Below, piece after piece: positions 1 to 45,255 of a stretch of DNA of 45,255 bases. Origin of the DNA: an uncultured Oscillospiraceae bacterium. GTDB taxonomy: Bacteria > Bacillota > Clostridia > Oscillospirales > Oscillospiraceae. Location of the stretch: positions 1 through 45,255 of the forward strand of contig CAYROZ010000001.1 in assembly GCA_964426125.1 (NCBI GenBank), written 5' to 3'. How positions within the stretch are numbered: position 1 is the stretch's first letter; each line of letters opens with the position of its first letter. Below the pieces are notes generated by a model. That model was not told where the DNA came from. It saw only the letters and a list, made by a program, of their open reading frames with translations, and did no database searches. A program made the position numbers and the translations under genes.

Positions 1-157
1 GCTAACGTTGCGCCACTCCGCTTAAAACTAAATATTACCTACATAGGGGCTTTTTGTACTGTCCGTACAATCTGGGGCAGTTCAGTCGTTTGACCGGCTC
101 TTTTTGCTGCTGTGTTTGATTAGAAACGAAAGCTTCGTTTTATCGTAGGGGCGGAGG

Positions 158-1537
158 TTATCCGCACGTTTCCCCGTCTGCGCCGGAAGCGGCAAAGGCA
201 AGGTGAAGCTCCTGCCGCCGCCACAGCAGCCACGATACCGCCGCGCCGAGCAGCTCCGTGATCCAGAAGGCGTGGAACACGCCCGCCGCCCCGAGCGCGC
301 GGCTGAGAGCCCAGGCCAGCGGCAAAAGCGGCACGATGTACCGCAGCACGGAAATGACGAGCGAGCGGTCGCCCCGGCCAAGCCCCTCGAACGCGCCGGA
401 CACCGCCAGCGACACGGCGGACACCAGAAAGCCCAGGCAAATGATGCGCAGCGCCCCGCGCCCGAGCGCGATGGTTTCGGCGTTTTCCGTAAAAAGTCCG
501 ATCAGCGCACCCGGCACGGCAAGACACAAAACCGTGCCCACGGCCATCACCAGCGCGATGATGCCAAGCGCCGCGCCGAGGATCTTCTTCACGCGCCCGC
601 TCTCGCCCGCGCCGTGGTTATACGCCACCAGCGGCCGCATCCCCTGCACAACGCCGTTTGCCGTCATGTACAAAAAGCTTTGCAGCTTAAAATACGCGCC
701 CAAAACCAGCACATACCCCGCGCCGAAGCCGGACAGGATCGCGTTGAGCGCCGATATCTGCACGGACGGCAGCGCCATGGAAAGCGTGGACGGGATGCCG
801 ATGCCATAAAGCTTTTTGCAAAGCTCCCGCCGCGGGGCCATGGATCTTATCCGCACCCGCACGGCCAGCGGCTTGACCCGGTCGATCAGCAGATATGCAG
901 CCAGCGCCGCCGTTTGGCCGATGCCGGTGGCAAGCGCCGCGCCGCGCATCCCCATGGCCGGAAACGGCCCGAGACCGAAGATCATCAGCGGGTCGAGAAG
1001 AATGTTCACAACGCAGCCGAGCCCCATACACAGCATGGAAACCTTCATCCGGCCCACGGCCTGAAAGGTTTTTTCATACGCAATGGCCACGGCGTTCGGG
1101 ATCGTGAACCAGAAGACAACGTTTGCGTACTGCGTGCCAAGGGAAAGCGTTGTCTCGTCTGCCGTGAACAGCGCGAGGAAATGCGGCGTGATGAAAAGGC
1201 AGAACGCCGTGAGCAAAACGCCGTGCAGCGTGCTCAGCGCCAGACCCAGCGAGGCGCAGCGCTCCGCGTTTTCCCCGTCGCGCGCGCCGAGATAATAGGC
1301 GATCATGGCGTTCGTGCCCACGCCGAAGCCCACCAGTACCGCCACCACGAGATTTTGCAGCGGATACACCAGCGAAAGCGCCGTCATGGCGGCCTCGCTC
1401 ATGCTGGCCACAAAGTAGCTGTCCACGATGTTGTAAAGCGCGCTGACGAGCATTGAAAGCGTCATCGGCAGCGCCATGGATATCACCAGCGGCAGCACGG
1501 GCCGCTCCTTCATAAAGCGCTGACTGGCAAGGTCCAT
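158..1537 (-). CDS. MATE family efflux transporter
   Basis: Longest ORF is 158..1621. Start placed at ATG 1537 because GGAGGGAAGGGC lies directly upstream, while the upstream GTG at 1621 has no usable SD. Polytopic hydrophobic protein with a MATE-like N-terminus (FMKERPVLPLVISMALPMTLSML) and a repeated 6+6 helix pattern. Confidence 0.85.
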   Translation of the reverse strand: MDLASQRFMKERPVLPLVISMALPMTLSMLVSALYNIVDSYFVASMSEAAMTALSLVYPLQNLVVAVLVGFGVGTNAMIAYYLGARDGENAERCASLGLALSTLHGVLLTAFCLFITPHFLALFTADETTLSLGTQYANVVFWFTIPNAVAIAYEKTFQAVGRMKVSMLCMGLGCVVNILLDPLMIFGLGPFPAMGMRGAALATGIGQTAALAAYLLIDRVKPLAVRVRIRSMAPRRELCKKLYGIGIPSTLSMALPSVQISALNAILSGFGAGYVLVLGAYFKLQSFLYMTANGVVQGMRPLVAYNHGAGESGRVKKILGAALGIIALVMAVGTVLCLAVPGALIGLFTENAETIALGRGALRIICLGFLVSAVSLAVSGAFEGLGRGDRSLVISVLRYIVPLLPLAWALSRALGAAGVFHAFWITELLGAAVSWLLWRRQELHLAFAASGADGETCG

Positions 1538-1551
1538 GCCCTTCCCTCCCC

Positions 1552-1586
1552 ATAAAAAATCGCCGCACAGCCGCAGCTGTGTGGCG
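1552..1586 (-). terminator. Intrinsic-terminator-like hairpin inside the MATE leader (candidate attenuator)
   Basis: On the minus strand: CGCCACACAGC-UGCG-GCUGUGCGGCG (11-bp GC-rich stem, one mismatch) followed by AUUUUUUAU. It ends about 14 nt before the MATE start codon. Confidence 0.55.
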
Positions 1587-1646
1587 AAAAATAGAATCGG
1601 TGTGACTCTAGAAAATTCCACTCCATAAACATGGTTTTGGAGCTTT

Positions 1647-1676
1647 ATTATAACAGGCGGCTCATCCCTCTGTCAA
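1647..1676 (-). promoter_or_regulatory. Sigma-A-type promoter for the MATE leader
   Basis: Minus strand TTGACA (1676..1671), 18-nt spacer, TGtTATAAT extended -10 (-10 at 1652..1647). The -35 lies inside the last codons of the histidine kinase gene. Confidence 0.65.
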
Positions 1677-2945
1677 TGCCTTTGGTGTGCGTCCGGCAGC
1701 GGGAAGCGGCAGTGACACCGTGAACCGGCTGCCCACGTTTGGATAGCTCACGAGTGAAAAGCGACCGCCGTGCTGGTCCACGATCCATTTCGCGATGGCT
1801 AACCCTAACCCGCTGCCGCCGGTTTCCGCGCGGGCCTTGTCGCCGCGGAAGAAGCGCTCGAACAGATGCTCCGCGTCGGCCCGGGAAACGCCGCAGCCCG
1901 TGTCCTGCACGCTGATGAGCGCGCGGTCGTCCTGCGTTTTCAGCGAAAGCGTGATGTCGCCGCCGGCGGGGGTATACTTGGCGGCGTTGTCCACCAGAAT
2001 GCGCACGGCCTGCTTGAGCATGGCGGGGTCGGCCCAAACGGTGCAGCCCTCGCCCACACGCAGCGCGTAATGGTGGCTGTCGTCGATGAGAACGGACTCA
2101 TCCCGCAGCTCCTGCAGCATCTTCCCCAGCTCCAGCCGCTCCGGCGTGAAGCGCTGGCGGCCCATATCCCCGCGCGCGAGGAACAGCAGCTGATCGACCA
2201 GCGTTTTCATGTGCTCGGACTCCGTGCGGATGGCTGTGATGGACTCCTGCAATACCTTCGGGTCGTCCTTGCCCCAGCGGTCAAGCATATTGGCGTAGCC
2301 CTGTATCACGGCGATGGGCGTGCGCAGCTCGTGGCTGGCGTCGTCCACAAAGCGGATCTGCTGGCGGTACGACTCGCGCATCCGGGCGATCAGCGAGTTC
2401 ACAGCCGCCTCCAGCGGCTCCATGCTTTGGTGCGCGCGGCCCTCGAGCGTGAGGTGTGCGCCGGGACTGGCGGCGTTTACATGGTCGATGGCCTCGGCCA
2501 CATTGCGGAACAGCTCCTCATCCGGCTCCGCCGCGGACATGGCGCTGGCCGCGCTGGCGATGGAGTCGATGGGCGCGAGAATGCGGCGGATGCGCCGCGC
2601 ACCGAAAAACCAGCGCCACAGCCACGAAAGCGTTTGCAGCGACGAAAAGGCGATGAGCCCCAAGATCAAAAGGGCGGCAAAATCGCCGGCGTATACGGTG
2701 TGCGTGCCGCCGGGACCGAAGCAGTAATACAGCGTCTGCGTGCCGGCGCTGTCCATGAAGAAATAATGCGCCGTGCCGAGATCAATCTGACCCAGCGCGC
2801 TGATCTCCGTTTGCGCGCACCACAGAAACGTGGCCAGAAGGGCCAGCAGCACATCCATCAAAAGCCACTCAAACAGCCGCCGCCACTGCTGCCGCGCATG
2901 GATGCGCCAGGCCATGGCGCGCGCGGTCGTGCGTTTTTTATTCAT
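1662..2945 (-). CDS. Sensor histidine kinase (HisKA + HATPase_c)
   Basis: 427-aa ORF with N-terminal TM segments, H-box FVDDASHELRTPIAV, and ATP-binding boxes ILVDNAAKYT, DTGCGV, GGSGLGLAIAK. Start overlaps the upstream response-regulator stop by 8 nt. Confidence 0.92.
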   Translation of the reverse strand: MNKKRTTARAMAWRIHARQQWRRLFEWLLMDVLLALLATFLWCAQTEISALGQIDLGTAHYFFMDSAGTQTLYYCFGPGGTHTVYAGDFAALLILGLIAFSSLQTLSWLWRWFFGARRIRRILAPIDSIASAASAMSAAEPDEELFRNVAEAIDHVNAASPGAHLTLEGRAHQSMEPLEAAVNSLIARMRESYRQQIRFVDDASHELRTPIAVIQGYANMLDRWGKDDPKVLQESITAIRTESEHMKTLVDQLLFLARGDMGRQRFTPERLELGKMLQELRDESVLIDDSHHYALRVGEGCTVWADPAMLKQAVRILVDNAAKYTPAGGDITLSLKTQDDRALISVQDTGCGVSRADAEHLFERFFRGDKARAETGGSGLGLAIAKWIVDQHGGRFSLVSYPNVGSRFTVSLPLPAAGRTPKALTEG

Positions 2946-3618
2946 CCTTTATCACATACCCCACGCCGCGCACGGTGCGGATCATCTCCACGCCGAAGCG
3001 CTCATCGATCTTCTGGCGCAGATAGCGCACATACACATCCGCCACGTTCGTTTCGCCAACGTAGTCGTAGCCCCAAACGCGTTCCAGCAGCGTGTCGCGG
3101 CTGCAAACGATGTTCCGGTTTTCCAAAAGCGTCTGCAAAAGCGCAAATTCCCGCGCCGTCAGGGATATCTCCGTGCCGTTGTAGCTTACGCTGTGGGCCG
3201 GAACGTTCATGCTCAAACCCCGCCAGCAAAGCGGCGCGTCGGCCGCCTCCGGCTGCTTTTCCCGCCGCCGCAGCAAAACGCGGATGCGCGCGAGCAGCTC
3301 CTCAATGGCGAAGGGCTTGGTGATATAGTCGTCCGCGCCGAGATCGAGCCCGCTCACCTTGTCCATCACGGCGTCGCGCGCCGTGAGCAGTATCACGGGC
3401 ATCTGCGAGCTTTTCCGCAGCCGCCGCAAAAGCTCCAGTCCGCTCAGCTCCGGCAGCATGATGTCCAAAACCAGCAGATCATACTGCCCGCTTTCCGCCA
3501 TGGCAAGACCCGTGCGTCCGTCGCCGGCCTTCGCGGCCTGATAGCCCTCGTGCTCCAGCTCCAGCTCCAGAAAGCGCGCGATCTTTTCCTCGTCCTCCAC
3601 AATGAGTATGCTGGCCAT
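2938..3618 (-). CDS. OmpR/PhoB-family response regulator
   Basis: Start moved to ATG 3618 (SD CAGGAGG upstream). Receiver motifs ILIVEDEE, LLVLDIMLP, ILLTA. Winged-helix C-terminus (IRTVRGVGYVI). Confidence 0.93.
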   Translation of the reverse strand: MASILIVEDEEKIARFLELELEHEGYQAAKAGDGRTGLAMAESGQYDLLVLDIMLPELSGLELLRRLRKSSQMPVILLTARDAVMDKVSGLDLGADDYITKPFAIEELLARIRVLLRRREKQPEAADAPLCWRGLSMNVPAHSVSYNGTEISLTAREFALLQTLLENRNIVCSRDTLLERVWGYDYVGETNVADVYVRYLRQKIDERFGVEMIRTVRGVGYVIKDE

Positions 3619-3635
3619 GTTTTCCGCCTCCTGTT

Positions 3636-4604
3636 TTATTTCTGGCCCGAAAGCCACGCAAGCGCCGCGTCCAGCGGGGTGTCCGTCACCTCGTCCGGGG
3701 CGATGGGGTCGGCCTCGAATATCTCGCCGGTGCGGGCCTTGTCCGCCGCCACCGTCAGATACATCACGGCCCCGTCATACAGCGAAAACGCGCGGTTTAC
3801 GCTGCAATAGCCCGCCGTGGCCGCGCCAAAGCTGCGCGTGGCGTCCAGCCCCCGGAAGCACAGCAGCACCAGCTCGCCGGACGAGCCGGTTTCCCCGTCG
3901 GTCAAAAGCGCCACGGGCACATCGATCTTTTCGCCGGGATATTGGCTCGTGCCGCCGCTGCCCGCGTTGGAAAGCGTTCCGCCCGAGAGCGTCACGGGCA
4001 GGTCATAGCCCGCGTAGGCATAGGATACCAGCTCCCCGTCCGGCAAAAGCTGCGAAAGCGCCGTGAGCATGGGGCCGCAGTCGCCGCCGGTGTTTCCGCG
4101 CAGATCGACCACCGCGCCCCGGATCGCCGCGCGGTTTTCGTTCAGAAAATCCTCCACCACGGCGCTGTACTCCGCGCGCCGGGCCGCGTCGCCCGTGAAG
4201 GCCGGCAGCTTTATCACAGCCACGTCGCCCTGCATATACGCCTGCGGCAGCTCGCTTTCGGCGGCCTGCTCGGCAGCCTCGGTTTCCGTTTGCAGGAAGG
4301 AATGCTTCCCGCCGCCCACAGCCAACGCCCGCTCGATTACGCTGTGGCAGTCGGTGTAGCTTTCCACATCCGCCAGTGCGGCGAGGCATTCGTCATAGCA
4401 TTCGTGCCATTCGTCGCCCGAGGCATAAAGCCCGTAGGCGTCGATCTGCGCAAGGGCCTGCTCGCCATAGGCTTTGGCGCTCGGCGGCAGCAGATAAAAG
4501 CCGAAGCGCGGGCCGAACTTGACGGCCGCAAAGACCGCAAGACCCAGCACCAGTGCCAAAACCAGCGCCACGGCGGCCAGAATGATCCAGGTTTTCTTTT
4601 TCAT
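3636..4604 (-). CDS. S41-family serine peptidase, membrane anchored
   Basis: Start at ATG 4604 (MKKKTWIILAAVALVL, N-terminal TM). S41 signature VVDLRGNTGGD and serine motif TDGETGSSGE. Only 17 nt upstream of the response-regulator gene. Confidence 0.8.
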   Translation of the reverse strand: MKKKTWIILAAVALVLALVLGLAVFAAVKFGPRFGFYLLPPSAKAYGEQALAQIDAYGLYASGDEWHECYDECLAALADVESYTDCHSVIERALAVGGGKHSFLQTETEAAEQAAESELPQAYMQGDVAVIKLPAFTGDAARRAEYSAVVEDFLNENRAAIRGAVVDLRGNTGGDCGPMLTALSQLLPDGELVSYAYAGYDLPVTLSGGTLSNAGSGGTSQYPGEKIDVPVALLTDGETGSSGELVLLCFRGLDATRSFGAATAGYCSVNRAFSLYDGAVMYLTVAADKARTGEIFEADPIAPDEVTDTPLDAALAWLSGQK

Positions 4605-4658
4605 CGTCTCATACGCGCCAACCCGCACGGGGTGTCGTGCGGGCGGCTTTCCTTTTCT

Positions 4659-5204
4659 TTACTGTTTGTTGTTCTGGTCGCGCTTGTCGATCTCGGCGTT
4701 CACGCGGTCCTTCACGCTTTCGGCGATGTCGGCGGCCTTGTCGGAAACGGCGGCCACGGTTTCGGCGGCCCTGGTGCCGGTGGTGTCCGGGCCATGGATG
4801 GTGTAGCGCAGGTCAAAGAACAGGCCCACGATCATCGCGGGGATGATGACCCAGAAGCAGCAGCACACCAGGATGATGAACACCAAAATGGGCAGCTCCA
4901 GCAGCGTTTCGCCCCGGCGAACGGCGGCCACGGAATTGCGGCAGCTCTTTTTCACCAGCTCCCAGCACCAGCGCATGGCGCGGGAAAAGGCGTTGGGCTC
5001 GCGCTTTTTGGCGGTTTCGGGCGCGAAGTAAGCTGGCTTTTCCGGCGTGGTGTAGGAGGCGCCCTCGTTGGCCTTACCGTCCTTTTCCAGCTCGATCATC
5101 GCGTCGAGAATGTCCCAGTCGTTGCGCTCAAGGATGGCCTTGGCCTCCTCATAGCTCAGGTTCGCAATGGAGCGAAGCTTTTCTACCAGTTCAAGATGTG
5201 TCAT
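4659..5204 (-). CDS. UBA/EF-Ts-N-like domain membrane protein (DUF4342-like), function unknown
   Basis: SD AAGGAGGAAAAAACAAA precedes ATG 5204. N-terminus LELVEKLRSIANLSYEEAKAILERNDWDILDAMIELEK resembles UBA/Ts-N helices. One central TM segment and a charged C-terminus. Confidence 0.6.
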   Translation of the reverse strand: MTHLELVEKLRSIANLSYEEAKAILERNDWDILDAMIELEKDGKANEGASYTTPEKPAYFAPETAKKREPNAFSRAMRWCWELVKKSCRNSVAAVRRGETLLELPILVFIILVCCCFWVIIPAMIVGLFFDLRYTIHGPDTTGTRAAETVAAVSDKAADIAESVKDRVNAEIDKRDQNNKQ

Positions 5205-5237
5205 TTGTTTTTTCCTCCTTGTTTTTTCATTGGCATC

Positions 5238-5266
5238 AATATACCAGAGGAAAATTAAACTGCCAT
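5238..5266 (-). promoter_or_regulatory. Promoter of the DUF4342-like gene
   Basis: Minus strand ATGGCA (5266..5261), 17-nt spacer, TGgTATATT extended -10 (-10 at 5243..5238), about 30 nt upstream of the ATG. Confidence 0.55.
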
Positions 5267-5298
5267 GCGGATAAAATTAGAAAACGGTTAAAAGAAGC

Positions 5299-6114
5299 TC
5301 AGAGTTTGATAAAAAGGCTGGTGCTGCCGTTTGCGGCGCCGCCGTCCGTGTCGTGCAGCGGCGTGCGGTCCTCCGCCGCGCGCAAACCGCAGGCGCGCCC
5401 GTTCACGGAAAGCGAAACTGTGCAGCCCCTTTGGCCAAACACCGGCTCGCGTCCCTCCGCCAGCGCCAAAAGCGCCGCGATGGGGTCGCAGTCCGCGCCG
5501 AAATGCAGCGCCGTTGCCGCCAGCGCGCCGATGCCCTCGTTTATGGACACGATCACGGCCCTTCCGCCGGAAAAGACGCACTTGAGCTCCATTGCGCCCT
5601 CCAGCGCCAGCGCCTCGCCCAGCTGGCGTGCCAGCGCTTCCGCGGCCTGGGCCGGGTCCTTTGCGGCGGGATAAACGGCGCCGCAGCGGTCGTAGCGGTC
5701 GTCCATCACCAGCTCCACGGCCGGGCAGACGAAAAGCTGGCCGTTAAAGCCCAGAAACGTCACGGAAAAAATCGGCCCGCGCAGCTCCTCCTGCACCAGA
5801 AAGCCCGCGTTGATGCCGCCGCCGGCCTCGCAGAAATCCTCTGTGGACCAGATGCCGCGCCCGCAGGTGTTGTTTGCGGGCTTTACGATGAACGGCTCGC
5901 TGCCGGCGGGAAAATCGTGCGGCTGGGGCAGCGCGTGCGCGGCAAAGAAATCGTGCGCGGCGTGCTTGTCGGAGCACAGCGTGCGGGCCGGCTCGTTGCA
6001 GCCGAGCGACAGCGCGGCCCCCTGCGCCGCATCCGCGCAGGTCAGTCCGTCCCGCCCGGCCAGATAGCGCGCCTCGGCGGGAAACAGGGTGTTTTCGGGA
6101 ATATAAACCGTCAT
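5299..6114 (-). CDS. ATP-grasp domain protein (PylC-like short form)
   Basis: SD AAGGAG lies 10 nt upstream of ATG 6114. ATP-grasp-like blocks FIVKPANNTCGRGI, LVQEELRGPIFSVTFLG, DDRYDRCGAVYPA, MELKCVFSGGRAVIVSINEG resemble the PylC/carboxylate-amine ligase core. No recognisable N-terminal pre-ATP-grasp domain. Confidence 0.6.
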   Translation of the reverse strand: MTVYIPENTLFPAEARYLAGRDGLTCADAAQGAALSLGCNEPARTLCSDKHAAHDFFAAHALPQPHDFPAGSEPFIVKPANNTCGRGIWSTEDFCEAGGGINAGFLVQEELRGPIFSVTFLGFNGQLFVCPAVELVMDDRYDRCGAVYPAAKDPAQAAEALARQLGEALALEGAMELKCVFSGGRAVIVSINEGIGALAATALHFGADCDPIAALLALAEGREPVFGQRGCTVSLSVNGRACGLRAAEDRTPLHDTDGGAANGSTSLFIKL

Positions 6115-6184
6115 GGATGAAAGGCTCCTTATTCAAAATCGGGGAACTTTTGGCGCGTTTCGGCGTCCAAAGCTCGCAGAACCA

Positions 6185-6193
6185 TGTTATAAT
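6185..6193 (+). promoter_or_regulatory. Extended -10 element upstream of the chagasin-like gene
   Basis: TGtTATAAT, with TATAAT at 6188..6193. No good -35. About 40 nt upstream of ATG 6232. Confidence 0.45.
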
Positions 6194-6231
6194 ATTGAAA
6201 ACCACAAATCAAGATGCCGGAGGCGAGAAAA

Positions 6232-6633
6232 ATGAAAAAATGGCTGCTGCTGGCGCTGTTTGCGCTCTTTCCGATCACGCTGACCGCCTGCGCGGGCGCG
6301 TCCCGGCCCGACACGGCCTATGTGCAAAACGGCGCGCTGTTTGTCTCGCTGGAGGGAAACCCCGCCACGGGCTATGAATGGACCTGGGACGGCGCGGGCG
6401 AGTCCGGCTGTCTTTCCGGCGGCGCGCGCGAGTATATGCCCCACCCCGCTGCAAAGCCGGAGCTTGGCGCCGGCGGGGTGTTCACTTTCCGCTTTGACCC
6501 GGTGGCCGCGGGCGAGCAGACGCTGCACTTTTCTTACGCCCGCAGCTGGCAGAGCGGCAGCACCATTGAGGAATACGAGCTCACCGTCACCGTGTGCGAG
6601 GGGAAAAACGGCTTCGACATGAGCTGGAAATAA
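6232..6633 (+). CDS. Chagasin-family (MEROPS I42) cysteine-peptidase inhibitor lipoprotein
   Basis: Start at ATG 6232 (SD GGAGGCGAGAAAA). Lipobox LTAC after the signal peptide. The three chagasin loop signatures are present: GNPATGYEW, LGAGGVFTF, YARSWQ. Confidence 0.75.
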   Translation: MKKWLLLALFALFPITLTACAGASRPDTAYVQNGALFVSLEGNPATGYEWTWDGAGESGCLSGGAREYMPHPAAKPELGAGGVFTFRFDPVAAGEQTLHFSYARSWQSGSTIEEYELTVTVCEGKNGFDMSWK

Positions 6634-6643
6634 AAAAACGCAC

Positions 6644-6677
6644 AAAACCGCCCATCCAAACGGACAGGCGGTTTTTT
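6644..6677. terminator. Bidirectional rho-independent terminator (chagasin-like gene / upp operon)
   Basis: AAAACCGCC (6644..6652) pairs with GGCGGTTTT (6667..6675). T-run follows on the plus strand and A-run precedes (T-run for the minus strand). Sits between convergent genes. Confidence 0.8.
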
Positions 6678-6694
6678 CGTTAGAAAAGAGCGGA

Positions 6695-7324
6695 TTATTT
6701 TGTGCCGAAGATGCGGTCGCCGGCGTCGCCGAGACCGGGCACGATGTAGCCGTGGTCGTTCAGATGCTCGTCCTGCGCGGCGACATAGATGTCCACGTCG
6801 GGGTGCGCCTCCTGCACGGCGGCGATGCCCTCGGGCGCGGCGATGATGCACATGAGCTTGAGGTTTTTCACGCCCACTTCCTTGAGGAACTGGACCGCGG
6901 CAACGGCACTGCCGCCGGTGGCCAGCATGGGGTCAACAATGATCACGTCGCGCTCGGCGATGTCGGGCGGCATCTTGAAGTAGTACTTCACCGGCTCGAG
7001 CGTCTCCGGGTCGCGGAACAGGCCGATGTGGCCCACCTTTACATTCGGCATCATGGCGACCATGCCGTCCACCATGCCGAGACCGGCGCGCAGAATGGGC
7101 ACGATGGCCAGCTTCTTGCCGGCGATGCGGTGGCACACGGCGGTGGCCACGGGGGTTTCTACTTTCACTTCTTCCAGCGGCAGATCGCGCGTGGCTTCAT
7201 AGCACATCAGCTGAGCGATCTCGCCCACGAGCTCGCGGAATACCTTCACGCTGGTGTTCTTGTCGCGCAGGATGGACAGCTTGTGCTGAATCAGGGGATG
7301 GTCGAAAACGTAAACCTTGCTCAT
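6695..7324 (-). CDS. upp: Uracil phosphoribosyltransferase
   Basis: Start at ATG 7324 ([21 protein letters not shown]). Canonical Upp length of 209 aa. PRPP-binding motif [14 protein letters not shown]-terminus [17 protein letters not shown]. Confidence 0.97.
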
Positions 7325-8040
7325 GATCTTTCGTTCTCCTTTTTGTTGTCTTGCATTCGCTCCTGTCGTTCCCGCTCGGCCTGACTGAGCCGAAGGTAAA
7401 CCGGCAAAAGATCGTCCGCCGCGGCGAGCGGCTTGCCCATCGCAGCCAGTCCGACGCCCCGCGCGCACTGCATTCGCAGTCCGTCGGGAGCCAAACGCAG
7501 CGTTAGAGTATCTTTATCCAAAGCATTATAACACAGTTGCGCGCCGTCTCCAAGTAAAATCCATGATTTTTCCGGATAAGTTTTCAGCTCCGCCTCCAGC
7601 TCCGCGATGGAGATGGCCCGGTCGGCACACAGCCGTTCGGGCTTGCCGCCGCGAATTTCAAACAGCGCGTTATAAACCTGGCTGCGCCGCGCGTCCATCA
7701 CGCAGCAGAGCATCGCGCCCTCCGCGTCCGGCCCGCCATAGGCCATGGCCTCCAGCGTGGAAACGCCAACGGCTGCTATGTCCAGCGCCCAGGCGAGGCC
7801 CTTGGCCGCCGCCATGCCGATGCGAAGGCCTGTGAAGCTGCCCGGCCCATGTGCCACGGCCACGCAGCCGAGCTCACGCACCGCGTGCCCCGTGTTTTTC
7901 AAAAGGGCTTCGGCCATGGGCAGAAGCGTGCTGCTGTGGGTAAGACCGTCGGCCTGAAAATACTGGCCGAGAAATTTGTCGCCGTCAAACAGGGCCGCCG
8001 AGGCGGTCTTGGCGGACGATTCCAGCGCGAGAGTCAGCAT
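7321..8040 (-). CDS. tsaB: tRNA t6A biosynthesis protein TsaB
   Basis: N-terminus [17 protein letters not shown] and [11 protein letters not shown] motif. Located in the tsa cluster. Stop overlaps the upp start by 4 nt. Confidence 0.9.
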
Positions 8041-8459
8041 ATCCCGTCGCCTCCTTCGATGGTGATGCGGCGGCCATCGCCGCCGGTTTTCTCAAAGCGC
8101 ACAACGATCTCGCTGCCGTCGAACGCCTCGGCCACGTTCTCGCTCCACTCCACGGCGCAAACGCCGCCGCGCGCGAGATAATCGTCCCAGCCGATGTCGA
8201 ACAGCTCGTCCGCCGAGCCGAGACGGTACATATCAAAATGAAACAGACTCCGTGCGCCCTCGTATTCGTTCACGATGGTGAACGTGGGCGAATTGACCAG
8301 CGTTTCGATGCCCATGCCGCGCGCCATGCCGCGCACGAAGGCCGTTTTGCCGCTGCCAAGCTCGCCGAAAAAGGCCACCACTGCGCCGTCCGGCAGGCTC
8401 TCGGCGATCTTCGCGCCCAGCGCCTCGGTTTCGGCCTCGGAATTGGTTATGTAGGTCAT
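8034..8459 (-). CDS. tsaE: tRNA t6A biosynthesis ATPase TsaE
   Basis: Start at ATG 8459. P-loop GELGSGKTAF, SPTFTIVNEY, and FHFDMYRL signature. Confidence 0.94.
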   Translation of the reverse strand: MTYITNSEAETEALGAKIAESLPDGAVVAFFGELGSGKTAFVRGMARGMGIETLVNSPTFTIVNEYEGARSLFHFDMYRLGSADELFDIGWDDYLARGGVCAVEWSENVAEAFDGSEIVVRFEKTGGDGRRITIEGGDGIC

Positions 8460-8463
8460 TGGG

Positions 8464-9465
8464 TCAAAGCCCCCTTGTAGCAAAGGCGTTGAGCGAGCTG
8501 TCCGCCCGCGCGCCCGTGAGATATTCATAATAGCCCTGCGCGCCGATCATGGCCGCGTTGTCGCCGCAAAGCCGCAGCGGCGGAACATGAAGCGCGATGC
8601 CGGCCTTTTGGCACGCTGCTTCAAAATCCGCGCGGATGCGGCTGTTGGCCGCCACGCCGCCCGCCACGGCCAGACGCTTATATCCAAGCTCGCCCGCCGC
8701 CTGCATCGTGCGCCCGACCAGCGACTCGGACACCGCCCGGCAAAGACTTGCGGCAAGACCCGCCTTGTCCAGCTCCTCGCCGGTCTGCTCGGCGTGGTGG
8801 GCGATGTTGATAACGGCGGTTTTCAGCCCCGAAAAGCTCATGTCGTAAGGGTTTTGGCCCACGAACGGCCGCGGCAGGGCATAGCGTGTGTCGTCGCCGG
8901 TTTTGGCCAAGTCATCGATGGGCTTGCCGCCGGGATAGGGCAGCCCCAGAACGCGCGCGCATTTGTCGAAGCATTCGCCCGCCGCGTCGTCGCGCGTTTG
9001 GCCGAGAATGTGCATATCCGTGTAGCCGCGCACGTCCACCAGCATGGTGTTGCCGCCGGAGATGGCCAAACACAAAAACGGCGGCTCCAGCTCCGGGTAG
9101 GCGATGTAGTTTGCGGCGATGTGGCCGCGGATGTGGTGCACCGGCACCAGCGGCACATCCAGCGCCAGCGCGGCGGATTTGGCAAAATTCACGCCCACCA
9201 GCAGCGCGCCGATCAGCCCCGGCGCATAGGTGCAGGCGATGGCGTCCACGTCCGCGCGGGTCTTGCCCGCCTGTTCCAGCGCCCGCGTGGCCAGCCGGGA
9301 GATGACCTCCAGGTGGCTGCGCGCCGCGATCTCCGGCACCACGCCGCCGTAAACCGCGTGCAGATCGGCCTGCGAGAAAATCGCGTCGGCCAGCACGTGC
9401 CGGCCGTCTTCCACCAACGCCACGGCGGTCTCGTCGCAGCTGGATTCAAAGGACATAATCAGCAT
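8464..9465 (-). CDS. tsaD: tRNA N6-adenosine threonylcarbamoyltransferase TsaD
   Basis: FESSCDETA, VPVHHIRGH, and the Kae1/Gcp fold throughout. ATG 9465 overlaps the rimI stop by 1 nt (TGATG). An in-frame GTG at 9468 is the alternative start. Confidence 0.95.
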   Translation of the reverse strand: MLIMSFESSCDETAVALVEDGRHVLADAIFSQADLHAVYGGVVPEIAARSHLEVISRLATRALEQAGKTRADVDAIACTYAPGLIGALLVGVNFAKSAALALDVPLVPVHHIRGHIAANYIAYPELEPPFLCLAISGGNTMLVDVRGYTDMHILGQTRDDAAGECFDKCARVLGLPYPGGKPIDDLAKTGDDTRYALPRPFVGQNPYDMSFSGLKTAVINIAHHAEQTGEELDKAGLAASLCRAVSESLVGRTMQAAGELGYKRLAVAGGVAANSRIRADFEAACQKAGIALHVPPLRLCGDNAAMIGAQGYYEYLTGARADSSLNAFATRGL

Positions 9466-9890
9466 CACAAAAACCTCGTCATCAAAATTGCGTCCTCGCG
9501 GGGCGCACGGTAATAATCCTTCCGCCGGCCAACCTCGGCATAGCCGTGCTTTTTATATAGCGCGATGGCCGCCGCATTCGACGCGCGCACCTCCAGCGTG
9601 ATGAAGGAAAGCGCGAGCGCGCGCGCGCGTTCAAGCGCCGCATTCATCAGCGCGTCCGCCGCGCCCTGCCGCCGCCACTTCGGGGCCACGGCGATGTTAT
9701 CGACCGAGCCTTCGTCCAAAACGCTTGAAAAGCATAAATAGCCCATCAGCTCGCCCCCGTCCGAAACCGCCGCGAGAAAGCGTTCGCGCTGCTGCTCGAT
9801 CACGGCATTCGGCCACGGGTCGGCAAAGCAGAGCTGCTCGATGGCTTCAATGGCGGAAAGCTGGTCCGCGCCTGCCGGTTCAATGCGCAT
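9465..9890 (-). CDS. rimI: GNAT acetyltransferase, ribosomal-protein-alanine N-acetyltransferase type
   Basis: 141 aa. Acetyl-CoA motif VAPKWRRQGAADALM. Position inside the tsa cluster. Start overlaps the polA stop by 11 nt. Confidence 0.85.
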   Translation of the reverse strand: MRIEPAGADQLSAIEAIEQLCFADPWPNAVIEQQRERFLAAVSDGGELMGYLCFSSVLDEGSVDNIAVAPKWRRQGAADALMNAALERARALALSFITLEVRASNAAAIALYKKHGYAEVGRRKDYYRAPREDAILMTRFL

Positions 9891-12453
9891 CGGCCCAGCT
9901 CCTTGCCGCCTTCGCGTCCACTGTGAGCGGCACGGAAAGTTCCGCCGCGCCCTCCATGGCCTCGACCAAAACGGCCTTGACCTCCTCCGCCAGCGCCTCC
10001 GGGCACTCCGCGATCAGCTCGTCGTGCACCTGCAAAAGCAGCCGCGCCTGCGGCACCCGCTCGCGCAAAAGCCGGTCGGCCCGCAGCATCGCCAGCTTCA
10101 TCACGTCCGCTGCCGTGCCCTGAATGGGCATGTTGCGCGCCACGCGCTCGCCGAACGAGCGCAGATTGAAGTTTGAGCTTGCCAGCTCCGGCAGTGCGCG
10201 CCGCCGCCCGTAAAGCGTTTGGCAGAAGCCCTTTTCCTTCGCCTCGGCGATGGTGCGCTCCATGTATTCGCGCACGCCGCTGTATTTTTCCAGATAAGTC
10301 TCGATGTATGCTTTGGCCTCCGCCTGCGGCACATCGATGTCCTGCGCCAGCGAAAAGGCGGAGATGCCGTACACGATGCCGAAGTTCACGGCCTTGGCGT
10401 GCGAGCGCATCTGCGCCGTCACATCCTCCGGCGCCACGCCGAAAACCTGCGCCGCCGTGAGCCGGTGAACATCCTCGCCGGAGCGGAAGCCCTCGATCAT
10501 GCGCTCATCGCCGCTCATGTGTGCCAGCAGCCGCAGCTCGATCTGGGAGTAGTCCGCGTCCACGAGCGTCTGGCCGGGCCCGGCGATGAACATCCGGCGG
10601 ATGAGCGCGCCGCTCGGCTTGCGGATGGGGATGTTCTGCAAATTCGGCTCCGTGGAGGAAAGGCGGCCCGTGGCCGTCACGGTCATCTGGAAGCTGGTGT
10701 GGATGCGCCCGTCCGGGCCGATCACCTTCAGAAGTCCGTCGGCATAGGTGCTTTTCAGCTTGGCCAGCTCCCGGTAGTCCAGCACGCGCTGCACAATGGG
10801 ATGGTCGGCGCGCAGCCGGTCAAGCACATCCGCGTTGGTGGACCAGCCGGTCTTGGTCTTTTTTCCCGCGGGCAGACCCAGCTCGCCGAACAAAACCTCG
10901 CCGAGCTGCTTGGGGGAGTTGATGTTGAATTTGTGGCCGGCCTCGGCCCAGATCTGCGCTTCAAGCTGCTCGATCTCGCCCGTCAGACTCTCGCCGAAAT
11001 CGTAAAGCGCCTTGCGGTCGACCAGAAAGCCCTCGCGCTCCATGCGGGCCAAAACGCCGCACAGCGGCAGCTCCATGTCGTAATAAAGCTTTTCCATGCC
11101 GTTCTCGCGCAGCTTTTCATCCAAAACCGGATACAGCGCCATCAGCGCGTCCGCGCCGTCGTGGGAGCCGGAGAGATATTTGGCGGCCAGCTTGTCCGGT
11201 GCGTAGTCCGAATCCGTGGCGCTCAGCAGATACCCGGCCAGCGCCGTGTCGAACACGAAGCCCTCGGGCGAAAGCCCCTCGTCCAGACAAAGCCGCTGCA
11301 CGTCCTTGACGTTGTGGCCGATCTTTTTCGTTTCCGGCGAAAACACCAGCCGCAAAAGTGCGTTGTAGCCGTCGGCGGTCTCCTCCATGGCGAAAAGCCC
11401 GCCCTGCGCGCCCGAGCGCAGTGTGAAGCAATTTATCCCGTCGCAGAGCGCCAGCGTGTCCAGCCCGTCCGCCGGAAGCACGGCCAGAAGCGGCGCGCGC
11501 TGCACGCGCTCCATCGCCTCGCCGATGGAAAGCTCGATCGCCGGGTATTCCGGCGCGGCGGCGGTTTCCTCCGCCGGGGCCAGACCCCATTTTTCGATCA
11601 GCTTGAAAAAGCCGAGCCGGCGGCAGATGTCATAAAGCGCGCCGCTGGGCTTCAGCGACCAAAGCGTCTGCTCCGGCGCAAGCTCAATGGGAGCCTCCGG
11701 CCGGATGGTGGCAAGGTCATAGGAAAAATAGGCCATGTCGCGCCCGGCCGTAAGCTTTGTGCGCTGCGCGGGCTTGATGGAGGCGTCGTCCAGATTCTCA
11801 TACACGCCGTCCAGCGTGCCGAAGCGCTGCAAAAGCGCCAGCGCCGTTTTCTCGCCGATGCCGGCCACGCCGGGGATGTTGTCGGAGCTGTCGCCCATGA
11901 GGGCCTTGAGATCGACCATGCGCCCCGGCTCCATGCCGTATTCCTCGCGGAAGCGATCGGGGGTGTATTCCGTGGTCTCGGTCGCGCCCATGCGCGTTTT
12001 GATAAGGTCAACATGGGTCCCGTCCGTAATGAGCTGCAGGGCGTCCTTGTCGCCCGTGACCAGACGGCACTGCCAGCCCGCGGCCTCGCAGCGCTTTGCC
12101 AGCGTGCCCAGCAGATCGTCGGCCTCCCAGCCCGCCATCTCCAGCCGCCGGATGCCCATCGCGTCCAGAAACTCTTTCAAAAGGGGGATCTGCACGCGCA
12201 GCTCGTCGTCCATGGGGCGGCGCTGGGCCTTGTAGCCGTCGTACATCCTGTGGCGGAAGGTGGGCGCATGAACGTCGAAGCACACGCAAAGTCCGTCCGG
12301 CGCTTCCAGCTCCAGCAGCCGCTGCAATATGGCAACAAAGCCGTAAACGGCGTTTGTGGGCGTGCCGTCGGGCGCGTTGAGCATCCGGATGCCGAAATAG
12401 GCGCGGTTAACGATGGAGTTGCCGTCGATGACCATGAGTTTTTTGCTTTCCAT
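9880..12453 (-). CDS. polA: DNA polymerase I
   Basis: 857 aa. 5'-nuclease N-terminus (LMVIDGNSIVNRAYF, GDSSDNIPGVAGIGEKTA). Pol motifs DYSQIELRLLAH, KAVNFGIVYG, QVHDELI. The central region (LLAVLPADGLDTLALCDG) appears to lack the DxE ExoI motif, as in proofreading-deficient Firmicute Pol I. Confidence 0.97.
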   Translation of the reverse strand: MESKKLMVIDGNSIVNRAYFGIRMLNAPDGTPTNAVYGFVAILQRLLELEAPDGLCVCFDVHAPTFRHRMYDGYKAQRRPMDDELRVQIPLLKEFLDAMGIRRLEMAGWEADDLLGTLAKRCEAAGWQCRLVTGDKDALQLITDGTHVDLIKTRMGATETTEYTPDRFREEYGMEPGRMVDLKALMGDSSDNIPGVAGIGEKTALALLQRFGTLDGVYENLDDASIKPAQRTKLTAGRDMAYFSYDLATIRPEAPIELAPEQTLWSLKPSGALYDICRRLGFFKLIEKWGLAPAEETAAAPEYPAIELSIGEAMERVQRAPLLAVLPADGLDTLALCDGINCFTLRSGAQGGLFAMEETADGYNALLRLVFSPETKKIGHNVKDVQRLCLDEGLSPEGFVFDTALAGYLLSATDSDYAPDKLAAKYLSGSHDGADALMALYPVLDEKLRENGMEKLYYDMELPLCGVLARMEREGFLVDRKALYDFGESLTGEIEQLEAQIWAEAGHKFNINSPKQLGEVLFGELGLPAGKKTKTGWSTNADVLDRLRADHPIVQRVLDYRELAKLKSTYADGLLKVIGPDGRIHTSFQMTVTATGRLSSTEPNLQNIPIRKPSGALIRRMFIAGPGQTLVDADYSQIELRLLAHMSGDERMIEGFRSGEDVHRLTAAQVFGVAPEDVTAQMRSHAKAVNFGIVYGISAFSLAQDIDVPQAEAKAYIETYLEKYSGVREYMERTIAEAKEKGFCQTLYGRRRALPELASSNFNLRSFGERVARNMPIQGTAADVMKLAMLRADRLLRERVPQARLLLQVHDELIAECPEALAEEVKAVLVEAMEGAAELSVPLTVDAKAARSWADAH

Positions 12454-12477
12454 GTGCGTGAGCCCCTTCGCATTTTT

Positions 12478-12519
12478 ACTCTAATATATCAATATACCAC
12501 ATTCAACAGCAAAAGGAAA
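12478..12519 (-). promoter_or_regulatory. Promoter region of the polA-tsa-upp operon
   Basis: Two overlapping minus-strand candidates. One is TTGAAT (12506..12501), 17-nt spacer, TAGAGT (12483..12478). The other is an extended -10 TGgTATATT (-10 at 12496..12491). Confidence 0.45.
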
Positions 12520-12551
12520 CGCCCGGGAAACGAAAAGTTTCCGCCCATCGG

Positions 12552-12581
12552 TTGACAAGCAGGTCTTAAAAATGGTATATT
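12552..12581 (+). promoter_or_regulatory. Promoter of tRNA-Ser
   Basis: TTGACA (12552..12557), 18-nt spacer, TGgTATATT (-10 at 12576..12581), about 20 nt upstream of the mature tRNA 5' end. Confidence 0.75.
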
Positions 12582-12600
12582 GAAGGGCACAAGTTCATAG

Positions 12601-12691
12601 GGAGATGTATCGAAGTGGTCGTAACGAGGCTGACTCGAAATCAGTTGACGAGTAACATCGTCCGGGGGTTCGAATCCCTCCATCTCCGCCA
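12601..12691 (+). tRNA. tRNA-Ser (anticodon CGA), class II with long variable arm, CCA encoded
   Basis: Acceptor GGAGATG pairs with CATCTCC. Anticodon stem GCTGA/TCAGT with loop CTCGAAA (CGA). Variable arm GACGA-GTAACA-TCGTC. T-arm GGGGG-TTCGAAT-CCCTC. Discriminator G followed by CCA. Confidence 0.93.
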
Positions 12692-12700
12692 CGAAAAAAA

Positions 12701-12726
12701 GCACTTGCCTAAGCAAGTGCTTTTTT
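12701..12726. terminator. Bidirectional terminator (tRNA-Ser / lipoprotein operon)
   Basis: GCACTTGC-CTAA-GCAAGTGC hairpin flanked by an A7 run upstream and a T6 run downstream. Confidence 0.85.
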
Positions 12727-12764
12727 CCATGCTATCCGTTTCCCTGCGCCGGGCGAGGCGCGCG

Positions 12765-14117
12765 TCATTCGTCCAGCAGGTCGCTGGGCACGGCCGCGTT
12801 GAGATAGGCCATGAATTCCTCCGGCGTGACGTCCGCGCTTTTTACGTTGCCAAGACCGTCGTTGCAGCCGTCCACCACCTCGATGAAGATATAATAGCCG
12901 GCCTCTGCGCTGCGGCCCAGCTCCGCCCAGGCGTACATCCGCCCTTCTTCATAGGACGACCACACCACGCCCACGATCTGCGCCGCAAAGGACAGGGTCT
13001 CGCCGTCCAGCGTCAGCTTCTCCCGGGAAACCGATTCCGGCAGATCGCCGTAGCGGGCAAGCTGCTGGTCGATTTTGGAGACGAGATATTCCTCCGTGCC
13101 GTGAACGGCGGTGTAGTGGATTTCGCGGTTGTCCTCGCGCTTAAAGGAAACGTGATCGTAGCCCTTGTCGGCCAGCGCAAAGCCCTCGGGCGCTGTGATG
13201 TCAATGAGCGCGGAGCCCTCCCGAATGGTAAAGCTTCCGTCCCCGTTGTCCGGCTCGTCGGAAAGCAGCCGCATCCATTTCTCCGCCCGGTCCTTTGCCC
13301 CTTCGGGCAGCGTCGTTTCCTCCTGCGCCTCGTAGGAGAGGAACACGGCCGAAGCGGTGCAGCGGGAGACGTCCGCCTGGGCATACAGGGGAGCCACCGC
13401 CTCGCTCACGCCGGAGAAGGTCAGCTCCTCCGCCAGCGGCAGATAGCTGCTTTTGTCCAGATAAAGCCGCACATCGCAGCTCAGGGCGGAGCCGTCCGGC
13501 GCCCCGGCGGTGTCCGATTCGCCGACCTGCTGGCGGAGCCCGTCCAGCATCCCGTCCAGCGCGGCCAGCAGGGCCTCGCCGCCGATCCGGCTGGTCAGGC
13601 AGAGGGCATCCTTCCCCTCGTATTCCGTCACGCTTTCGTCGATGGCGGCGTTGGCGGCATCCACGCTGACAGCGGAGGCGGCCCGCGCCAGTTCCTCCGG
13701 CGTTTGCCCGGTGGACAGCTTCATCCAAACGCCGTCGGAATGGAGGTAGGTGACCAGAGTCCCATCCTCCAAAATGGAGTAGTTTTCGGTGACGCTCTGG
13801 CTCCTTTCGCCGCCGATGTCCAGCTCCGTCGCCGCTGTGGTATAGCCGGAAACCGGCTCCAGCGAAACGCGTACATCGCTGGTGGTTTTGGCGCTCGCGG
13901 CAAGGCTGCCGCCCGCTCCGTCGTCCAGCGTCATGGCCAGCTCCATGACCAGCTGCGCCTCGGTGCAGGGCGTCTGCGCCAGGGCGGTCTGCATTTTCTC
14001 CACCACCTGCGCCGCGGTTTCGGGCTCAGGCTCGGGCTCGGTCCTGGCTGCGCAGGCGCAGCAGGAAAGCGCGATCAGGGCCGCCAGACAAACGGCCAGA
14101 AATCGTTTCGTTTTCAT
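12765..14117 (-). CDS. Lipoprotein of unknown function
   Basis: Start at ATG 14117 (SD GAAGGAGAAAAACA). Signal peptide with Cys-rich lipobox region LIALSCCAC followed by a PEPEPE linker. No recognisable catalytic motif. Confidence 0.7.
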   Translation of the reverse strand: MKTKRFLAVCLAALIALSCCACAARTEPEPEPETAAQVVEKMQTALAQTPCTEAQLVMELAMTLDDGAGGSLAASAKTTSDVRVSLEPVSGYTTAATELDIGGERSQSVTENYSILEDGTLVTYLHSDGVWMKLSTGQTPEELARAASAVSVDAANAAIDESVTEYEGKDALCLTSRIGGEALLAALDGMLDGLRQQVGESDTAGAPDGSALSCDVRLYLDKSSYLPLAEELTFSGVSEAVAPLYAQADVSRCTASAVFLSYEAQEETTLPEGAKDRAEKWMRLLSDEPDNGDGSFTIREGSALIDITAPEGFALADKGYDHVSFKREDNREIHYTAVHGTEEYLVSKIDQQLARYGDLPESVSREKLTLDGETLSFAAQIVGVVWSSYEEGRMYAWAELGRSAEAGYYIFIEVVDGCNDGLGNVKSADVTPEEFMAYLNAAVPSDLLDE

Positions 14118-14182
14118 TGTTTTTCTCCTTCGGTTGTTTTGTGCAGCGGCGGCCCTTAAGCGCCCGGCCGCTCTGTCCTGTC

Positions 14183-14821
14183 TCACGGGGCCGCTTCGAA
14201 TACCGGCTGGAAGCGCTCGGCGTAATAAAGCAGTTCCTCCGGTGTAAAGCCGCCGCTGATGCAAAAGAACAAGTTCCCCTTTGTCCAAACGATGCTGCTG
14301 TCCTTCGCCGGGTCGTCCGGGATATACAGCTCCCCGGCCGCGCCCGCGATGTCCACCGGCCGGATCGTGCAGCCCTCGGTTTCCACATAGGCATGGCCTC
14401 CGGTCCCGGCGGAAACAAAGCACGACCGTCCGCTGTCCTCGTTCTGGTAGATCATGATCTGCTGGCCCAGCCCCTCGTCGCAGATGCGGCTTATCTCCGT
14501 GTATCCGGGCGGCAGCTCCGTAAGCTCGTGGGGAATGAAGCCGGTGCCGGGCTCGGCGGGGGCTTCTGTCCCGCCGCGGTATTCGTAATGCGTAAAGGTC
14601 TCATACTGCGCCCGGACCCAGCCCGCCACGATGCCGCGCAGCTCGGCGCTGACCGCCATGGCCGTGCCCAGCGTTAACAGCAGGGCCAGACAGGCCGCAA
14701 GGGCCATGCGCAGCAGCGGTCTCATCCGGCGGCGCTTTGCCGGGGCCTGATACGTCAGCGCTTCTTCTATATAGCGGTCGCCGATCTCGTTCATGGCAAG
14801 GGAAAACAGTGCAAAACTCAT
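14183..14821 (-). CDS. DUF4367-type single-pass membrane protein (putative anti-sigma/partner of the adjacent sigma factor)
   Basis: ATG 14821 overlaps the sigma gene stop (ATGA). N-terminus MNEIGDRYIEEAL, one TM (LLRMALAACLALLLTLGTAMAV), and an extracytoplasmic C-domain, as seen downstream of clostridial ECF-like sigma genes. Confidence 0.65.
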   Translation of the reverse strand: MSFALFSLAMNEIGDRYIEEALTYQAPAKRRRMRPLLRMALAACLALLLTLGTAMAVSAELRGIVAGWVRAQYETFTHYEYRGGTEAPAEPGTGFIPHELTELPPGYTEISRICDEGLGQQIMIYQNEDSGRSCFVSAGTGGHAYVETEGCTIRPVDIAGAAGELYIPDDPAKDSSIVWTKGNLFFCISGGFTPEELLYYAERFQPVFEAAP

Positions 14822-15375
14822 GCAAGCACCCCCTCCCGCACCAGATACGCCTTGAGCTGGCGGCGCAGGCGGCTCAGTCTCACGGAGACGTTCTTCTCGC
14901 TCAGACCCACCCGCCGGGCGATCTCCTCGTAGGAATCGGAAAACCAGTACCGCCGCAGAAAAATCACGCGGTTTTCGGCGCAAAGCGTGTCCATAAACGC
15001 CTCGATCGTCCGCGCCAGCGCTTTTGCATCCATGGCGCCCTCCACTGTTTCCGGCGCCATCACATCGCGCTCCACCTCGCTCAGGGCGATGTCGTAAAGG
15101 CTGTTGCGCTTGATGGCGGTGTTGGCATGGTAGCGCTTGACCGAGAGATTGCGCACGATTTTGCACAGGAAGGTCAGCAGCGGGTTTGGCCGCTGCGGCG
15201 GAATGGCGTTCCATGTGCCCAGATACGCATCGTTTACGCATTCCTCCGCATCGAGGCGGTTGTTCAGTATCCGATAGGAGAGCCTGCGGCACTCGCTTCC
15301 GTATTTGATGTCCAGCTCCTCGATCGCCTGCTGGTCGCGGGCAAAAAACAACTCGATGATCTGTGTGTCCTCCAC
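14818..15375 (-). CDS. Sigma-70 family (ECF-like) RNA polymerase sigma factor
   Basis: GTG start at 15375 preceded by AAAGGAGGGGACCGC. Region 2 (DAEECVNDAYLGTWN, PNPLLTFLCKIVRN) and region 4 HTH (SYEEIARRVGLSEKNVSVRLSRLRRQLK). Confidence 0.85.
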   Translation of the reverse strand: MEDTQIIELFFARDQQAIEELDIKYGSECRRLSYRILNNRLDAEECVNDAYLGTWNAIPPQRPNPLLTFLCKIVRNLSVKRYHANTAIKRNSLYDIALSEVERDVMAPETVEGAMDAKALARTIEAFMDTLCAENRVIFLRRYWFSDSYEEIARRVGLSEKNVSVRLSRLRRQLKAYLVREGVLA

Positions 15376-15514
15376 GCGGTCCCCTCCTTTCCCGGCTGCG
15401 GGCAGCGCCGTGCGCCCCGCGCCATACCCCACATATATACTACTACGGTTTTTTCGAAAAAAACTACACCCGAAATCGAAACTTTGAAGGAGATATTATC
15501 CCCCCGGCGGGGAA

Positions 15515-15548
15515 ACAAAAAGCAGAGGCGCGCGTCCTCTGCTTTTTG
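15515..15548. terminator. Terminator downstream of the secreted-protein gene
   Basis: AGCAGAGG-CGCGCGT-CCTCTGCT hairpin (15521..15543) with A/T runs on both sides. It lies 15 nt after the stop at 15563 on the minus strand. Confidence 0.75.
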
Positions 15549-15562
15549 GGTTTTGATTTATT

Positions 15563-16861
15563 TCATTTTGAAGCCTCGCCGGAGGGCTCTGTGGAGGCGG
15601 GAGAGCTCTCCACCTCATAGTTTCCGGCCTGGATTTCGTTATACAGCGTTTTCAGCAGGTCGAGATACGAGGGCGTTTCGTCCAGCGTTGCGCCGGAAAC
15701 GGCGTCCGCCGTCTGCCAGTAGCCGGTCTCGCCCTTGGTGATGCCGCCGTCGGCGTAGTAGTCGTAGTCAAAGCCGTATTCGGCCACAAAATCCTTGATG
15801 GCCTGCATATTGCCGGGGAAGGTGATCGGGCTCATCCAGAAATGCACGCCGTGGCCGTTCGTTTCCTTATAGGGAATGTCGAGCACTGCGGCCGCGCTGC
15901 CGTCCGGTGCGGGAAGGACCTCCACCGGCGTGCGCGAGGCCTCGACATACCAGGCTGCGCCCTCGTCCGTGCGGACGTAATCGTTCAGCGTGGTCTCGGT
16001 GCCGTTTATCTCGGCGGAGTAGTCCACGGCGACGGCCGCTGCCGGATGGCTCGAGACCGCGCCCGTCCAAAGAATGCCGCCGATGCGCAGATACTTCGCG
16101 TACTGCACGCCGTCGGAGATGGTGACCAGCGCATCTGTCTTGCCGAGGGTGTCCAGCAGCGCCGTGTCCGTCACGCAGGCCCAGCCCATGGAAGCGCCGT
16201 TATCGTCCCAGGGCAGCATCGGCTGGATGAAGCGGATGGCGTACAGTTCGTCGTTCGCTCTGTCCCAGTACATCGTGGCCATGATCACGGCGTCCTGCAT
16301 GGAGGCGGGGCTTTTGGTATACACGCTGTAGCCCGTCGCGCTCACGATCGCGGCATCGGCCGGAAATTCCGGCGCGGCAAAGAGGTCTTCCTTCACCTCG
16401 CGCACTTCTGCATCGTATTCCGGCCCGGCCACCAGCTCATCCGTGAGGATGTGGGTCAGCCGCCCGTCCTGCAGGCACAGCTCCACAATGCGCGAACCGC
16501 CCACCCAGATCTGCTCGTCCACGCTCCAGGGACTGGGGTCATCCTCGCAGGAGACCACGATCTCGAACACGCCCGCCTGTCCGGCGCGGTAGATGCCCCA
16601 AACAACGCCGTCTTCGTCCGTGTAGGTGATGCCGCCGCCGTCGGAGACCGACCAGATGTAATCCGCCTCGTTCTCGATCGCATCGACCGGCGCGGCGGTC
16701 AGATCGTGCGCGATGGCGCAGCCGTCGATCACCAGCATCGCGGCCACGGGCTCGCCCGACGCTTCGCCGGAGCCCTCGCCGGACGCTTCGCCCGAGGCGG
16801 CCAGTGCCGCGCCCACACAGAGCGTCAGCGCCAGAATGATTGCCAAAAGCTTTTTGTGCAT
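15563..16861 (-). CDS. Secreted protein of unknown function with C-terminal DxxSGAT (FMN-attachment-type) motif
   Basis: SD AAAGGAGG. Signal peptide MHKKLLAIILALTLCVGAALA. SGEASGEGSGEASGE linker at the N-terminus and TEPSGEASK at the C-terminus. DAVSGAT is encoded at 15686..15706. Confidence 0.7.
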   Translation of the reverse strand: MHKKLLAIILALTLCVGAALAASGEASGEGSGEASGEPVAAMLVIDGCAIAHDLTAAPVDAIENEADYIWSVSDGGGITYTDEDGVVWGIYRAGQAGVFEIVVSCEDDPSPWSVDEQIWVGGSRIVELCLQDGRLTHILTDELVAGPEYDAEVREVKEDLFAAPEFPADAAIVSATGYSVYTKSPASMQDAVIMATMYWDRANDELYAIRFIQPMLPWDDNGASMGWACVTDTALLDTLGKTDALVTISDGVQYAKYLRIGGILWTGAVSSHPAAAVAVDYSAEINGTETTLNDYVRTDEGAAWYVEASRTPVEVLPAPDGSAAAVLDIPYKETNGHGVHFWMSPITFPGNMQAIKDFVAEYGFDYDYYADGGITKGETGYWQTADAVSGATLDETPSYLDLLKTLYNEIQAGNYEVESSPASTEPSGEASK

Positions 16862-16890
16862 GGGAAAAACCTCCTTTTGTTCTCGCGTCT

Positions 16891-16920
16891 ATAGTACCCT
16901 GTGGGGGGCGCGCTTGTCAA
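16891..16920 (-). promoter_or_regulatory. Promoter of the secreted-protein gene
   Basis: Minus strand TTGACA (16920..16915), 18-nt spacer, TACTAT (16896..16891), about 30 nt upstream of ATG 16861. Confidence 0.6.
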
Positions 16921-16935
16921 ACCTTTCCGCGGCGC

Positions 16936-16972
16936 AAAAAGGCACGGACGCGGAAAGCTCCGGCCCGTGCCT
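16936..16972 (-). terminator. Rho-independent terminator of the reductase operon
   Basis: Minus strand AGGCACGG...CCGTGCCT (8-bp stem) followed by TTTTTG, about 20 nt after the stop at 16993. Confidence 0.75.
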
Positions 16973-16992
16973 GTTGTTATGCGGTTTTTCCG

Positions 16993-18330
16993 TCAGTCGC
17001 AAAAACGGGTGAAGATGGCGGCGGCGGCGTCCTTGCCCGCGGCCACGGCCTTGATGAGCGTGGCGGCACCCGTCACGGCGTCGCCTCCGGCGTAAACGCC
17101 GTCGAGCTCGGTGGCGTAGTTCTTGTCCACGATCGCGCGGCCCCGCTCGTCGCAGGGGAGACCCGGCAGGGCGACCGGTTCAAAGCCCAGCGCCAGAATG
17201 ACCAGATCGGTCTCGAGCGAAAGGGTCTCGCCGCTGGGGGCCACATTGTTGCGGCCGCCGGGATAATCCGGCGCGGTGAGCTGCATCCTGTCGCACTCCA
17301 GCGCGGCCACATGGCCGTTTTCGCCCAGGAAGCGGACGGGTGCTGCCTGCTCGATGAGCTTCACGCCCTCCTCGCGCGCCACGGCCTTTTCCGCCTCAGC
17401 GGCGGGCATATCCTGCGCCGTGCGCCGGTAGACAAGGCTCACGCTGTCCGCGCCCCGGCGGATGGCGGTGCGCGCCGCGTCGATGGCGGTGTTGCCGCCG
17501 CCGAGCACCAGAACGGTTTTGCCCTCGTATGCGGCGGGATTTTTCAGATAATCCTCCGCCTGCACCACGCCGCGCAGCGCGCGGCCCTCGATGGCAAGCT
17601 CGGTGCATTGGCCCGCGCCCGTGGCCACGAACACGACGTCATGCTGCGCGCGAAGCTGCTCAAGCGCCACATCGCGGCCGACCTCGGTGTTCAGATGGAA
17701 GATCACGCCCAGCTTTGTGAGATGGTCGATCTGGCGCTGCATATGCACGGCGGGCAGCACGAAGCTCGGAATGCCCCAAACGGGCACGCCGCCGGGGCGG
17801 TCGCTCTTTTCGTAAATGTCCACATGGAAGCCGCTCAAAACCAGCGAGGCGGCGCAGCCGATGCCGGCCGGGCCGGAGCCCACGATGGCGGCCGAGCGGC
17901 CGTTTGCCTCGGGAGCCTCCGGCGGCAGACCGTAGGTTTTCCGGTGCCAGTCGGCCACAAAGCGCTCCAGACGCCCGATGGCCACGGGCTCGCCCTTGAT
18001 GGAGCGGGTGCAGTTTGCCTCGCACTGGCTCTCGCACGGGCAAACGCGGCCGGACAGCTCCATGAAGGGGTTGGTGCGCGACAGCAGCTCCCACGCGGCC
18101 AGCAGGTCGCCCAGACGGATCTGCTCGATGAATTCGGGAATATAGTTGTGGGCCGGGCAGCTTGCCGCGCAGTAGCGGTCCGGGCAGTTGAGACAGCGGC
18201 GGGCCTCGGCCTGGGCCTCGGCCAGCGTGTAGCCGAGCTCAACTTCCTCAAAATCCTTCACGCGCTCGGCCGCGGGACGGGTCTGCACGGGGGTTTTGGT
18301 CAGCGAGAGGTTGGGGTTGGAATTGATCAT
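16993..18330 (-). CDS. GltD-like NAD(P)H-dependent Fe-S flavoprotein oxidoreductase (glutamate synthase small-subunit family)
   Basis: ATG 18330 overlaps the upstream stop (ATGA). SD GGAGGGAACGAA. Cys clusters CLNCPDRYCAASCP and CPCESQCEANC. Two Rossmann motifs AIVGSGPAGIGCA and VLVLGGGNTAIDAA. Confidence 0.88.
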   Translation of the reverse strand: MINSNPNLSLTKTPVQTRPAAERVKDFEEVELGYTLAEAQAEARRCLNCPDRYCAASCPAHNYIPEFIEQIRLGDLLAAWELLSRTNPFMELSGRVCPCESQCEANCTRSIKGEPVAIGRLERFVADWHRKTYGLPPEAPEANGRSAAIVGSGPAGIGCAASLVLSGFHVDIYEKSDRPGGVPVWGIPSFVLPAVHMQRQIDHLTKLGVIFHLNTEVGRDVALEQLRAQHDVVFVATGAGQCTELAIEGRALRGVVQAEDYLKNPAAYEGKTVLVLGGGNTAIDAARTAIRRGADSVSLVYRRTAQDMPAAEAEKAVAREEGVKLIEQAAPVRFLGENGHVAALECDRMQLTAPDYPGGRNNVAPSGETLSLETDLVILALGFEPVALPGLPCDERGRAIVDKNYATELDGVYAGGDAVTGAATLIKAVAAGKDAAAAIFTRFCD

Positions 18331-20024
18331 TTCGTTCCCTCCATTTCCTTCACGGCATTTTCGGCGGAGCGGTAAGCGGAGGCAAAGGCCCACGTCAGCT
18401 CGGAAATCACGGCCATCTTGCCTCTGCGGTGCATGGCGGAGGTGGCGTCGCCGCCGCCGTACAGACCGGGTATGACGCTGCCGTCGTTTCGCAGCACCTC
18501 GCACTTGCCGTTCACCATCAGTCCGCCCATGGCGGCCTCGGAGAAGCGCTGGGCATAGACGGCGTAGTACGGGCCGGTCTCCTGGGCGATGAGGTGTTCC
18601 GGCGCTTTGCCGAACTGCTCGTCGCAGCCGGTGCGGCAGTAGCGGTTGTAGTCGTCCACGGTTTTGACCAGAACGGCGGGGTCCATGCCGAGCTTTTCGG
18701 CCAGCTCCCCGATGGTGTCGGCGATCATGACGGGCGGATTCTTGTAGCCGGCCTCGCGTTCCAGATCCGCCTGATAGCCCACATAGCAGCGGCGCTCGTC
18801 GGCCAGGGTGGGGTCGTTCAGATAGCCGCGGAAGATGTCGTCGATGTTCTTCTGGCTCCAGATGCTCCATATGGCGTGGTTGGGATGGCCCTTGATGTTC
18901 TGTGTGCCCATGAACAGGCCGCCGGACTCATCCTGCCAGCGCACGCCGGTGAGGTCAACGGAAAGCGCGCTCGGCTCCTCGTTGAGGCGGTACAGGCAGT
19001 AGCTGTAGGGGTGGTGCGCCGGGCCGAACTGGGAAAGGAACATCCGCTCGGGAACGGGCTCCACGCCCAGCTCCTGCAGCATGTCGATGGCGTCGCCGGT
19101 GTCGCTGGGAACGGAGAAGCGCGTGACGGGGTGCTCCTCCTCGAAGAAATTCGTGTATTTGCGCAGCTTCTCGTCGCTCATGCCGAAGCCGCCCGTGGCG
19201 AGTATCACGGCCTTGGCCCGAACCTCGGTCTCGCCGCCGGGGTCCAGCGCCAGAACGCCGCACACGCGGCCAGCGTCGTCCGTGAGCAGATGCTTCGCCT
19301 CGTGCTGCAGCAGGATCTCCACATCGAGCTTTTGCTGCGGTATGGCGGCCAGCATGGCGTTTTTCACAAAGGTGCCGCCCCAGCCGGGCCCGATGGAGGG
19401 GTCCAGACTGCGCTGGTTTTCGCAGGGCGTTTTCACATGGATGACCGCCGGGCCAAAAATGGGGCCGACGGCGCGCTTTTCGCCCAGCTTTTCGAGCGTG
19501 AAAAAGTCCTTCGCGCCGGGGAAGGTAAGCAGCCAGTCAAAAAATTCGGAGCAGCCGTAGATCGCGGTGCGCAGCACGTCCTTGTCCAGAATGTGCTCGC
19601 CGCGCTCGTACATGACCTCCACGGCCTCCTCGCGCATGTCCTCGAGCCCAAGCTCCTCATGCCAGCGGGAGTAGACGGGGAAAAAGCCGTGGGCCAGATT
19701 GGTGTTGCCGCCGCATATTTTGGCCTTTTCCAGCAGTATGACCTTCTTGCCAAGCTGCGCGGCCCGGATGGCGGCCACAAGACCGCTGCCGCCGCCGCAG
19801 ACCACCAGGTCACATTCGCGCACGATCTTCTCGTGCGGCGTGGGGACGGTTTTATCGTCCACATCCACGATGGAGCAGGTGGGGCAGTGCTTTTCGCACA
19901 GACCGCACTGCACGCATTTGTCCGGGTCGATCTGGTAGCGGGGGCCGTCATAATAGAGCGCCTGCATCGGGCACACCAGCTCGCAGGTGTGGCAGCCGCT
20001 GCAGGAATCCTTGATAACATACAT
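18327..20024 (-). CDS. Fusion of a 2x[4Fe-4S] ferredoxin domain and an FAD_binding_2 flavoenzyme (fumarate reductase/3-ketosteroid dehydrogenase superfamily)
   Basis: CSGCHTCELVCP and CVQCGLCEKHCP motifs, then DLVVCGGGSGLVAAIRAAQLGKKVILLEK, and C-terminal GLYGGGDATS. Start at 20024 gives 9-nt SD spacing. ATG 20030 is the alternative. Confidence 0.88.
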   Translation of the reverse strand: MYVIKDSCSGCHTCELVCPMQALYYDGPRYQIDPDKCVQCGLCEKHCPTCSIVDVDDKTVPTPHEKIVRECDLVVCGGGSGLVAAIRAAQLGKKVILLEKAKICGGNTNLAHGFFPVYSRWHEELGLEDMREEAVEVMYERGEHILDKDVLRTAIYGCSEFFDWLLTFPGAKDFFTLEKLGEKRAVGPIFGPAVIHVKTPCENQRSLDPSIGPGWGGTFVKNAMLAAIPQQKLDVEILLQHEAKHLLTDDAGRVCGVLALDPGGETEVRAKAVILATGGFGMSDEKLRKYTNFFEEEHPVTRFSVPSDTGDAIDMLQELGVEPVPERMFLSQFGPAHHPYSYCLYRLNEEPSALSVDLTGVRWQDESGGLFMGTQNIKGHPNHAIWSIWSQKNIDDIFRGYLNDPTLADERRCYVGYQADLEREAGYKNPPVMIADTIGELAEKLGMDPAVLVKTVDDYNRYCRTGCDEQFGKAPEHLIAQETGPYYAVYAQRFSEAAMGGLMVNGKCEVLRNDGSVIPGLYGGGDATSAMHRRGKMAVISELTWAFASAYRSAENAVKEMEGTK

Positions 20025-20054
20025 ATGCATGAACTCCTTTCGCCGCACAGGCAG

Positions 20055-20072
20055 CGTGATTTTCTTCACAAT
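20055..20072 (-). promoter_or_regulatory. Candidate Rex/CRP-FNR-type operator in the reductase operon leader
   Basis: Minus strand ATTGTGAAGAAAATCACG. The left half matches the Rex half-site TTGTGAA 7/7, and the right half ATCACGC matches TTCACAA 4/7. The site also reads TGTGA-N6-TCACG. It lies just downstream of the predicted -10. Confidence 0.35.
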
Positions 20073-20083
20073 GTCCTGAGCTT

Positions 20084-20112
20084 ACTATACCACGAGTGCG
20101 CCGGATTGAAAA
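20084..20112 (-). promoter_or_regulatory. Promoter of the reductase operon
   Basis: Minus strand TTTTCA (20112..20107), 17-nt spacer, TGgTATAGT extended -10 (-10 at 20089..20084). Confidence 0.55.
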
Positions 20113-20158
20113 TACCCCACCATTAAGTAACCTTCCTACATGGAAGAAACAAGGAGGA

Positions 20159-20782
20159 ATGTTAGCTTGTCAAAGTTTCGACCAGAGTGATAGAATGAAA
20201 ATGATCACAATGGAGATGGACGATAAAATGGACTTTAAAAATCAGGAAGTGGTTTTCAGCGATGACACGCGCGCCGAAAAGGAGCGAAAGCTGCACTCGC
20301 TGATGTCCACGCAGGAGGAGCGCGAGCGTCTGCTCGAGGTCACGCCGCCGCTGGAGCCGGACGAGCCGAACGTATACGATGACCCCTATTCCCATATGAT
20401 GCGGCTGATCTTCAACCGCTGGAAGCCGTTTTTGCTGCGCGCGATCTATGTGGACGAGGGGACATATTTCTCCAAATTCCTCAAGCAGCTTCCCATCACG
20501 CAGAAGGTGCTCAGCCAGAATTTGAAGGATATGCAAAACGACGGCCTCATCTACCGCAACGTGCTGCCGGAGGTGCCGCCGCGCGTGGAATACTGCCTGA
20601 CGGATTCCGGCCGCGCCATGATCGGACTGCTCGATCTGGTGTATGACTGGGGTTGGGTGGATATGCGGCGCAAGGGACTGCCGGTCGATCCCATGGGCGA
20701 GATCTGGCATGGCTACCGCGAGCGGGATGAGGCGCTTTTGAGCCATCCGCCGCGCAGCGCCCGGCAGAACGAAAGAGGCTGA
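20159..20782 (+). CDS. HxlR-family winged-helix transcriptional regulator with N-terminal extension
   Basis: C-terminal HxlR core: NRWKPFLLRAIYVDEGTYFSKFLKQLPITQKVLSQNLKDMQNDGLIYRNVLPEVPPRVEYCLTDSGRAM. Start is uncertain among ATG 20159 (SD abuts the codon), 20195 and 20228. A possible promoter TTGTCA-18-TGaTAGAAT at 20167..20196 would favour 20228. Confidence 0.8.
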   Translation: MLACQSFDQSDRMKMITMEMDDKMDFKNQEVVFSDDTRAEKERKLHSLMSTQEERERLLEVTPPLEPDEPNVYDDPYSHMMRLIFNRWKPFLLRAIYVDEGTYFSKFLKQLPITQKVLSQNLKDMQNDGLIYRNVLPEVPPRVEYCLTDSGRAMIGLLDLVYDWGWVDMRRKGLPVDPMGEIWHGYRERDEALLSHPPRSARQNERG

Positions 20783-20809
20783 CATAGTTTCCGAAAAGAA
20801 ACTATGTTT
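20783..20809 (+). terminator. Terminator after the HxlR gene
   Basis: CATAGTTTC-CGAAAA-GAAACTATG (perfect 9-bp stem) followed by TTT, immediately after the stop codon. Confidence 0.6.
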
Positions 20810-20862
20810 CCGTCAAAACGCCTTGTATCATGGGCAGGCGGTCGTTTCAATTTGGTGCGTTA

Positions 20863-20891
20863 TTTACAAATGCGCCAAGGTGTGTTATATT
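20863..20891 (+). promoter_or_regulatory. Promoter of the ABC transporter operon
   Basis: TTTACA (20863..20868), 17-nt spacer, TGtTATATT (-10 at 20886..20891). Confidence 0.65.
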
Positions 20892-20948
20892 TTTATCGGA
20901 TGGAACGCGGTGTGAAGCCGCGCCAAAAAATGAAAAGGAGATCTGACA

Positions 20949-22550
20949 ATGAAAAAGTATCTTGCGCTCCTGCTGGCTCTGGCCATGATGCTGGCGCTGG
21001 CCGCGTGCGGCTCGGCTCCGGCGGAGGAAGCGACCACGGCCGAGGCTCCCGCTGCGGCGGCTCCCGAGGCGGCGGCTCCTGCGGCTCCGGGCGAAAAGAG
21101 CACCGAAGTGACCATCGGCGTGGTGGACACCCACTACCCCGCTTATCCCTCCTCCGCGGCGGACGACGACTTCGTCTGCTCCGGCATGGTGTACGATAAG
21201 CTGTTCGAGGTCGACGACTTCACCGGCGAGTATGTCTCCTACATCCTCGACTCCTATGAGTGGCTGGACGACGTGACCTTCACCATGACGGTCAAGGACG
21301 GCATTTACTTCTCCGACGGCAAGCAGATGACCGCCGAGGACGTGCTGTTCTCTCTGCAGAACTACATTCTTCAGGGCGAGACCACCGATAAATATCAGTA
21401 CTATTCCCAGATCGACTTTGGTGCCTGCACCATCTCCGATGACGGCATGACCGTCACCATCGTTTACAAGGCGCCCTATGGCCCCGCGCTGCGCACGCTC
21501 AACTGCCCCGTGATGCAGAAGACCTTCACCGAAGCGCACGCTTCGTCCGAGATGATCTGGTTCACGGCCCCCGTCGGCTCCGGCCCCTATGCTATCACCG
21601 ACATGGTGCAGGACTCCTATGTTGAGTTCACGCTGCGCGAGGATTACTGGGATACCTCCCGTACCTTCGACGCCACCAAGATCACGCTGAAGTTCTACTC
21701 CGATGAAAGCGCCATGTACATGGACTATCAGGCGGGCAACCTGGACGTTATCTACAACATCGGCGCCACCACCGTTGAGTCCATCGAGGCCGCCGGCGGC
21801 GCGCAGGGCACCGTCCAGTACTATCCCGACAACGACGTTCTCTATCTGCACCTCAACGAGGATAACCCCGTTCTGGCCGATCCTCTGGTCCGCGAGGCCA
21901 TTGCCCACGCGCTGGATATGGAATACATCACCGACGTGGCCTACGGCGCGCTCGGCGAACTGGCCACCAGCCACTACCCCACCACCTTCGATGCTTATGT
22001 GGCCCACGAAGGCTATGAGTACGATCCCGAGCTGGCCGTGGAGCTGCTCGAGCAGGCCGGCTACAAGTCCGGCGACATCGTGATCGACTGGGTCTCCCCC
22101 GACCTGCCCCCCGAACCCCAGATCGGCGAGGCCGTGCAGGCTCTGCTCAGCCAGGTCGGCATCACGGTGAACGTGCAGACCTATGAGCTGGCCACCGCGC
22201 TCGGCTACCACCTCGGCGGCGAGACCGACATCTCCTGCAGCCATACCATGGGCGGCAACCCCACCAAGGAGCCGGACAACGCTCTGTCCTCCTTCTATGA
22301 TAAGGGCGCGTTCGCTTCCTTCTCCATCTCCGACCCGCAGTACAACGAGTACTACTACAACGGCCTTTACAGCGTGGACGAGGAGACCCGCTGGGAGAAC
22401 TACCGCAATCTCGACCAGTGGCTGTATGACAACTACATGGTGCTGCCCGTGTGCGAGGTCATGAAGGCTGTGGCCTACAACGACCGCATCGCGAGCTTTG
22501 ACCAGTCCGCGCTGATGCGCAGCTGCCTCGGCTCTCTGAAGCTGGCCTGA
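20949..22550 (+). CDS. ABC transporter substrate-binding lipoprotein, family 5 (peptide/nickel/opine type)
   Basis: Signal peptide with lipobox LALAAC and an Ala/Pro/Glu linker. SBP_bac_5-like body (FTLREDYWD, DVIYNIG, ELLEQAGY). First gene of the permease/ATPase operon. Confidence 0.9.
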   Translation: MKKYLALLLALAMMLALAACGSAPAEEATTAEAPAAAAPEAAAPAAPGEKSTEVTIGVVDTHYPAYPSSAADDDFVCSGMVYDKLFEVDDFTGEYVSYILDSYEWLDDVTFTMTVKDGIYFSDGKQMTAEDVLFSLQNYILQGETTDKYQYYSQIDFGACTISDDGMTVTIVYKAPYGPALRTLNCPVMQKTFTEAHASSEMIWFTAPVGSGPYAITDMVQDSYVEFTLREDYWDTSRTFDATKITLKFYSDESAMYMDYQAGNLDVIYNIGATTVESIEAAGGAQGTVQYYPDNDVLYLHLNEDNPVLADPLVREAIAHALDMEYITDVAYGALGELATSHYPTTFDAYVAHEGYEYDPELAVELLEQAGYKSGDIVIDWVSPDLPPEPQIGEAVQALLSQVGITVNVQTYELATALGYHLGGETDISCSHTMGGNPTKEPDNALSSFYDKGAFASFSISDPQYNEYYYNGLYSVDEETRWENYRNLDQWLYDNYMVLPVCEVMKAVAYNDRIASFDQSALMRSCLGSLKLA

Positions 22551-22581
22551 GCGAACGGCGGCAAAATTTGAGTTTTCCAAA

Positions 22582-22608
22582 GCCAGCCCCCACAAGCTGG
22601 GGGCTGGC
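22582..22608 (+). other. Intra-operon GC-rich stem-loop after the SBP gene
   Basis: GCCAGCCCCC-ACAAGCT-GGGGGCTGGC (10-bp perfect stem) between the SBP stop and the permease SD. No strong T-run follows. This is typical of partial terminators or mRNA stabilisers that raise SBP stoichiometry. Confidence 0.5.
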
Positions 22609-22631
22609 GACTTATTAGGAGGTGCTCATCC

Positions 22632-23606
22632 TTGTTTCGATTCATATTGAAGCGCTTGCTCATCATCATTCCCACGCTGCTGGGTGTGATGCTGGTCATC
22701 TTCACCATCAATTACTTCATCCCCGGCGATCCGGCCATTCTGGCGCTGGGCTCGAACTACACGGAGGAGGCCTATGAAGCCAAGCGGGCGGAAATGGGTC
22801 TGGACAAGTCCTTCATCGTGCGGTATGTGGATTATGTGGTCGATATTGCAACAAAGCTCGATCTCGGCACCTCCTACGATACGTCCCGTCCGGTCAAGGA
22901 CGCCATCTTCAACTCCCGCTTGGGCGTCACGCTGAAGGTGGGCTTGCTCTCGTGCATCATAACCGTTGTGTTGGGGGTGGGCATCGGAATACTGTCGGCG
23001 GTGAAAAAATACACCGCCATCGACTACACGGCCACCACCCTCGCGGTATTTTTCTCGGCGGCTCCGGCCTTCTGGATCGCGCTGATGAGTATGCTCATTT
23101 TCAGCCTCAAGCTCGGGTGGCTGCCGGCCTCGTGGGATAACGGCAGCTTAAAGGGTCTGATTTTGCCGGTGTTCTGCATGGCGCTCAGCCCGATCTCGCT
23201 CGTTGTGCGTATGACGCGCACGAGTATGCTGGATGTGATCAACCAGGACTACATCCGCACGGCCCGTGCCAAGGGCGTGAAGGAGCGCGTCGTTATCTTC
23301 AGCCACGCGCTGCGCAACGCCATGATCCCCGTGCTCACGGTCATTGGCGCGCAGCTTACCATGGTCATCGGCGGCTCGTTCATCATCGAGTCCGTGTTTT
23401 CCATTCCCGGCATCGGCATGCTGCTGCTGTCCGCCATCAACACGCGCGACTTCCCCATGATCCAGGGCACCGTGCTTGTGCTGTCGTTCTTCGTTTGCAT
23501 GGTGAACCTGCTGGTGGATGTGGCCTATGCCTATGCCGACCCGCGAATCAAGGCCCAGTATGAGGGCCAGAACAAGCGCCGCAAGCTGAAAGAAAAGGAG
23601 GCCTGA
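22632..23606 (+). CDS. ABC transporter permease (DppB/OppB type)
   Basis: TTG start 9 nt after AGGAGG. N-terminus FRFILKRLLIIIPTLLGV. EAA-loop region YIRTARAKGVKERVVIFSHALRNA. Confidence 0.92.
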   Translation: MFRFILKRLLIIIPTLLGVMLVIFTINYFIPGDPAILALGSNYTEEAYEAKRAEMGLDKSFIVRYVDYVVDIATKLDLGTSYDTSRPVKDAIFNSRLGVTLKVGLLSCIITVVLGVGIGILSAVKKYTAIDYTATTLAVFFSAAPAFWIALMSMLIFSLKLGWLPASWDNGSLKGLILPVFCMALSPISLVVRMTRTSMLDVINQDYIRTARAKGVKERVVIFSHALRNAMIPVLTVIGAQLTMVIGGSFIIESVFSIPGIGMLLLSAINTRDFPMIQGTVLVLSFFVCMVNLLVDVAYAYADPRIKAQYEGQNKRRKLKEKEA

Positions 23607-23608
23607 GC

Positions 23609-24490
23609 ATGAATAAAAAAGAAACTTCGGGCCCGCGTCTGGACGAGCGCCGCCACAGCCAGCTCGGCGACACCTGGCGGCAGTTCTGCCGCAACAAGCT
23701 GGCCGTGTTTGGCCTTTGCCTGGCGGTGTTTCTGGTGCTGGTCGCCATCTTTGCCAACGTTCTCGCCCCCTATGACCCCACGGCCATTTCCCGCGACCGT
23801 ATGGCCATGCCCTCGGCGGAGCACTGGTGCGGCACGGATAACTTCGGCCGCGACCTGTTCAGCCGCATCATCTACGGCGCGCGCGTGTCGCTGCTGATCT
23901 CGCTTTTGAGTCTGATCATCGGCATGATCATCAGCATTGTGCTCGGCGCCACGGCGGGCTACTTCGGCGGGCTGTATGAGTCCATCGTTATGCGCGTCTG
24001 CGACATCCTCATGTGTATTCCCGGTATGCTGCTGGCGGTGTGCATCTCGGCGCTGCTGGGCGTTGGCATATTGAACACAGCCATCGCCATCGCCATCGGA
24101 GGCATGGCCCCCGGTGTGCGCATGATCCGCGCCACGGTCATGCAGATCCGCTCCCAGGAATATGTGGAGGCCGCCCGCGCCACGGGCTCGGGCCACTTCA
24201 AGATCATCTTCCACGAGATCATGCCGAACGTGCTGTCGCCTCTGATCGTGGACGCCACGATGCGCATCGGCGGCAACATTCTGCAGATCTCGGGTCTGAG
24301 CTTCATCGGCCTCGGCGTGCAGCCGCCCACATCCGAGTGGGGCTCCATCATGAGCGCCGGACAGGAGTTCATCACCAGCTTCTGGCCCATGATCACCTTC
24401 CCCGGCATCGCCATCATGGTGACGGTGTTCGCCTTCAACGTCATGGGCGACGGTCTGCGCGATGCGCTCGACCCGCGCTTGAAGCAGTAA
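23609..24490 (+). CDS. ABC transporter permease (DppC/OppC type)
   Basis: Starts 2 nt after the previous stop. Motifs HWCGTDNFGRDLFSRIIYGARVSL and YVEAARATGSGHFKIIFHEIMPNV. Confidence 0.92.
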   Translation: MNKKETSGPRLDERRHSQLGDTWRQFCRNKLAVFGLCLAVFLVLVAIFANVLAPYDPTAISRDRMAMPSAEHWCGTDNFGRDLFSRIIYGARVSLLISLLSLIIGMIISIVLGATAGYFGGLYESIVMRVCDILMCIPGMLLAVCISALLGVGILNTAIAIAIGGMAPGVRMIRATVMQIRSQEYVEAARATGSGHFKIIFHEIMPNVLSPLIVDATMRIGGNILQISGLSFIGLGVQPPTSEWGSIMSAGQEFITSFWPMITFPGIAIMVTVFAFNVMGDGLRDALDPRLKQ

Positions 24491-24502
24491 GGAGGGGCAG
24501 AC

Positions 24503-25516
24503 ATGAGTCATTTGCTTGAGATCAAAGACCTCGAGGTCGCGTTCCACACCATGGATTCGCACATCCACGCCGTAAACGGCGTGTCGCTTACGCTCGATGC
24601 CGGCGAAACGCTTGGCCTTGTGGGCGAGACCGGCGCGGGCAAAACCACCACGGCGCTGTCCGTGCTCAACCTCATCCAGTCGCCCCCCGGCCGCATCGAA
24701 AAGGGCGAGATATGGTTTGAAGGCAGCGATATTCTGAAAATGACGGACGAGCAGCTGCATGACATCCGCGGCTCGGCCATCAGCATGATATTCCAGGATC
24801 CCATGACCGCGCTCAACCCCATCTTCCGCGTGGAGGACCAGATCGCGGAGGTCGTGAAGATCCACGAAAAGGTATCCAAGCACGAGGCCGTGGCCAAGGC
24901 GCGGGAGATGCTGGAGTTCGTGGGCATCCCCGCCGATCGCGGCGTGGAGTATCCCCACCAGTTCTCCGGCGGCATGAAGCAGCGCGTGGTCATTGCCATG
25001 GCGCTGGCCTGCTCGCCGAAGCTGCTCATTGCCGACGAGCCCACCACCGCGCTGGATGTGACCATTCAGGCGCAGGTGCTCGACATGATGACGGAGCTGA
25101 AAACCAAGCTCAACTCCGCCATGATCCTCATCACGCACGATCTGGGCGTGGTGGCGGAAACCTGCGACAAGGTGGCCATCATGTACGCCGGCGAGATCGT
25201 GGAGCTGGGCACGCTGGAGGATATCTTCGAGCGCACGGCCCACCCCTACACCGAAGGGCTTTTCAACTCGCTGCCCTCGCTCGATTCCGAGGTGGAGCGG
25301 CTCAAGCCCATCGTGGGTCTGATGCCGGACCCGGCGAATCTGCCGGCTGGCTGCAAGTTCCATCCCCGCTGCCCCTATGCCGATGAGCGCTGTGCCCAAA
25401 CCGAGCCGACGCTGCGGGAAAAGGCCCCCGGCCATATGTGCCGCTGCCACCGCATGGAGGAGCTTTCGCTTCGCAGCGTGGACGAAGATGAAGGAAAGGC
25501 GGGTGAGACCCTGTGA
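24503..25516 (+). CDS. ABC transporter ATP-binding protein (OppD/DppD type)
   Basis: Walker [10 protein letters not shown], signature FSGGMKQR, Walker [13 protein letters not shown], and the oligopeptide-type C-terminal Cys motif (CKFHPRCPY). Confidence 0.94.
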
Positions 25517-26478
25517 GTGAAGAGCTGATCCGGGTAGAGCACCTGAAAAAATACTTTGACACGCCGCGCGGCAAGCTGCACGCGGTGGACGATGTCGGCT
25601 TCACGCTCGACGCCGGCAAAACGCTGGGCGTTGTGGGCGAATCCGGCTGCGGCAAGTCAACGCTGGGCCGCACCGTGCTGGGTCTGCTGCCCGCCACGGA
25701 CGGCAAGATATTCTTTGAAGGCCGCGACATCACGCAGGCCAAGGGCCGCGAGCGCCGCGAGCTGCAAAAGGATATGCAGATCATCTTCCAGGACCCCTTT
25801 TCCAGTCTCAACCCCCGCTACACGGTCTTTGAGCTGATCGCCAATCCTCTGCGCTCGTTCCATCTGTGCAGCAGCAAGCAGGAGATCGAGGACAAGGTGT
25901 TCAGTTTGATGGACACCGTGGGTCTGGCCCGCCGCTTTGCCTACTCCTACCCCCACGAGCTCGACGGCGGCCGCCGCCAGCGCATCGGCATCGCCCGCGC
26001 GCTGAGTGTGGACCCGAAGTTCATCGTTTGCGACGAGCCGGTGAGCGCGCTGGATGTTTCCATTCAGGCGCAGGTTCTGAACCTTTTGCAGGACCTGCAG
26101 GCGGAAAAGCACCTCAGCTACATTTTCGTAACGCACGATATGTCCGTCGTCAAGCACATCTCGGACGATATCCTTGTGATGTACGTCGGCTCCATGATCG
26201 AAAAGTGCCCCTCGCGCCGGCTGTTCGAAATGCCGCTGCACCCCTACACCAAGGGCCTTTTGTCCGCCATTCCGGTGCCGTCCATCCGGCGGGAGAAAAA
26301 GCGCATCATCATGCAGGGCGAGCTGACCAGCCCCGTCAATCCCAAGCCCGGCTGCCGCTTTGCCGCGCGCTGCCCCTATGCCAAGGAGCGCTGCCAGCAG
26401 GAGATGCCGACCTACGAGGAGGTCCAGCCCGATCATTTCGTGGCCTGCCACTACGTTCGGGAGATCAACGACCTGTGA
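25513..26478 (+). CDS. ABC transporter ATP-binding protein (OppF/DppF type)
   Basis: GTG start overlaps the previous stop (GTGA). Walker A GESGCGKST, signature LDGGRRQR, Walker B FIVCDEPVSALD, and C-terminal CRFAARCPY. Confidence 0.94.
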   Translation: MSEELIRVEHLKKYFDTPRGKLHAVDDVGFTLDAGKTLGVVGESGCGKSTLGRTVLGLLPATDGKIFFEGRDITQAKGRERRELQKDMQIIFQDPFSSLNPRYTVFELIANPLRSFHLCSSKQEIEDKVFSLMDTVGLARRFAYSYPHELDGGRRQRIGIARALSVDPKFIVCDEPVSALDVSIQAQVLNLLQDLQAEKHLSYIFVTHDMSVVKHISDDILVMYVGSMIEKCPSRRLFEMPLHPYTKGLLSAIPVPSIRREKKRIIMQGELTSPVNPKPGCRFAARCPYAKERCQQEMPTYEEVQPDHFVACHYVREINDL

Positions 26479-27347
26479 AACGAATTTTTCAATGCAGCGC
26501 CGCCGTTTTGGCGGCGCTGTGGCTGTTGCTGCTTTCCGCTGCGGCGGCCGAGCCGGTCATCACGGTGCTGGAAACGGCGCCGCAAACCATCCTGAAGGCC
26601 GCGCCGCTGCGCGAGGAATGCGAGCTGGGCCAAACGGCGGCGGATGCGCTGCGCGCCGTGTCGGGCGCGGATGCGGCGCTGGTGCCCGGCGGCGAGCTGG
26701 CCAACGATCTGAACGCCGGCGCGGTCACGGCGGCGGATATCGCGCGCGTGTTTGCCCAGGACCGGCCTCTGGCCGTGGCGGCGCTGACGGCGGCAGAGCT
26801 GTGGGCGCTGCTGGAATGGTCGGTCCATGCCATCGTGGTCGATCCCGACACGGAGACGGTGGTGGCGGAGGCGTCGGATTTTGATGGGTTTTGCCATGTT
26901 TCGGGCCTGAAGATGGTATATGATGCTTCGGCCCCCGCGGGCGATCGCGTGCAGAGCGTCACGCTGGACGACGGGCGCAAGCTCGATAAAACCGACGGGA
27001 GCACCGTTTTGCGCGTGTGCGCGCCCGGGGCGCTGTTCGACGGGGCGTACGACTATCCGCTGCATCCCGCCGAGCCCATGGGCGACACGCTGTGCAGCGC
27101 GCTGGCGGCGTATGCAGCCGGGAAAACGGCGCTGCCGGAATCGGACGCGGCGCGCATCGTGGTGCTCGGGGCGCGGGAAAATGCGCTGGTGGGCGCGGTG
27201 CCGCGCGGGCTGCTGGTCGTGGGCTGCGTGGTGCTGATCGCGCTGCTGGTCGTGCCGGGGCAAAAGCTCGGGCGCTACCGGGATGAATTTGAAGTAAACG
27301 ACGAAAAATGGGCCAAAGGCTACCGCAGGCAGGGCCGGAAAAGATAA
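26475..27347 (+). CDS. Extracytoplasmic, membrane-anchored protein consisting only of a 5'-nucleotidase C-terminal (substrate-binding) domain
   Basis: GTG start overlaps the ATPase stop (GTGA). Signal peptide AAVLAALWLLLLSAAAA. 5_nucleotid_C-like blocks ECELGQTAADALR, DAALVPGGELANDL, AGAVTAADIARVF, SGLKMVYDASAPAGDRVQSVTLDDGRKLD. C-terminal TM followed by a basic tail. No metallophosphatase domain is present. Confidence 0.75.
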   Translation: MKRIFQCSAAVLAALWLLLLSAAAAEPVITVLETAPQTILKAAPLREECELGQTAADALRAVSGADAALVPGGELANDLNAGAVTAADIARVFAQDRPLAVAALTAAELWALLEWSVHAIVVDPDTETVVAEASDFDGFCHVSGLKMVYDASAPAGDRVQSVTLDDGRKLDKTDGSTVLRVCAPGALFDGAYDYPLHPAEPMGDTLCSALAAYAAGKTALPESDAARIVVLGARENALVGAVPRGLLVVGCVVLIALLVVPGQKLGRYRDEFEVNDEKWAKGYRRQGRKR

Positions 27348-27390
27348 AAAAGCAGCCGTGGGAACAAGCGACCCACGGCTGTTGAATTTT
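27346..27390. terminator. Bidirectional terminator between the ABC operon and the flavoenzyme pair
   Basis: CAGCCGTGGG (27353..27362) pairs with CCCACGGCTG (27372..27381). A-run upstream and T-rich tract downstream. Confidence 0.75.
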
Positions 27391-27399
27391 GCGGCGGAT

Positions 27400-28899
27400 T
27401 TATTCGTTTCTAAGGGCCTCGGCAACGCTTTCACCCGCGAGGAAGCCGGAGGAGAGCGCCCAGGACATATCGTTGAGCACCTGGCGCTTCACGCCGCCCA
27501 GACTGATGTGGCGGCCGCCGGCGAAATCGCCCGTGACGTAAAGGCCCGGAACCAGACTGCCATCGGGCCGATAGGCCTGCATATCGGCGTTCACGGCCAC
27601 GCCGCCGAACGCGCCGTCCGTGTTCAGACGGGCGGCCAGCGCGAAATACGGGCCCTGCGCCAGCGGCAGCATGGTTTTCGGGTCCTTGAAATAGTCCCAG
27701 TCCTTCCCTTCGGCGCAGGAGATGTTGTAGGTTGAAACGGTGCGGGCCAGCGCGGCGGGATCAACGCCCATCTGCCCGGCGAGCGCATCGAGACTGTCCG
27801 CCATGAAAACGCCCTTGGTGCCCTTGGCCATCGCATCGCGGAACCAGCCGTGGATGACCGGCGTGTCCGGCAGCGGCGGCTTGGGGAAGGGGCCGGGCTC
27901 GTTGGTGCCGGATTTCGATTCGGCGACCATCCGCTCGAGAATGTTCTGGCTGAACAGGAAGAAGCTGCGGCCCTTGGGCAGCTTCAGCAGCACATGGCCG
28001 GTGTCGAACGGATCCATGCGCGGCACCAGCGGCTCCGCGGCGAAGCGGCGGCCCGTCAGATCGACCAGAATGCAGTAGTCGCTGAGCGAAAGCGGATAGA
28101 ACACGGAGGTCTCCCCCGTGGCGCACATGGGGCCCATGATGCGCAGACAGAAGTTGTCCCAGTCCACAAAAGCGCCGGCCTTTTCCGCGATGGGGATGCC
28201 GTCGCCGGTGTAGGCGGGGTTCTGGTGGGCGTTGGGCATGATGTCCAGATCGCGGAACGCGGGCATCACCTTGTCCATCACGGCCTCGTTTCGTATCCAG
28301 GTGCTGCACGAGAGGATGCACACGCGGCAGCCGAAGCGCACGCGGCCCTCCGGCGTTTCGGCCCAGATGGCCGTGATGCGGCCGTTTTCCACCTCGGCAT
28401 CCACGGCGCGGTGCTCCGTGAGCACCTCAATGCCGCGGGCCTCGCATTGGCGCAGCATGGTTGCCACGATCAAGCGGCCCGAGCCGTTGTGGAAGCCGTC
28501 CTGCTGCGGGCCGGGCTGGCCGTGGACGGGGATATCGAAGATGTAGGGGCGCGGCTCGTATTTGGCCAGAATTTCGGGCAGCTCAAACCGGCTGTACCAG
28601 TCGAAGAAGCGGCCCGTGCTCAAAACGGCGCGGCGCACCAGCTTGGCGTCGAGCTTCCAGAAGGTCAGATCCATGCCCTGGCGGATGAAGTCGTTGGACT
28701 GGTCGCGGATGCCGCGGTCGGCCTGCCACTGGCTGCCGAAGGTGCGCATGGTGGAGGCGAACAGCATCCCGCCGCCGGGCTTTTTGGCCTTTTCCAGCAC
28801 GATCACGCGCTTGCCGGAAAGCTCCGCCGCGCGCACTGCGGCCACCAGACCGCTGCCGCCGCCGCCGACGACCAGAATATCACAGTTGCGTTCAGTCAT
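27400..28899 (-). CDS. FAD-dependent oxidoreductase, FAD_binding_2 family (paralog A)
   Basis: DILVVGGGGSGLVAAVRAAELSGKRVIVLEK at the N-terminus and GLYVTGDFAGG near the C-terminus. No signal peptide. ATG overlaps the stop of paralog B (ATGA). SD AAGGAG. Confidence 0.88.
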   Translation of the reverse strand: MTERNCDILVVGGGGSGLVAAVRAAELSGKRVIVLEKAKKPGGGMLFASTMRTFGSQWQADRGIRDQSNDFIRQGMDLTFWKLDAKLVRRAVLSTGRFFDWYSRFELPEILAKYEPRPYIFDIPVHGQPGPQQDGFHNGSGRLIVATMLRQCEARGIEVLTEHRAVDAEVENGRITAIWAETPEGRVRFGCRVCILSCSTWIRNEAVMDKVMPAFRDLDIMPNAHQNPAYTGDGIPIAEKAGAFVDWDNFCLRIMGPMCATGETSVFYPLSLSDYCILVDLTGRRFAAEPLVPRMDPFDTGHVLLKLPKGRSFFLFSQNILERMVAESKSGTNEPGPFPKPPLPDTPVIHGWFRDAMAKGTKGVFMADSLDALAGQMGVDPAALARTVSTYNISCAEGKDWDYFKDPKTMLPLAQGPYFALAARLNTDGAFGGVAVNADMQAYRPDGSLVPGLYVTGDFAGGRHISLGGVKRQVLNDMSWALSSGFLAGESVAEALRNE

Positions 28900-30380
28900 G
28901 AGGTAAGCTCCTTTTCTATGTGGTCTGCCGCGTGTTCGGCGGCCAGTTTGCCGGAGGTGCAGGCCCAGCCCAGCGTTACGCCCTCATAGGACACATAGGC
29001 GTTGTTCACAAGACCGCCGCTGGCGTCGCATCCGGCGGCGTACAGGCCGGGGATGGGGCGGCCGTCGGGCCGCAGCGCCTGCATGGCGGTGTTGATGCGC
29101 AGTCCGCCCAGCGAGCAAAGCTGGTTGGCGCGCCCTTCGATCAGATAATAGGGCCCCGCGCCGTAGGCGTGCAGATAGGCGGGGTCCTTGCCGTACATAT
29201 CGTCGCGTCCGGCGGCGCACAGCGCGTTATAGTCCGCCACGGTTTGCGACAGCGCGGCGGCGTCCATGCCGGCCGACCCGGCCAGCGCGGAAAGCGAATC
29301 GCCCCTGTGCACCACGCCGCAGGTGAGCCCTTCGCGCAGCTGCGCGGGAAAATCGGTCCAAGGCGTGTCCGGGTCGAGCCCGCGCAGATCGGTGTCCAGT
29401 CCCAGGGCGCGCGCGCCTTTTTCCGTGAGTGCGTCGGCCATGGTCTGGTCGAGCAGGATATAATACTCGCTGCCCTGGCGGAAAACGGCGTTGCCGGTGT
29501 AGGAGATGTCCTCCCACACGCCCTCGTTTACAAAGCGCTGGCCGAGGCGGTTGAGCCAAAGCACGCCAGGAAAGCCCGTCAGCCGGCTCAGCTCGTTGCC
29601 ATGGCGGCCGATGGAGGCGCGGCTGAGCTTGTCGCAGGGAACGTCGCAGCCGTGCAGCTCGATGGCGTCCGGATTTTCCGTGCCGCAGCCGATGTCCATG
29701 GCCATGCGTATGCCGTCGCCGGTTTGAAAGCCGGTGTTGATGGCGTTCACCTTCACGCCGCGCGTGGCGCGCAGCACCATTTCCTCGTTTGCGCCGTAGC
29801 CGCCCGTGCAGGCGATCACGGCCCGGCCGTAAACCGCAAAGCGGCCCTGCTCGTCCCGCGCCCACACACCGGCGACGCGGCCGGAGTCCACGATCAGCTC
29901 CTCTGCCGCCGTGCGCAGAAGGACCTGCCCGCCGCCTTCTTCCACGCGCCGGATCAGACGGCGCATCTCCCCGGCTTTGTAGGTGTCCCAGATGAAATAG
30001 GTCTGGAAGGGACTGTGGGCATGCTTTGGCTGCACGGTGCCGACATAATCGATCCTGCAGCCGAGCGCCTGCAGCCAGTCCACGGTCTCGCCGCTGTGGC
30101 GCAGATATTCGTGGATGAGGGCGAAGTTGGCCAGATAGTTGGTCTGCTCCATCCAGTCGTGCAGCATCTGCGCGATGGTGAAGGCGCCTTTGGGGCTGTT
30201 TCTCTGGTCGCGGGCTCCCACGGCGCCCAGACCGCGCGCCATCGCCGCCGAACCGCCTACAGAAGGCGCCTTTTCCAGCAGGATGACCCGCTTGCCAAGC
30301 TGGGCGGCCCGCATGGCGGCGCAGAATCCGGCCCCGCCGCCGCCGAGAACGATGATGTCGCCGTGAATGCTTCTTTCCAT
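28896..30380 (-). CDS. FAD-dependent oxidoreductase, FAD_binding_2 family (paralog B)
   Basis: DIIVLGGGGAGFCAAMRAAQLGKRVILLEK, CTGGYGAN, and GLYAAGCDASGG. No signal peptide. Confidence 0.88.
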   Translation of the reverse strand: MERSIHGDIIVLGGGGAGFCAAMRAAQLGKRVILLEKAPSVGGSAAMARGLGAVGARDQRNSPKGAFTIAQMLHDWMEQTNYLANFALIHEYLRHSGETVDWLQALGCRIDYVGTVQPKHAHSPFQTYFIWDTYKAGEMRRLIRRVEEGGGQVLLRTAAEELIVDSGRVAGVWARDEQGRFAVYGRAVIACTGGYGANEEMVLRATRGVKVNAINTGFQTGDGIRMAMDIGCGTENPDAIELHGCDVPCDKLSRASIGRHGNELSRLTGFPGVLWLNRLGQRFVNEGVWEDISYTGNAVFRQGSEYYILLDQTMADALTEKGARALGLDTDLRGLDPDTPWTDFPAQLREGLTCGVVHRGDSLSALAGSAGMDAAALSQTVADYNALCAAGRDDMYGKDPAYLHAYGAGPYYLIEGRANQLCSLGGLRINTAMQALRPDGRPIPGLYAAGCDASGGLVNNAYVSYEGVTLGWACTSGKLAAEHAADHIEKELTS

Positions 30381-30426
30381 TGACGCGTGGTTCCTTTTTC
30401 GTTAAAATGTTTTATATATTTTGCGC

Positions 30427-30460
30427 TTGTGCGCACCCATACTAATTTATATAATTATAT
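30427..30460 (+). promoter_or_regulatory. Candidate promoter and operator of the NTF2-like operon, within a divergent AT-rich control region
   Basis: TTGTGC (30427..30432), 17-nt spacer, TATAAT (30450..30455). The palindrome GTGCGCAC (30429..30436) overlaps the -35. The perfect 12-bp palindrome ATATAATTATAT (30449..30460) overlaps the -10. Confidence 0.5.
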
Positions 30461-30502
30461 TATATTCACATTCCGGACAAACGCAAGAAGGAGATCAAAA
30501 TT

Positions 30503-31243
30503 ATGCGCGATATCGGCAACAGTGCAGCGCTGGCGGATCGGTGGCATGACCGGCGCGCTGTGATGAATCTGGCGGGCAAATACGTCATGAGTCTGCTGCT
30601 CAAGCGCGAGGGCAGCTTGTTTGATGATTTCTGGAGTGCGCGGGAGGACGTGTGCCTGCGCTTTAACGACGGCAGCTACGTCGGAGCGGCGGCCGTGCGC
30701 GGCTATTATGCGGCGCAGTGCGAAAACACGGCGCTGGTGTCGCGGTTTTTGAAGGAGCGCTTCCCCGCGCAGCTCGGCTCGATGAGCGAGGAGGAGCTTT
30801 TCGGCGTGGGGCAGTTCCACGGCCTTCCCATCACGACCCCGGTGGTGGAGGTGGCCGGAAACGGCGAAACGGCCCGCGGCCTGTGGCACGTTCACGGAAC
30901 GGACAATACGCTTGGGCCCTGGGGGCCGCTTTCGTGGTGGAAGCTCGGCTTTCTGGCCATCGATTTTCGCCGGGAGGGAGGCCGGTGGCGGCTGTGGCAC
31001 GTGTTCCACGCGGAGGATGTGACCGCGCCCATGGGCGAAAACTGGCTGCGGCCCGCGGAGCGAAAGGAGCTGCCGGAATACGCTGCGCTCAAGGCGCTGA
31101 AAAAGCCTGCATACACCGTGGTGCGGGACAATTACCGGCCCTATTCGCCCACGCGGCCGCTTGCGCCGCCGCCGGAGATCCCGGAGCCCTATGAAAGCTT
31201 CGAACAGATCGTCGGCTATGGAGAGGAGGCGAGCGTGCGATGA
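30503..31243 (+). CDS. NTF2/SnoaL-like fold protein, long form (paralog 1)
   Basis: SD AGAAGGAGA. SnoaL_4-like pattern (AVMNLAGKYV..., GETARGLWHVHG, LAIDFRREGGRWRLWHVF) plus an approximately 80-aa Pro-rich C-terminal extension containing PEPYESF. Confidence 0.7.
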   Translation: MRDIGNSAALADRWHDRRAVMNLAGKYVMSLLLKREGSLFDDFWSAREDVCLRFNDGSYVGAAAVRGYYAAQCENTALVSRFLKERFPAQLGSMSEEELFGVGQFHGLPITTPVVEVAGNGETARGLWHVHGTDNTLGPWGPLSWWKLGFLAIDFRREGGRWRLWHVFHAEDVTAPMGENWLRPAERKELPEYAALKALKKPAYTVVRDNYRPYSPTRPLAPPPEIPEPYESFEQIVGYGEEASVR

Positions 31244-32028
31244 GCTTTGCGTACCGCGAATTTTCCGATGACGAGCTGATCGATCGCGTTTGGGACCAGG
31301 AGAACATACGGGACACGATGGGCCGCTTTGCCTATTACGAGGCGGCAAACCGCCGCCGCGAGGCGCTGGAGCGCTTTTGGGTGCAGGAGTCTGAAAACCG
31401 GGCCACGGCGTCGTTTGGGCGCAACTGGGGCTTTCTGCGCGGCATGGAGGAGATAGAGGCGTATTACGTCGGGCGCTGCCGCTTCGGCGGCGTGGGAACG
31501 GCGCTGATGCACCCGCTTTCCACCAAGCTTTTGTATCTGGCCGAGGACGGTTCCACGGCGCAGGGAATGTGGATGGGCATCGGCTATGAAATGGCCCCGG
31601 ACAGCCGGGGCGAGCCGGATGCCAAGTGGGTCAGCGAGCGCGTGGCGGTGGATTTCATCCGCGAGGGCGGCACGTGGCGCATCTGGCATATGTTCATCGG
31701 CACGAACTACGTTTTGTCCGCCGGGGAAAACTACCGCGAGCAGCCCATTGCCGTGCGCACCGTGACGCGCGGGGAGGGCGGGCCGCACTGGTATGTGGTG
31801 GGCCGGGGCCGCGAGAGGACGGCGGGCCCTGTGGCGCAGTTTGATCAGATACCGGACTGGCCGGAGCGGGAGGCGTTTTTGAACGGGCGCGAGCCGGAGG
31901 AGATATACACCGCGCTGTATAACGACCCGCTGCATTTTCCGCCGCTGCCGCAGCCGTACCGCACGTTTGCCGAAACCGTGAGCTATGGGCCCGCGGGCTT
32001 TTCGGCAAGTCTTGAAGGGAGGGTTTGA
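31240..32028 (+). CDS. NTF2/SnoaL-like fold protein, long form (paralog 2)
   Basis: ATG overlaps the previous stop (ATGA). SD GGAGAGGAGG. Motifs DGSTAQGMWMGIG and VAVDFIREGGTWRIWHMF. C-terminal tail contains PQPYRTF. Confidence 0.7.
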   Translation: MSFAYREFSDDELIDRVWDQENIRDTMGRFAYYEAANRRREALERFWVQESENRATASFGRNWGFLRGMEEIEAYYVGRCRFGGVGTALMHPLSTKLLYLAEDGSTAQGMWMGIGYEMAPDSRGEPDAKWVSERVAVDFIREGGTWRIWHMFIGTNYVLSAGENYREQPIAVRTVTRGEGGPHWYVVGRGRERTAGPVAQFDQIPDWPEREAFLNGREPEEIYTALYNDPLHFPPLPQPYRTFAETVSYGPAGFSASLEGRV

Positions 32029-32033
32029 GCCGG

Positions 32034-32810
32034 ATGGAGCAAAGCACACACGAGAAGATCCGCGCGGCAGGAGCCTGCCTGGAGGTGGAAAATCTCCATG
32101 CCCGCCACTGCTATATGCACTGCGCGGGGCGCAACGTGGAGGAAGTGGACCGCTGCTGGCTGAAAAGCGACGAGGTATCCTGGGGCCATGGCTTCGGCAA
32201 ATGGGTCGGCTGGCAGGGCGTGAAATTCGGCTGGGGCTCCAGTTTGGAGCGGCAGGGGCTCGGCGCGTATCTGGAGCTCACGCAAACCTGGCCGCAGGTG
32301 ACGGGGCTGGACCCGCGCCCGCTGTATGAGTCCGCCATGCACACGCTGGCCACGGACATCATCGAGGTGGCCGCCGACGGCCAAACGGCGCGCGCCTTTT
32401 TCTACACGCCGGGGGCCGTGACCTCCACGCTCAATGCCGATGGCCGGCGCGAGGGCGTTTGGATGTGGGAGCGCTACGGCGTGGAATACGCGCGGGACGC
32501 GGACGGGCAGTGGAAATTCCGCACCATTCAGGTCTGTCCCGATCTGGTGGCCCCGCTTGACTGCGTCAATCCGGCGCGGGAAAGCATGGCACGATTGCAG
32601 TCGCCGCAGCCGCCGCATGGCTTTCCGGAGGGACAGGTGCTCGGCTGCGCCGGGCCGATCGCGCCCATTGTGGACGAGCCGGAGCCGGTCCATGCCGACT
32701 GGTCGCTCGTTCAGCCGGTGCAAAATCCCGTTCCCTGGCCGGAGCCGTATGAAACACTCGATCCGGCGCGTTCGTACCGCTATCGCGTGCAGGATCAACC
32801 GGCGGAATAG
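32034..32810 (+). CDS. NTF2/SnoaL-like fold protein, long form (paralog 3, most divergent)
   Basis: ATG 32034 lies 10 nt after GGGAGGG. An in-frame TTG at 32025 would overlap the previous stop. Motifs DGQTARAFFYTPG and YARDADGQWKFRTIQV. C-terminal tail contains PEPYETL. Confidence 0.65.
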   Translation: MEQSTHEKIRAAGACLEVENLHARHCYMHCAGRNVEEVDRCWLKSDEVSWGHGFGKWVGWQGVKFGWGSSLERQGLGAYLELTQTWPQVTGLDPRPLYESAMHTLATDIIEVAADGQTARAFFYTPGAVTSTLNADGRREGVWMWERYGVEYARDADGQWKFRTIQVCPDLVAPLDCVNPARESMARLQSPQPPHGFPEGQVLGCAGPIAPIVDEPEPVHADWSLVQPVQNPVPWPEPYETLDPARSYRYRVQDQPAE

Positions 32811-32861
32811 ACTTTTTTGGCGGCAAAGTGCGCCGCGCGTGGGTTTCGACACAAAAAAGAC

Positions 32862-32890
32862 TTGAATACAGGATTTGTATGTAATATAAT
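32862..32890 (+). promoter_or_regulatory. Promoter of the PPIase gene
   Basis: TTGAAT (32862..32867), 17-nt spacer, consensus TATAAT (32885..32890). Confidence 0.75.
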
Positions 32891-32945
32891 GTATCAGTCA
32901 CGCTGGGCAACCGGCGGAAAATCTCGCAAAAGGGTGAATATACAC

Positions 32946-34442
32946 ATGAGCGCATCAAAAGACAAGATCAATCGCAAACAGCTCCGCGAGGCCGGACAGG
33001 ACAAGCACCAGCTTGCCCAGGAGAAGGAAATGGCTGCCCGCCGCAAAAGCCGCTTGAAATACGGCATCGTTGCCGCGGTGGTCGTGGTCGTGTTCGCCTT
33101 CATCTTCCTGTTCAACTCCGCTCTGCCGAGCCGGAATCTGACCGGTGTTACCATCGACGGACAGGATTACTCCGTTGCGCAGCTGAACTACTACTACTCC
33201 AACAGCTACCAGAACTTCTACAGCACCTACTATCAGTACCTGCAGTATGGTCTGTTCTTCGACACCAGCATCAGCCTCGGCGACCAGCAGTATTCCGAGG
33301 ATATGACCTGGCGCGAGTACTTCCTTGACCAGGCCGTGGAGAACATGAAGCAGGTGCAGGCGCTGTGTGCCGCCGGCGAGGCTGCGGGCTTTGAGCTGGA
33401 CGAGGAGCATCAGGCCGAGTATGACGAGGCCGTCGCAAGCCTTGAGACCAGCTGGCAGACCAACGGCTACTCCAGTCTCAAGCAGTTTTTGAATCTGGTC
33501 TACGGCAAGGGCGTGGACGAGCAGATGGTCAAGGACGAGATGTACCGCAGCGTGTACGCCTCCGCCTATGCGGAATATATGTACGACAGCTACGAATACA
33601 CGGCCGATGAGCTGAGCGCCTACTACGCGGAAAATGCCGACCAGTACGACGTTATCACCTACGCCACCTATTCGGCGGTCGTGGATGAGGAGACCGACGA
33701 CGGCACGAAGGAGGCCATGGAGACCATGGCGGCGGCCGTTGACGGCACCGACGAGGAGACCTTCGCGGCGTATGTGGCCGAAAACTTCGACGGCGAGGAG
33801 CTCGGCACGAACAGCACGCAGGGCGCCAATCTGTCCGAGGCGTATGCCGAGTGGCTGCTCGATGACGCGCGTCAGGCGGGCGACTGCGAGCTGACGGAGA
33901 GCAACGGCATGAGCTATGTTGTGATGTTCCTGGGCCGCGAGGACAACCAGTATAAAACGCGCGCGTTCCGCCACATCCTTGTGATGGCGGAGGACACCAA
34001 CGGCGACGAAGTCCTCTCCACGGAGGAAGTGCAGGAGGCCACGGCCCGCGCCGAGGAGATCTACGAGGAGTGGAAGGGCGGCGACGCCACGGAGGACAGC
34101 TTTGCCGCGCTGGCCAACCTTTACAGCGAGGACACCGGCTCGAACACCACCGGCGGCCTGTATGAGGACGTTTACAAAAACCAGATGGTCGCCCCGGTCA
34201 ACGACTGGCTGTTTGACGAGGCCGCGAACGTTGGCGACACTGCAGTTGTCACCTACAACGAGGGCGGCAGCTACGACGGCGCTCACGTTCTGTACTACGT
34301 TGGCGAAAGCGACGAGGTTTATGCCGACGAGCTGGCGGACAGCTACATGCGCAGCGAAACCGCGACCGAGTGGCTCGAGGAGCTGACCGGCGCCATGGAG
34401 TCCAGGCTTTCCAACACCGGCATCGCCGCGAAGAACTACTGA
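32946..34442 (+). CDS. Membrane-anchored parvulin-type peptidyl-prolyl isomerase (PrsA/SurA-like)
   Basis: Start at ATG 32946. Basic N-terminus followed by TM (YGIVAAVVVVVFAFIFLF). Chaperone-like middle region. Parvulin block FRHILVMAED...TGGLYEDVYKNQMVAPVNDWLF. Confidence 0.8.
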   Translation: MSASKDKINRKQLREAGQDKHQLAQEKEMAARRKSRLKYGIVAAVVVVVFAFIFLFNSALPSRNLTGVTIDGQDYSVAQLNYYYSNSYQNFYSTYYQYLQYGLFFDTSISLGDQQYSEDMTWREYFLDQAVENMKQVQALCAAGEAAGFELDEEHQAEYDEAVASLETSWQTNGYSSLKQFLNLVYGKGVDEQMVKDEMYRSVYASAYAEYMYDSYEYTADELSAYYAENADQYDVITYATYSAVVDEETDDGTKEAMETMAAAVDGTDEETFAAYVAENFDGEELGTNSTQGANLSEAYAEWLLDDARQAGDCELTESNGMSYVVMFLGREDNQYKTRAFRHILVMAEDTNGDEVLSTEEVQEATARAEEIYEEWKGGDATEDSFAALANLYSEDTGSNTTGGLYEDVYKNQMVAPVNDWLFDEAANVGDTAVVTYNEGGSYDGAHVLYYVGESDEVYADELADSYMRSETATEWLEELTGAMESRLSNTGIAAKNY

Positions 34443-34462
34443 TAATAATCCGAAACCGCAGG

Positions 34463-34490
34463 AGGCCGTCCATAAGGACGGCCTCTTTGT
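34463..34490 (+). terminator. Terminator after the PPIase gene
   Basis: GAGGCCGTCC-ATAA-GGACGGCCTC (10-bp perfect stem) followed by TTTG. Confidence 0.75.
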
Positions 34491-34520
34491 GCCTGTGCAA
34501 AGCGGAGGAAAGGAGTCGGG

Positions 34521-36335
34521 ATGAAACGGATACGATGGCAGCTGCGGCTGGTGGGGTTTGCACTTTTTGCCGCGGCCGTCTGGGCGGGGCTGAATGTCGC
34601 TGTGGACCCCTTCAACGCCTTTGGCGACGTGTTCCTTCGCTGGGACTCCTACACGCAGACCATGAACCCCCGCAGCAGCAAGACGGTTTATATCTCCCGG
34701 CATTTTGACGATTTCGATGGCTACATCGTCGGCTCGTCCAGCGCGTCGTCGTATCGGCCGGAAACGCTCGAGCGCTACATCGACGCCGATTTCTACAGCC
34801 TGTTCCACTACGGCCCGGACACGGATTACGACCGGCAGACCATTGCGTGGCTGCTGGAAAACGACCGCGATGTGAAGCATATCTTTTACGTTCTCGGGCT
34901 CAACGACGCCAATTCCATCGGCGCGGATGAAACCACGCTGACCTATCACCCGCACTGGTCCGTAAGCGGCGAGAGCGCGCTTGCGTATTACGGGAAGTAT
35001 CTTTTTGCCAACCCCAGCTACGCGCTGGACAAGCTGGCGGCCCGGCGCGCGGACACGATTTTGCCGCAGAAATTTGATGTGTTCGTGGCCGAAAGCGGCG
35101 TTTACGACAAGCGCGTGCGCGATGTGGAACCGATCGGCGGGCGGGAGGAGTATCTGCAGGCGCACGCGGAGGATTTCCCGGCGGCGGAGAGCGCCGCGCC
35201 GCTTTATCAAATCGACGCGTGCGTGGAAAATGTGCGGCAGATCCGCGCCCTGTGCGACGAAGCGGGTGTGGAGCTGACGGTCGTGATCAACCCGGCGTAC
35301 AGCGAGAAGCTGAAAAAATTCACGCCCGAGAGTCTGGAGGCGTTTTTCCAGAAGCTCGCCGCCGTGACGGATTACTGGAATTTTGCCGTTTCGCCGCTTT
35401 CGGGCGACCCGCGCTATTTTTACGACAGCGAGCACACGCGAAACGCCGCGGCGGACATGGTCGTGGCGTATATGTTCGGCGATGCGGAAAACAGCATTTA
35501 TGCCGATCTGGGCGTTTACTGCGCGCAGGGCGCGCCGGCCCAGACGGCGGCGGAGTCGGCGGCGATCACGGCCAAGGTCCCCATTTTGCTGTATCACCAT
35601 CTGTCCGAAACCGAGCCGGAGAGCGCCACGGTGCTGCATCCGGACAGCTTCGCGCGCCAGATGGCGCTGCTGGTGGAAAACGGCTATCAGGCCGTCTCGC
35701 TCGATGAGTGCATCGCCTTTGTGGAGTCGGGCGCGCCGCTGCCGGAAAAGCCCGTCGTTATCACCTTTGACGACGGCTATCAAAGCAATTACGAGCTGGC
35801 GTATCCCGTTTTGGAGAAATATGGGCTGAAAGCCGCGATCTTTGTGATCGGCAGCTCCGTGGGCCACACGCTGTATCAGGACACCGAATACAGCATGACG
35901 CCGCATTTTGGCCGCGAGGAGATCGCGGAAATGACGGCCTCCGGCCTTGTCACCATCGCCTCGCACACCTACAACATGCACCAGTGGGCTCCGTTTGAAA
36001 GCGGCGGCCGGGTGCGCGCGAACATTCTGCCGCTGGAGGGCGAGAGCGAGAAGGACTACATTGACTCGCTCACGATTGACACGGCGCTGCAAAACTGGCT
36101 GTTTAACGATCTCGGTCTGGCGCAAAGCTGTGCGCTCGCCTATCCGATGGGCCAGTGGAGCACGCTGACGAATGTAGTTTTGCGCTCGTGCGGCTATAAG
36201 CTCACGGTCACGACCGATGGTGAGCGGGTGAACACGCTTGTGGCCGGGCTGCCGCAGTCGCTTTTCTGTCTCGGCCGGCTGACCGTTACGCAAAACACCA
36301 CGGACGAGCAGCTTCTCGCCTATCTTGCGCAATAA
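34521..36335 (+). CDS. Polysaccharide deacetylase (NodB homology domain) with large N-terminal domain of unknown function
   Basis: SD GGAGGAAAGGAG. N-terminal TM. C-terminal NodB motifs VVITFDDGYQSNY, AAIFVIG, IASHTYNMH. Confidence 0.8.
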   Translation: MKRIRWQLRLVGFALFAAAVWAGLNVAVDPFNAFGDVFLRWDSYTQTMNPRSSKTVYISRHFDDFDGYIVGSSSASSYRPETLERYIDADFYSLFHYGPDTDYDRQTIAWLLENDRDVKHIFYVLGLNDANSIGADETTLTYHPHWSVSGESALAYYGKYLFANPSYALDKLAARRADTILPQKFDVFVAESGVYDKRVRDVEPIGGREEYLQAHAEDFPAAESAAPLYQIDACVENVRQIRALCDEAGVELTVVINPAYSEKLKKFTPESLEAFFQKLAAVTDYWNFAVSPLSGDPRYFYDSEHTRNAAADMVVAYMFGDAENSIYADLGVYCAQGAPAQTAAESAAITAKVPILLYHHLSETEPESATVLHPDSFARQMALLVENGYQAVSLDECIAFVESGAPLPEKPVVITFDDGYQSNYELAYPVLEKYGLKAAIFVIGSSVGHTLYQDTEYSMTPHFGREEIAEMTASGLVTIASHTYNMHQWAPFESGGRVRANILPLEGESEKDYIDSLTIDTALQNWLFNDLGLAQSCALAYPMGQWSTLTNVVLRSCGYKLTVTTDGERVNTLVAGLPQSLFCLGRLTVTQNTTDEQLLAYLAQ

Positions 36336-36339
36336 AAAA

Positions 36340-36399
36340 CCGGCGCAGCCGCGCTGCGCCGGGGAATCAAAAAGGGCTGTCCGGAACGGACAGCCCTTT
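36340..36399. terminator. Tandem hairpins terminating convergent genes
   Basis: Hairpin A is CCGGCGCAG-CCGCG-CTGCGCCGG (36340..36362), preceded by A6. Hairpin B is GGGCTGTCCG-GAA-CGGACAGCCC (36374..36396), flanked by A5 and TTTGCGTTTT. Confidence 0.78.
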
Positions 36400-36415
36400 G
36401 CGTTTTATGAAGTTA

Positions 36416-36844
36416 TCAGTCCTCGCAGTCGAGCTCAAGCTCCTCGATCTCGTCGAGATCGAACTCAAGCTTCGCGCCGCAGTTGGGGCAGGAAATGCAG
36501 CCGGACTCAAGCGTGTCCTCGTCGAAGCAGATGCTGTCGCCGCACTCGGGGCAGGTGACCTCGTAGTTGAAGCCGTCGTCCTCGTCGTCGTCATCATAAT
36601 CCTCGTCTTCGTCGTCCCACTCGTCGTAAACGACGCACTCGAGATCTTCCAGATCGTCGCTGACGACGTCCAGACCCTCGCTCAACTCATCGACTGCGAC
36701 GTCCAGGTCGTCCACGTCCAGCGCCAGATCCTCGAGAATGTCCACGATCTGGGCCAGGATCTTGCTTTCCTTGGTGTCGCCGCCGGCCAGTCCGTAGCCT
36801 TCGACCAGACCCTTCAGATACGCTACTTTTTCGGAAGTTGTCAT
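36416..36844 (-). CDS. Highly acidic protein with C-terminal zinc ribbon (CD1247 N-terminal-domain-like)
   Basis: 142 aa. Long D/E tracts (DEWDDEDEDYDDDDEDD). CPECG...CPNCG zinc-ribbon pair. Lies 44 nt downstream of efp. Confidence 0.7.
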   Translation of the reverse strand: MTTSEKVAYLKGLVEGYGLAGGDTKESKILAQIVDILEDLALDVDDLDVAVDELSEGLDVVSDDLEDLECVVYDEWDDEDEDYDDDDEDDGFNYEVTCPECGDSICFDEDTLESGCISCPNCGAKLEFDLDEIEELELDCED

Positions 36845-36888
36845 TGCAGAGACCTCCTTATAATGGTGTGTGTGTTCAGTGGTGTTTA

Positions 36889-37455
36889 TCAGCCCTTCGC
36901 GCGGCCAAGATACTCGCCCGTGCGGGTGTCGATCTCGATGCGCTCGCCCGGCTCGATGAACAGGGGGACCTTGATCTCCGCGCCGGTTTCCACGGTGGCG
37001 GGCTTGGTGGCGTTGGTGGCGGTGTTGCCGGCGAAGCCGGGGTCGGTTTCCGTGATCTCAAGGGTCACGAAGTTGGGCGCTTCGACGGAGAAGCAGGAGC
37101 CGTTGTAGAAAGCGAGCGTGCAGACCTCGTTTTCCTTCACGAAGCGGAAGCTGTCGGAAAGCTTGGTCTTGTCCACGGGCTCGAGCTCGTAGGTCTCGGA
37201 ATCCATGAAGTAGTACAGGTCGCCGTCGGAGTAGCTGTACTCCATGTTCTTGCGCTCGACATAAGCGTTTTCAAACTTGGCCGAGGGGTTGAACGATTCC
37301 TCACGGATGGCGCCGGTGATGATGTTTTTGTACTTGGTGCGCACGAACGCCGCGCCCTTGCCGGGCTTGACGTGCTGGAACTCGATGACCTGCATGGGCT
37401 GGCCATTCATTTCAAAGGTTACGCCGTTGCGAAAATCGCCTGCTTCAATAGGCAT
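36889..37455 (-). CDS. efp: Translation elongation factor P
   Basis: Start at ATG 37455 (SD GGAGGATATATCA). [19 protein letters not shown] loop and canonical length of 188 aa. Confidence 0.97.
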
Positions 37456-37494
37456 TGATATATCCTCCAAATGTTATTTATTTTCCAACGATAA

Positions 37495-37523
37495 ATGATA
37501 CTATAAAAAGCTATATTTGGCAA
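37495..37523 (-). promoter_or_regulatory. Promoter of efp
   Basis: Minus strand TTGCCA (37523..37518), 17-nt spacer, TATCAT (37500..37495). Confidence 0.65.
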
Positions 37524-37538
37524 GCTTTTTTGCGTTTT

Positions 37539-38606
37539 TTACAGGATGATGAGCTGTTTGGGGGCTTTGGTGATGTCGATGCAGCCGTCGCCGTGCAGGA
37601 AAAGCACGTCCTCGATGCGAACACCGAAGCGGCCGGGGATGTAGATGCCGGGCTCGGCGGAGATGACGGCGCGGTCGGGCATGGGCTGGTCGTTGCGGGG
37701 GGCGGCGTTCGGCGCTTCGTGGATCTCAAGGCCGAGACTGTGGCCAAAGCTGTGGCCGAAATATTCGCCGTAGCCGGCGCTCTCGATCACATTGCGGGCG
37801 GCGGCGTCGATCTCGCGGCCGGTCACGCCGGGGCGCGCGGCCTCAATGCCGGCCAGCTGCGCGGCCAGAACGGTTTCGTACACCGTGCGCATCTCGTCCG
37901 TCACATGGCCCACGGCCACGGTGCGGGTCATATCCGAGCAGTAGCCGTTATACATGGTGCCGAAGTCCATGGTGATGAAATCGCCGGACTGGATGATCTT
38001 GTCGCCGGGCACGCCGTGGGGCATGCTGGTTTTCGAGCCGGTGACCACGATGGGGTCGAAGGAATTGGCCTCGCCGCCGAATTTATAAAGCCGGTACACA
38101 AGCTCCGCGGCCAGCTCCTTTTCCGTCATGCCCGGACGGATCACGCCCAGCAGCTCGTCCAGCGCCTTTTCCGCGACGCGCTGCGCGGCGATGAGGCAGT
38201 CAAGCTCCTCGTCCGACTTCGACGGCCGCAGCCCCGCGATCACCTGCTCGCCGCTTTGCAGCGTTACGCCGAGGTCTTCCTCCATCCGCTGCCACTCGGC
38301 GCGGCTCATGCGGTCGGCCTCCGCGCCCACGGCGGCAAAGGCGTTCTGGTCGAAGATGTGCCCGGCGAGGGTTTTGAACGGCGTGCCGGACGAGGCGGAC
38401 AGGATCTCCATATCCGTCACGGTCTCGCGCGCGGCTTCCTCGTAGCGGCTGTCCGTGATCAGCCACGCCTTGTCGCGGCCGATGATGGCGGCGCCGTCCG
38501 TGATGAAAAAGCCGGAGGCGTAGCGGATGGTGATGGGGTCGGTGAGCAGCAGCGCGTCCAGCGCGCCGAGATGCTGCTGAATTTTTTTCACGTTTGACAT
38601 AGACAT
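37539..38606 (-). CDS. M24B Xaa-Pro aminopeptidase
   Basis: Start at ATG 38606 (SD GGAGTG, 10-nt spacing). Creatinase-like N-domain. Metal ligand blocks FITMDFGTMYNGYCSDMTRT, HSFGHSLGLEIHE, EPGIYIPGRFGVRIED. Confidence 0.9.
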   Translation of the reverse strand: MSMSNVKKIQQHLGALDALLLTDPITIRYASGFFITDGAAIIGRDKAWLITDSRYEEAARETVTDMEILSASSGTPFKTLAGHIFDQNAFAAVGAEADRMSRAEWQRMEEDLGVTLQSGEQVIAGLRPSKSDEELDCLIAAQRVAEKALDELLGVIRPGMTEKELAAELVYRLYKFGGEANSFDPIVVTGSKTSMPHGVPGDKIIQSGDFITMDFGTMYNGYCSDMTRTVAVGHVTDEMRTVYETVLAAQLAGIEAARPGVTGREIDAAARNVIESAGYGEYFGHSFGHSLGLEIHEAPNAAPRNDQPMPDRAVISAEPGIYIPGRFGVRIEDVLFLHGDGCIDITKAPKQLIIL

Positions 38607-38613
38607 TTGAAAA

Positions 38614-39939
38614 TCACTCCACAATATTGATATCGATCTCGGTCCAGGGACCGGCATAAGAAACACCCTCAAAAACGGCGTCCTCGCCGTTCATCGTGAT
38701 GCGCACGCCGCGCTCGAGCCCGAGGCCCAGCACGGTGGCGGCCAGACTTTTGGCCGCGGCCTCGCGCTCGTCCGGCTGAAGCGAGGCGAAGAAGCTTTCG
38801 GCCACATCCACCACGCGGATGCGTCCGACCACGGAGCTGGAAAGAATGGTGCCGCTGCCGAAAAACAGCTTGGGAAGCCCCGGCTCGTCCGCGTCGGCCA
38901 GCGCCGCGAGCAGCGCGTCCGTTTCGTCCTGTTCAAAGGAGCTGCTGTCAAGCAAAATGGGCATGGCGGCAAACGAATCGAGCCCCGGCAGCGCCAGATA
39001 CAGCGCCGCGCCCAGCTCGCCCTTGGCGGTGGCCGGCGGGCCCACGGCGGACTTCAAAAAGCCGAGCGGCTCGGCCAGCGAACGGTAGACATAGCTGTCC
39101 ACGGCCTCGCCCTGGCACAAAAGCTGCACGCTTTCCACATCCGCCAGCGCCGTGAGCGAGTTGACGATCGACCATACGGCCAGCCGCTCGCCCAGCGCGG
39201 TTTCCGGCTTGTTTTCCACAAACGCGGCGCTGAGATCCACGGTGCATACGCCGCCGTCCGTCCGGCAGGACAAAAGCTCCGTGCCCTCCGGGATGGCCGA
39301 GCGCAGCGCCGGATCGTTCGGCCCGCGCAAAAGCTCCTCCATCACATAGCGCTCCAGCGCGCTGTCGTCGTCAAGGGAGAGGCTGTGGTATTCGCTTTCA
39401 AGCCACTGGCCGTCGCTGCTCGCGAAATACAGGCGCAGCCGCCGCGTGTAGGGGTCGGAGTCGGTGTCCTGCAGCAGCGCGTCCTCCGCGTCGAGCGCAT
39501 GAAACAGCGTCTCGCCGCCAACCTCGATGGAAACGGCGTCCACCTCGTCGAGCTGGCACAGCGTCAAAACCGCGGCGAATACCGCGGCGGTCTGGTCCAT
39601 GGCGGGCACGGTCAGAAACGCATCCGAAAGGGTCAGCGTGACCAGACCGGACTCGCCCGTCCACGACAGGACCTCCACGCCGTCCGGCAGGGCGCAGCGC
39701 AGCCCATCGGCTCTTGTGCGGCGCTGAAACAGGGCCAGCACGTCCTCGACCTTGGCCCGGCTGCCGCCGGACAGAGACAGCGTTTCCGTCTGCAAAAGCT
39801 CGCCGGGCTGCGCGCCCTCGTGCACGCGCCAGATCTGCACGCTGTCCGTTCCGGCGGCGCTCTGCCCGGCGCGCACGCAGCCGAAAAACAGCGTGCACAG
39901 CAGCACGGCTGCCAGCAAAACAGTCACAGTCCGCTTCAT
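38614..39939 (-). CDS. Lipoprotein with GerM-like domains
   Basis: ATG overlaps the kinase stop (ATGA). Lipobox LFFGC. Two repeated segments resemble GerM domains (LTLSDAF..., TVDLSAAF...). Confidence 0.65.
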   Translation of the reverse strand: MKRTVTVLLAAVLLCTLFFGCVRAGQSAAGTDSVQIWRVHEGAQPGELLQTETLSLSGGSRAKVEDVLALFQRRTRADGLRCALPDGVEVLSWTGESGLVTLTLSDAFLTVPAMDQTAAVFAAVLTLCQLDEVDAVSIEVGGETLFHALDAEDALLQDTDSDPYTRRLRLYFASSDGQWLESEYHSLSLDDDSALERYVMEELLRGPNDPALRSAIPEGTELLSCRTDGGVCTVDLSAAFVENKPETALGERLAVWSIVNSLTALADVESVQLLCQGEAVDSYVYRSLAEPLGFLKSAVGPPATAKGELGAALYLALPGLDSFAAMPILLDSSSFEQDETDALLAALADADEPGLPKLFFGSGTILSSSVVGRIRVVDVAESFFASLQPDEREAAAKSLAATVLGLGLERGVRITMNGEDAVFEGVSYAGPWTEIDINIVE

Positions 39940-41327
39940 GGCCGTCCCTCCCTGTGGGCATAATACGGGAACGTGACAGTAAAGCGCGTGCCGTTTGGCT
40001 GCCGCCGCTCCACCTCCACGCTGCCGCCGTTGGCCTCCACGGCGTCGTGCACGATGGAAAGACCCAGACCGCTGCCGCCGGATGCGCGCGAGCGCGCCTT
40101 GTCCACGCGGTAGAAGCGGTCGAACACGGTTTCAAGATCCTGTTCGGGAATGCCGATGCCGGTGTCCTCCACGAGGAAGCGGACCACGGTTTCCTGCCGC
40201 CGGAGCGTGAGCGTGACCGAGCCGCCGGAGAGGTTATATTTGATGCCGTTTTCGACCAGGTTGAAGATGATCTGATACAGATCGTCCGCCGAGGCCAGAA
40301 CGGTGCAGTCGTCGCCCAGATCGGTCACGATGGACACGCTCTGCGCGTCCGCCAGCGGCTGCAGAAGATGCATCGTGCGCCGCGCCACGGCCGCCACATC
40401 CACGCACTCGCGCCGGGTCTGCGTGGCGCCGGCGTCAAGCTTTGTCAGGCACATGAGCTTTTCCGTGGTGCGCTGCAGGCGCTCGGCCTCGGAGCCGATG
40501 TCGGAGGCAAATTCCCGCATGGTCGCGGGGTCCATCTCGCCGGACTGCGTGATGGAGTCGGACAGCAGCCGAATGGCCGCCAGCGGGGTGCGCAGCTCAT
40601 GGCTTGCGTCGGACACAAAGCGGCGGCGGGCCTCCTCCGTGGCCTCCAGCCGGCCCGTGAGGATGTTGAACTCCTCGCTCAGCTCCGTCACCTCGTCCGA
40701 GCCGTGGACCTTGATGCGGTAGGCGTAGTCGCCGCCCTCCACCACCCGCACGGCGGCGGCCAGACGCTTGATGCGCCGTGTGAGCGTGGTGGCCATGATG
40801 GCGATCAGCAGCAGACCAAGCCCGCCGATGGCCAGCGAAACATAGCCCAGATTGCGCTGCAGGCCCGTGATGTAAGCGCCCTGCTCGGCGTCGTATTCAT
40901 ACAGATACACGCAGCCCATCACGCCGCCGCCGGAGGATACGACCGGCATGGCCGCGCGGCTGGTGAAAACGCCGCCCTGAAAGCCGTAGGACGAGACCGC
41001 ATTTCCGGCCAGCGCGTCCGAAATCTCCCGCAAAAGCGCCCAGCGGCCCACGGCGCTGTCCTCTGCGGAGGAGTCGTACAGGATCAGCCCGGAAGCGTCG
41101 GTCACAAGAATGCGCGTCAGCGGCATCACGTCGATCAGCTCCATGACCTGCTCCACGCCCTCGGCGGAGAGCGATTCCAGCGCGGAAAGCGAGCTGGACA
41201 TCACGGCGGCCTGCGACTGCATGGAGGTCTTTTTGGACCGCAGAACCAGGTCGCGGCTGGCGATGATGGGGTAGGAGTTGACCAGCAGGATCAAAATGGC
41301 CAGCAGCAGCGCGAACACCGCGATCAT
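39936..41327 (-). CDS. Sensor histidine kinase (WalK/VicK-like)
   Basis: Two TM segments flank an approximately 140-aa extracytoplasmic loop. HAMP region. H-box FVSDASHELRTPLAAI. ATP-binding boxes NLVENGIKYN, DTGIGI, GGSGLGLSIV. ATG 41327 has no obvious SD. Confidence 0.9.
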   Translation of the reverse strand: MIAVFALLLAILILLVNSYPIIASRDLVLRSKKTSMQSQAAVMSSSLSALESLSAEGVEQVMELIDVMPLTRILVTDASGLILYDSSAEDSAVGRWALLREISDALAGNAVSSYGFQGGVFTSRAAMPVVSSGGGVMGCVYLYEYDAEQGAYITGLQRNLGYVSLAIGGLGLLLIAIMATTLTRRIKRLAAAVRVVEGGDYAYRIKVHGSDEVTELSEEFNILTGRLEATEEARRRFVSDASHELRTPLAAIRLLSDSITQSGEMDPATMREFASDIGSEAERLQRTTEKLMCLTKLDAGATQTRRECVDVAAVARRTMHLLQPLADAQSVSIVTDLGDDCTVLASADDLYQIIFNLVENGIKYNLSGGSVTLTLRRQETVVRFLVEDTGIGIPEQDLETVFDRFYRVDKARSRASGGSGLGLSIVHDAVEANGGSVEVERRQPNGTRFTVTFPYYAHREGRP

Positions 41328-41361
41328 CTTGGTGCGGACGGAAACGATATGTCGTTTTTTC

Positions 41362-42054
41362 TCAGTCCTTGAAATAGTAACCCACGCCCCACTTCGTGAT
41401 GATGTATTCCGGCTCGGCCGGGTTGTGCTCCAGCTTTTCGCGCAGTCGGCGGATGTGCACGTCCACGGTGCGGATGTCGCCCTGGTAGTCGTAGCCCCAG
41501 ACCAGATCGAGCAGATTTTCGCGCGAATACACCTTGCCGGGGTTTCGCATGAGCAGCTCCGCCAGATCGAATTCCTTCACGGTCAGCTCCACGGTTTTGC
41601 CGTCCACCAGCGCGCGGCGGCGGTCGGGATCGATGGTGATGTGGCCGCGGGTCATGGCGTTTGACTCGTTCTCCGGCGCGGCCTGCGCGCTTTGCATGGA
41701 GCTGCGGCGCAAAAGCGCGCGCACACGGGCCTTGAGCTCAAGGATGTTGAAGGGCTTGGTGATGTAGTCGTCCGCGCCGTATTCAAAGCCGATGAGCTTG
41801 TCCGTGTCCTCGCTTTTCGCTGTGAGCATGATGACGGGCACAGTGGAAAATTCGCGGATCTGCATACAGGCGGAAAGCCCGTCGAGCTTTGGCATCATCA
41901 AATCGAGGATGATCAGCCCGTAGCCGCCCGTGCGCGCCATGGAAACGGCGGTTTCGCCGTCGTAGCAGCCGTCCACCTCGTAGCCTTCGTTTTCCAGATT
42001 GAATTTTATTCCCTTCACGAGCAGCTGCTCGTCGTCCACGACCAGTATTTTCAT
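41362..42054 (-). CDS. OmpR-family response regulator (WalR/VicR-like)
   Basis: MKILVVDDE, LIILDLMMP, IMLTAK. C-terminal winged helix (ITKWGVGYYF). ATG overlaps the comEA stop. Confidence 0.93.
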   Translation of the reverse strand: MKILVVDDEQLLVKGIKFNLENEGYEVDGCYDGETAVSMARTGGYGLIILDLMMPKLDGLSACMQIREFSTVPVIMLTAKSEDTDKLIGFEYGADDYITKPFNILELKARVRALLRRSSMQSAQAAPENESNAMTRGHITIDPDRRRALVDGKTVELTVKEFDLAELLMRNPGKVYSRENLLDLVWGYDYQGDIRTVDVHIRRLREKLEHNPAEPEYIITKWGVGYYFKD

Positions 42055-42395
42055 GGTGTCTCCCTTTCGCAGAAGATGTAGTCCTCCATGGCGGCCAGCC
42101 GGCCTTCGCCGATGCCGTCCACCTCCATCAGATCCTCCGGCGCGGAAAAGGGGCCGTTTGCCTCGCGGAAGGCCACGATGCGTTCGGCCAGCGTGGGCCC
42201 GATGCCGGGCAGCTCGGCCAGCTCGTCCGCAGCGGCGCGGTTTATGTCCAGCCGCTCCTGGGGTGCGGCGGTGGCGGCGGCGGGCAGCTCGCCCTGGGTA
42301 AAGGCCGCCTGCGGCACGGGCGCGGCGAAAAAGACCAGCGCGGCCGCGGCCAGAACGGCGGAAAGCACAAGCAGGATTTTTTCCGCTTTCTTCAT
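42051..42395 (-). CDS. comEA: ComEA-type helix-hairpin-helix DNA-binding protein
   Basis: N-terminal TM anchor. HhH pair LDINRAAADELAELPGIGPTLAERIVAFREANGPF...LMEVDGIGEGRLAAM. Confidence 0.85.
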   Translation of the reverse strand: MKKAEKILLVLSAVLAAAALVFFAAPVPQAAFTQGELPAAATAAPQERLDINRAAADELAELPGIGPTLAERIVAFREANGPFSAPEDLMEVDGIGEGRLAAMEDYIFCERETP

Positions 42396-42424
42396 CTTTT
42401 TCTCCCGGTGTCAGGATTTGTTGG

Positions 42425-42453
42425 TTGCTTTTCTCGGAAAGTTCTCTTATAAT
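42425..42453 (+). promoter_or_regulatory. Promoter of the D,D-carboxypeptidase gene
   Basis: TTGCTT (42425..42430), 17-nt spacer, consensus TATAAT (42448..42453). A divergent minus-strand extended -10 TGgTATGAT (-10 at 42498..42493) may serve comEA. Confidence 0.7.
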
Positions 42454-42520
42454 ATAGCGTACCGATGCTGTGCGGATGCGGCAGCTGACTTCATCATACC
42501 ATATTTACGCGGAGATTAAC

Positions 42521-44056
42521 ATGAAAAAATCAAAAATCCTCCTGCTTGTTGTCATAATTGCTCTTGTTGCTTCCATGCTGGCGCTGCCTGCCGCGGCGGT
42601 GGATGACCCCACCATTTCGGCCCAGGCCGCCGTTTTGATGGACACGAATACCGGCGTTGTGTACTACGCGCACAATGCCGATGAGCAGCGCGCGCCGGCA
42701 AGCACCACCAAGATCATGACCGCGCTGCTGGTCATCGAGGCGATCGAAAACGGCCAGTTCACGCTGGACGACTCCGTTTCCGCTTCCGACAACTGCCAAA
42801 ACGGCATGGACGAGGACAGCTCCAATGCCAATCCCACCATCGCCCCGGGCGAGGTGCTCACGGTGCGCGATCTGCTTTACTGCGCCATGCTTGTCAGCGC
42901 AAACGAGGCCTGCAACATTCTGGCGGAGTATACCGCCGGCTCCATCAGCGAGTTTGTTTCCCAGATGAACGCGCGCGCGGCGGAGCTTGGCTGCACGAGC
43001 ACCCACTTCACAAACCCCAATGGTCTGGAGGATTCCGGCCACTACTCCACCGCCCGCGACATGGCGCTCATCGCGCAGGAGGCCGTCAGCCACGACCAGT
43101 TCGTCGCGCTGTGCTCCGCCTCGAGCTATACCGTTGGCGCCACGAACGTGAACGATTCGCGCAAGCTTTCCAACACCAACCGCTTCGTTGACCCCGACAG
43201 CAGCTACTACGACCCCGACATCTACGGCGTGAAAACCGGCTACTTTGAAAACGCCGGCGGCTGTCTGGTCACGGCCATCGACCGCGACGATACCGACCTG
43301 ATCTGCGTGATCCTCGGCGGCGTGATCGAGGGCGACAGCGATCTGCGCTACGACGACACGCGCACGCTGTTTAACTGGCTGTATGAAAACTACAGCTACC
43401 AGCAGGTGCTCTCGTCCACGGACTCCGTGATCAACGTGCCGGTGGCGCTGGCCACGAGCGAGACGGTGGCGGGCCGCCCGGACACGAGCATCAACATTCT
43501 GCTGCCGAACGATTTCGATCTGGACAGCGTGGAATATGAATATGTGATCTACAGCGAGCGGGACGCCTCGCCGCTGGTGGCGCCGGTGAGCGCCGGAACC
43601 ATTCTGGGCGAGGTGACCGTGAGCGCGGACGGCCGCGTGTTCGACACGGTGAACATCGTTGCCACGAACACGGCGGCGCTGTCGAAGAGCGTGTATCTGA
43701 AAAACGCCCTGAAGACCATTTTGCAGCAGCCGGTGGTCCACAAGCTGCTGGTGATCCTCATCATCGTTGTGGCGCTGTATCTCATTTTGTCGTTTTTCTA
43801 TGTGGTGCAGCACAGCCGCTACAAGCGCTCGCTGCGGCAGGCCCGCCGCGCCCGCGCGGAGCATCTGGCCGTGTATGAAAACTTCCCGGAGGCCGCTGTG
43901 GAGCCGGAGGAATACGAGGACGAGGAACCCGCTGAGCGCGGGGCCGGATTCTTCTCGCGCCTGATGGAAAACATCCGCGACCGGATGCAGGCTGCCGACC
44001 AGGGCGAGGAGGAACTCGACGAGGAAGAAACCGAGGACGACGTTCTCCCCCGCTGA
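42521..44056 (+). CDS. D-alanyl-D-alanine carboxypeptidase (S11, PBP5 type) with C-terminal TM and acidic tail
   Basis: Start at ATG 42521 (SD GGAGATTAAC). Signal peptide. SxxK (ASTTKIM), SxN (SANEA) and KTG (VKTGY) motifs. TM LLVILIIVVALYLILSFFYVV followed by an 80-aa D/E-rich tail. Confidence 0.9.
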   Translation: MKKSKILLLVVIIALVASMLALPAAAVDDPTISAQAAVLMDTNTGVVYYAHNADEQRAPASTTKIMTALLVIEAIENGQFTLDDSVSASDNCQNGMDEDSSNANPTIAPGEVLTVRDLLYCAMLVSANEACNILAEYTAGSISEFVSQMNARAAELGCTSTHFTNPNGLEDSGHYSTARDMALIAQEAVSHDQFVALCSASSYTVGATNVNDSRKLSNTNRFVDPDSSYYDPDIYGVKTGYFENAGGCLVTAIDRDDTDLICVILGGVIEGDSDLRYDDTRTLFNWLYENYSYQQVLSSTDSVINVPVALATSETVAGRPDTSINILLPNDFDLDSVEYEYVIYSERDASPLVAPVSAGTILGEVTVSADGRVFDTVNIVATNTAALSKSVYLKNALKTILQQPVVHKLLVILIIVVALYLILSFFYVVQHSRYKRSLRQARRARAEHLAVYENFPEAAVEPEEYEDEEPAERGAGFFSRLMENIRDRMQAADQGEEELDEEETEDDVLPR

Positions 44057-44071
44057 CAAAAACCGAATGAA

Positions 44072-44113
44072 AAGAACCCATGCATCCGCGGATGCATGGG
44101 TTCTTTCTTTTTT
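44072..44113. terminator. Bidirectional terminator (perfect 30-bp palindrome)
   Basis: GAACCCATGCATCCG|CGGATGCATGGGTTC (44074..44103), extendable by 2 A-T pairs. T-rich run downstream and A-run upstream. Sits between convergent genes. Confidence 0.85.
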
Positions 44114-44120
44114 AAATTTT

Positions 44121-45255
44121 TCAAACCGTGGTCTGGCTCTCGCGGCCCAGCGGGCGGTAGACCGTGAGCATCATGGTGACAAAGCAGGCGGTCGCGCCCA
44201 GATAATCGGAGATCGGCTCCGCCAGATATGCGCCCGTCACGCCCCAGAACTGCGGCAGCAGCAGCGTGGCCGGGACCACGATGAAGGCCTTGCGCAAAAG
44301 CGAGAAGAACACGGCCTGCTTGCTTTTTCCAAGGGCTGTGAAAGTGTTCTGGCCGACGAACTGCAGCCCCATGATCCAAAAGCCGCACATATAAAGCCGC
44401 ATGGCTCCGCGCCCGGCCTCCAGCAGCGCTGCGTCTGCGGTGTAGATCTTAAACAGCAGCGCCGGGGCGGCCTCCGCCAGCAGACACATGGCCGTGCAGT
44501 AGCCGATGGTGATCCAGAACACGAAGCGGATGCCCGCGCGCACGCGGTCGTAGAGCTTTGCGCCGTAGTTATAGCCGAACACGGGCTGGCAGCCCTGCGT
44601 GATGCCGCGCGGCACCATCATGAATATATCGCGCAGACTCATCAGGATCGTCATCACGCCAACGCCCACGTTGCCGCCCCATACGAGCAGCACCCGGTTT
44701 GTGACCAGCTCCACGAGCGAGTTGGTCACGCCGAACACGAAGCTGGCCGAGCCGAGCGCGAGAATACGCCGCACGACCTTTTTGTCCAGCCGCATATCCC
44801 GCCAGTCGAGCCGGATGGCGATCTTCTTGCCGCGCAGAAACAGCAGCACCCACACGGCGGAGGCCGCCTGCGAGATCACGGTGGCCACGGCCGCGCCGCG
44901 CACGCCCATGCCGAGCGCATAGATGAAGATGGGGTCGAGAATGAGATTCAAAACTGCGCCGAACGCGACCGTGAGCATCCCTGTTTTGGCAAAGCCCTGG
45001 GCGTTTATGTGGAAGTTCATGCCCGAGGCGATCATCACAAATTCCGTGCCCAGCAGGTAGATGATGAGATAATCGCGCGCGTAGGGCAGCGTTTGCTCCG
45101 AGGCGCCGAAAAACAGCAGCAGCGGGTCCATGAAGCACAAAAACACCGCCGGAACGACGAGTCCTGCGATCAGCAGCATGGCAAAGGAATTGCCCACCAC
45201 GCGTCCCGCGCCCTTTTCGTCGTGGCAGCCGCGGGCGATCGACACCAGCGGCGCG
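44121..45255 (-). CDS. MATE family efflux transporter (5' end beyond the window)
   Basis: Polytopic hydrophobic ORF that is open to the window edge. MATE-like repeats (IILDPIFIYALGMGVRGAAVATVISQ). The listed ATG 45245 is probably internal. Confidence 0.85.
   Translation of the reverse strand, partial: APLVSIARGCHDEKGAGRVVGNSFAMLLIAGLVVPAVFLCFMDPLLLFFGASEQTLPYARDYLIIYLLGTEFVMIASGMNFHINAQGFAKTGMLTVAFGAVLNLILDPIFIYALGMGVRGAAVATVISQAASAVWVLLFLRGKKIAIRLDWRDMRLDKKVVRRILALGSASFVFGVTNSLVELVTNRVLLVWGGNVGVGVMTILMSLRDIFMMVPRGITQGCQPVFGYNYGAKLYDRVRAGIRFVFWITIGYCTAMCLLAEAAPALLFKIYTADAALLEAGRGAMRLYMCGFWIMGLQFVGQNTFTALGKSKQAVFFSLLRKAFIVVPATLLLPQFWGVTGAYLAEPISDYLGATACFVTMMLTVYRPLGRESQTTV

Follow-up and report, generated by a model that had tools for sequence, protein, structure and literature searches.

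Two genes for flavoenzymes face three genes for NTF2-fold proteins in the stretch of DNA that we analyzed (45,255 nucleotides, referred to as the window), and the question raised by this locus is whether these five genes form one functional unit and, if so, for which chemistry. On the minus strand, the genes for FadB (27400-28899, 499 aa) and FadA (28896-30380, 494 aa) are coupled by an ATGA overlap. On the plus strand follow three consecutive paralogs, N1 (30503-31243, 246 aa), N2 (31240-32028, 262 aa) and N3, with a second ATGA overlap between N1 and N2. N3 starts either at an ATG (32034-32810, 258 aa), which leaves a gap of 5 nt to N2, has a GGGAGGG ribosome-binding site in front of it and was picked by gene callers, or at a TTG (32025-32810, 261 aa) that overlaps N2 by TTGA. 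Profile searches with Pfam assign the flavoenzyme pair to FAD_binding_2 (107 and 180 bits; cutoff 20.4) and the NTF2 proteins to SnoaL_4 (31.5, 34.5, and 35.7 bits; cutoff 24), which upholds the assignments that a sequence-only reading of the locus had proposed for all five proteins. None of the five has a hydrophobic N-terminus, and FadA and FadB begin straight away with the GxGxxG dinucleotide fold; all five are therefore cytoplasmic. The reading frames are favored over overlapping shadow ORFs by a GC3 of about 0.80-0.86, and independent metagenome contigs carry the same five genes with identical protein sequences. The spacer between FadA and N1 (30381-30502) has 122 bp and a GC content of 32.8%, compared to 62.6% for the whole window. 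An AAGGAG ribosome-binding site and the palindrome TGCGC-ttgt-GCGCA (30422-30435) lie within it, and a promoter-like TTGACG-17-TAAAAT is found on the plus strand at 30380-30408. Open reading frames, domain assignments, N-termini and base composition thus agree with the earlier description of two overlapping genes for cytoplasmic FAD_binding_2 proteins of about 495 aa, transcribed divergently from three coupled NTF2 genes across an AT-rich spacer.

The unit that is conserved is the NTF2 triad N1-N2-N3, and not the five-gene block. The co-conservation of all five genes, which had been suggested as a check, is found in the close relatives L011 and L093 (regulator inserted); on a broader scale only the triad persists. 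We found 82 triads at 72 loci in about 43 genomes, every time in the order N1, N2, N3 on one strand. The three genes rarely occur outside the triad, and contig ends hold most of the incomplete triads. The carriers are mostly uncultured Oscillospiraceae, and nearly all are uncultured MAGs; triads are abundant in MAGs from rumen and omasum (RUG12379, roe deer omasum, red deer), several triads per genome are common, and the number of triad loci per genome reaches seven or more. The pairwise identities of N1, N2, and N3 across triads are correlated (r = 0.89-0.93), and triads thus duplicate and diverge as units. N1 is fused to N2 in eight independent cluster representatives with differing linkers, and one protein joins an N3-like to an N1-like domain. 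We found no literature that describes the triad, and none of its proteins carries a name; it is an unnamed module, of which uncultured bacteria of gut and rumen hold many copies.

The relationships of the triad proteins point to a particular type of enzyme. In searches with hmmsearch, N2 (E = 4.5e-8) and N3 (E = 6e-5) match LdpA, and no other PDB family matches either of them below E = 0.1. All three paralogs align to LdpA in hhalign with 96-97% probability, and Foldseek searches with both confident models (pLDDT 85-86) return LdpA at ranks 1 to 7, followed by LinA and BaiE. The relationship is remote, at about 20-25% identity. LdpA (LsdE) and PcfL are cofactorless, stilbene-forming formaldehyde lyases of the NTF2 family from Novosphingobium/Sphingobium (PDB 8abt-8abw; PMC9942872, PMC12997858), and the LdpA structures 8abt, 8abu, and 8abv, which represent the only solved relatives of the triad proteins, are homotrimers held together by an extended C-terminal arm. 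N1, N2, and N3 all have the unusual length of LdpA (about 250 aa) and have in common a highly conserved C-terminal PxPYxTF..YG motif, the arm motif.

The residues of the LdpA active site are distributed unequally among the paralogs. N3 retains the equivalents of LdpA His97, Glu143, and Tyr147 in 81 of the 82 triads, and H28, Y30, H32, H55, H106, E149, R150, Y151, and D173 (numbering of the 261-aa form) are invariant. N2 retains the Tyr74 equivalent (Y76, 78/82) and the His97 equivalent (H91, 71/82), with hydrophobic residues at the positions of Glu143 and Tyr147, and N1 has kept only Tyr/Phe at the positions of Tyr35 and Tyr74 and essentially no acid-base residues. Judging from these patterns, N3 is likely the catalytic subunit, and N1 and N2 degenerate subunits. 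The three NTF2 proteins do not appear to be separate enzymes; they look as if they make up one trimer of the LdpA type in which a single subunit is catalytic. An alternative explanation is that the triad is not catalytic at all, but serves as a scaffold, a carrier or a ligand-binding complex, either passing hydrophobic substrates on to reductases or regulating these enzymes. Most catalytic residues are indeed gone from N1 and N2, binders are numerous among NTF2-fold proteins, and many triads have no adjacent enzyme. However, the polar set of N3 (four His, several Glu/Asp, Tyr) is invariant at LdpA active-site positions despite a mean identity of about 45%, which is typical of catalysis and not of hydrophobic binding, and we consider a non-catalytic triad quite improbable.

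If the triad is an enzyme, it might also be an isomerase and not a lyase, with a double-bond shift, tautomerization or racemization, in the manner of ketosteroid isomerase, providing an isomer that ene-reductases can reduce. Isomerases are known among NTF2-fold proteins, the Foldseek lists include putative ketosteroid isomerases, the conserved His/Glu/Tyr set would suit proton shuttling equally well, and a step that brings a double bond into position would agree with the link to C=C reductases. This explanation is unlikely, as the nearest relatives by sequence and by fold (LdpA, LinA, and BaiE) all catalyze eliminations, and as N3 retains the LdpA-specific Glu143. The latter residue protonates a leaving hydroxyl, and according to the authors of the LdpA work, Glu143/Motif II is found in LdpA exclusively. 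An elimination that creates a conjugated C=C bond, the logic of LdpA, is what we propose for the triad as well. The differences are nevertheless substantial: one gene encodes the homotrimeric LdpA, whereas the triad comprises three diverged paralogs in fixed order, only one of which has the catalytic set; LdpA is found in aerobic sphingomonads, the triad in strict anaerobes of gut and rumen; and the downstream partner is a stilbene dioxygenase for LdpA and a reductase for the triad. Asp40, the partner in the His-Asp dyad of LdpA, and Tyr35 are conserved in none of the three paralogs; the chemistry may therefore differ from that of LdpA. LinA, the gamma-hexachlorocyclohexane dehydrochlorinase and second-best fold match, is also a trimeric NTF2 elimination enzyme; however, it is homomeric, has about 150 aa and no C-terminal arm, acts on a xenobiotic, and is only 14-18% identical.

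FadA and FadB are 30% identical to one another. For both of them and for a third FAD_binding_2 paralog in the window, the best named NCBIfam family is the vinyl phenol reductase VprA (NF053717), with scores (264, 126, and 158 bits, respectively) so far below the cutoff of 600 that the resemblance is at the family level only. VprA of lactobacilli, which reduces a C=C bond conjugated to a phenol, is likewise cytoplasmic, belongs to FAD_binding_2, has about 480-490 aa and lacks heme and FMN_bind domains. Among solved structures, FadA is closest to flavocytochrome c3 fumarate reductase (E = 1e-37) and the urocanate reductase UrdA (E = 1e-26), with which it has the fold of the FAD and clamp domains in common; unlike these, FadA carries neither a cytochrome or FMN_bind domain nor a signal peptide. 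Relative to flavocytochrome c3, the His365 equivalent of FadA is kept, whereas Arg402, His504, and Arg544 are replaced by Glu, Leu, and Ser. FadB is more divergent; no alignment to flavocytochrome c3 is possible for its clamp domain. With these catalytic residues missing, we reject fumarate reductase as the identity of FadA and FadB.

The association of triads with reductases extends beyond this locus. Within 1.5 kb of triads, genes for OYE and FAD_binding_2 proteins reach a density of 1.68 per 10 kb, compared to 0.27 per 10 kb at a distance of 4-10 kb, an enrichment of about 6-fold (p = 1e-8). The usual partner is an OYE/Fe-S enzyme of the BaiCD class, sometimes a FAD_binding_2 protein, and the partner is interchangeable between these families: at 70-75% N2 identity, two FAD_binding_2 genes accompany the triad in the window and in L011, and two OYE genes in L012 and L074. 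Searching from the flavoenzyme side again recovered the association in L093 and L095. One could assume that flavoenzymes and triad are neighbors without a common pathway, given that the partner varies, that a C=C reductase is missing within 1.5 kb in 28 of 62 triads with adequate flanks, and that there is no triad near the FadA relative of L094 (48% identity). However, the enrichment, the renewed co-location of the components after rearrangement in L093, and the divergent promoter region common to both operons make mere adjacency very improbable. The proposal of a C=C chemistry module that combines redox flavoenzymes with NTF2 elimination or isomerization of a cyclic or conjugated substrate thus holds in its core, whereas its unit and extent were misdrawn.

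The combination of an NTF2 protein with C=C reductases recalls the bai operon, in which BaiE, a trimeric 7-alpha-dehydratase, and the flavin- and Fe-S-containing reductases BaiCD/BaiH bring about a net reductive dehydroxylation, the outcome that we propose for the triads. The NTF2 proteins might accordingly act on 3-oxo-steroids, as BaiE-type dehydratases or as ketosteroid isomerases, and the flavoenzymes might be ring reductases of the BaiCD/BaiH/BaiJ type or dehydrogenases of the KstD type. BaiE is among the fold matches (Foldseek E ~4e-6 to 1e-4), the commonest partner class, OYE, has its best matches in BaiCD and bilirubin reductase, with BaiCD scoring highest for most triads, 3-ketosteroid dehydrogenases belong to FAD_binding_2 and are among the NCBIfam matches of the flavoenzymes, and the carriers are gut bacteria. 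However, the BaiCD scores (380-451 bits) are about half the curated cutoff; sequence profiles find LdpA and not BaiE, even at E <= 1; the catalytic Tyr and Asp of BaiE are absent in N1-N3, which are not its orthologs by sequence; and BaiE chains in the PDB have 164-168 aa and not about 250 with a C-terminal arm. Genes for CoA ligase, CoA transferase, and SDR (BaiB-, BaiF-, and BaiA-type) do not recur near triads, in agreement with the earlier statement that the locus is no copy of the bai operon, which has no three-paralog triad. Up to seven or more loci per genome argue for many substrates, and triads are abundant in MAGs from rumen and omasum, where bile acids are not known to occur. A bai-like module therefore appears improbable. 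The earlier suggestion of a bile-acid or steroid substrate is disfavored because of the rumen and omasum MAGs and the greater proximity to LdpA than to BaiE; plant phenolics are favored.

Our own reading, to which we give about an even chance, is a heteromeric, cofactor-independent enzyme that carries out an elimination on a probably plant-derived compound through a single catalytic subunit and is coupled to reduction of the resulting C=C bond. N1, N2, and N3 would assemble into one hetero-oligomer that structurally belongs with LdpA, LinA, and BaiE; the most likely form is a heterotrimer (1:1:1) in which the C-terminal arms hold the subunits together. The natural fusions, the trimeric state of LdpA, and the LdpA-like length and arm motif of all three paralogs speak for such a heteromer. 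In it, His106, Glu149, Tyr151, and further invariant histidines of N3 would supply the acid-base residues, and N1 and N2 would complete the trimer and shape the binding sites. The imported compound would lose a hydroxyl, hydroxymethyl or other leaving group, giving a conjugated C=C of the quinone-methide, stilbene, vinylphenol or enone type. FadA/FadB, or elsewhere the BaiCD-class enzymes, would then reduce this bond, which would render the elimination irreversible and let the compound serve as an electron sink. Such a module may help gut and rumen bacteria to degrade plant compounds without oxygen.

The locus had been delimited to 27400-32810; the rearranged relative L093, which groups the same components, reveals a functional island of about 16 kb (16.9-32.8 kb). 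Upstream on the minus strand lie a GltD-like NAD(P)H oxidoreductase gene (16993-18870; Fer4_20 + Pyr_redox_2), whose ORF runs into the gene upstream of it, so that translation probably begins near 18.33 kb, and the third FAD_binding_2 paralog (18327-20069, 580 aa), which has an N-terminal 2x[4Fe-4S] ferredoxin domain. The GltD-like protein presumably provides the electron input to this Fe-S-FAD reductase. In L093, an ortholog of the latter (52% identity) follows N3 directly in the same operon, a GltD-like gene (32% identity to that of the window) is also adjacent, and the same Opp/Dpp-type importer cassette as in the window follows FadA-FadB. In the window, an HxlR/MarR-type transcription factor (20096-20782, plus strand), the single regulator inside the island, diverges from the Fe-S-FAD reductase gene. 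It precedes, on the same strand, an Opp/Dpp-type ABC importer consisting of an SBP_bac_5 protein (20949-22550), two permeases (22632-23606 and 23609-24490), and two ATPases (24503-25516 and 25513-26478). The last ATPase gene is translationally coupled to a gene for an exported protein of 290 aa (26475-27347, plus strand) with 5_nucleotid_C as its sole domain, and this coupling is kept in L093. Regulators of the LysR, PucR, AraC, and HxlR types and ABC importers recur near triads, which speaks for a catabolic setting, and Opp-type cassettes flank the triads of L009. A point against our reading is that ABC importers of the Opp and SBP_bac_1 types typically take up peptides and oligosaccharides more than free aromatics.

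The two FAD_binding_2 flavoenzyme genes FadB (27400-28899) and FadA (28896-30380) lie on the minus strand and face three genes on the plus strand that encode the NTF2-like paralogs N1 (30503-31243), N2 (31240-32028) and N3 (32025 or 32034 to 32810). All three NTF2 proteins pass the Pfam gathering threshold for SnoaL_4 of the NTF2-like superfamily (PF13577; 31.5, 34.5 and 35.7 bits for N1, N2 and N3, threshold 24 bits), and FadB (107 bits), FadA (180 bits) and a third paralog from the window, an Fe-S-fused protein (147 bits), pass that for FAD_binding_2 (PF00890; 20.4 bits) and match it over their full length. Genes overlap by ATGA at both the FadA/FadB and the N1/N2 junctions. The most likely start of N3 is the ATG at 32034, which lies 5 nt past the N2 stop and is preceded by a GGGAGGG ribosome-binding site. 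The 122-bp spacer between FadA and N1 has a GC content of 32.8%, compared with 62.6% for the window, and contains a promoter-like site and an AAGGAG ribosome-binding site. A signal peptide was found in none of the five proteins. The open reading frames, Pfam matches and spacer composition bear out what the sequence-only reading had described: five genes in these places and of these families, an ATGA overlap of the flavoenzyme genes, three coupled NTF2 genes, an AT-rich spacer and cytoplasmic flavoenzymes. Protein sequences identical to those of the window were found again on independent metagenome contigs. The spacer also contains a short palindrome (TGCGC-ttgt-GCGCA, 30422-30435) that is a possible operator; no regulator gene is adjacent to it.

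Relatives of N2 are scarce: a word-indexed search gave 74 clusters, and of the 1.84 billion representatives screened exhaustively by profile, 1,369 matched at E <= 1e-3. None of the N2 relatives found carries a functional name, and public sources yielded no name for any of the five window proteins. Scanning 185,579 species genomes with a profile gave 147 matches, from which 80 loci in about 43 genomes were retained. Almost every carrier is an uncultured Oscillospiraceae or Clostridiales MAG; they come from the guts of humans (Hadza), ruminants and chickens, and single genomes often carry several loci. When N1, N2, N3, FadA, FadB and one OYE query were mapped onto all loci, 82 complete triads were recovered in 72 loci, every one with its genes arranged N1, N2, N3 along a single strand; incomplete sets lie nearly all at contig ends. 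The pairwise identities of N1, N2 and N3 across triads correlate with r = 0.89-0.93, which indicates that each triad is passed on and duplicated as one block. It is the NTF2 triad that forms the conserved unit. Two triads often occur in tandem or close together on one contig, and far more divergent three-gene NTF2 sets adjoin some of them (L020, L022, L024, L059, L069, L073, L085 and L090; L077:4709-6794; L086:3-1715). The family is therefore probably wider than our search detected. Eleven of the loci (L014, L023, L036, L041, L067, L070, L073, L082, L087, L088 and L089) come from "cleanbin"-series MAGs labelled Flexilinea, Barnesiella intestinihominis, Prevotella sp. CAG:279 or Bacteroidaceae; they resemble the Oscillospiraceae loci, and the labels or the binning of these MAGs look unreliable.

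By sequence, the triad proteins resemble a single family among solved structures. In hmmsearch against the PDB, the N2 and N3 profiles matched LdpA only (8abv, E = 4.5e-8 for N2; E = 6e-5 for N3), and hhalign aligned LdpA with N1, N2 and N3 at probabilities of 96-97%. AlphaFold2 predicted a cone-shaped alpha+beta barrel for N2 and N3 with good confidence (pLDDT 85.8 and 85.1, respectively); for both models LdpA occupied Foldseek ranks 1-7 (E 2e-8 to 4e-10), followed by LinA and then BaiE. The similarity to LdpA and PcfL holds for sequence and fold, and includes the core plus the C-terminal arm. Bacterial chalcone isomerase was also considered and was dropped, since LdpA was the sole PDB family matched by sequence. 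The reaction that characterizes the LdpA/PcfL type of lyase is the deformylation of a 4-hydroxyphenyl-propanediol dimer to a stilbene. LdpA itself needs no cofactor: it first removes the hydroxyl from a benzylic carbon, which yields a quinone methide, and then releases formaldehyde to leave the stilbene. The enzyme is a homotrimer in which a long C-terminal arm of each subunit rests on its neighbour and stabilizes the assembly. Catalysis involves Tyr35, Asp40, Tyr74, His97, Glu143, Tyr147 and His183, and the authors who described LdpA called Motif II (Glu143) exclusive to it (PMC9942872). Its homolog PcfL carries out an analogous reaction on beta-5 dimers (PMC12997858).

We aligned each paralog separately across the 82 triads and used hhalign for the mapping onto LdpA; a single MAFFT alignment of N1, N2, N3 and LdpA was gappy and placed most N2 rows out of register. 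The sets of invariant residues differ between the three paralogs. N3 (numbered in the 261-aa form that starts with TTG at 32025) keeps the equivalents of LdpA His97 (H106), Glu143 (E149) and Tyr147 (Y151) in 81 of the 82 triads, and the latter two, the Motif II acid and the oxyanion-hole Tyr, lie within an invariant W-E-R-Y-G motif. N2 keeps Tyr74 in 78 and His97 in 71 of the 82, but its residues in place of Glu143 and Tyr147 are hydrophobic, and N1 retains only Tyr/Phe at the positions of Tyr35 and Tyr74; the Motif II acid and Tyr are thus present in N3 and missing from N1 and N2. The His97-Asp40 dyad of LdpA (Motif I) is found in none of the paralogs, as Ala, Cys, Gly or Leu takes the place of Asp40 in all of them; in N3 the residue just before this position is an invariant His. 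H28, Y30, H32 and H55 of N3 are likewise invariant. Together with H106 and several invariant acidic residues, the histidines H28, H32 and H55 could form a metal site beyond the acid-base network.

A PxPYxTF..YG motif is strongly conserved near the C-terminus of N1, N2 and N3, in the region that forms the inter-subunit arm in LdpA. However, the LdpA trimer is built from a single gene product, whereas here three diverged paralogs (21-29% pairwise identity) are always encoded together. Per-paralog HMMs identified eight independent 50%-cluster representatives (P0195, P0196, P0197, P0198, P0199, P0203, P0205 and P0237) as fusions of N1 to N2. Frameshift artefacts could give the same appearance, but the linkers differ between the fusions, which argues against this explanation. 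A further representative, P0304, is a fusion of an N3-like to an N1-like domain. Four lines of evidence, namely obligatory co-occurrence, translational coupling, trimeric relatives and the fusions, point to a putative heterotrimer of N1, N2 and N3 with a single catalytic subunit. Five single-domain relatives (P0301, P0306, P0312, P0337 and P0254) carry signal peptides or lipoprotein boxes and mix N2-type (TASFGQNQG) with N3-type (HxxYH, WE.YG) motifs; they may represent an exported, homomeric, ancestral-like form of the family.

The flavoenzymes are less constant companions. A gene count within 1.5 kb of the triads gave 29 OYE-type (Oxidored_FMN + Pyr_redox_2) and 7 FAD_binding_2 genes, a density of 1.68 reductases per 10 kb as compared with 0.27 per 10 kb at a distance of 4-10 kb (binomial test, p = 1e-8). 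The layout of the window recurs in L011, whose N2 is 75% identical, while in L012 and L074 (N2 about 70% identical) two OYE genes stand in place of the FAD_binding_2 pair, a non-homologous replacement that kept the number of reductases. Searching from the flavoenzyme side revealed adjacent triads in L093 (FadA 66% identical) and L095 (47%), and none adjacent in L094 (48%). For 28 triads with adequate flanks a reductase is absent within 1.5 kb. The reductase partner is linked to the triad but interchangeable. The five-gene block that the sequence-only reading had proposed as a ring or enone chemistry module thus survives as a layout shared with L011, but not as a broad unit, since the triad is constant and the reductase varies. 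Recurring neighbours of the triads are ABC importers (SBP_bac_1/8, Opp-type), LysR, PucR and AraC regulators, Fer4-nitroreductases and MatE; clusters made of antisense shadow ORFs in high-GC DNA (cluster 1 and probably cluster 14) were left out. No SDR, CoA-ligase, CoA-transferase, glycoside hydrolase or esterase gene that would indicate the substrate recurs among the annotated neighbours. A search of Rfam gave no riboswitch that could name the ligand.

In L093 the genes OYE, GltD-like, Fer4-FAD_binding_2, N3, N2, N1 and PucR follow one another, the first-named being the most distal in the direction of transcription, and on the divergent side of PucR lie FadA, FadB, SBP_bac_5, OppBCDF and 5_nucleotid_C. 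The window has the same parts in a different order: the GltD-like gene (16993-18870; counterpart in L093), the third paralog with its 2x[4Fe-4S]-FAD_binding_2 architecture (18327-20069; 52% identity with its L093 counterpart), an HxlR regulator (20096-20782), an Opp cassette (20949-26478) and a plus-strand 5_nucleotid_C gene for an exported protein (26475-27347), ending with the five genes. That these parts stayed together through rearrangement supports one functional island across 16.9-32.8 kb. The exported protein consists of the 5_nucleotid_C domain only. Its gene shows translational coupling to the final ATPase gene of the Opp-type cassette, as does its equivalent at L093:16740-17467.

Among solved structures, those closest to FadA are the flavocytochrome c3 fumarate reductases (E = 1e-37) and urocanate reductase. 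The sequence-only reading would have been refuted by orthology to fumarate reductase with the same active-site residues, but these do not match: FadA keeps His365 of flavocytochrome c3, whereas the proton donor Arg402 is replaced by Glu, His504 by Leu and Arg544 by Ser. FadB is more divergent: its clamp region cannot be aligned, Asp or Gly stands at the His504 position, and it retains Arg544. In NCBIfam, all three paralogs score best against vinyl phenol reductase VprA (NF053717 equivalog), with scores of 263.8 (FadA), 126.4 (FadB) and 157.8 bits (third paralog), all below the curated cutoff of 600 bits. FadA's clade holds some 15 clusters at >=47% identity, each of them either without a name or with a generic label. 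The OYE partners, which are BaiCD-class OYE/Fe-S reductases of related loci, match BaiCD (382-451 bits, cutoff 825) and bilirubin reductase (BilR-long, 334-403 bits, cutoff 750) best, in both cases at about half of the cutoff. VprA, BaiCD, BilR and the fumarate and urocanate reductase relatives all reduce a C=C bond conjugated to a carbonyl or aromatic system.

These assignments suggest a pathway in which the substrate would be imported through the ABC system, and an N1N2N3 complex, with N3 as the predicted catalytic subunit, would remove a hydroxyl or C1 group by elimination; the flavoenzymes would then reduce the resulting conjugated alkene. Electrons would pass from NAD(P)H through the GltD-like protein to the Fe-S-fused FAD_binding_2 paralog. 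The two reductases per triad could catalyze two successive reductions, or an activating dehydrogenation and a reduction as in the bai pathway. The triad proteins are not orthologs of the bile-acid 7-alpha-dehydratase BaiE: it gave no sequence match at E <= 1 and only a fold match at ranks 16-25, its catalytic Tyr and Asp positions are not conserved in the triad proteins, and the BaiB, BaiA and BaiF context of the bai operon does not recur nearby. A paper on gut steroid reductases describes OYE enzymes only, without an NTF2 partner. LdpA and VprA, the nearest named relatives, both act on 4-hydroxyphenyl systems, and triads are present in MAGs from rumen and omasum, where to our knowledge bile acids are absent. 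For these reasons we favour plant phenylpropanoids over bile acids or steroids, although the substrate is the weakest link of the argument. A more specific proposal, which we consider improbable, is that the triads are a previously unrecognised heterotrimeric NTF2 lyase family, present in many copies in fibre-associated gut and rumen Oscillospiraceae, that together with ene-reductases cleaves or dehydroxylates lignin-type phenylpropanoid dimers without oxygen, for example lignans, neolignans, diferulates and beta-1/beta-5 fragments. If true, this would be an anaerobic counterpart of the sphingomonad LdpA/PcfL pathway; there a dioxygenase cleaves the product, whereas here the stilbene or quinone methide would be reduced by VprA-like or BaiCD-like flavoenzymes. 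We know of few candidate genes for the transformation of lignans and lignin-derived dimers by gut and rumen anaerobes.

Literature searches for an NTF2 triad or heterotrimer, SnoaL proteins in Oscillospiraceae, NTF2 proteins with ene-reductases, and LdpA homologs in anaerobes returned nothing relevant. The bai pathway already shows the logic of NTF2 elimination followed by flavin reduction, and the triad proteins are related to LdpA in fold and catalytic residues; new are the three-paralog architecture with its putative single catalytic subunit, its multiplication in uncultured Oscillospiraceae, and the exchange of one reductase family for another. Should the heteromer be real, it would be, to the extent of our searches, the first NTF2-fold enzyme made of three dedicated paralogs with one catalytic subunit, and it would change how the large, mostly unannotated SnoaL/NTF2 families in genomes are read. 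Oscillospiraceae are a dominant yet poorly understood group of the gut and rumen, and the triad module marks dozens of unannotated catabolic loci in their uncultured members. An elimination enzyme with interchangeable C=C reductases offers a concrete, testable route by which dietary compounds could lose hydroxyl or C1 groups reductively in the absence of oxygen, and the non-homologous swapping of reductase families around a constant triad provides a clean natural experiment for assigning function from context.

In some triads N3 is longer, at about 510-540 aa (L020:10712-12232, L059:9466-11073, L072:8040-9650, and also L022, L024 and L048). Here a Gly/Pro-rich linker connects the usual N3 domain to an additional C-terminal domain of some 200 aa that has no Pfam match. 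In one clade of OYE-linked triads, a gene for a 167-aa shikimate-kinase-like protein (SKI/AAA_18) is coupled directly 3' of N3 (L007:7538-8041, L008:2771-3274, and L016 at about 7286-7786). Elsewhere in the window (12601-12688, 14818-15432 and 37539-41327) we find a tRNA gene and genes for an ECF-type sigma factor, an M24 peptidase, a Germane-domain sporulation/germination protein and a HAMP histidine kinase. Such a context, unrelated to the module, fits a spore-forming Firmicute.

Follow-up and report, generated by a model that had tools for sequence, protein, structure and literature searches.

Three tandem genes on the + strand of the analysed DNA (the window, 45,255 nucleotides from an uncultured Oscillospiraceae bacterium) code for proteins A, B, and C, which are three ancient paralogs of one long-arm SnoaL_4/NTF2 clade that includes the lyase LdpA. 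By analogy with homotrimeric relatives, the three proteins may form a cytoplasmic, arm-exchanged A-B-C heterotrimer in which a cofactor-free elimination or isomerisation would be coupled to flavin-dependent C=C reduction, a reading to which we assign a probability of about one half. The NTF2 lyase-like fold of the family is already known, and the three-paralog arrangement is undescribed in the annotation and literature found: the database names of family members are all "hypothetical" or "NTF2 family protein", and a search of the literature on SnoaL/NTF2-like proteins, gut flavoenzymes, Oscillospiraceae, and Pseudocoprococcus immobilis returned no description of the family.

The gene of subunit A (30503..31243, 246 aa) starts at an ATG preceded by the Shine-Dalgarno sequence AAGGAGA and overlaps the gene of subunit B (31240..32028, 262 aa) by 4 nt (ATGA). 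Subunit C (32025..32810) comprises 261 aa from the TTG at 32025, the start that a 4-nt B/C overlap requires, or 258 aa from the alternative in-frame ATG at 32034. All three are long-arm SnoaL_4/NTF2 proteins that score above the gathering score of 24 bits of the Pfam SnoaL_4 HMM (PF13577), with 31.5 bits for A, 34.5 for B, and 35.7 for C, and none of them matches an NCBIfam model. Full-length pairwise BLASTP relates them to one another at 22-25% identity (E values of 9e-17, 1e-7, and 5e-10), and profile-profile comparison among the subfamilies gives probabilities of 99.2% and 99.8% with the tails included in the alignment. An earlier note on this DNA had proposed three tandem related ORFs at these coordinates; they are present on the + strand with significant paralogy, and the core beta-sheet blocks quoted there are found in the proteins. 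The lengths of 246-262 aa were likewise borne out, but their interpretation as twice an NTF2 domain was wrong, and a domain duplication is excluded by the single SnoaL_4 stretch that Pfam detects in each protein and by the single core of the AlphaFold models.

Specifically, each protein consists of one NTF2 core of ~175-180 residues, whose helix-to-strand loop is enlarged, modelled by AlphaFold as an alpha+beta cone in which three helices precede a sheet of four to five strands, and then of a C-terminal arm of roughly 70-85 residues that starts at about residue 175. The overall pLDDT is 90.2 for A and 87.8 for C, and the arm, mostly devoid of regular secondary structure, is modelled at 60-94. 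A single-sequence search of the PDB with A returned only chance matches to ribosomal proteins. LdpA was reached with profiles, and among the PDB sequences it was their sole significant match. LdpA is also the top Foldseek match (E value of 5.5e-10 for A and 1.4e-9 for C), with about 260 columns aligned to 8ABT/8ABU and with LinA and BaiE next; the matches also include NXF1-NXT1, the CaMKII hub, and designed vitamin-D binders. This diarylpropane lyase is a homotrimer stabilised by a C-terminal arm that lies on the adjacent monomer, and its paralogs at 40% identity or less are reported to be inactive on DGPD (PMC9942872). A, B, and C, at 17-20% identity to the LdpA chains, fall below the similarity level of LdpA orthology. 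The view of the earlier note that the architecture is not a described family therefore holds in part: no annotation or paper describing it was found, but LdpA (8ABT/8ABU/8ABV/8ABW) is a solved member of the long-arm clade.

The association of the three genes is strictly maintained. A profile search recovered 1,120 clusters at 50% identity (E values up to 1e-10), and species-representative genomes contain 376 loci, in many cases more than one in the same genome. The family is found mainly in uncultured Oscillospiraceae of gut and rumen and also in one very prevalent human-gut species of the Coprococcus group, which has a cultured representative, Pseudocoprococcus immobilis. The order A-B-C on one strand is kept in 75/75 related loci with room for the triad, mostly from uncultured Oscillospiraceae; A and B are no more than 20 nt apart in 93% of the triads, and B and C in 99% of them, with an overlap of B and C in 77%. 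Moreover, eleven A-B fusion proteins occur among the best 150 representatives of the 50%-identity clusters. In at least one of them (P0300), a Pro/Ala-rich linker of roughly 45 residues connects the two halves, and in two others (P0297 and P0298) the arm of A ends at its tail motif and passes directly into the N-terminus of B; these fusions are metagenomic gene calls, some of which could be frameshift or read-through artefacts. Triad conservation, gene coupling, and fusions together point indirectly to a trimer of three different chains.

The arms share a short Pro-rich motif, P-x-P-Y-x-[ST]-[FL], located exactly where it had been claimed on the + strand: PEPYESF in A (31181..31201, followed at +9 by a conserved aromatic residue in GYG), PQPYRTF in B (31948..31968, followed by SYGP), and PEPYETL in C (32739..32759, preceded by a conserved Trp in WPEPYET). 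When only the last 45 residues of each relative are scored, the pattern P.P[YF].[ST][FLIMVY] is found in 294 of 398 full-length relatives and in 3 of 398 shuffled tails. The motif is thus family-wide, and the earlier note's alternative that homologs usually occur singly and lack it does not describe the family, in which the triad is the rule. It aligns between subfamilies at the profile level, and P227, Y230, and Y239 (numbering of A) are among the few columns conserved at 90% or more across all three subfamilies. In the monomer AlphaFold models of A and C, the motif reaches a pLDDT of 86-94 (86-91 in A and 92-94 in C) despite its lack of regular secondary structure. The same motif also ends solo long-arm paralogs that adjoin OYE genes, and because these carry it without triad partners, it is a generic feature of the arm and not one specific to heteromers. 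Searching the PDB with the tail by itself yielded nothing but a spurious match, in which an unrelated "WSLV" segment aligned to a designed repeat protein. The arm of SpLdpA contains a W-P-x-x-Y-E-like segment (TWPHRYEV) that resembles the WPEPYET of the C tail; the LdpA C-terminus was covered by the partial stretch "TWPHRYEVPMSF".

The three subunits differ in the residues that they retain. After mapping onto Y35/D40/H97/E143/Y147 of LdpA, the canonical Tyr/Asp/His set of BaiE or KSI, which the earlier note had suggested looking for in the pocket, turned out to be conserved in none of them, and the His97-Asp40 dyad of LdpA (NaLdpA numbering) is incomplete in all three. In A, the canonical Tyr is retained (Y27), Leu replaces the Asp, and the canonical His is missing (Leu/Pro); B keeps the canonical His (MHPLST) in 70-90% of its orthologs, with Phe at the Tyr position and Ala at the Asp position; C has H106 at the canonical His position, near-invariant (at least 90%), and a variable residue (Cys/Gly) at the Asp position. 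Since A, B, and C have all lost the Asp of this dyad, which defines how LdpA, BaiE, and LinA catalyse their reactions, enzymatic activity is not assured. C is nonetheless the most conserved subunit of the triad, with about 20 invariant columns, mostly polar, versus 9 in B. Its invariant residues include H28, E40, H55, D96, E114, D118, E149, and D179, and in its WERYG segment on strand beta5 the Glu is invariant and the Tyr nearly so (at least 90%), whereas A and B have neither. C has a His-rich, Glu/Tyr-containing predicted pocket (H28, H32, H55, H106, E149, and Y151) and is likely the catalytic subunit. Lacking the canonical His and Asp in A and the canonical Tyr and Asp in B, the other two subunits are probably mainly structural or substrate-shaping; they may not be inert, because they retain invariant polar residues, which in A include R18, N22, K26, Y59, D154, and H166.

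The gene neighbourhood indicates the type of metabolism that the triad may serve. Divergent from it, on the - strand, lie two FAD_binding_2 flavoenzymes that overlap by 4 nt: F1 (28896..30380, 494 aa, fumarate-reductase/KstD-type), whose best NCBIfam match is the vinyl phenol reductase VprA at 264 bits, below the cut-off, and F2 (27400..28899, 499 aa). The divergent genes of F1 and A are separated by an AT-rich intergenic region of 122 bp, which holds a promoter-like site (TTGACG-17-TAAAAT, 30380..30408, + strand) that is a consensus match only. This divergent F2-F1/A-B-C layout is repeated in the closest relative (locus L006). Further upstream, an Opp/Dpp-type ABC importer (20949..26478, + strand) comprises an SBP_bac_5 binding protein (20949-22550), two permeases, and two ATPases, and is preceded by an HxlR-type transcription regulator (20096..20782, + strand) whose start at 20096 is probably called too early. 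On the - strand, a ferredoxin-fused FAD_binding_2 reductase (18327-20069) and a GltD-like Fer4_20 + Pyr_redox_2 protein (16993-18870, with an over-called start) likely constitute an electron-input pair from NAD(P)H to the flavoenzymes (16993..20069), and the same pair adjoins the triad in another locus (L087).

Across the family, 41 non-redundant loci have flanks of 3 kb or more on both sides; a flavoenzyme lies in the flanks of 28 of these and directly adjoins the triad in 18, and about one third of the well-flanked loci have none within 8 kb. In most relatives, the neighbour is a BaiCD-like Fe-S flavoenzyme of the OYE type, as opposed to the two FAD_binding_2 proteins of the window; its best model is BaiCD at 424-428 bits, against an equivalog cut-off of 825. 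The importers near the triads are Opp-type ABC or GntP transporters, the Opp/Dpp-type adjoining about 20-25 of 84 related loci. The recurrent pairing with ene-reductase-type flavoenzymes and importers makes a metabolite-transformation module probable. An extracellular respiratory reductase system was considered and discarded, because A, B, C, F1, and F2 carry no signal peptides and their folded domains start directly in the sequence.

On these grounds, a working model can be drawn for the triad. A, B, and C would assemble 1:1:1 into a pseudo-threefold heterotrimer diversified from homotrimers such as LdpA, LinA, BaiE, and scytalone dehydratase, with the 70-85-residue C-terminal arm of each subunit wrapping onto its neighbour and the conserved P-x-P-Y-x-T-[FL]...Y segment serving as the anchoring point of the arm. 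The complex would act on an imported small molecule by a cofactor-independent elimination or isomerisation of the dehydration, deformylation, or decarboxylation type that makes or moves a conjugated C=C bond, and this bond would then be reduced, or would have been introduced beforehand, by the neighbouring flavoenzymes (two of the VprA/fumarate-reductase type in the window and BaiCD-like Fe-S enzymes in most relatives). The heterotrimer is probable on genomic inference and by analogy with its homotrimeric relatives. A stricter version, in which an obligate A1B1C1 heterotrimer with one catalytic and two degenerate subunits would be the eliminase half of an eliminate-then-reduce gut biotransformation system, is put forward more tentatively.

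A, B, and C could instead be independent LdpA-like homotrimers, each responsible for one of several consecutive steps or for a different stereoisomer or analogue, and co-transcribed only for the sake of a shared pathway. This would fit the homotrimeric state of all the characterised close relatives (LdpA, LinA, and BaiE), the solo paralogs that have a working arm and motif but no triad partners, and the own set of conserved polar residues of each subfamily. Yet the strict 1:1:1 fixed order, the overlapping stop and start codons, the recurrent A-B fusions, and the loss of canonical catalytic residues from A would be unusual for merely co-functional paralogs, and separate homotrimers are considered unlikely. 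Somewhat less likely still is a triad that does not catalyse at all and whose NTF2 pockets carry or sense a hydrophobic or aromatic metabolite, as a ligand-binding or scaffolding complex that hands substrate to the neighbouring flavoenzymes or transporter, stabilises them, or regulates them. The incomplete dyad in all three subunits, the varying type of the partner flavoenzyme, and the many NTF2-like proteins that are non-catalytic binders or hubs (the CaMKII hub, NXF1-NXT1, and the designed vitamin-D binders) would suit such a role; against it, many of the His, Glu, Asp, Arg, and Cys residues that lie within or around the predicted pocket of C are invariant, as is typical where a protein catalyses a reaction or binds a metal, the nearest structural relatives are all enzymes, and one third of the loci offer no nearby flavoenzyme to be served.

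A further alternative concerns the tail motif, which the earlier note had proposed as either an inter-subunit clasp or a docking peptide for the flavoenzymes. Docking to the flavoenzymes or to another common partner would fit a short, Pro-rich, C-terminal element that resembles many linear docking motifs in its lack of regular secondary structure and that belongs to genes often adjoined by flavoenzymes. However, the motif is equally conserved when the neighbour is of the OYE type, of the FAD_binding_2 type, or neither, it is modelled with high confidence in monomers without any partner, and the similar segment of LdpA lies in an arm that mediates trimer contacts in a protein without a flavoenzyme partner. 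The docking role is accordingly disfavoured and judged improbable, and the clasp is favoured, in line with the arm-stabilised trimer of the closest solved relative.

If the arm-exchanged A-B-C heterotrimer is correct, a homotrimeric NTF2 enzyme would have given rise to a mixed trimer with specialised subunits and swapped arms, a clear example of how paralogs can make a small enzyme fold more complex. Under the stricter version of the model, uncultured Oscillospiraceae and bacteria of the Coprococcus group would transform imported dietary or host metabolites by means of a widespread and multi-copy eliminase paired with BaiCD-like or VprA-like flavoenzymes, a pathway class not yet described whose logic would be analogous to bile-acid 7-dehydroxylation. 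Naming the substrate could explain a gut microbial conversion that now has no gene.

Mixed oligomers are known within the fold: the NXF1-NXT1 and Mex67-Mtr2 heterodimers, like PhzA/PhzB, the neighbouring paralogs from phenazine synthesis, combine different NTF2-fold chains, and sometimes one partner of such a pair is catalytically weakened. These systems differ from the triad in being dimers that lack an arm-exchange motif in the tail, and they are unrelated to it in both function and taxon. The dehydrochlorinase LinA, a homotrimer and the next-best Foldseek group after LdpA, and scytalone dehydratase share the fold class, the trimeric state, and cofactor-free elimination chemistry, but each is a short homotrimer encoded by one gene, has a His-Asp dyad, and lacks both a conserved arm motif and a paralog triad.

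The bai operon, known from Clostridium scindens and its relatives, follows a similar logic, combining an NTF2 dehydratase with ~640-aa OYE + Pyr_redox_2 Fe-S flavoenzymes (BaiCD/BaiH), and the module resembles BaiE plus BaiCD or, alternatively, the cleavage of lignin dimers followed by a vinylphenol-type reduction. BaiE, the trimeric bile-acid 7-alpha-dehydratase, is a SnoaL_4 protein like A, B, and C and is recovered among the Foldseek matches at 14% identity. It is, however, a single-gene product of ~166-170 aa with an intact Tyr30/Asp35/His83 set and without the long arm or the tail motif; baiB, baiF, baiA, and baiG are absent here, the flavoenzymes of the window are FAD_binding_2 and not BaiCD-type, and the related loci with a BaiCD-like enzyme (~425 versus 825 bits) contain no CoA ligase or CoA transferase. 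Orthology to BaiE is thus excluded on length (246-262 versus ~166 aa), catalytic residues, and operon context.

LdpA remains the closest parallel. It belongs to the same size class (242-251 aa), with an NTF2 core and an extended C-terminal arm that has, like the tail of C, a W-P-x-x-Y-E segment. Its pocket is lined by a Glu143-Tyr165-Gln170 triad together with Tyr147. B and C retain a His equivalent to its H97, and a Glu/Tyr pair on strand beta5 of C lies at or next to its E143/Y147, an equivalence that depends on the alignment, since HMMER aligns E149 of C with E143 and MAFFT places it two positions off. Conversely, LdpA is encoded by a single gene of aerobic sphingomonads and has the full His-Asp dyad, whereas the triad consists of three diverged paralogs of anaerobic gut Clostridia without the Asp, and the lignostilbene dioxygenase context of LdpA is replaced by flavin reductases and importers.

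The three adjacent long-arm NTF2 genes A (30503-31243, 246 aa), B (31240-32028, 262 aa) and C (32025-32810, 261 aa) are open reading frames on the + strand whose products each pass the Pfam SnoaL_4 gathering threshold in a single stretch, and NCBIfam holds no model for any of them. BLASTP among the three returns 22-25% identity over the full length (E 9e-17, 1e-7 and 5e-10), and profile-profile comparison of the subfamilies gives probabilities of 99.2% and 99.8%, with the alignment extending through the tails; on these sequence comparisons, A, B and C are true but old paralogs. The shared core beta-sheet blocks and the three tail motifs quoted in the earlier note were recovered where it had placed them. 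Its claim of tandem coupling holds for A and B, which overlap in ATGA, and for B and C depends on the start of C. Specifically, two options exist at 32025-32036: TTG 32025, which overlaps the B stop in TTGA, mirrors the ATGA of most orthologs and has a Shine-Dalgarno only ~2-3 nt away, or ATG 32034, with better Shine-Dalgarno spacing.

The AlphaFold2 models of A (mean pLDDT 90.2, pTM 0.87) and C (mean pLDDT 87.8, pTM 0.86) both contain a single NTF2 cone of three helices and a curved sheet that ends near residue 175; the loop joining helix 3 to the first long strand is enlarged. Next comes a C-terminal extension of 70-85 residues, almost without regular secondary structure and mostly confident (pLDDT 86-94 in the motif regions, ~60 in one linker of C). 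The proteins had been described as roughly twice a canonical NTF2/SnoaL domain; since each model shows one cone and then the extension, the two-domain reading is ruled out, and A, B and C consist of one domain and a long arm. PDB profile searches with A, B, C or all three combined matched only LdpA (E down to 5e-13), the homotrimeric diarylpropane lyase whose C-terminal arm contacts the adjacent monomer. LdpA is also the top Foldseek match of both models (E 1e-9 to 5e-10, ~260 aligned columns), followed by LinA, BaiE, putative scytalone dehydratases and gallate decarboxylase. The arm of SpLdpA ('TWPHRYEV') resembles 'PWPEPYET' of C, a likeness that is suggestive only.

A scan of one genome per species retrieved 376 loci, and the best 80 were examined together with four obtained by exact protein look-up. 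The best 80 belong almost entirely to uncultured Oscillospiraceae of the gut or rumen, whose genomes often carry several such loci. Every locus with room contains A-B-C in this order on one strand (75 triads, 74 non-redundant), rather than the single homologs without the tail motif that the earlier note had set against its proposal. With start codons inferred, 93% of triads have A and B no more than 20 nt apart and 99% have B and C this close, the latter genes overlapping in 77%. When 1.84 billion cluster representatives were searched with a profile, 1,120 proteins matched at an E of 1e-10 or below, and eleven A-B fusions are found among the top 150, seven to nine of which score strongly for both halves. 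The fusion P0300 has a Pro/Ala-rich linker of roughly 45 residues, and in P0297 and P0298 the A arm ends at the P-E-P motif with the B N-terminus directly after it; some A-B fusions may be gene-calling artefacts. Two-domain fusions of long-arm NTF2 proteins (P0297-P0304, P0307, P0323, P0327, P0330, P0357, P0398, P0418) have the order A-B in close relatives and other orders in distant relatives, some of them apparently G+C-rich.

The tail motif proves family-wide, a point that the earlier note had left to be checked: P.P[YF].[ST][FLIMVY] lies within the last 45 residues of 294 of the 398 full-length relatives in hand, versus 3/398 shuffled tails, and 208 of the 294 carry a second aromatic residue at +9 after it. 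In the 74 non-redundant triads, the tails of A, B and C are conserved in a way particular to each subfamily, with P-x-P-Y-x-T as their common point. Y214, R218, P224, P227, E228, Y230, F233 and Y239 are invariant in A orthologs (n=23, 41-99% identity), and P227, Y230 and Y239 are among the only eleven columns at least 90% conserved in the joint alignment of the subfamilies. The motif is also terminal in a fourth, solo subfamily (PP[VLE]PY[RE]TF.ETF.Y) and in all three members of the shorter type II triad clade.

The solo proteins (241-250 aa; L015 4989-5741, L086 4508-5233, L088 6689-7414 and nine further loci) are encoded just upstream of an OYE-type flavoenzyme gene, itself ahead of the triad. 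Their chains stop exactly with the tail motif (PPVPYRTFSETFSY), and they look more LdpA-like, with the canonical His retained and 'WDSGKY' at the site of LdpA 'WESGIY'. Type II triads form a distinct second clade (244/221/216 aa; L085 3008-5091, L086 17117-18774). The A, B and C models give its three members equal scores, and each member has the canonical His and the P-x-P-Y end. Their host is a highly prevalent Coprococcus-group species in which type II and type I triads share one island, and the sequence cluster is listed for 749 of the collection's blocks.

In the window, two FAD_binding_2 flavoenzyme genes on the - strand, F2 (27400-28899) and F1 (28896-30380), overlap each other and are transcribed divergently from the triad; the best match of both is the vinyl phenol reductase VprA, well under cut-off. 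The F1-A intergenic region (30381-30502, 122 bp) is strikingly AT-rich within a 62% GC contig; besides a promoter-like site, it has near-palindromic TATA-rich repeats (TTTATATAATTATATTATAT), a possible operator. Farther upstream, the window encodes an Opp-type ABC importer, an HxlR regulator, a ferredoxin-fused FAD_binding_2 enzyme and a GltD-like Fe-S flavoprotein. The 580-aa fused reductase and then the GltD-like Fer4_20 + Pyr_redox_2 protein occupy 16993-20069 (- strand), the start of the latter being over-extended because its ORF call overlaps the reductase's; the same pair, at 9890-13069 of L087, stands beside a triad there, which suggests a module dedicated to electron input from NAD(P)H to flavoenzymes. 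The F2-F1/A-B-C layout recurs in the closest relative, L006, and L087 repeats nearly the entire island. Between the ABC ATPase genes and F2, 26451-27347 (+) encodes a 5'-nucleotidase C-terminal domain with a C-terminal membrane anchor, lacking the N-terminal metallophosphatase domain. Directly downstream of C, 32817-34442 (+, start probably near 32949) encodes a membrane-anchored PpiC/PrsA-like protein. A homologue of 366 aa (27% identity, E 6e-19; L017 7948-9048) follows the triad and a GntP permease in 7 related loci. The PpiC/PrsA-like protein may be a system member or reflect shared synteny. A very acidic, zinc-ribbon-like 142-aa protein with two CxxC pairs (36416-36844, -) adjoins the elongation factor P gene (36889-37470) and appears unrelated to the triad.

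Across the 84 loci, 45 contain an OYE + Pyr_redox_2 Fe-S flavoenzyme of ~650 aa, whose best model is BaiCD (~425 bits vs a cut-off of 825), ~20-25 contain Opp-type ABC transporters, 11 GntP permeases, 10 FAD_binding_2 enzymes and 10 LysR regulators. Among the 41 non-redundant loci flanked by 3 kb or more at each end, a flavoenzyme lies within the flanks in 28 and is directly adjacent in 18. No signal peptide was seen in A, B, C, F1 or F2, and the system is therefore cytoplasmic and import-dependent. Short-chain dehydrogenases, a Dabb (alpha+beta barrel) protein, alpha/beta hydrolases and a ~610-aa protein with a faint beta-helix signal also recur in triad islands (L086 3287-4397, L085 1908-2924, L060 14024-15883) and may hint at the substrate class.

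The catalytic machinery of LdpA comprises a His-Asp dyad and a Glu-Tyr-Gln motif (PMC9942872), and positions were mapped on Y35/D40/H97/E143/Y147 of NaLdpA. A keeps the Tyr, with Leu at D40, Leu/Pro at H97, and Lys/Thr and Leu at E143/Y147; B has Phe, Ala and, in 70-90%, His at the first three and does not keep E143/Y147. C has an invariant His (H28) at Y35, a variable residue at D40 and H106 (at least 90%) at H97. For E143/Y147, the same strand of C holds WERYG, with an invariant Glu, whose equation with E143 is alignment-dependent, and a near-invariant Tyr (kept in at least 90%). Hence, of the Tyr/Asp/His pocket set of KSI/BaiE type that the earlier note had proposed to look for, the dyad Asp is kept by none of the subunits, and the mechanism cannot simply equal that of LdpA, BaiE or LinA. 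C is by far the richest of the three in invariant polar columns (H28, E40, H55, D96, E114, D118, E149, D179), with H32, R98, H106, R123, R150, C171 and D173 near-invariant.

What is observed is the fold, paralogy, motif and triad conservation, coupling, fusions and neighbourhood; most economically, these are read as an A1B1C1 heterotrimer descended from an LdpA-like homotrimer, whose arms would each be held on the next subunit by the conserved motif and in which C would be the main catalytic subunit. Three separate homo-oligomers are a rival, to be weighed with the homotrimeric state of LdpA on one side and the constant A-B-C set and its A-B fusions on the other. The triad may also be a non-catalytic binding or scaffold complex, a rival favoured by the missing dyad Asp and opposed by the wealth of invariant polar residues in C. 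Least likely is the docking peptide that the earlier note had envisaged in the tail motif, which is shared by all three arms and confidently modelled in those of A and C.

All relatives are named 'hypothetical protein' or 'nuclear transport factor 2 family protein' in databases, and no published description of the A-B-C family was found in the literature searched. The earlier view of an undescribed architecture stands in part: there are precedents for the fold, the long arm and trimeric NTF2 lyases, but none is known for the invariant three-paralog module with specialised subunits that has expanded in gut Clostridia and is linked to flavin reductases. Pseudocoprococcus immobilis is a cultured carrier through which experiments are feasible. 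The heterotrimer would perform a cofactor-free elimination or isomerisation that feeds, or comes after, flavin-dependent C=C chemistry, the same logic as that of BaiE with BaiCD and of an LdpA-type lyase followed by VprA-type reduction.
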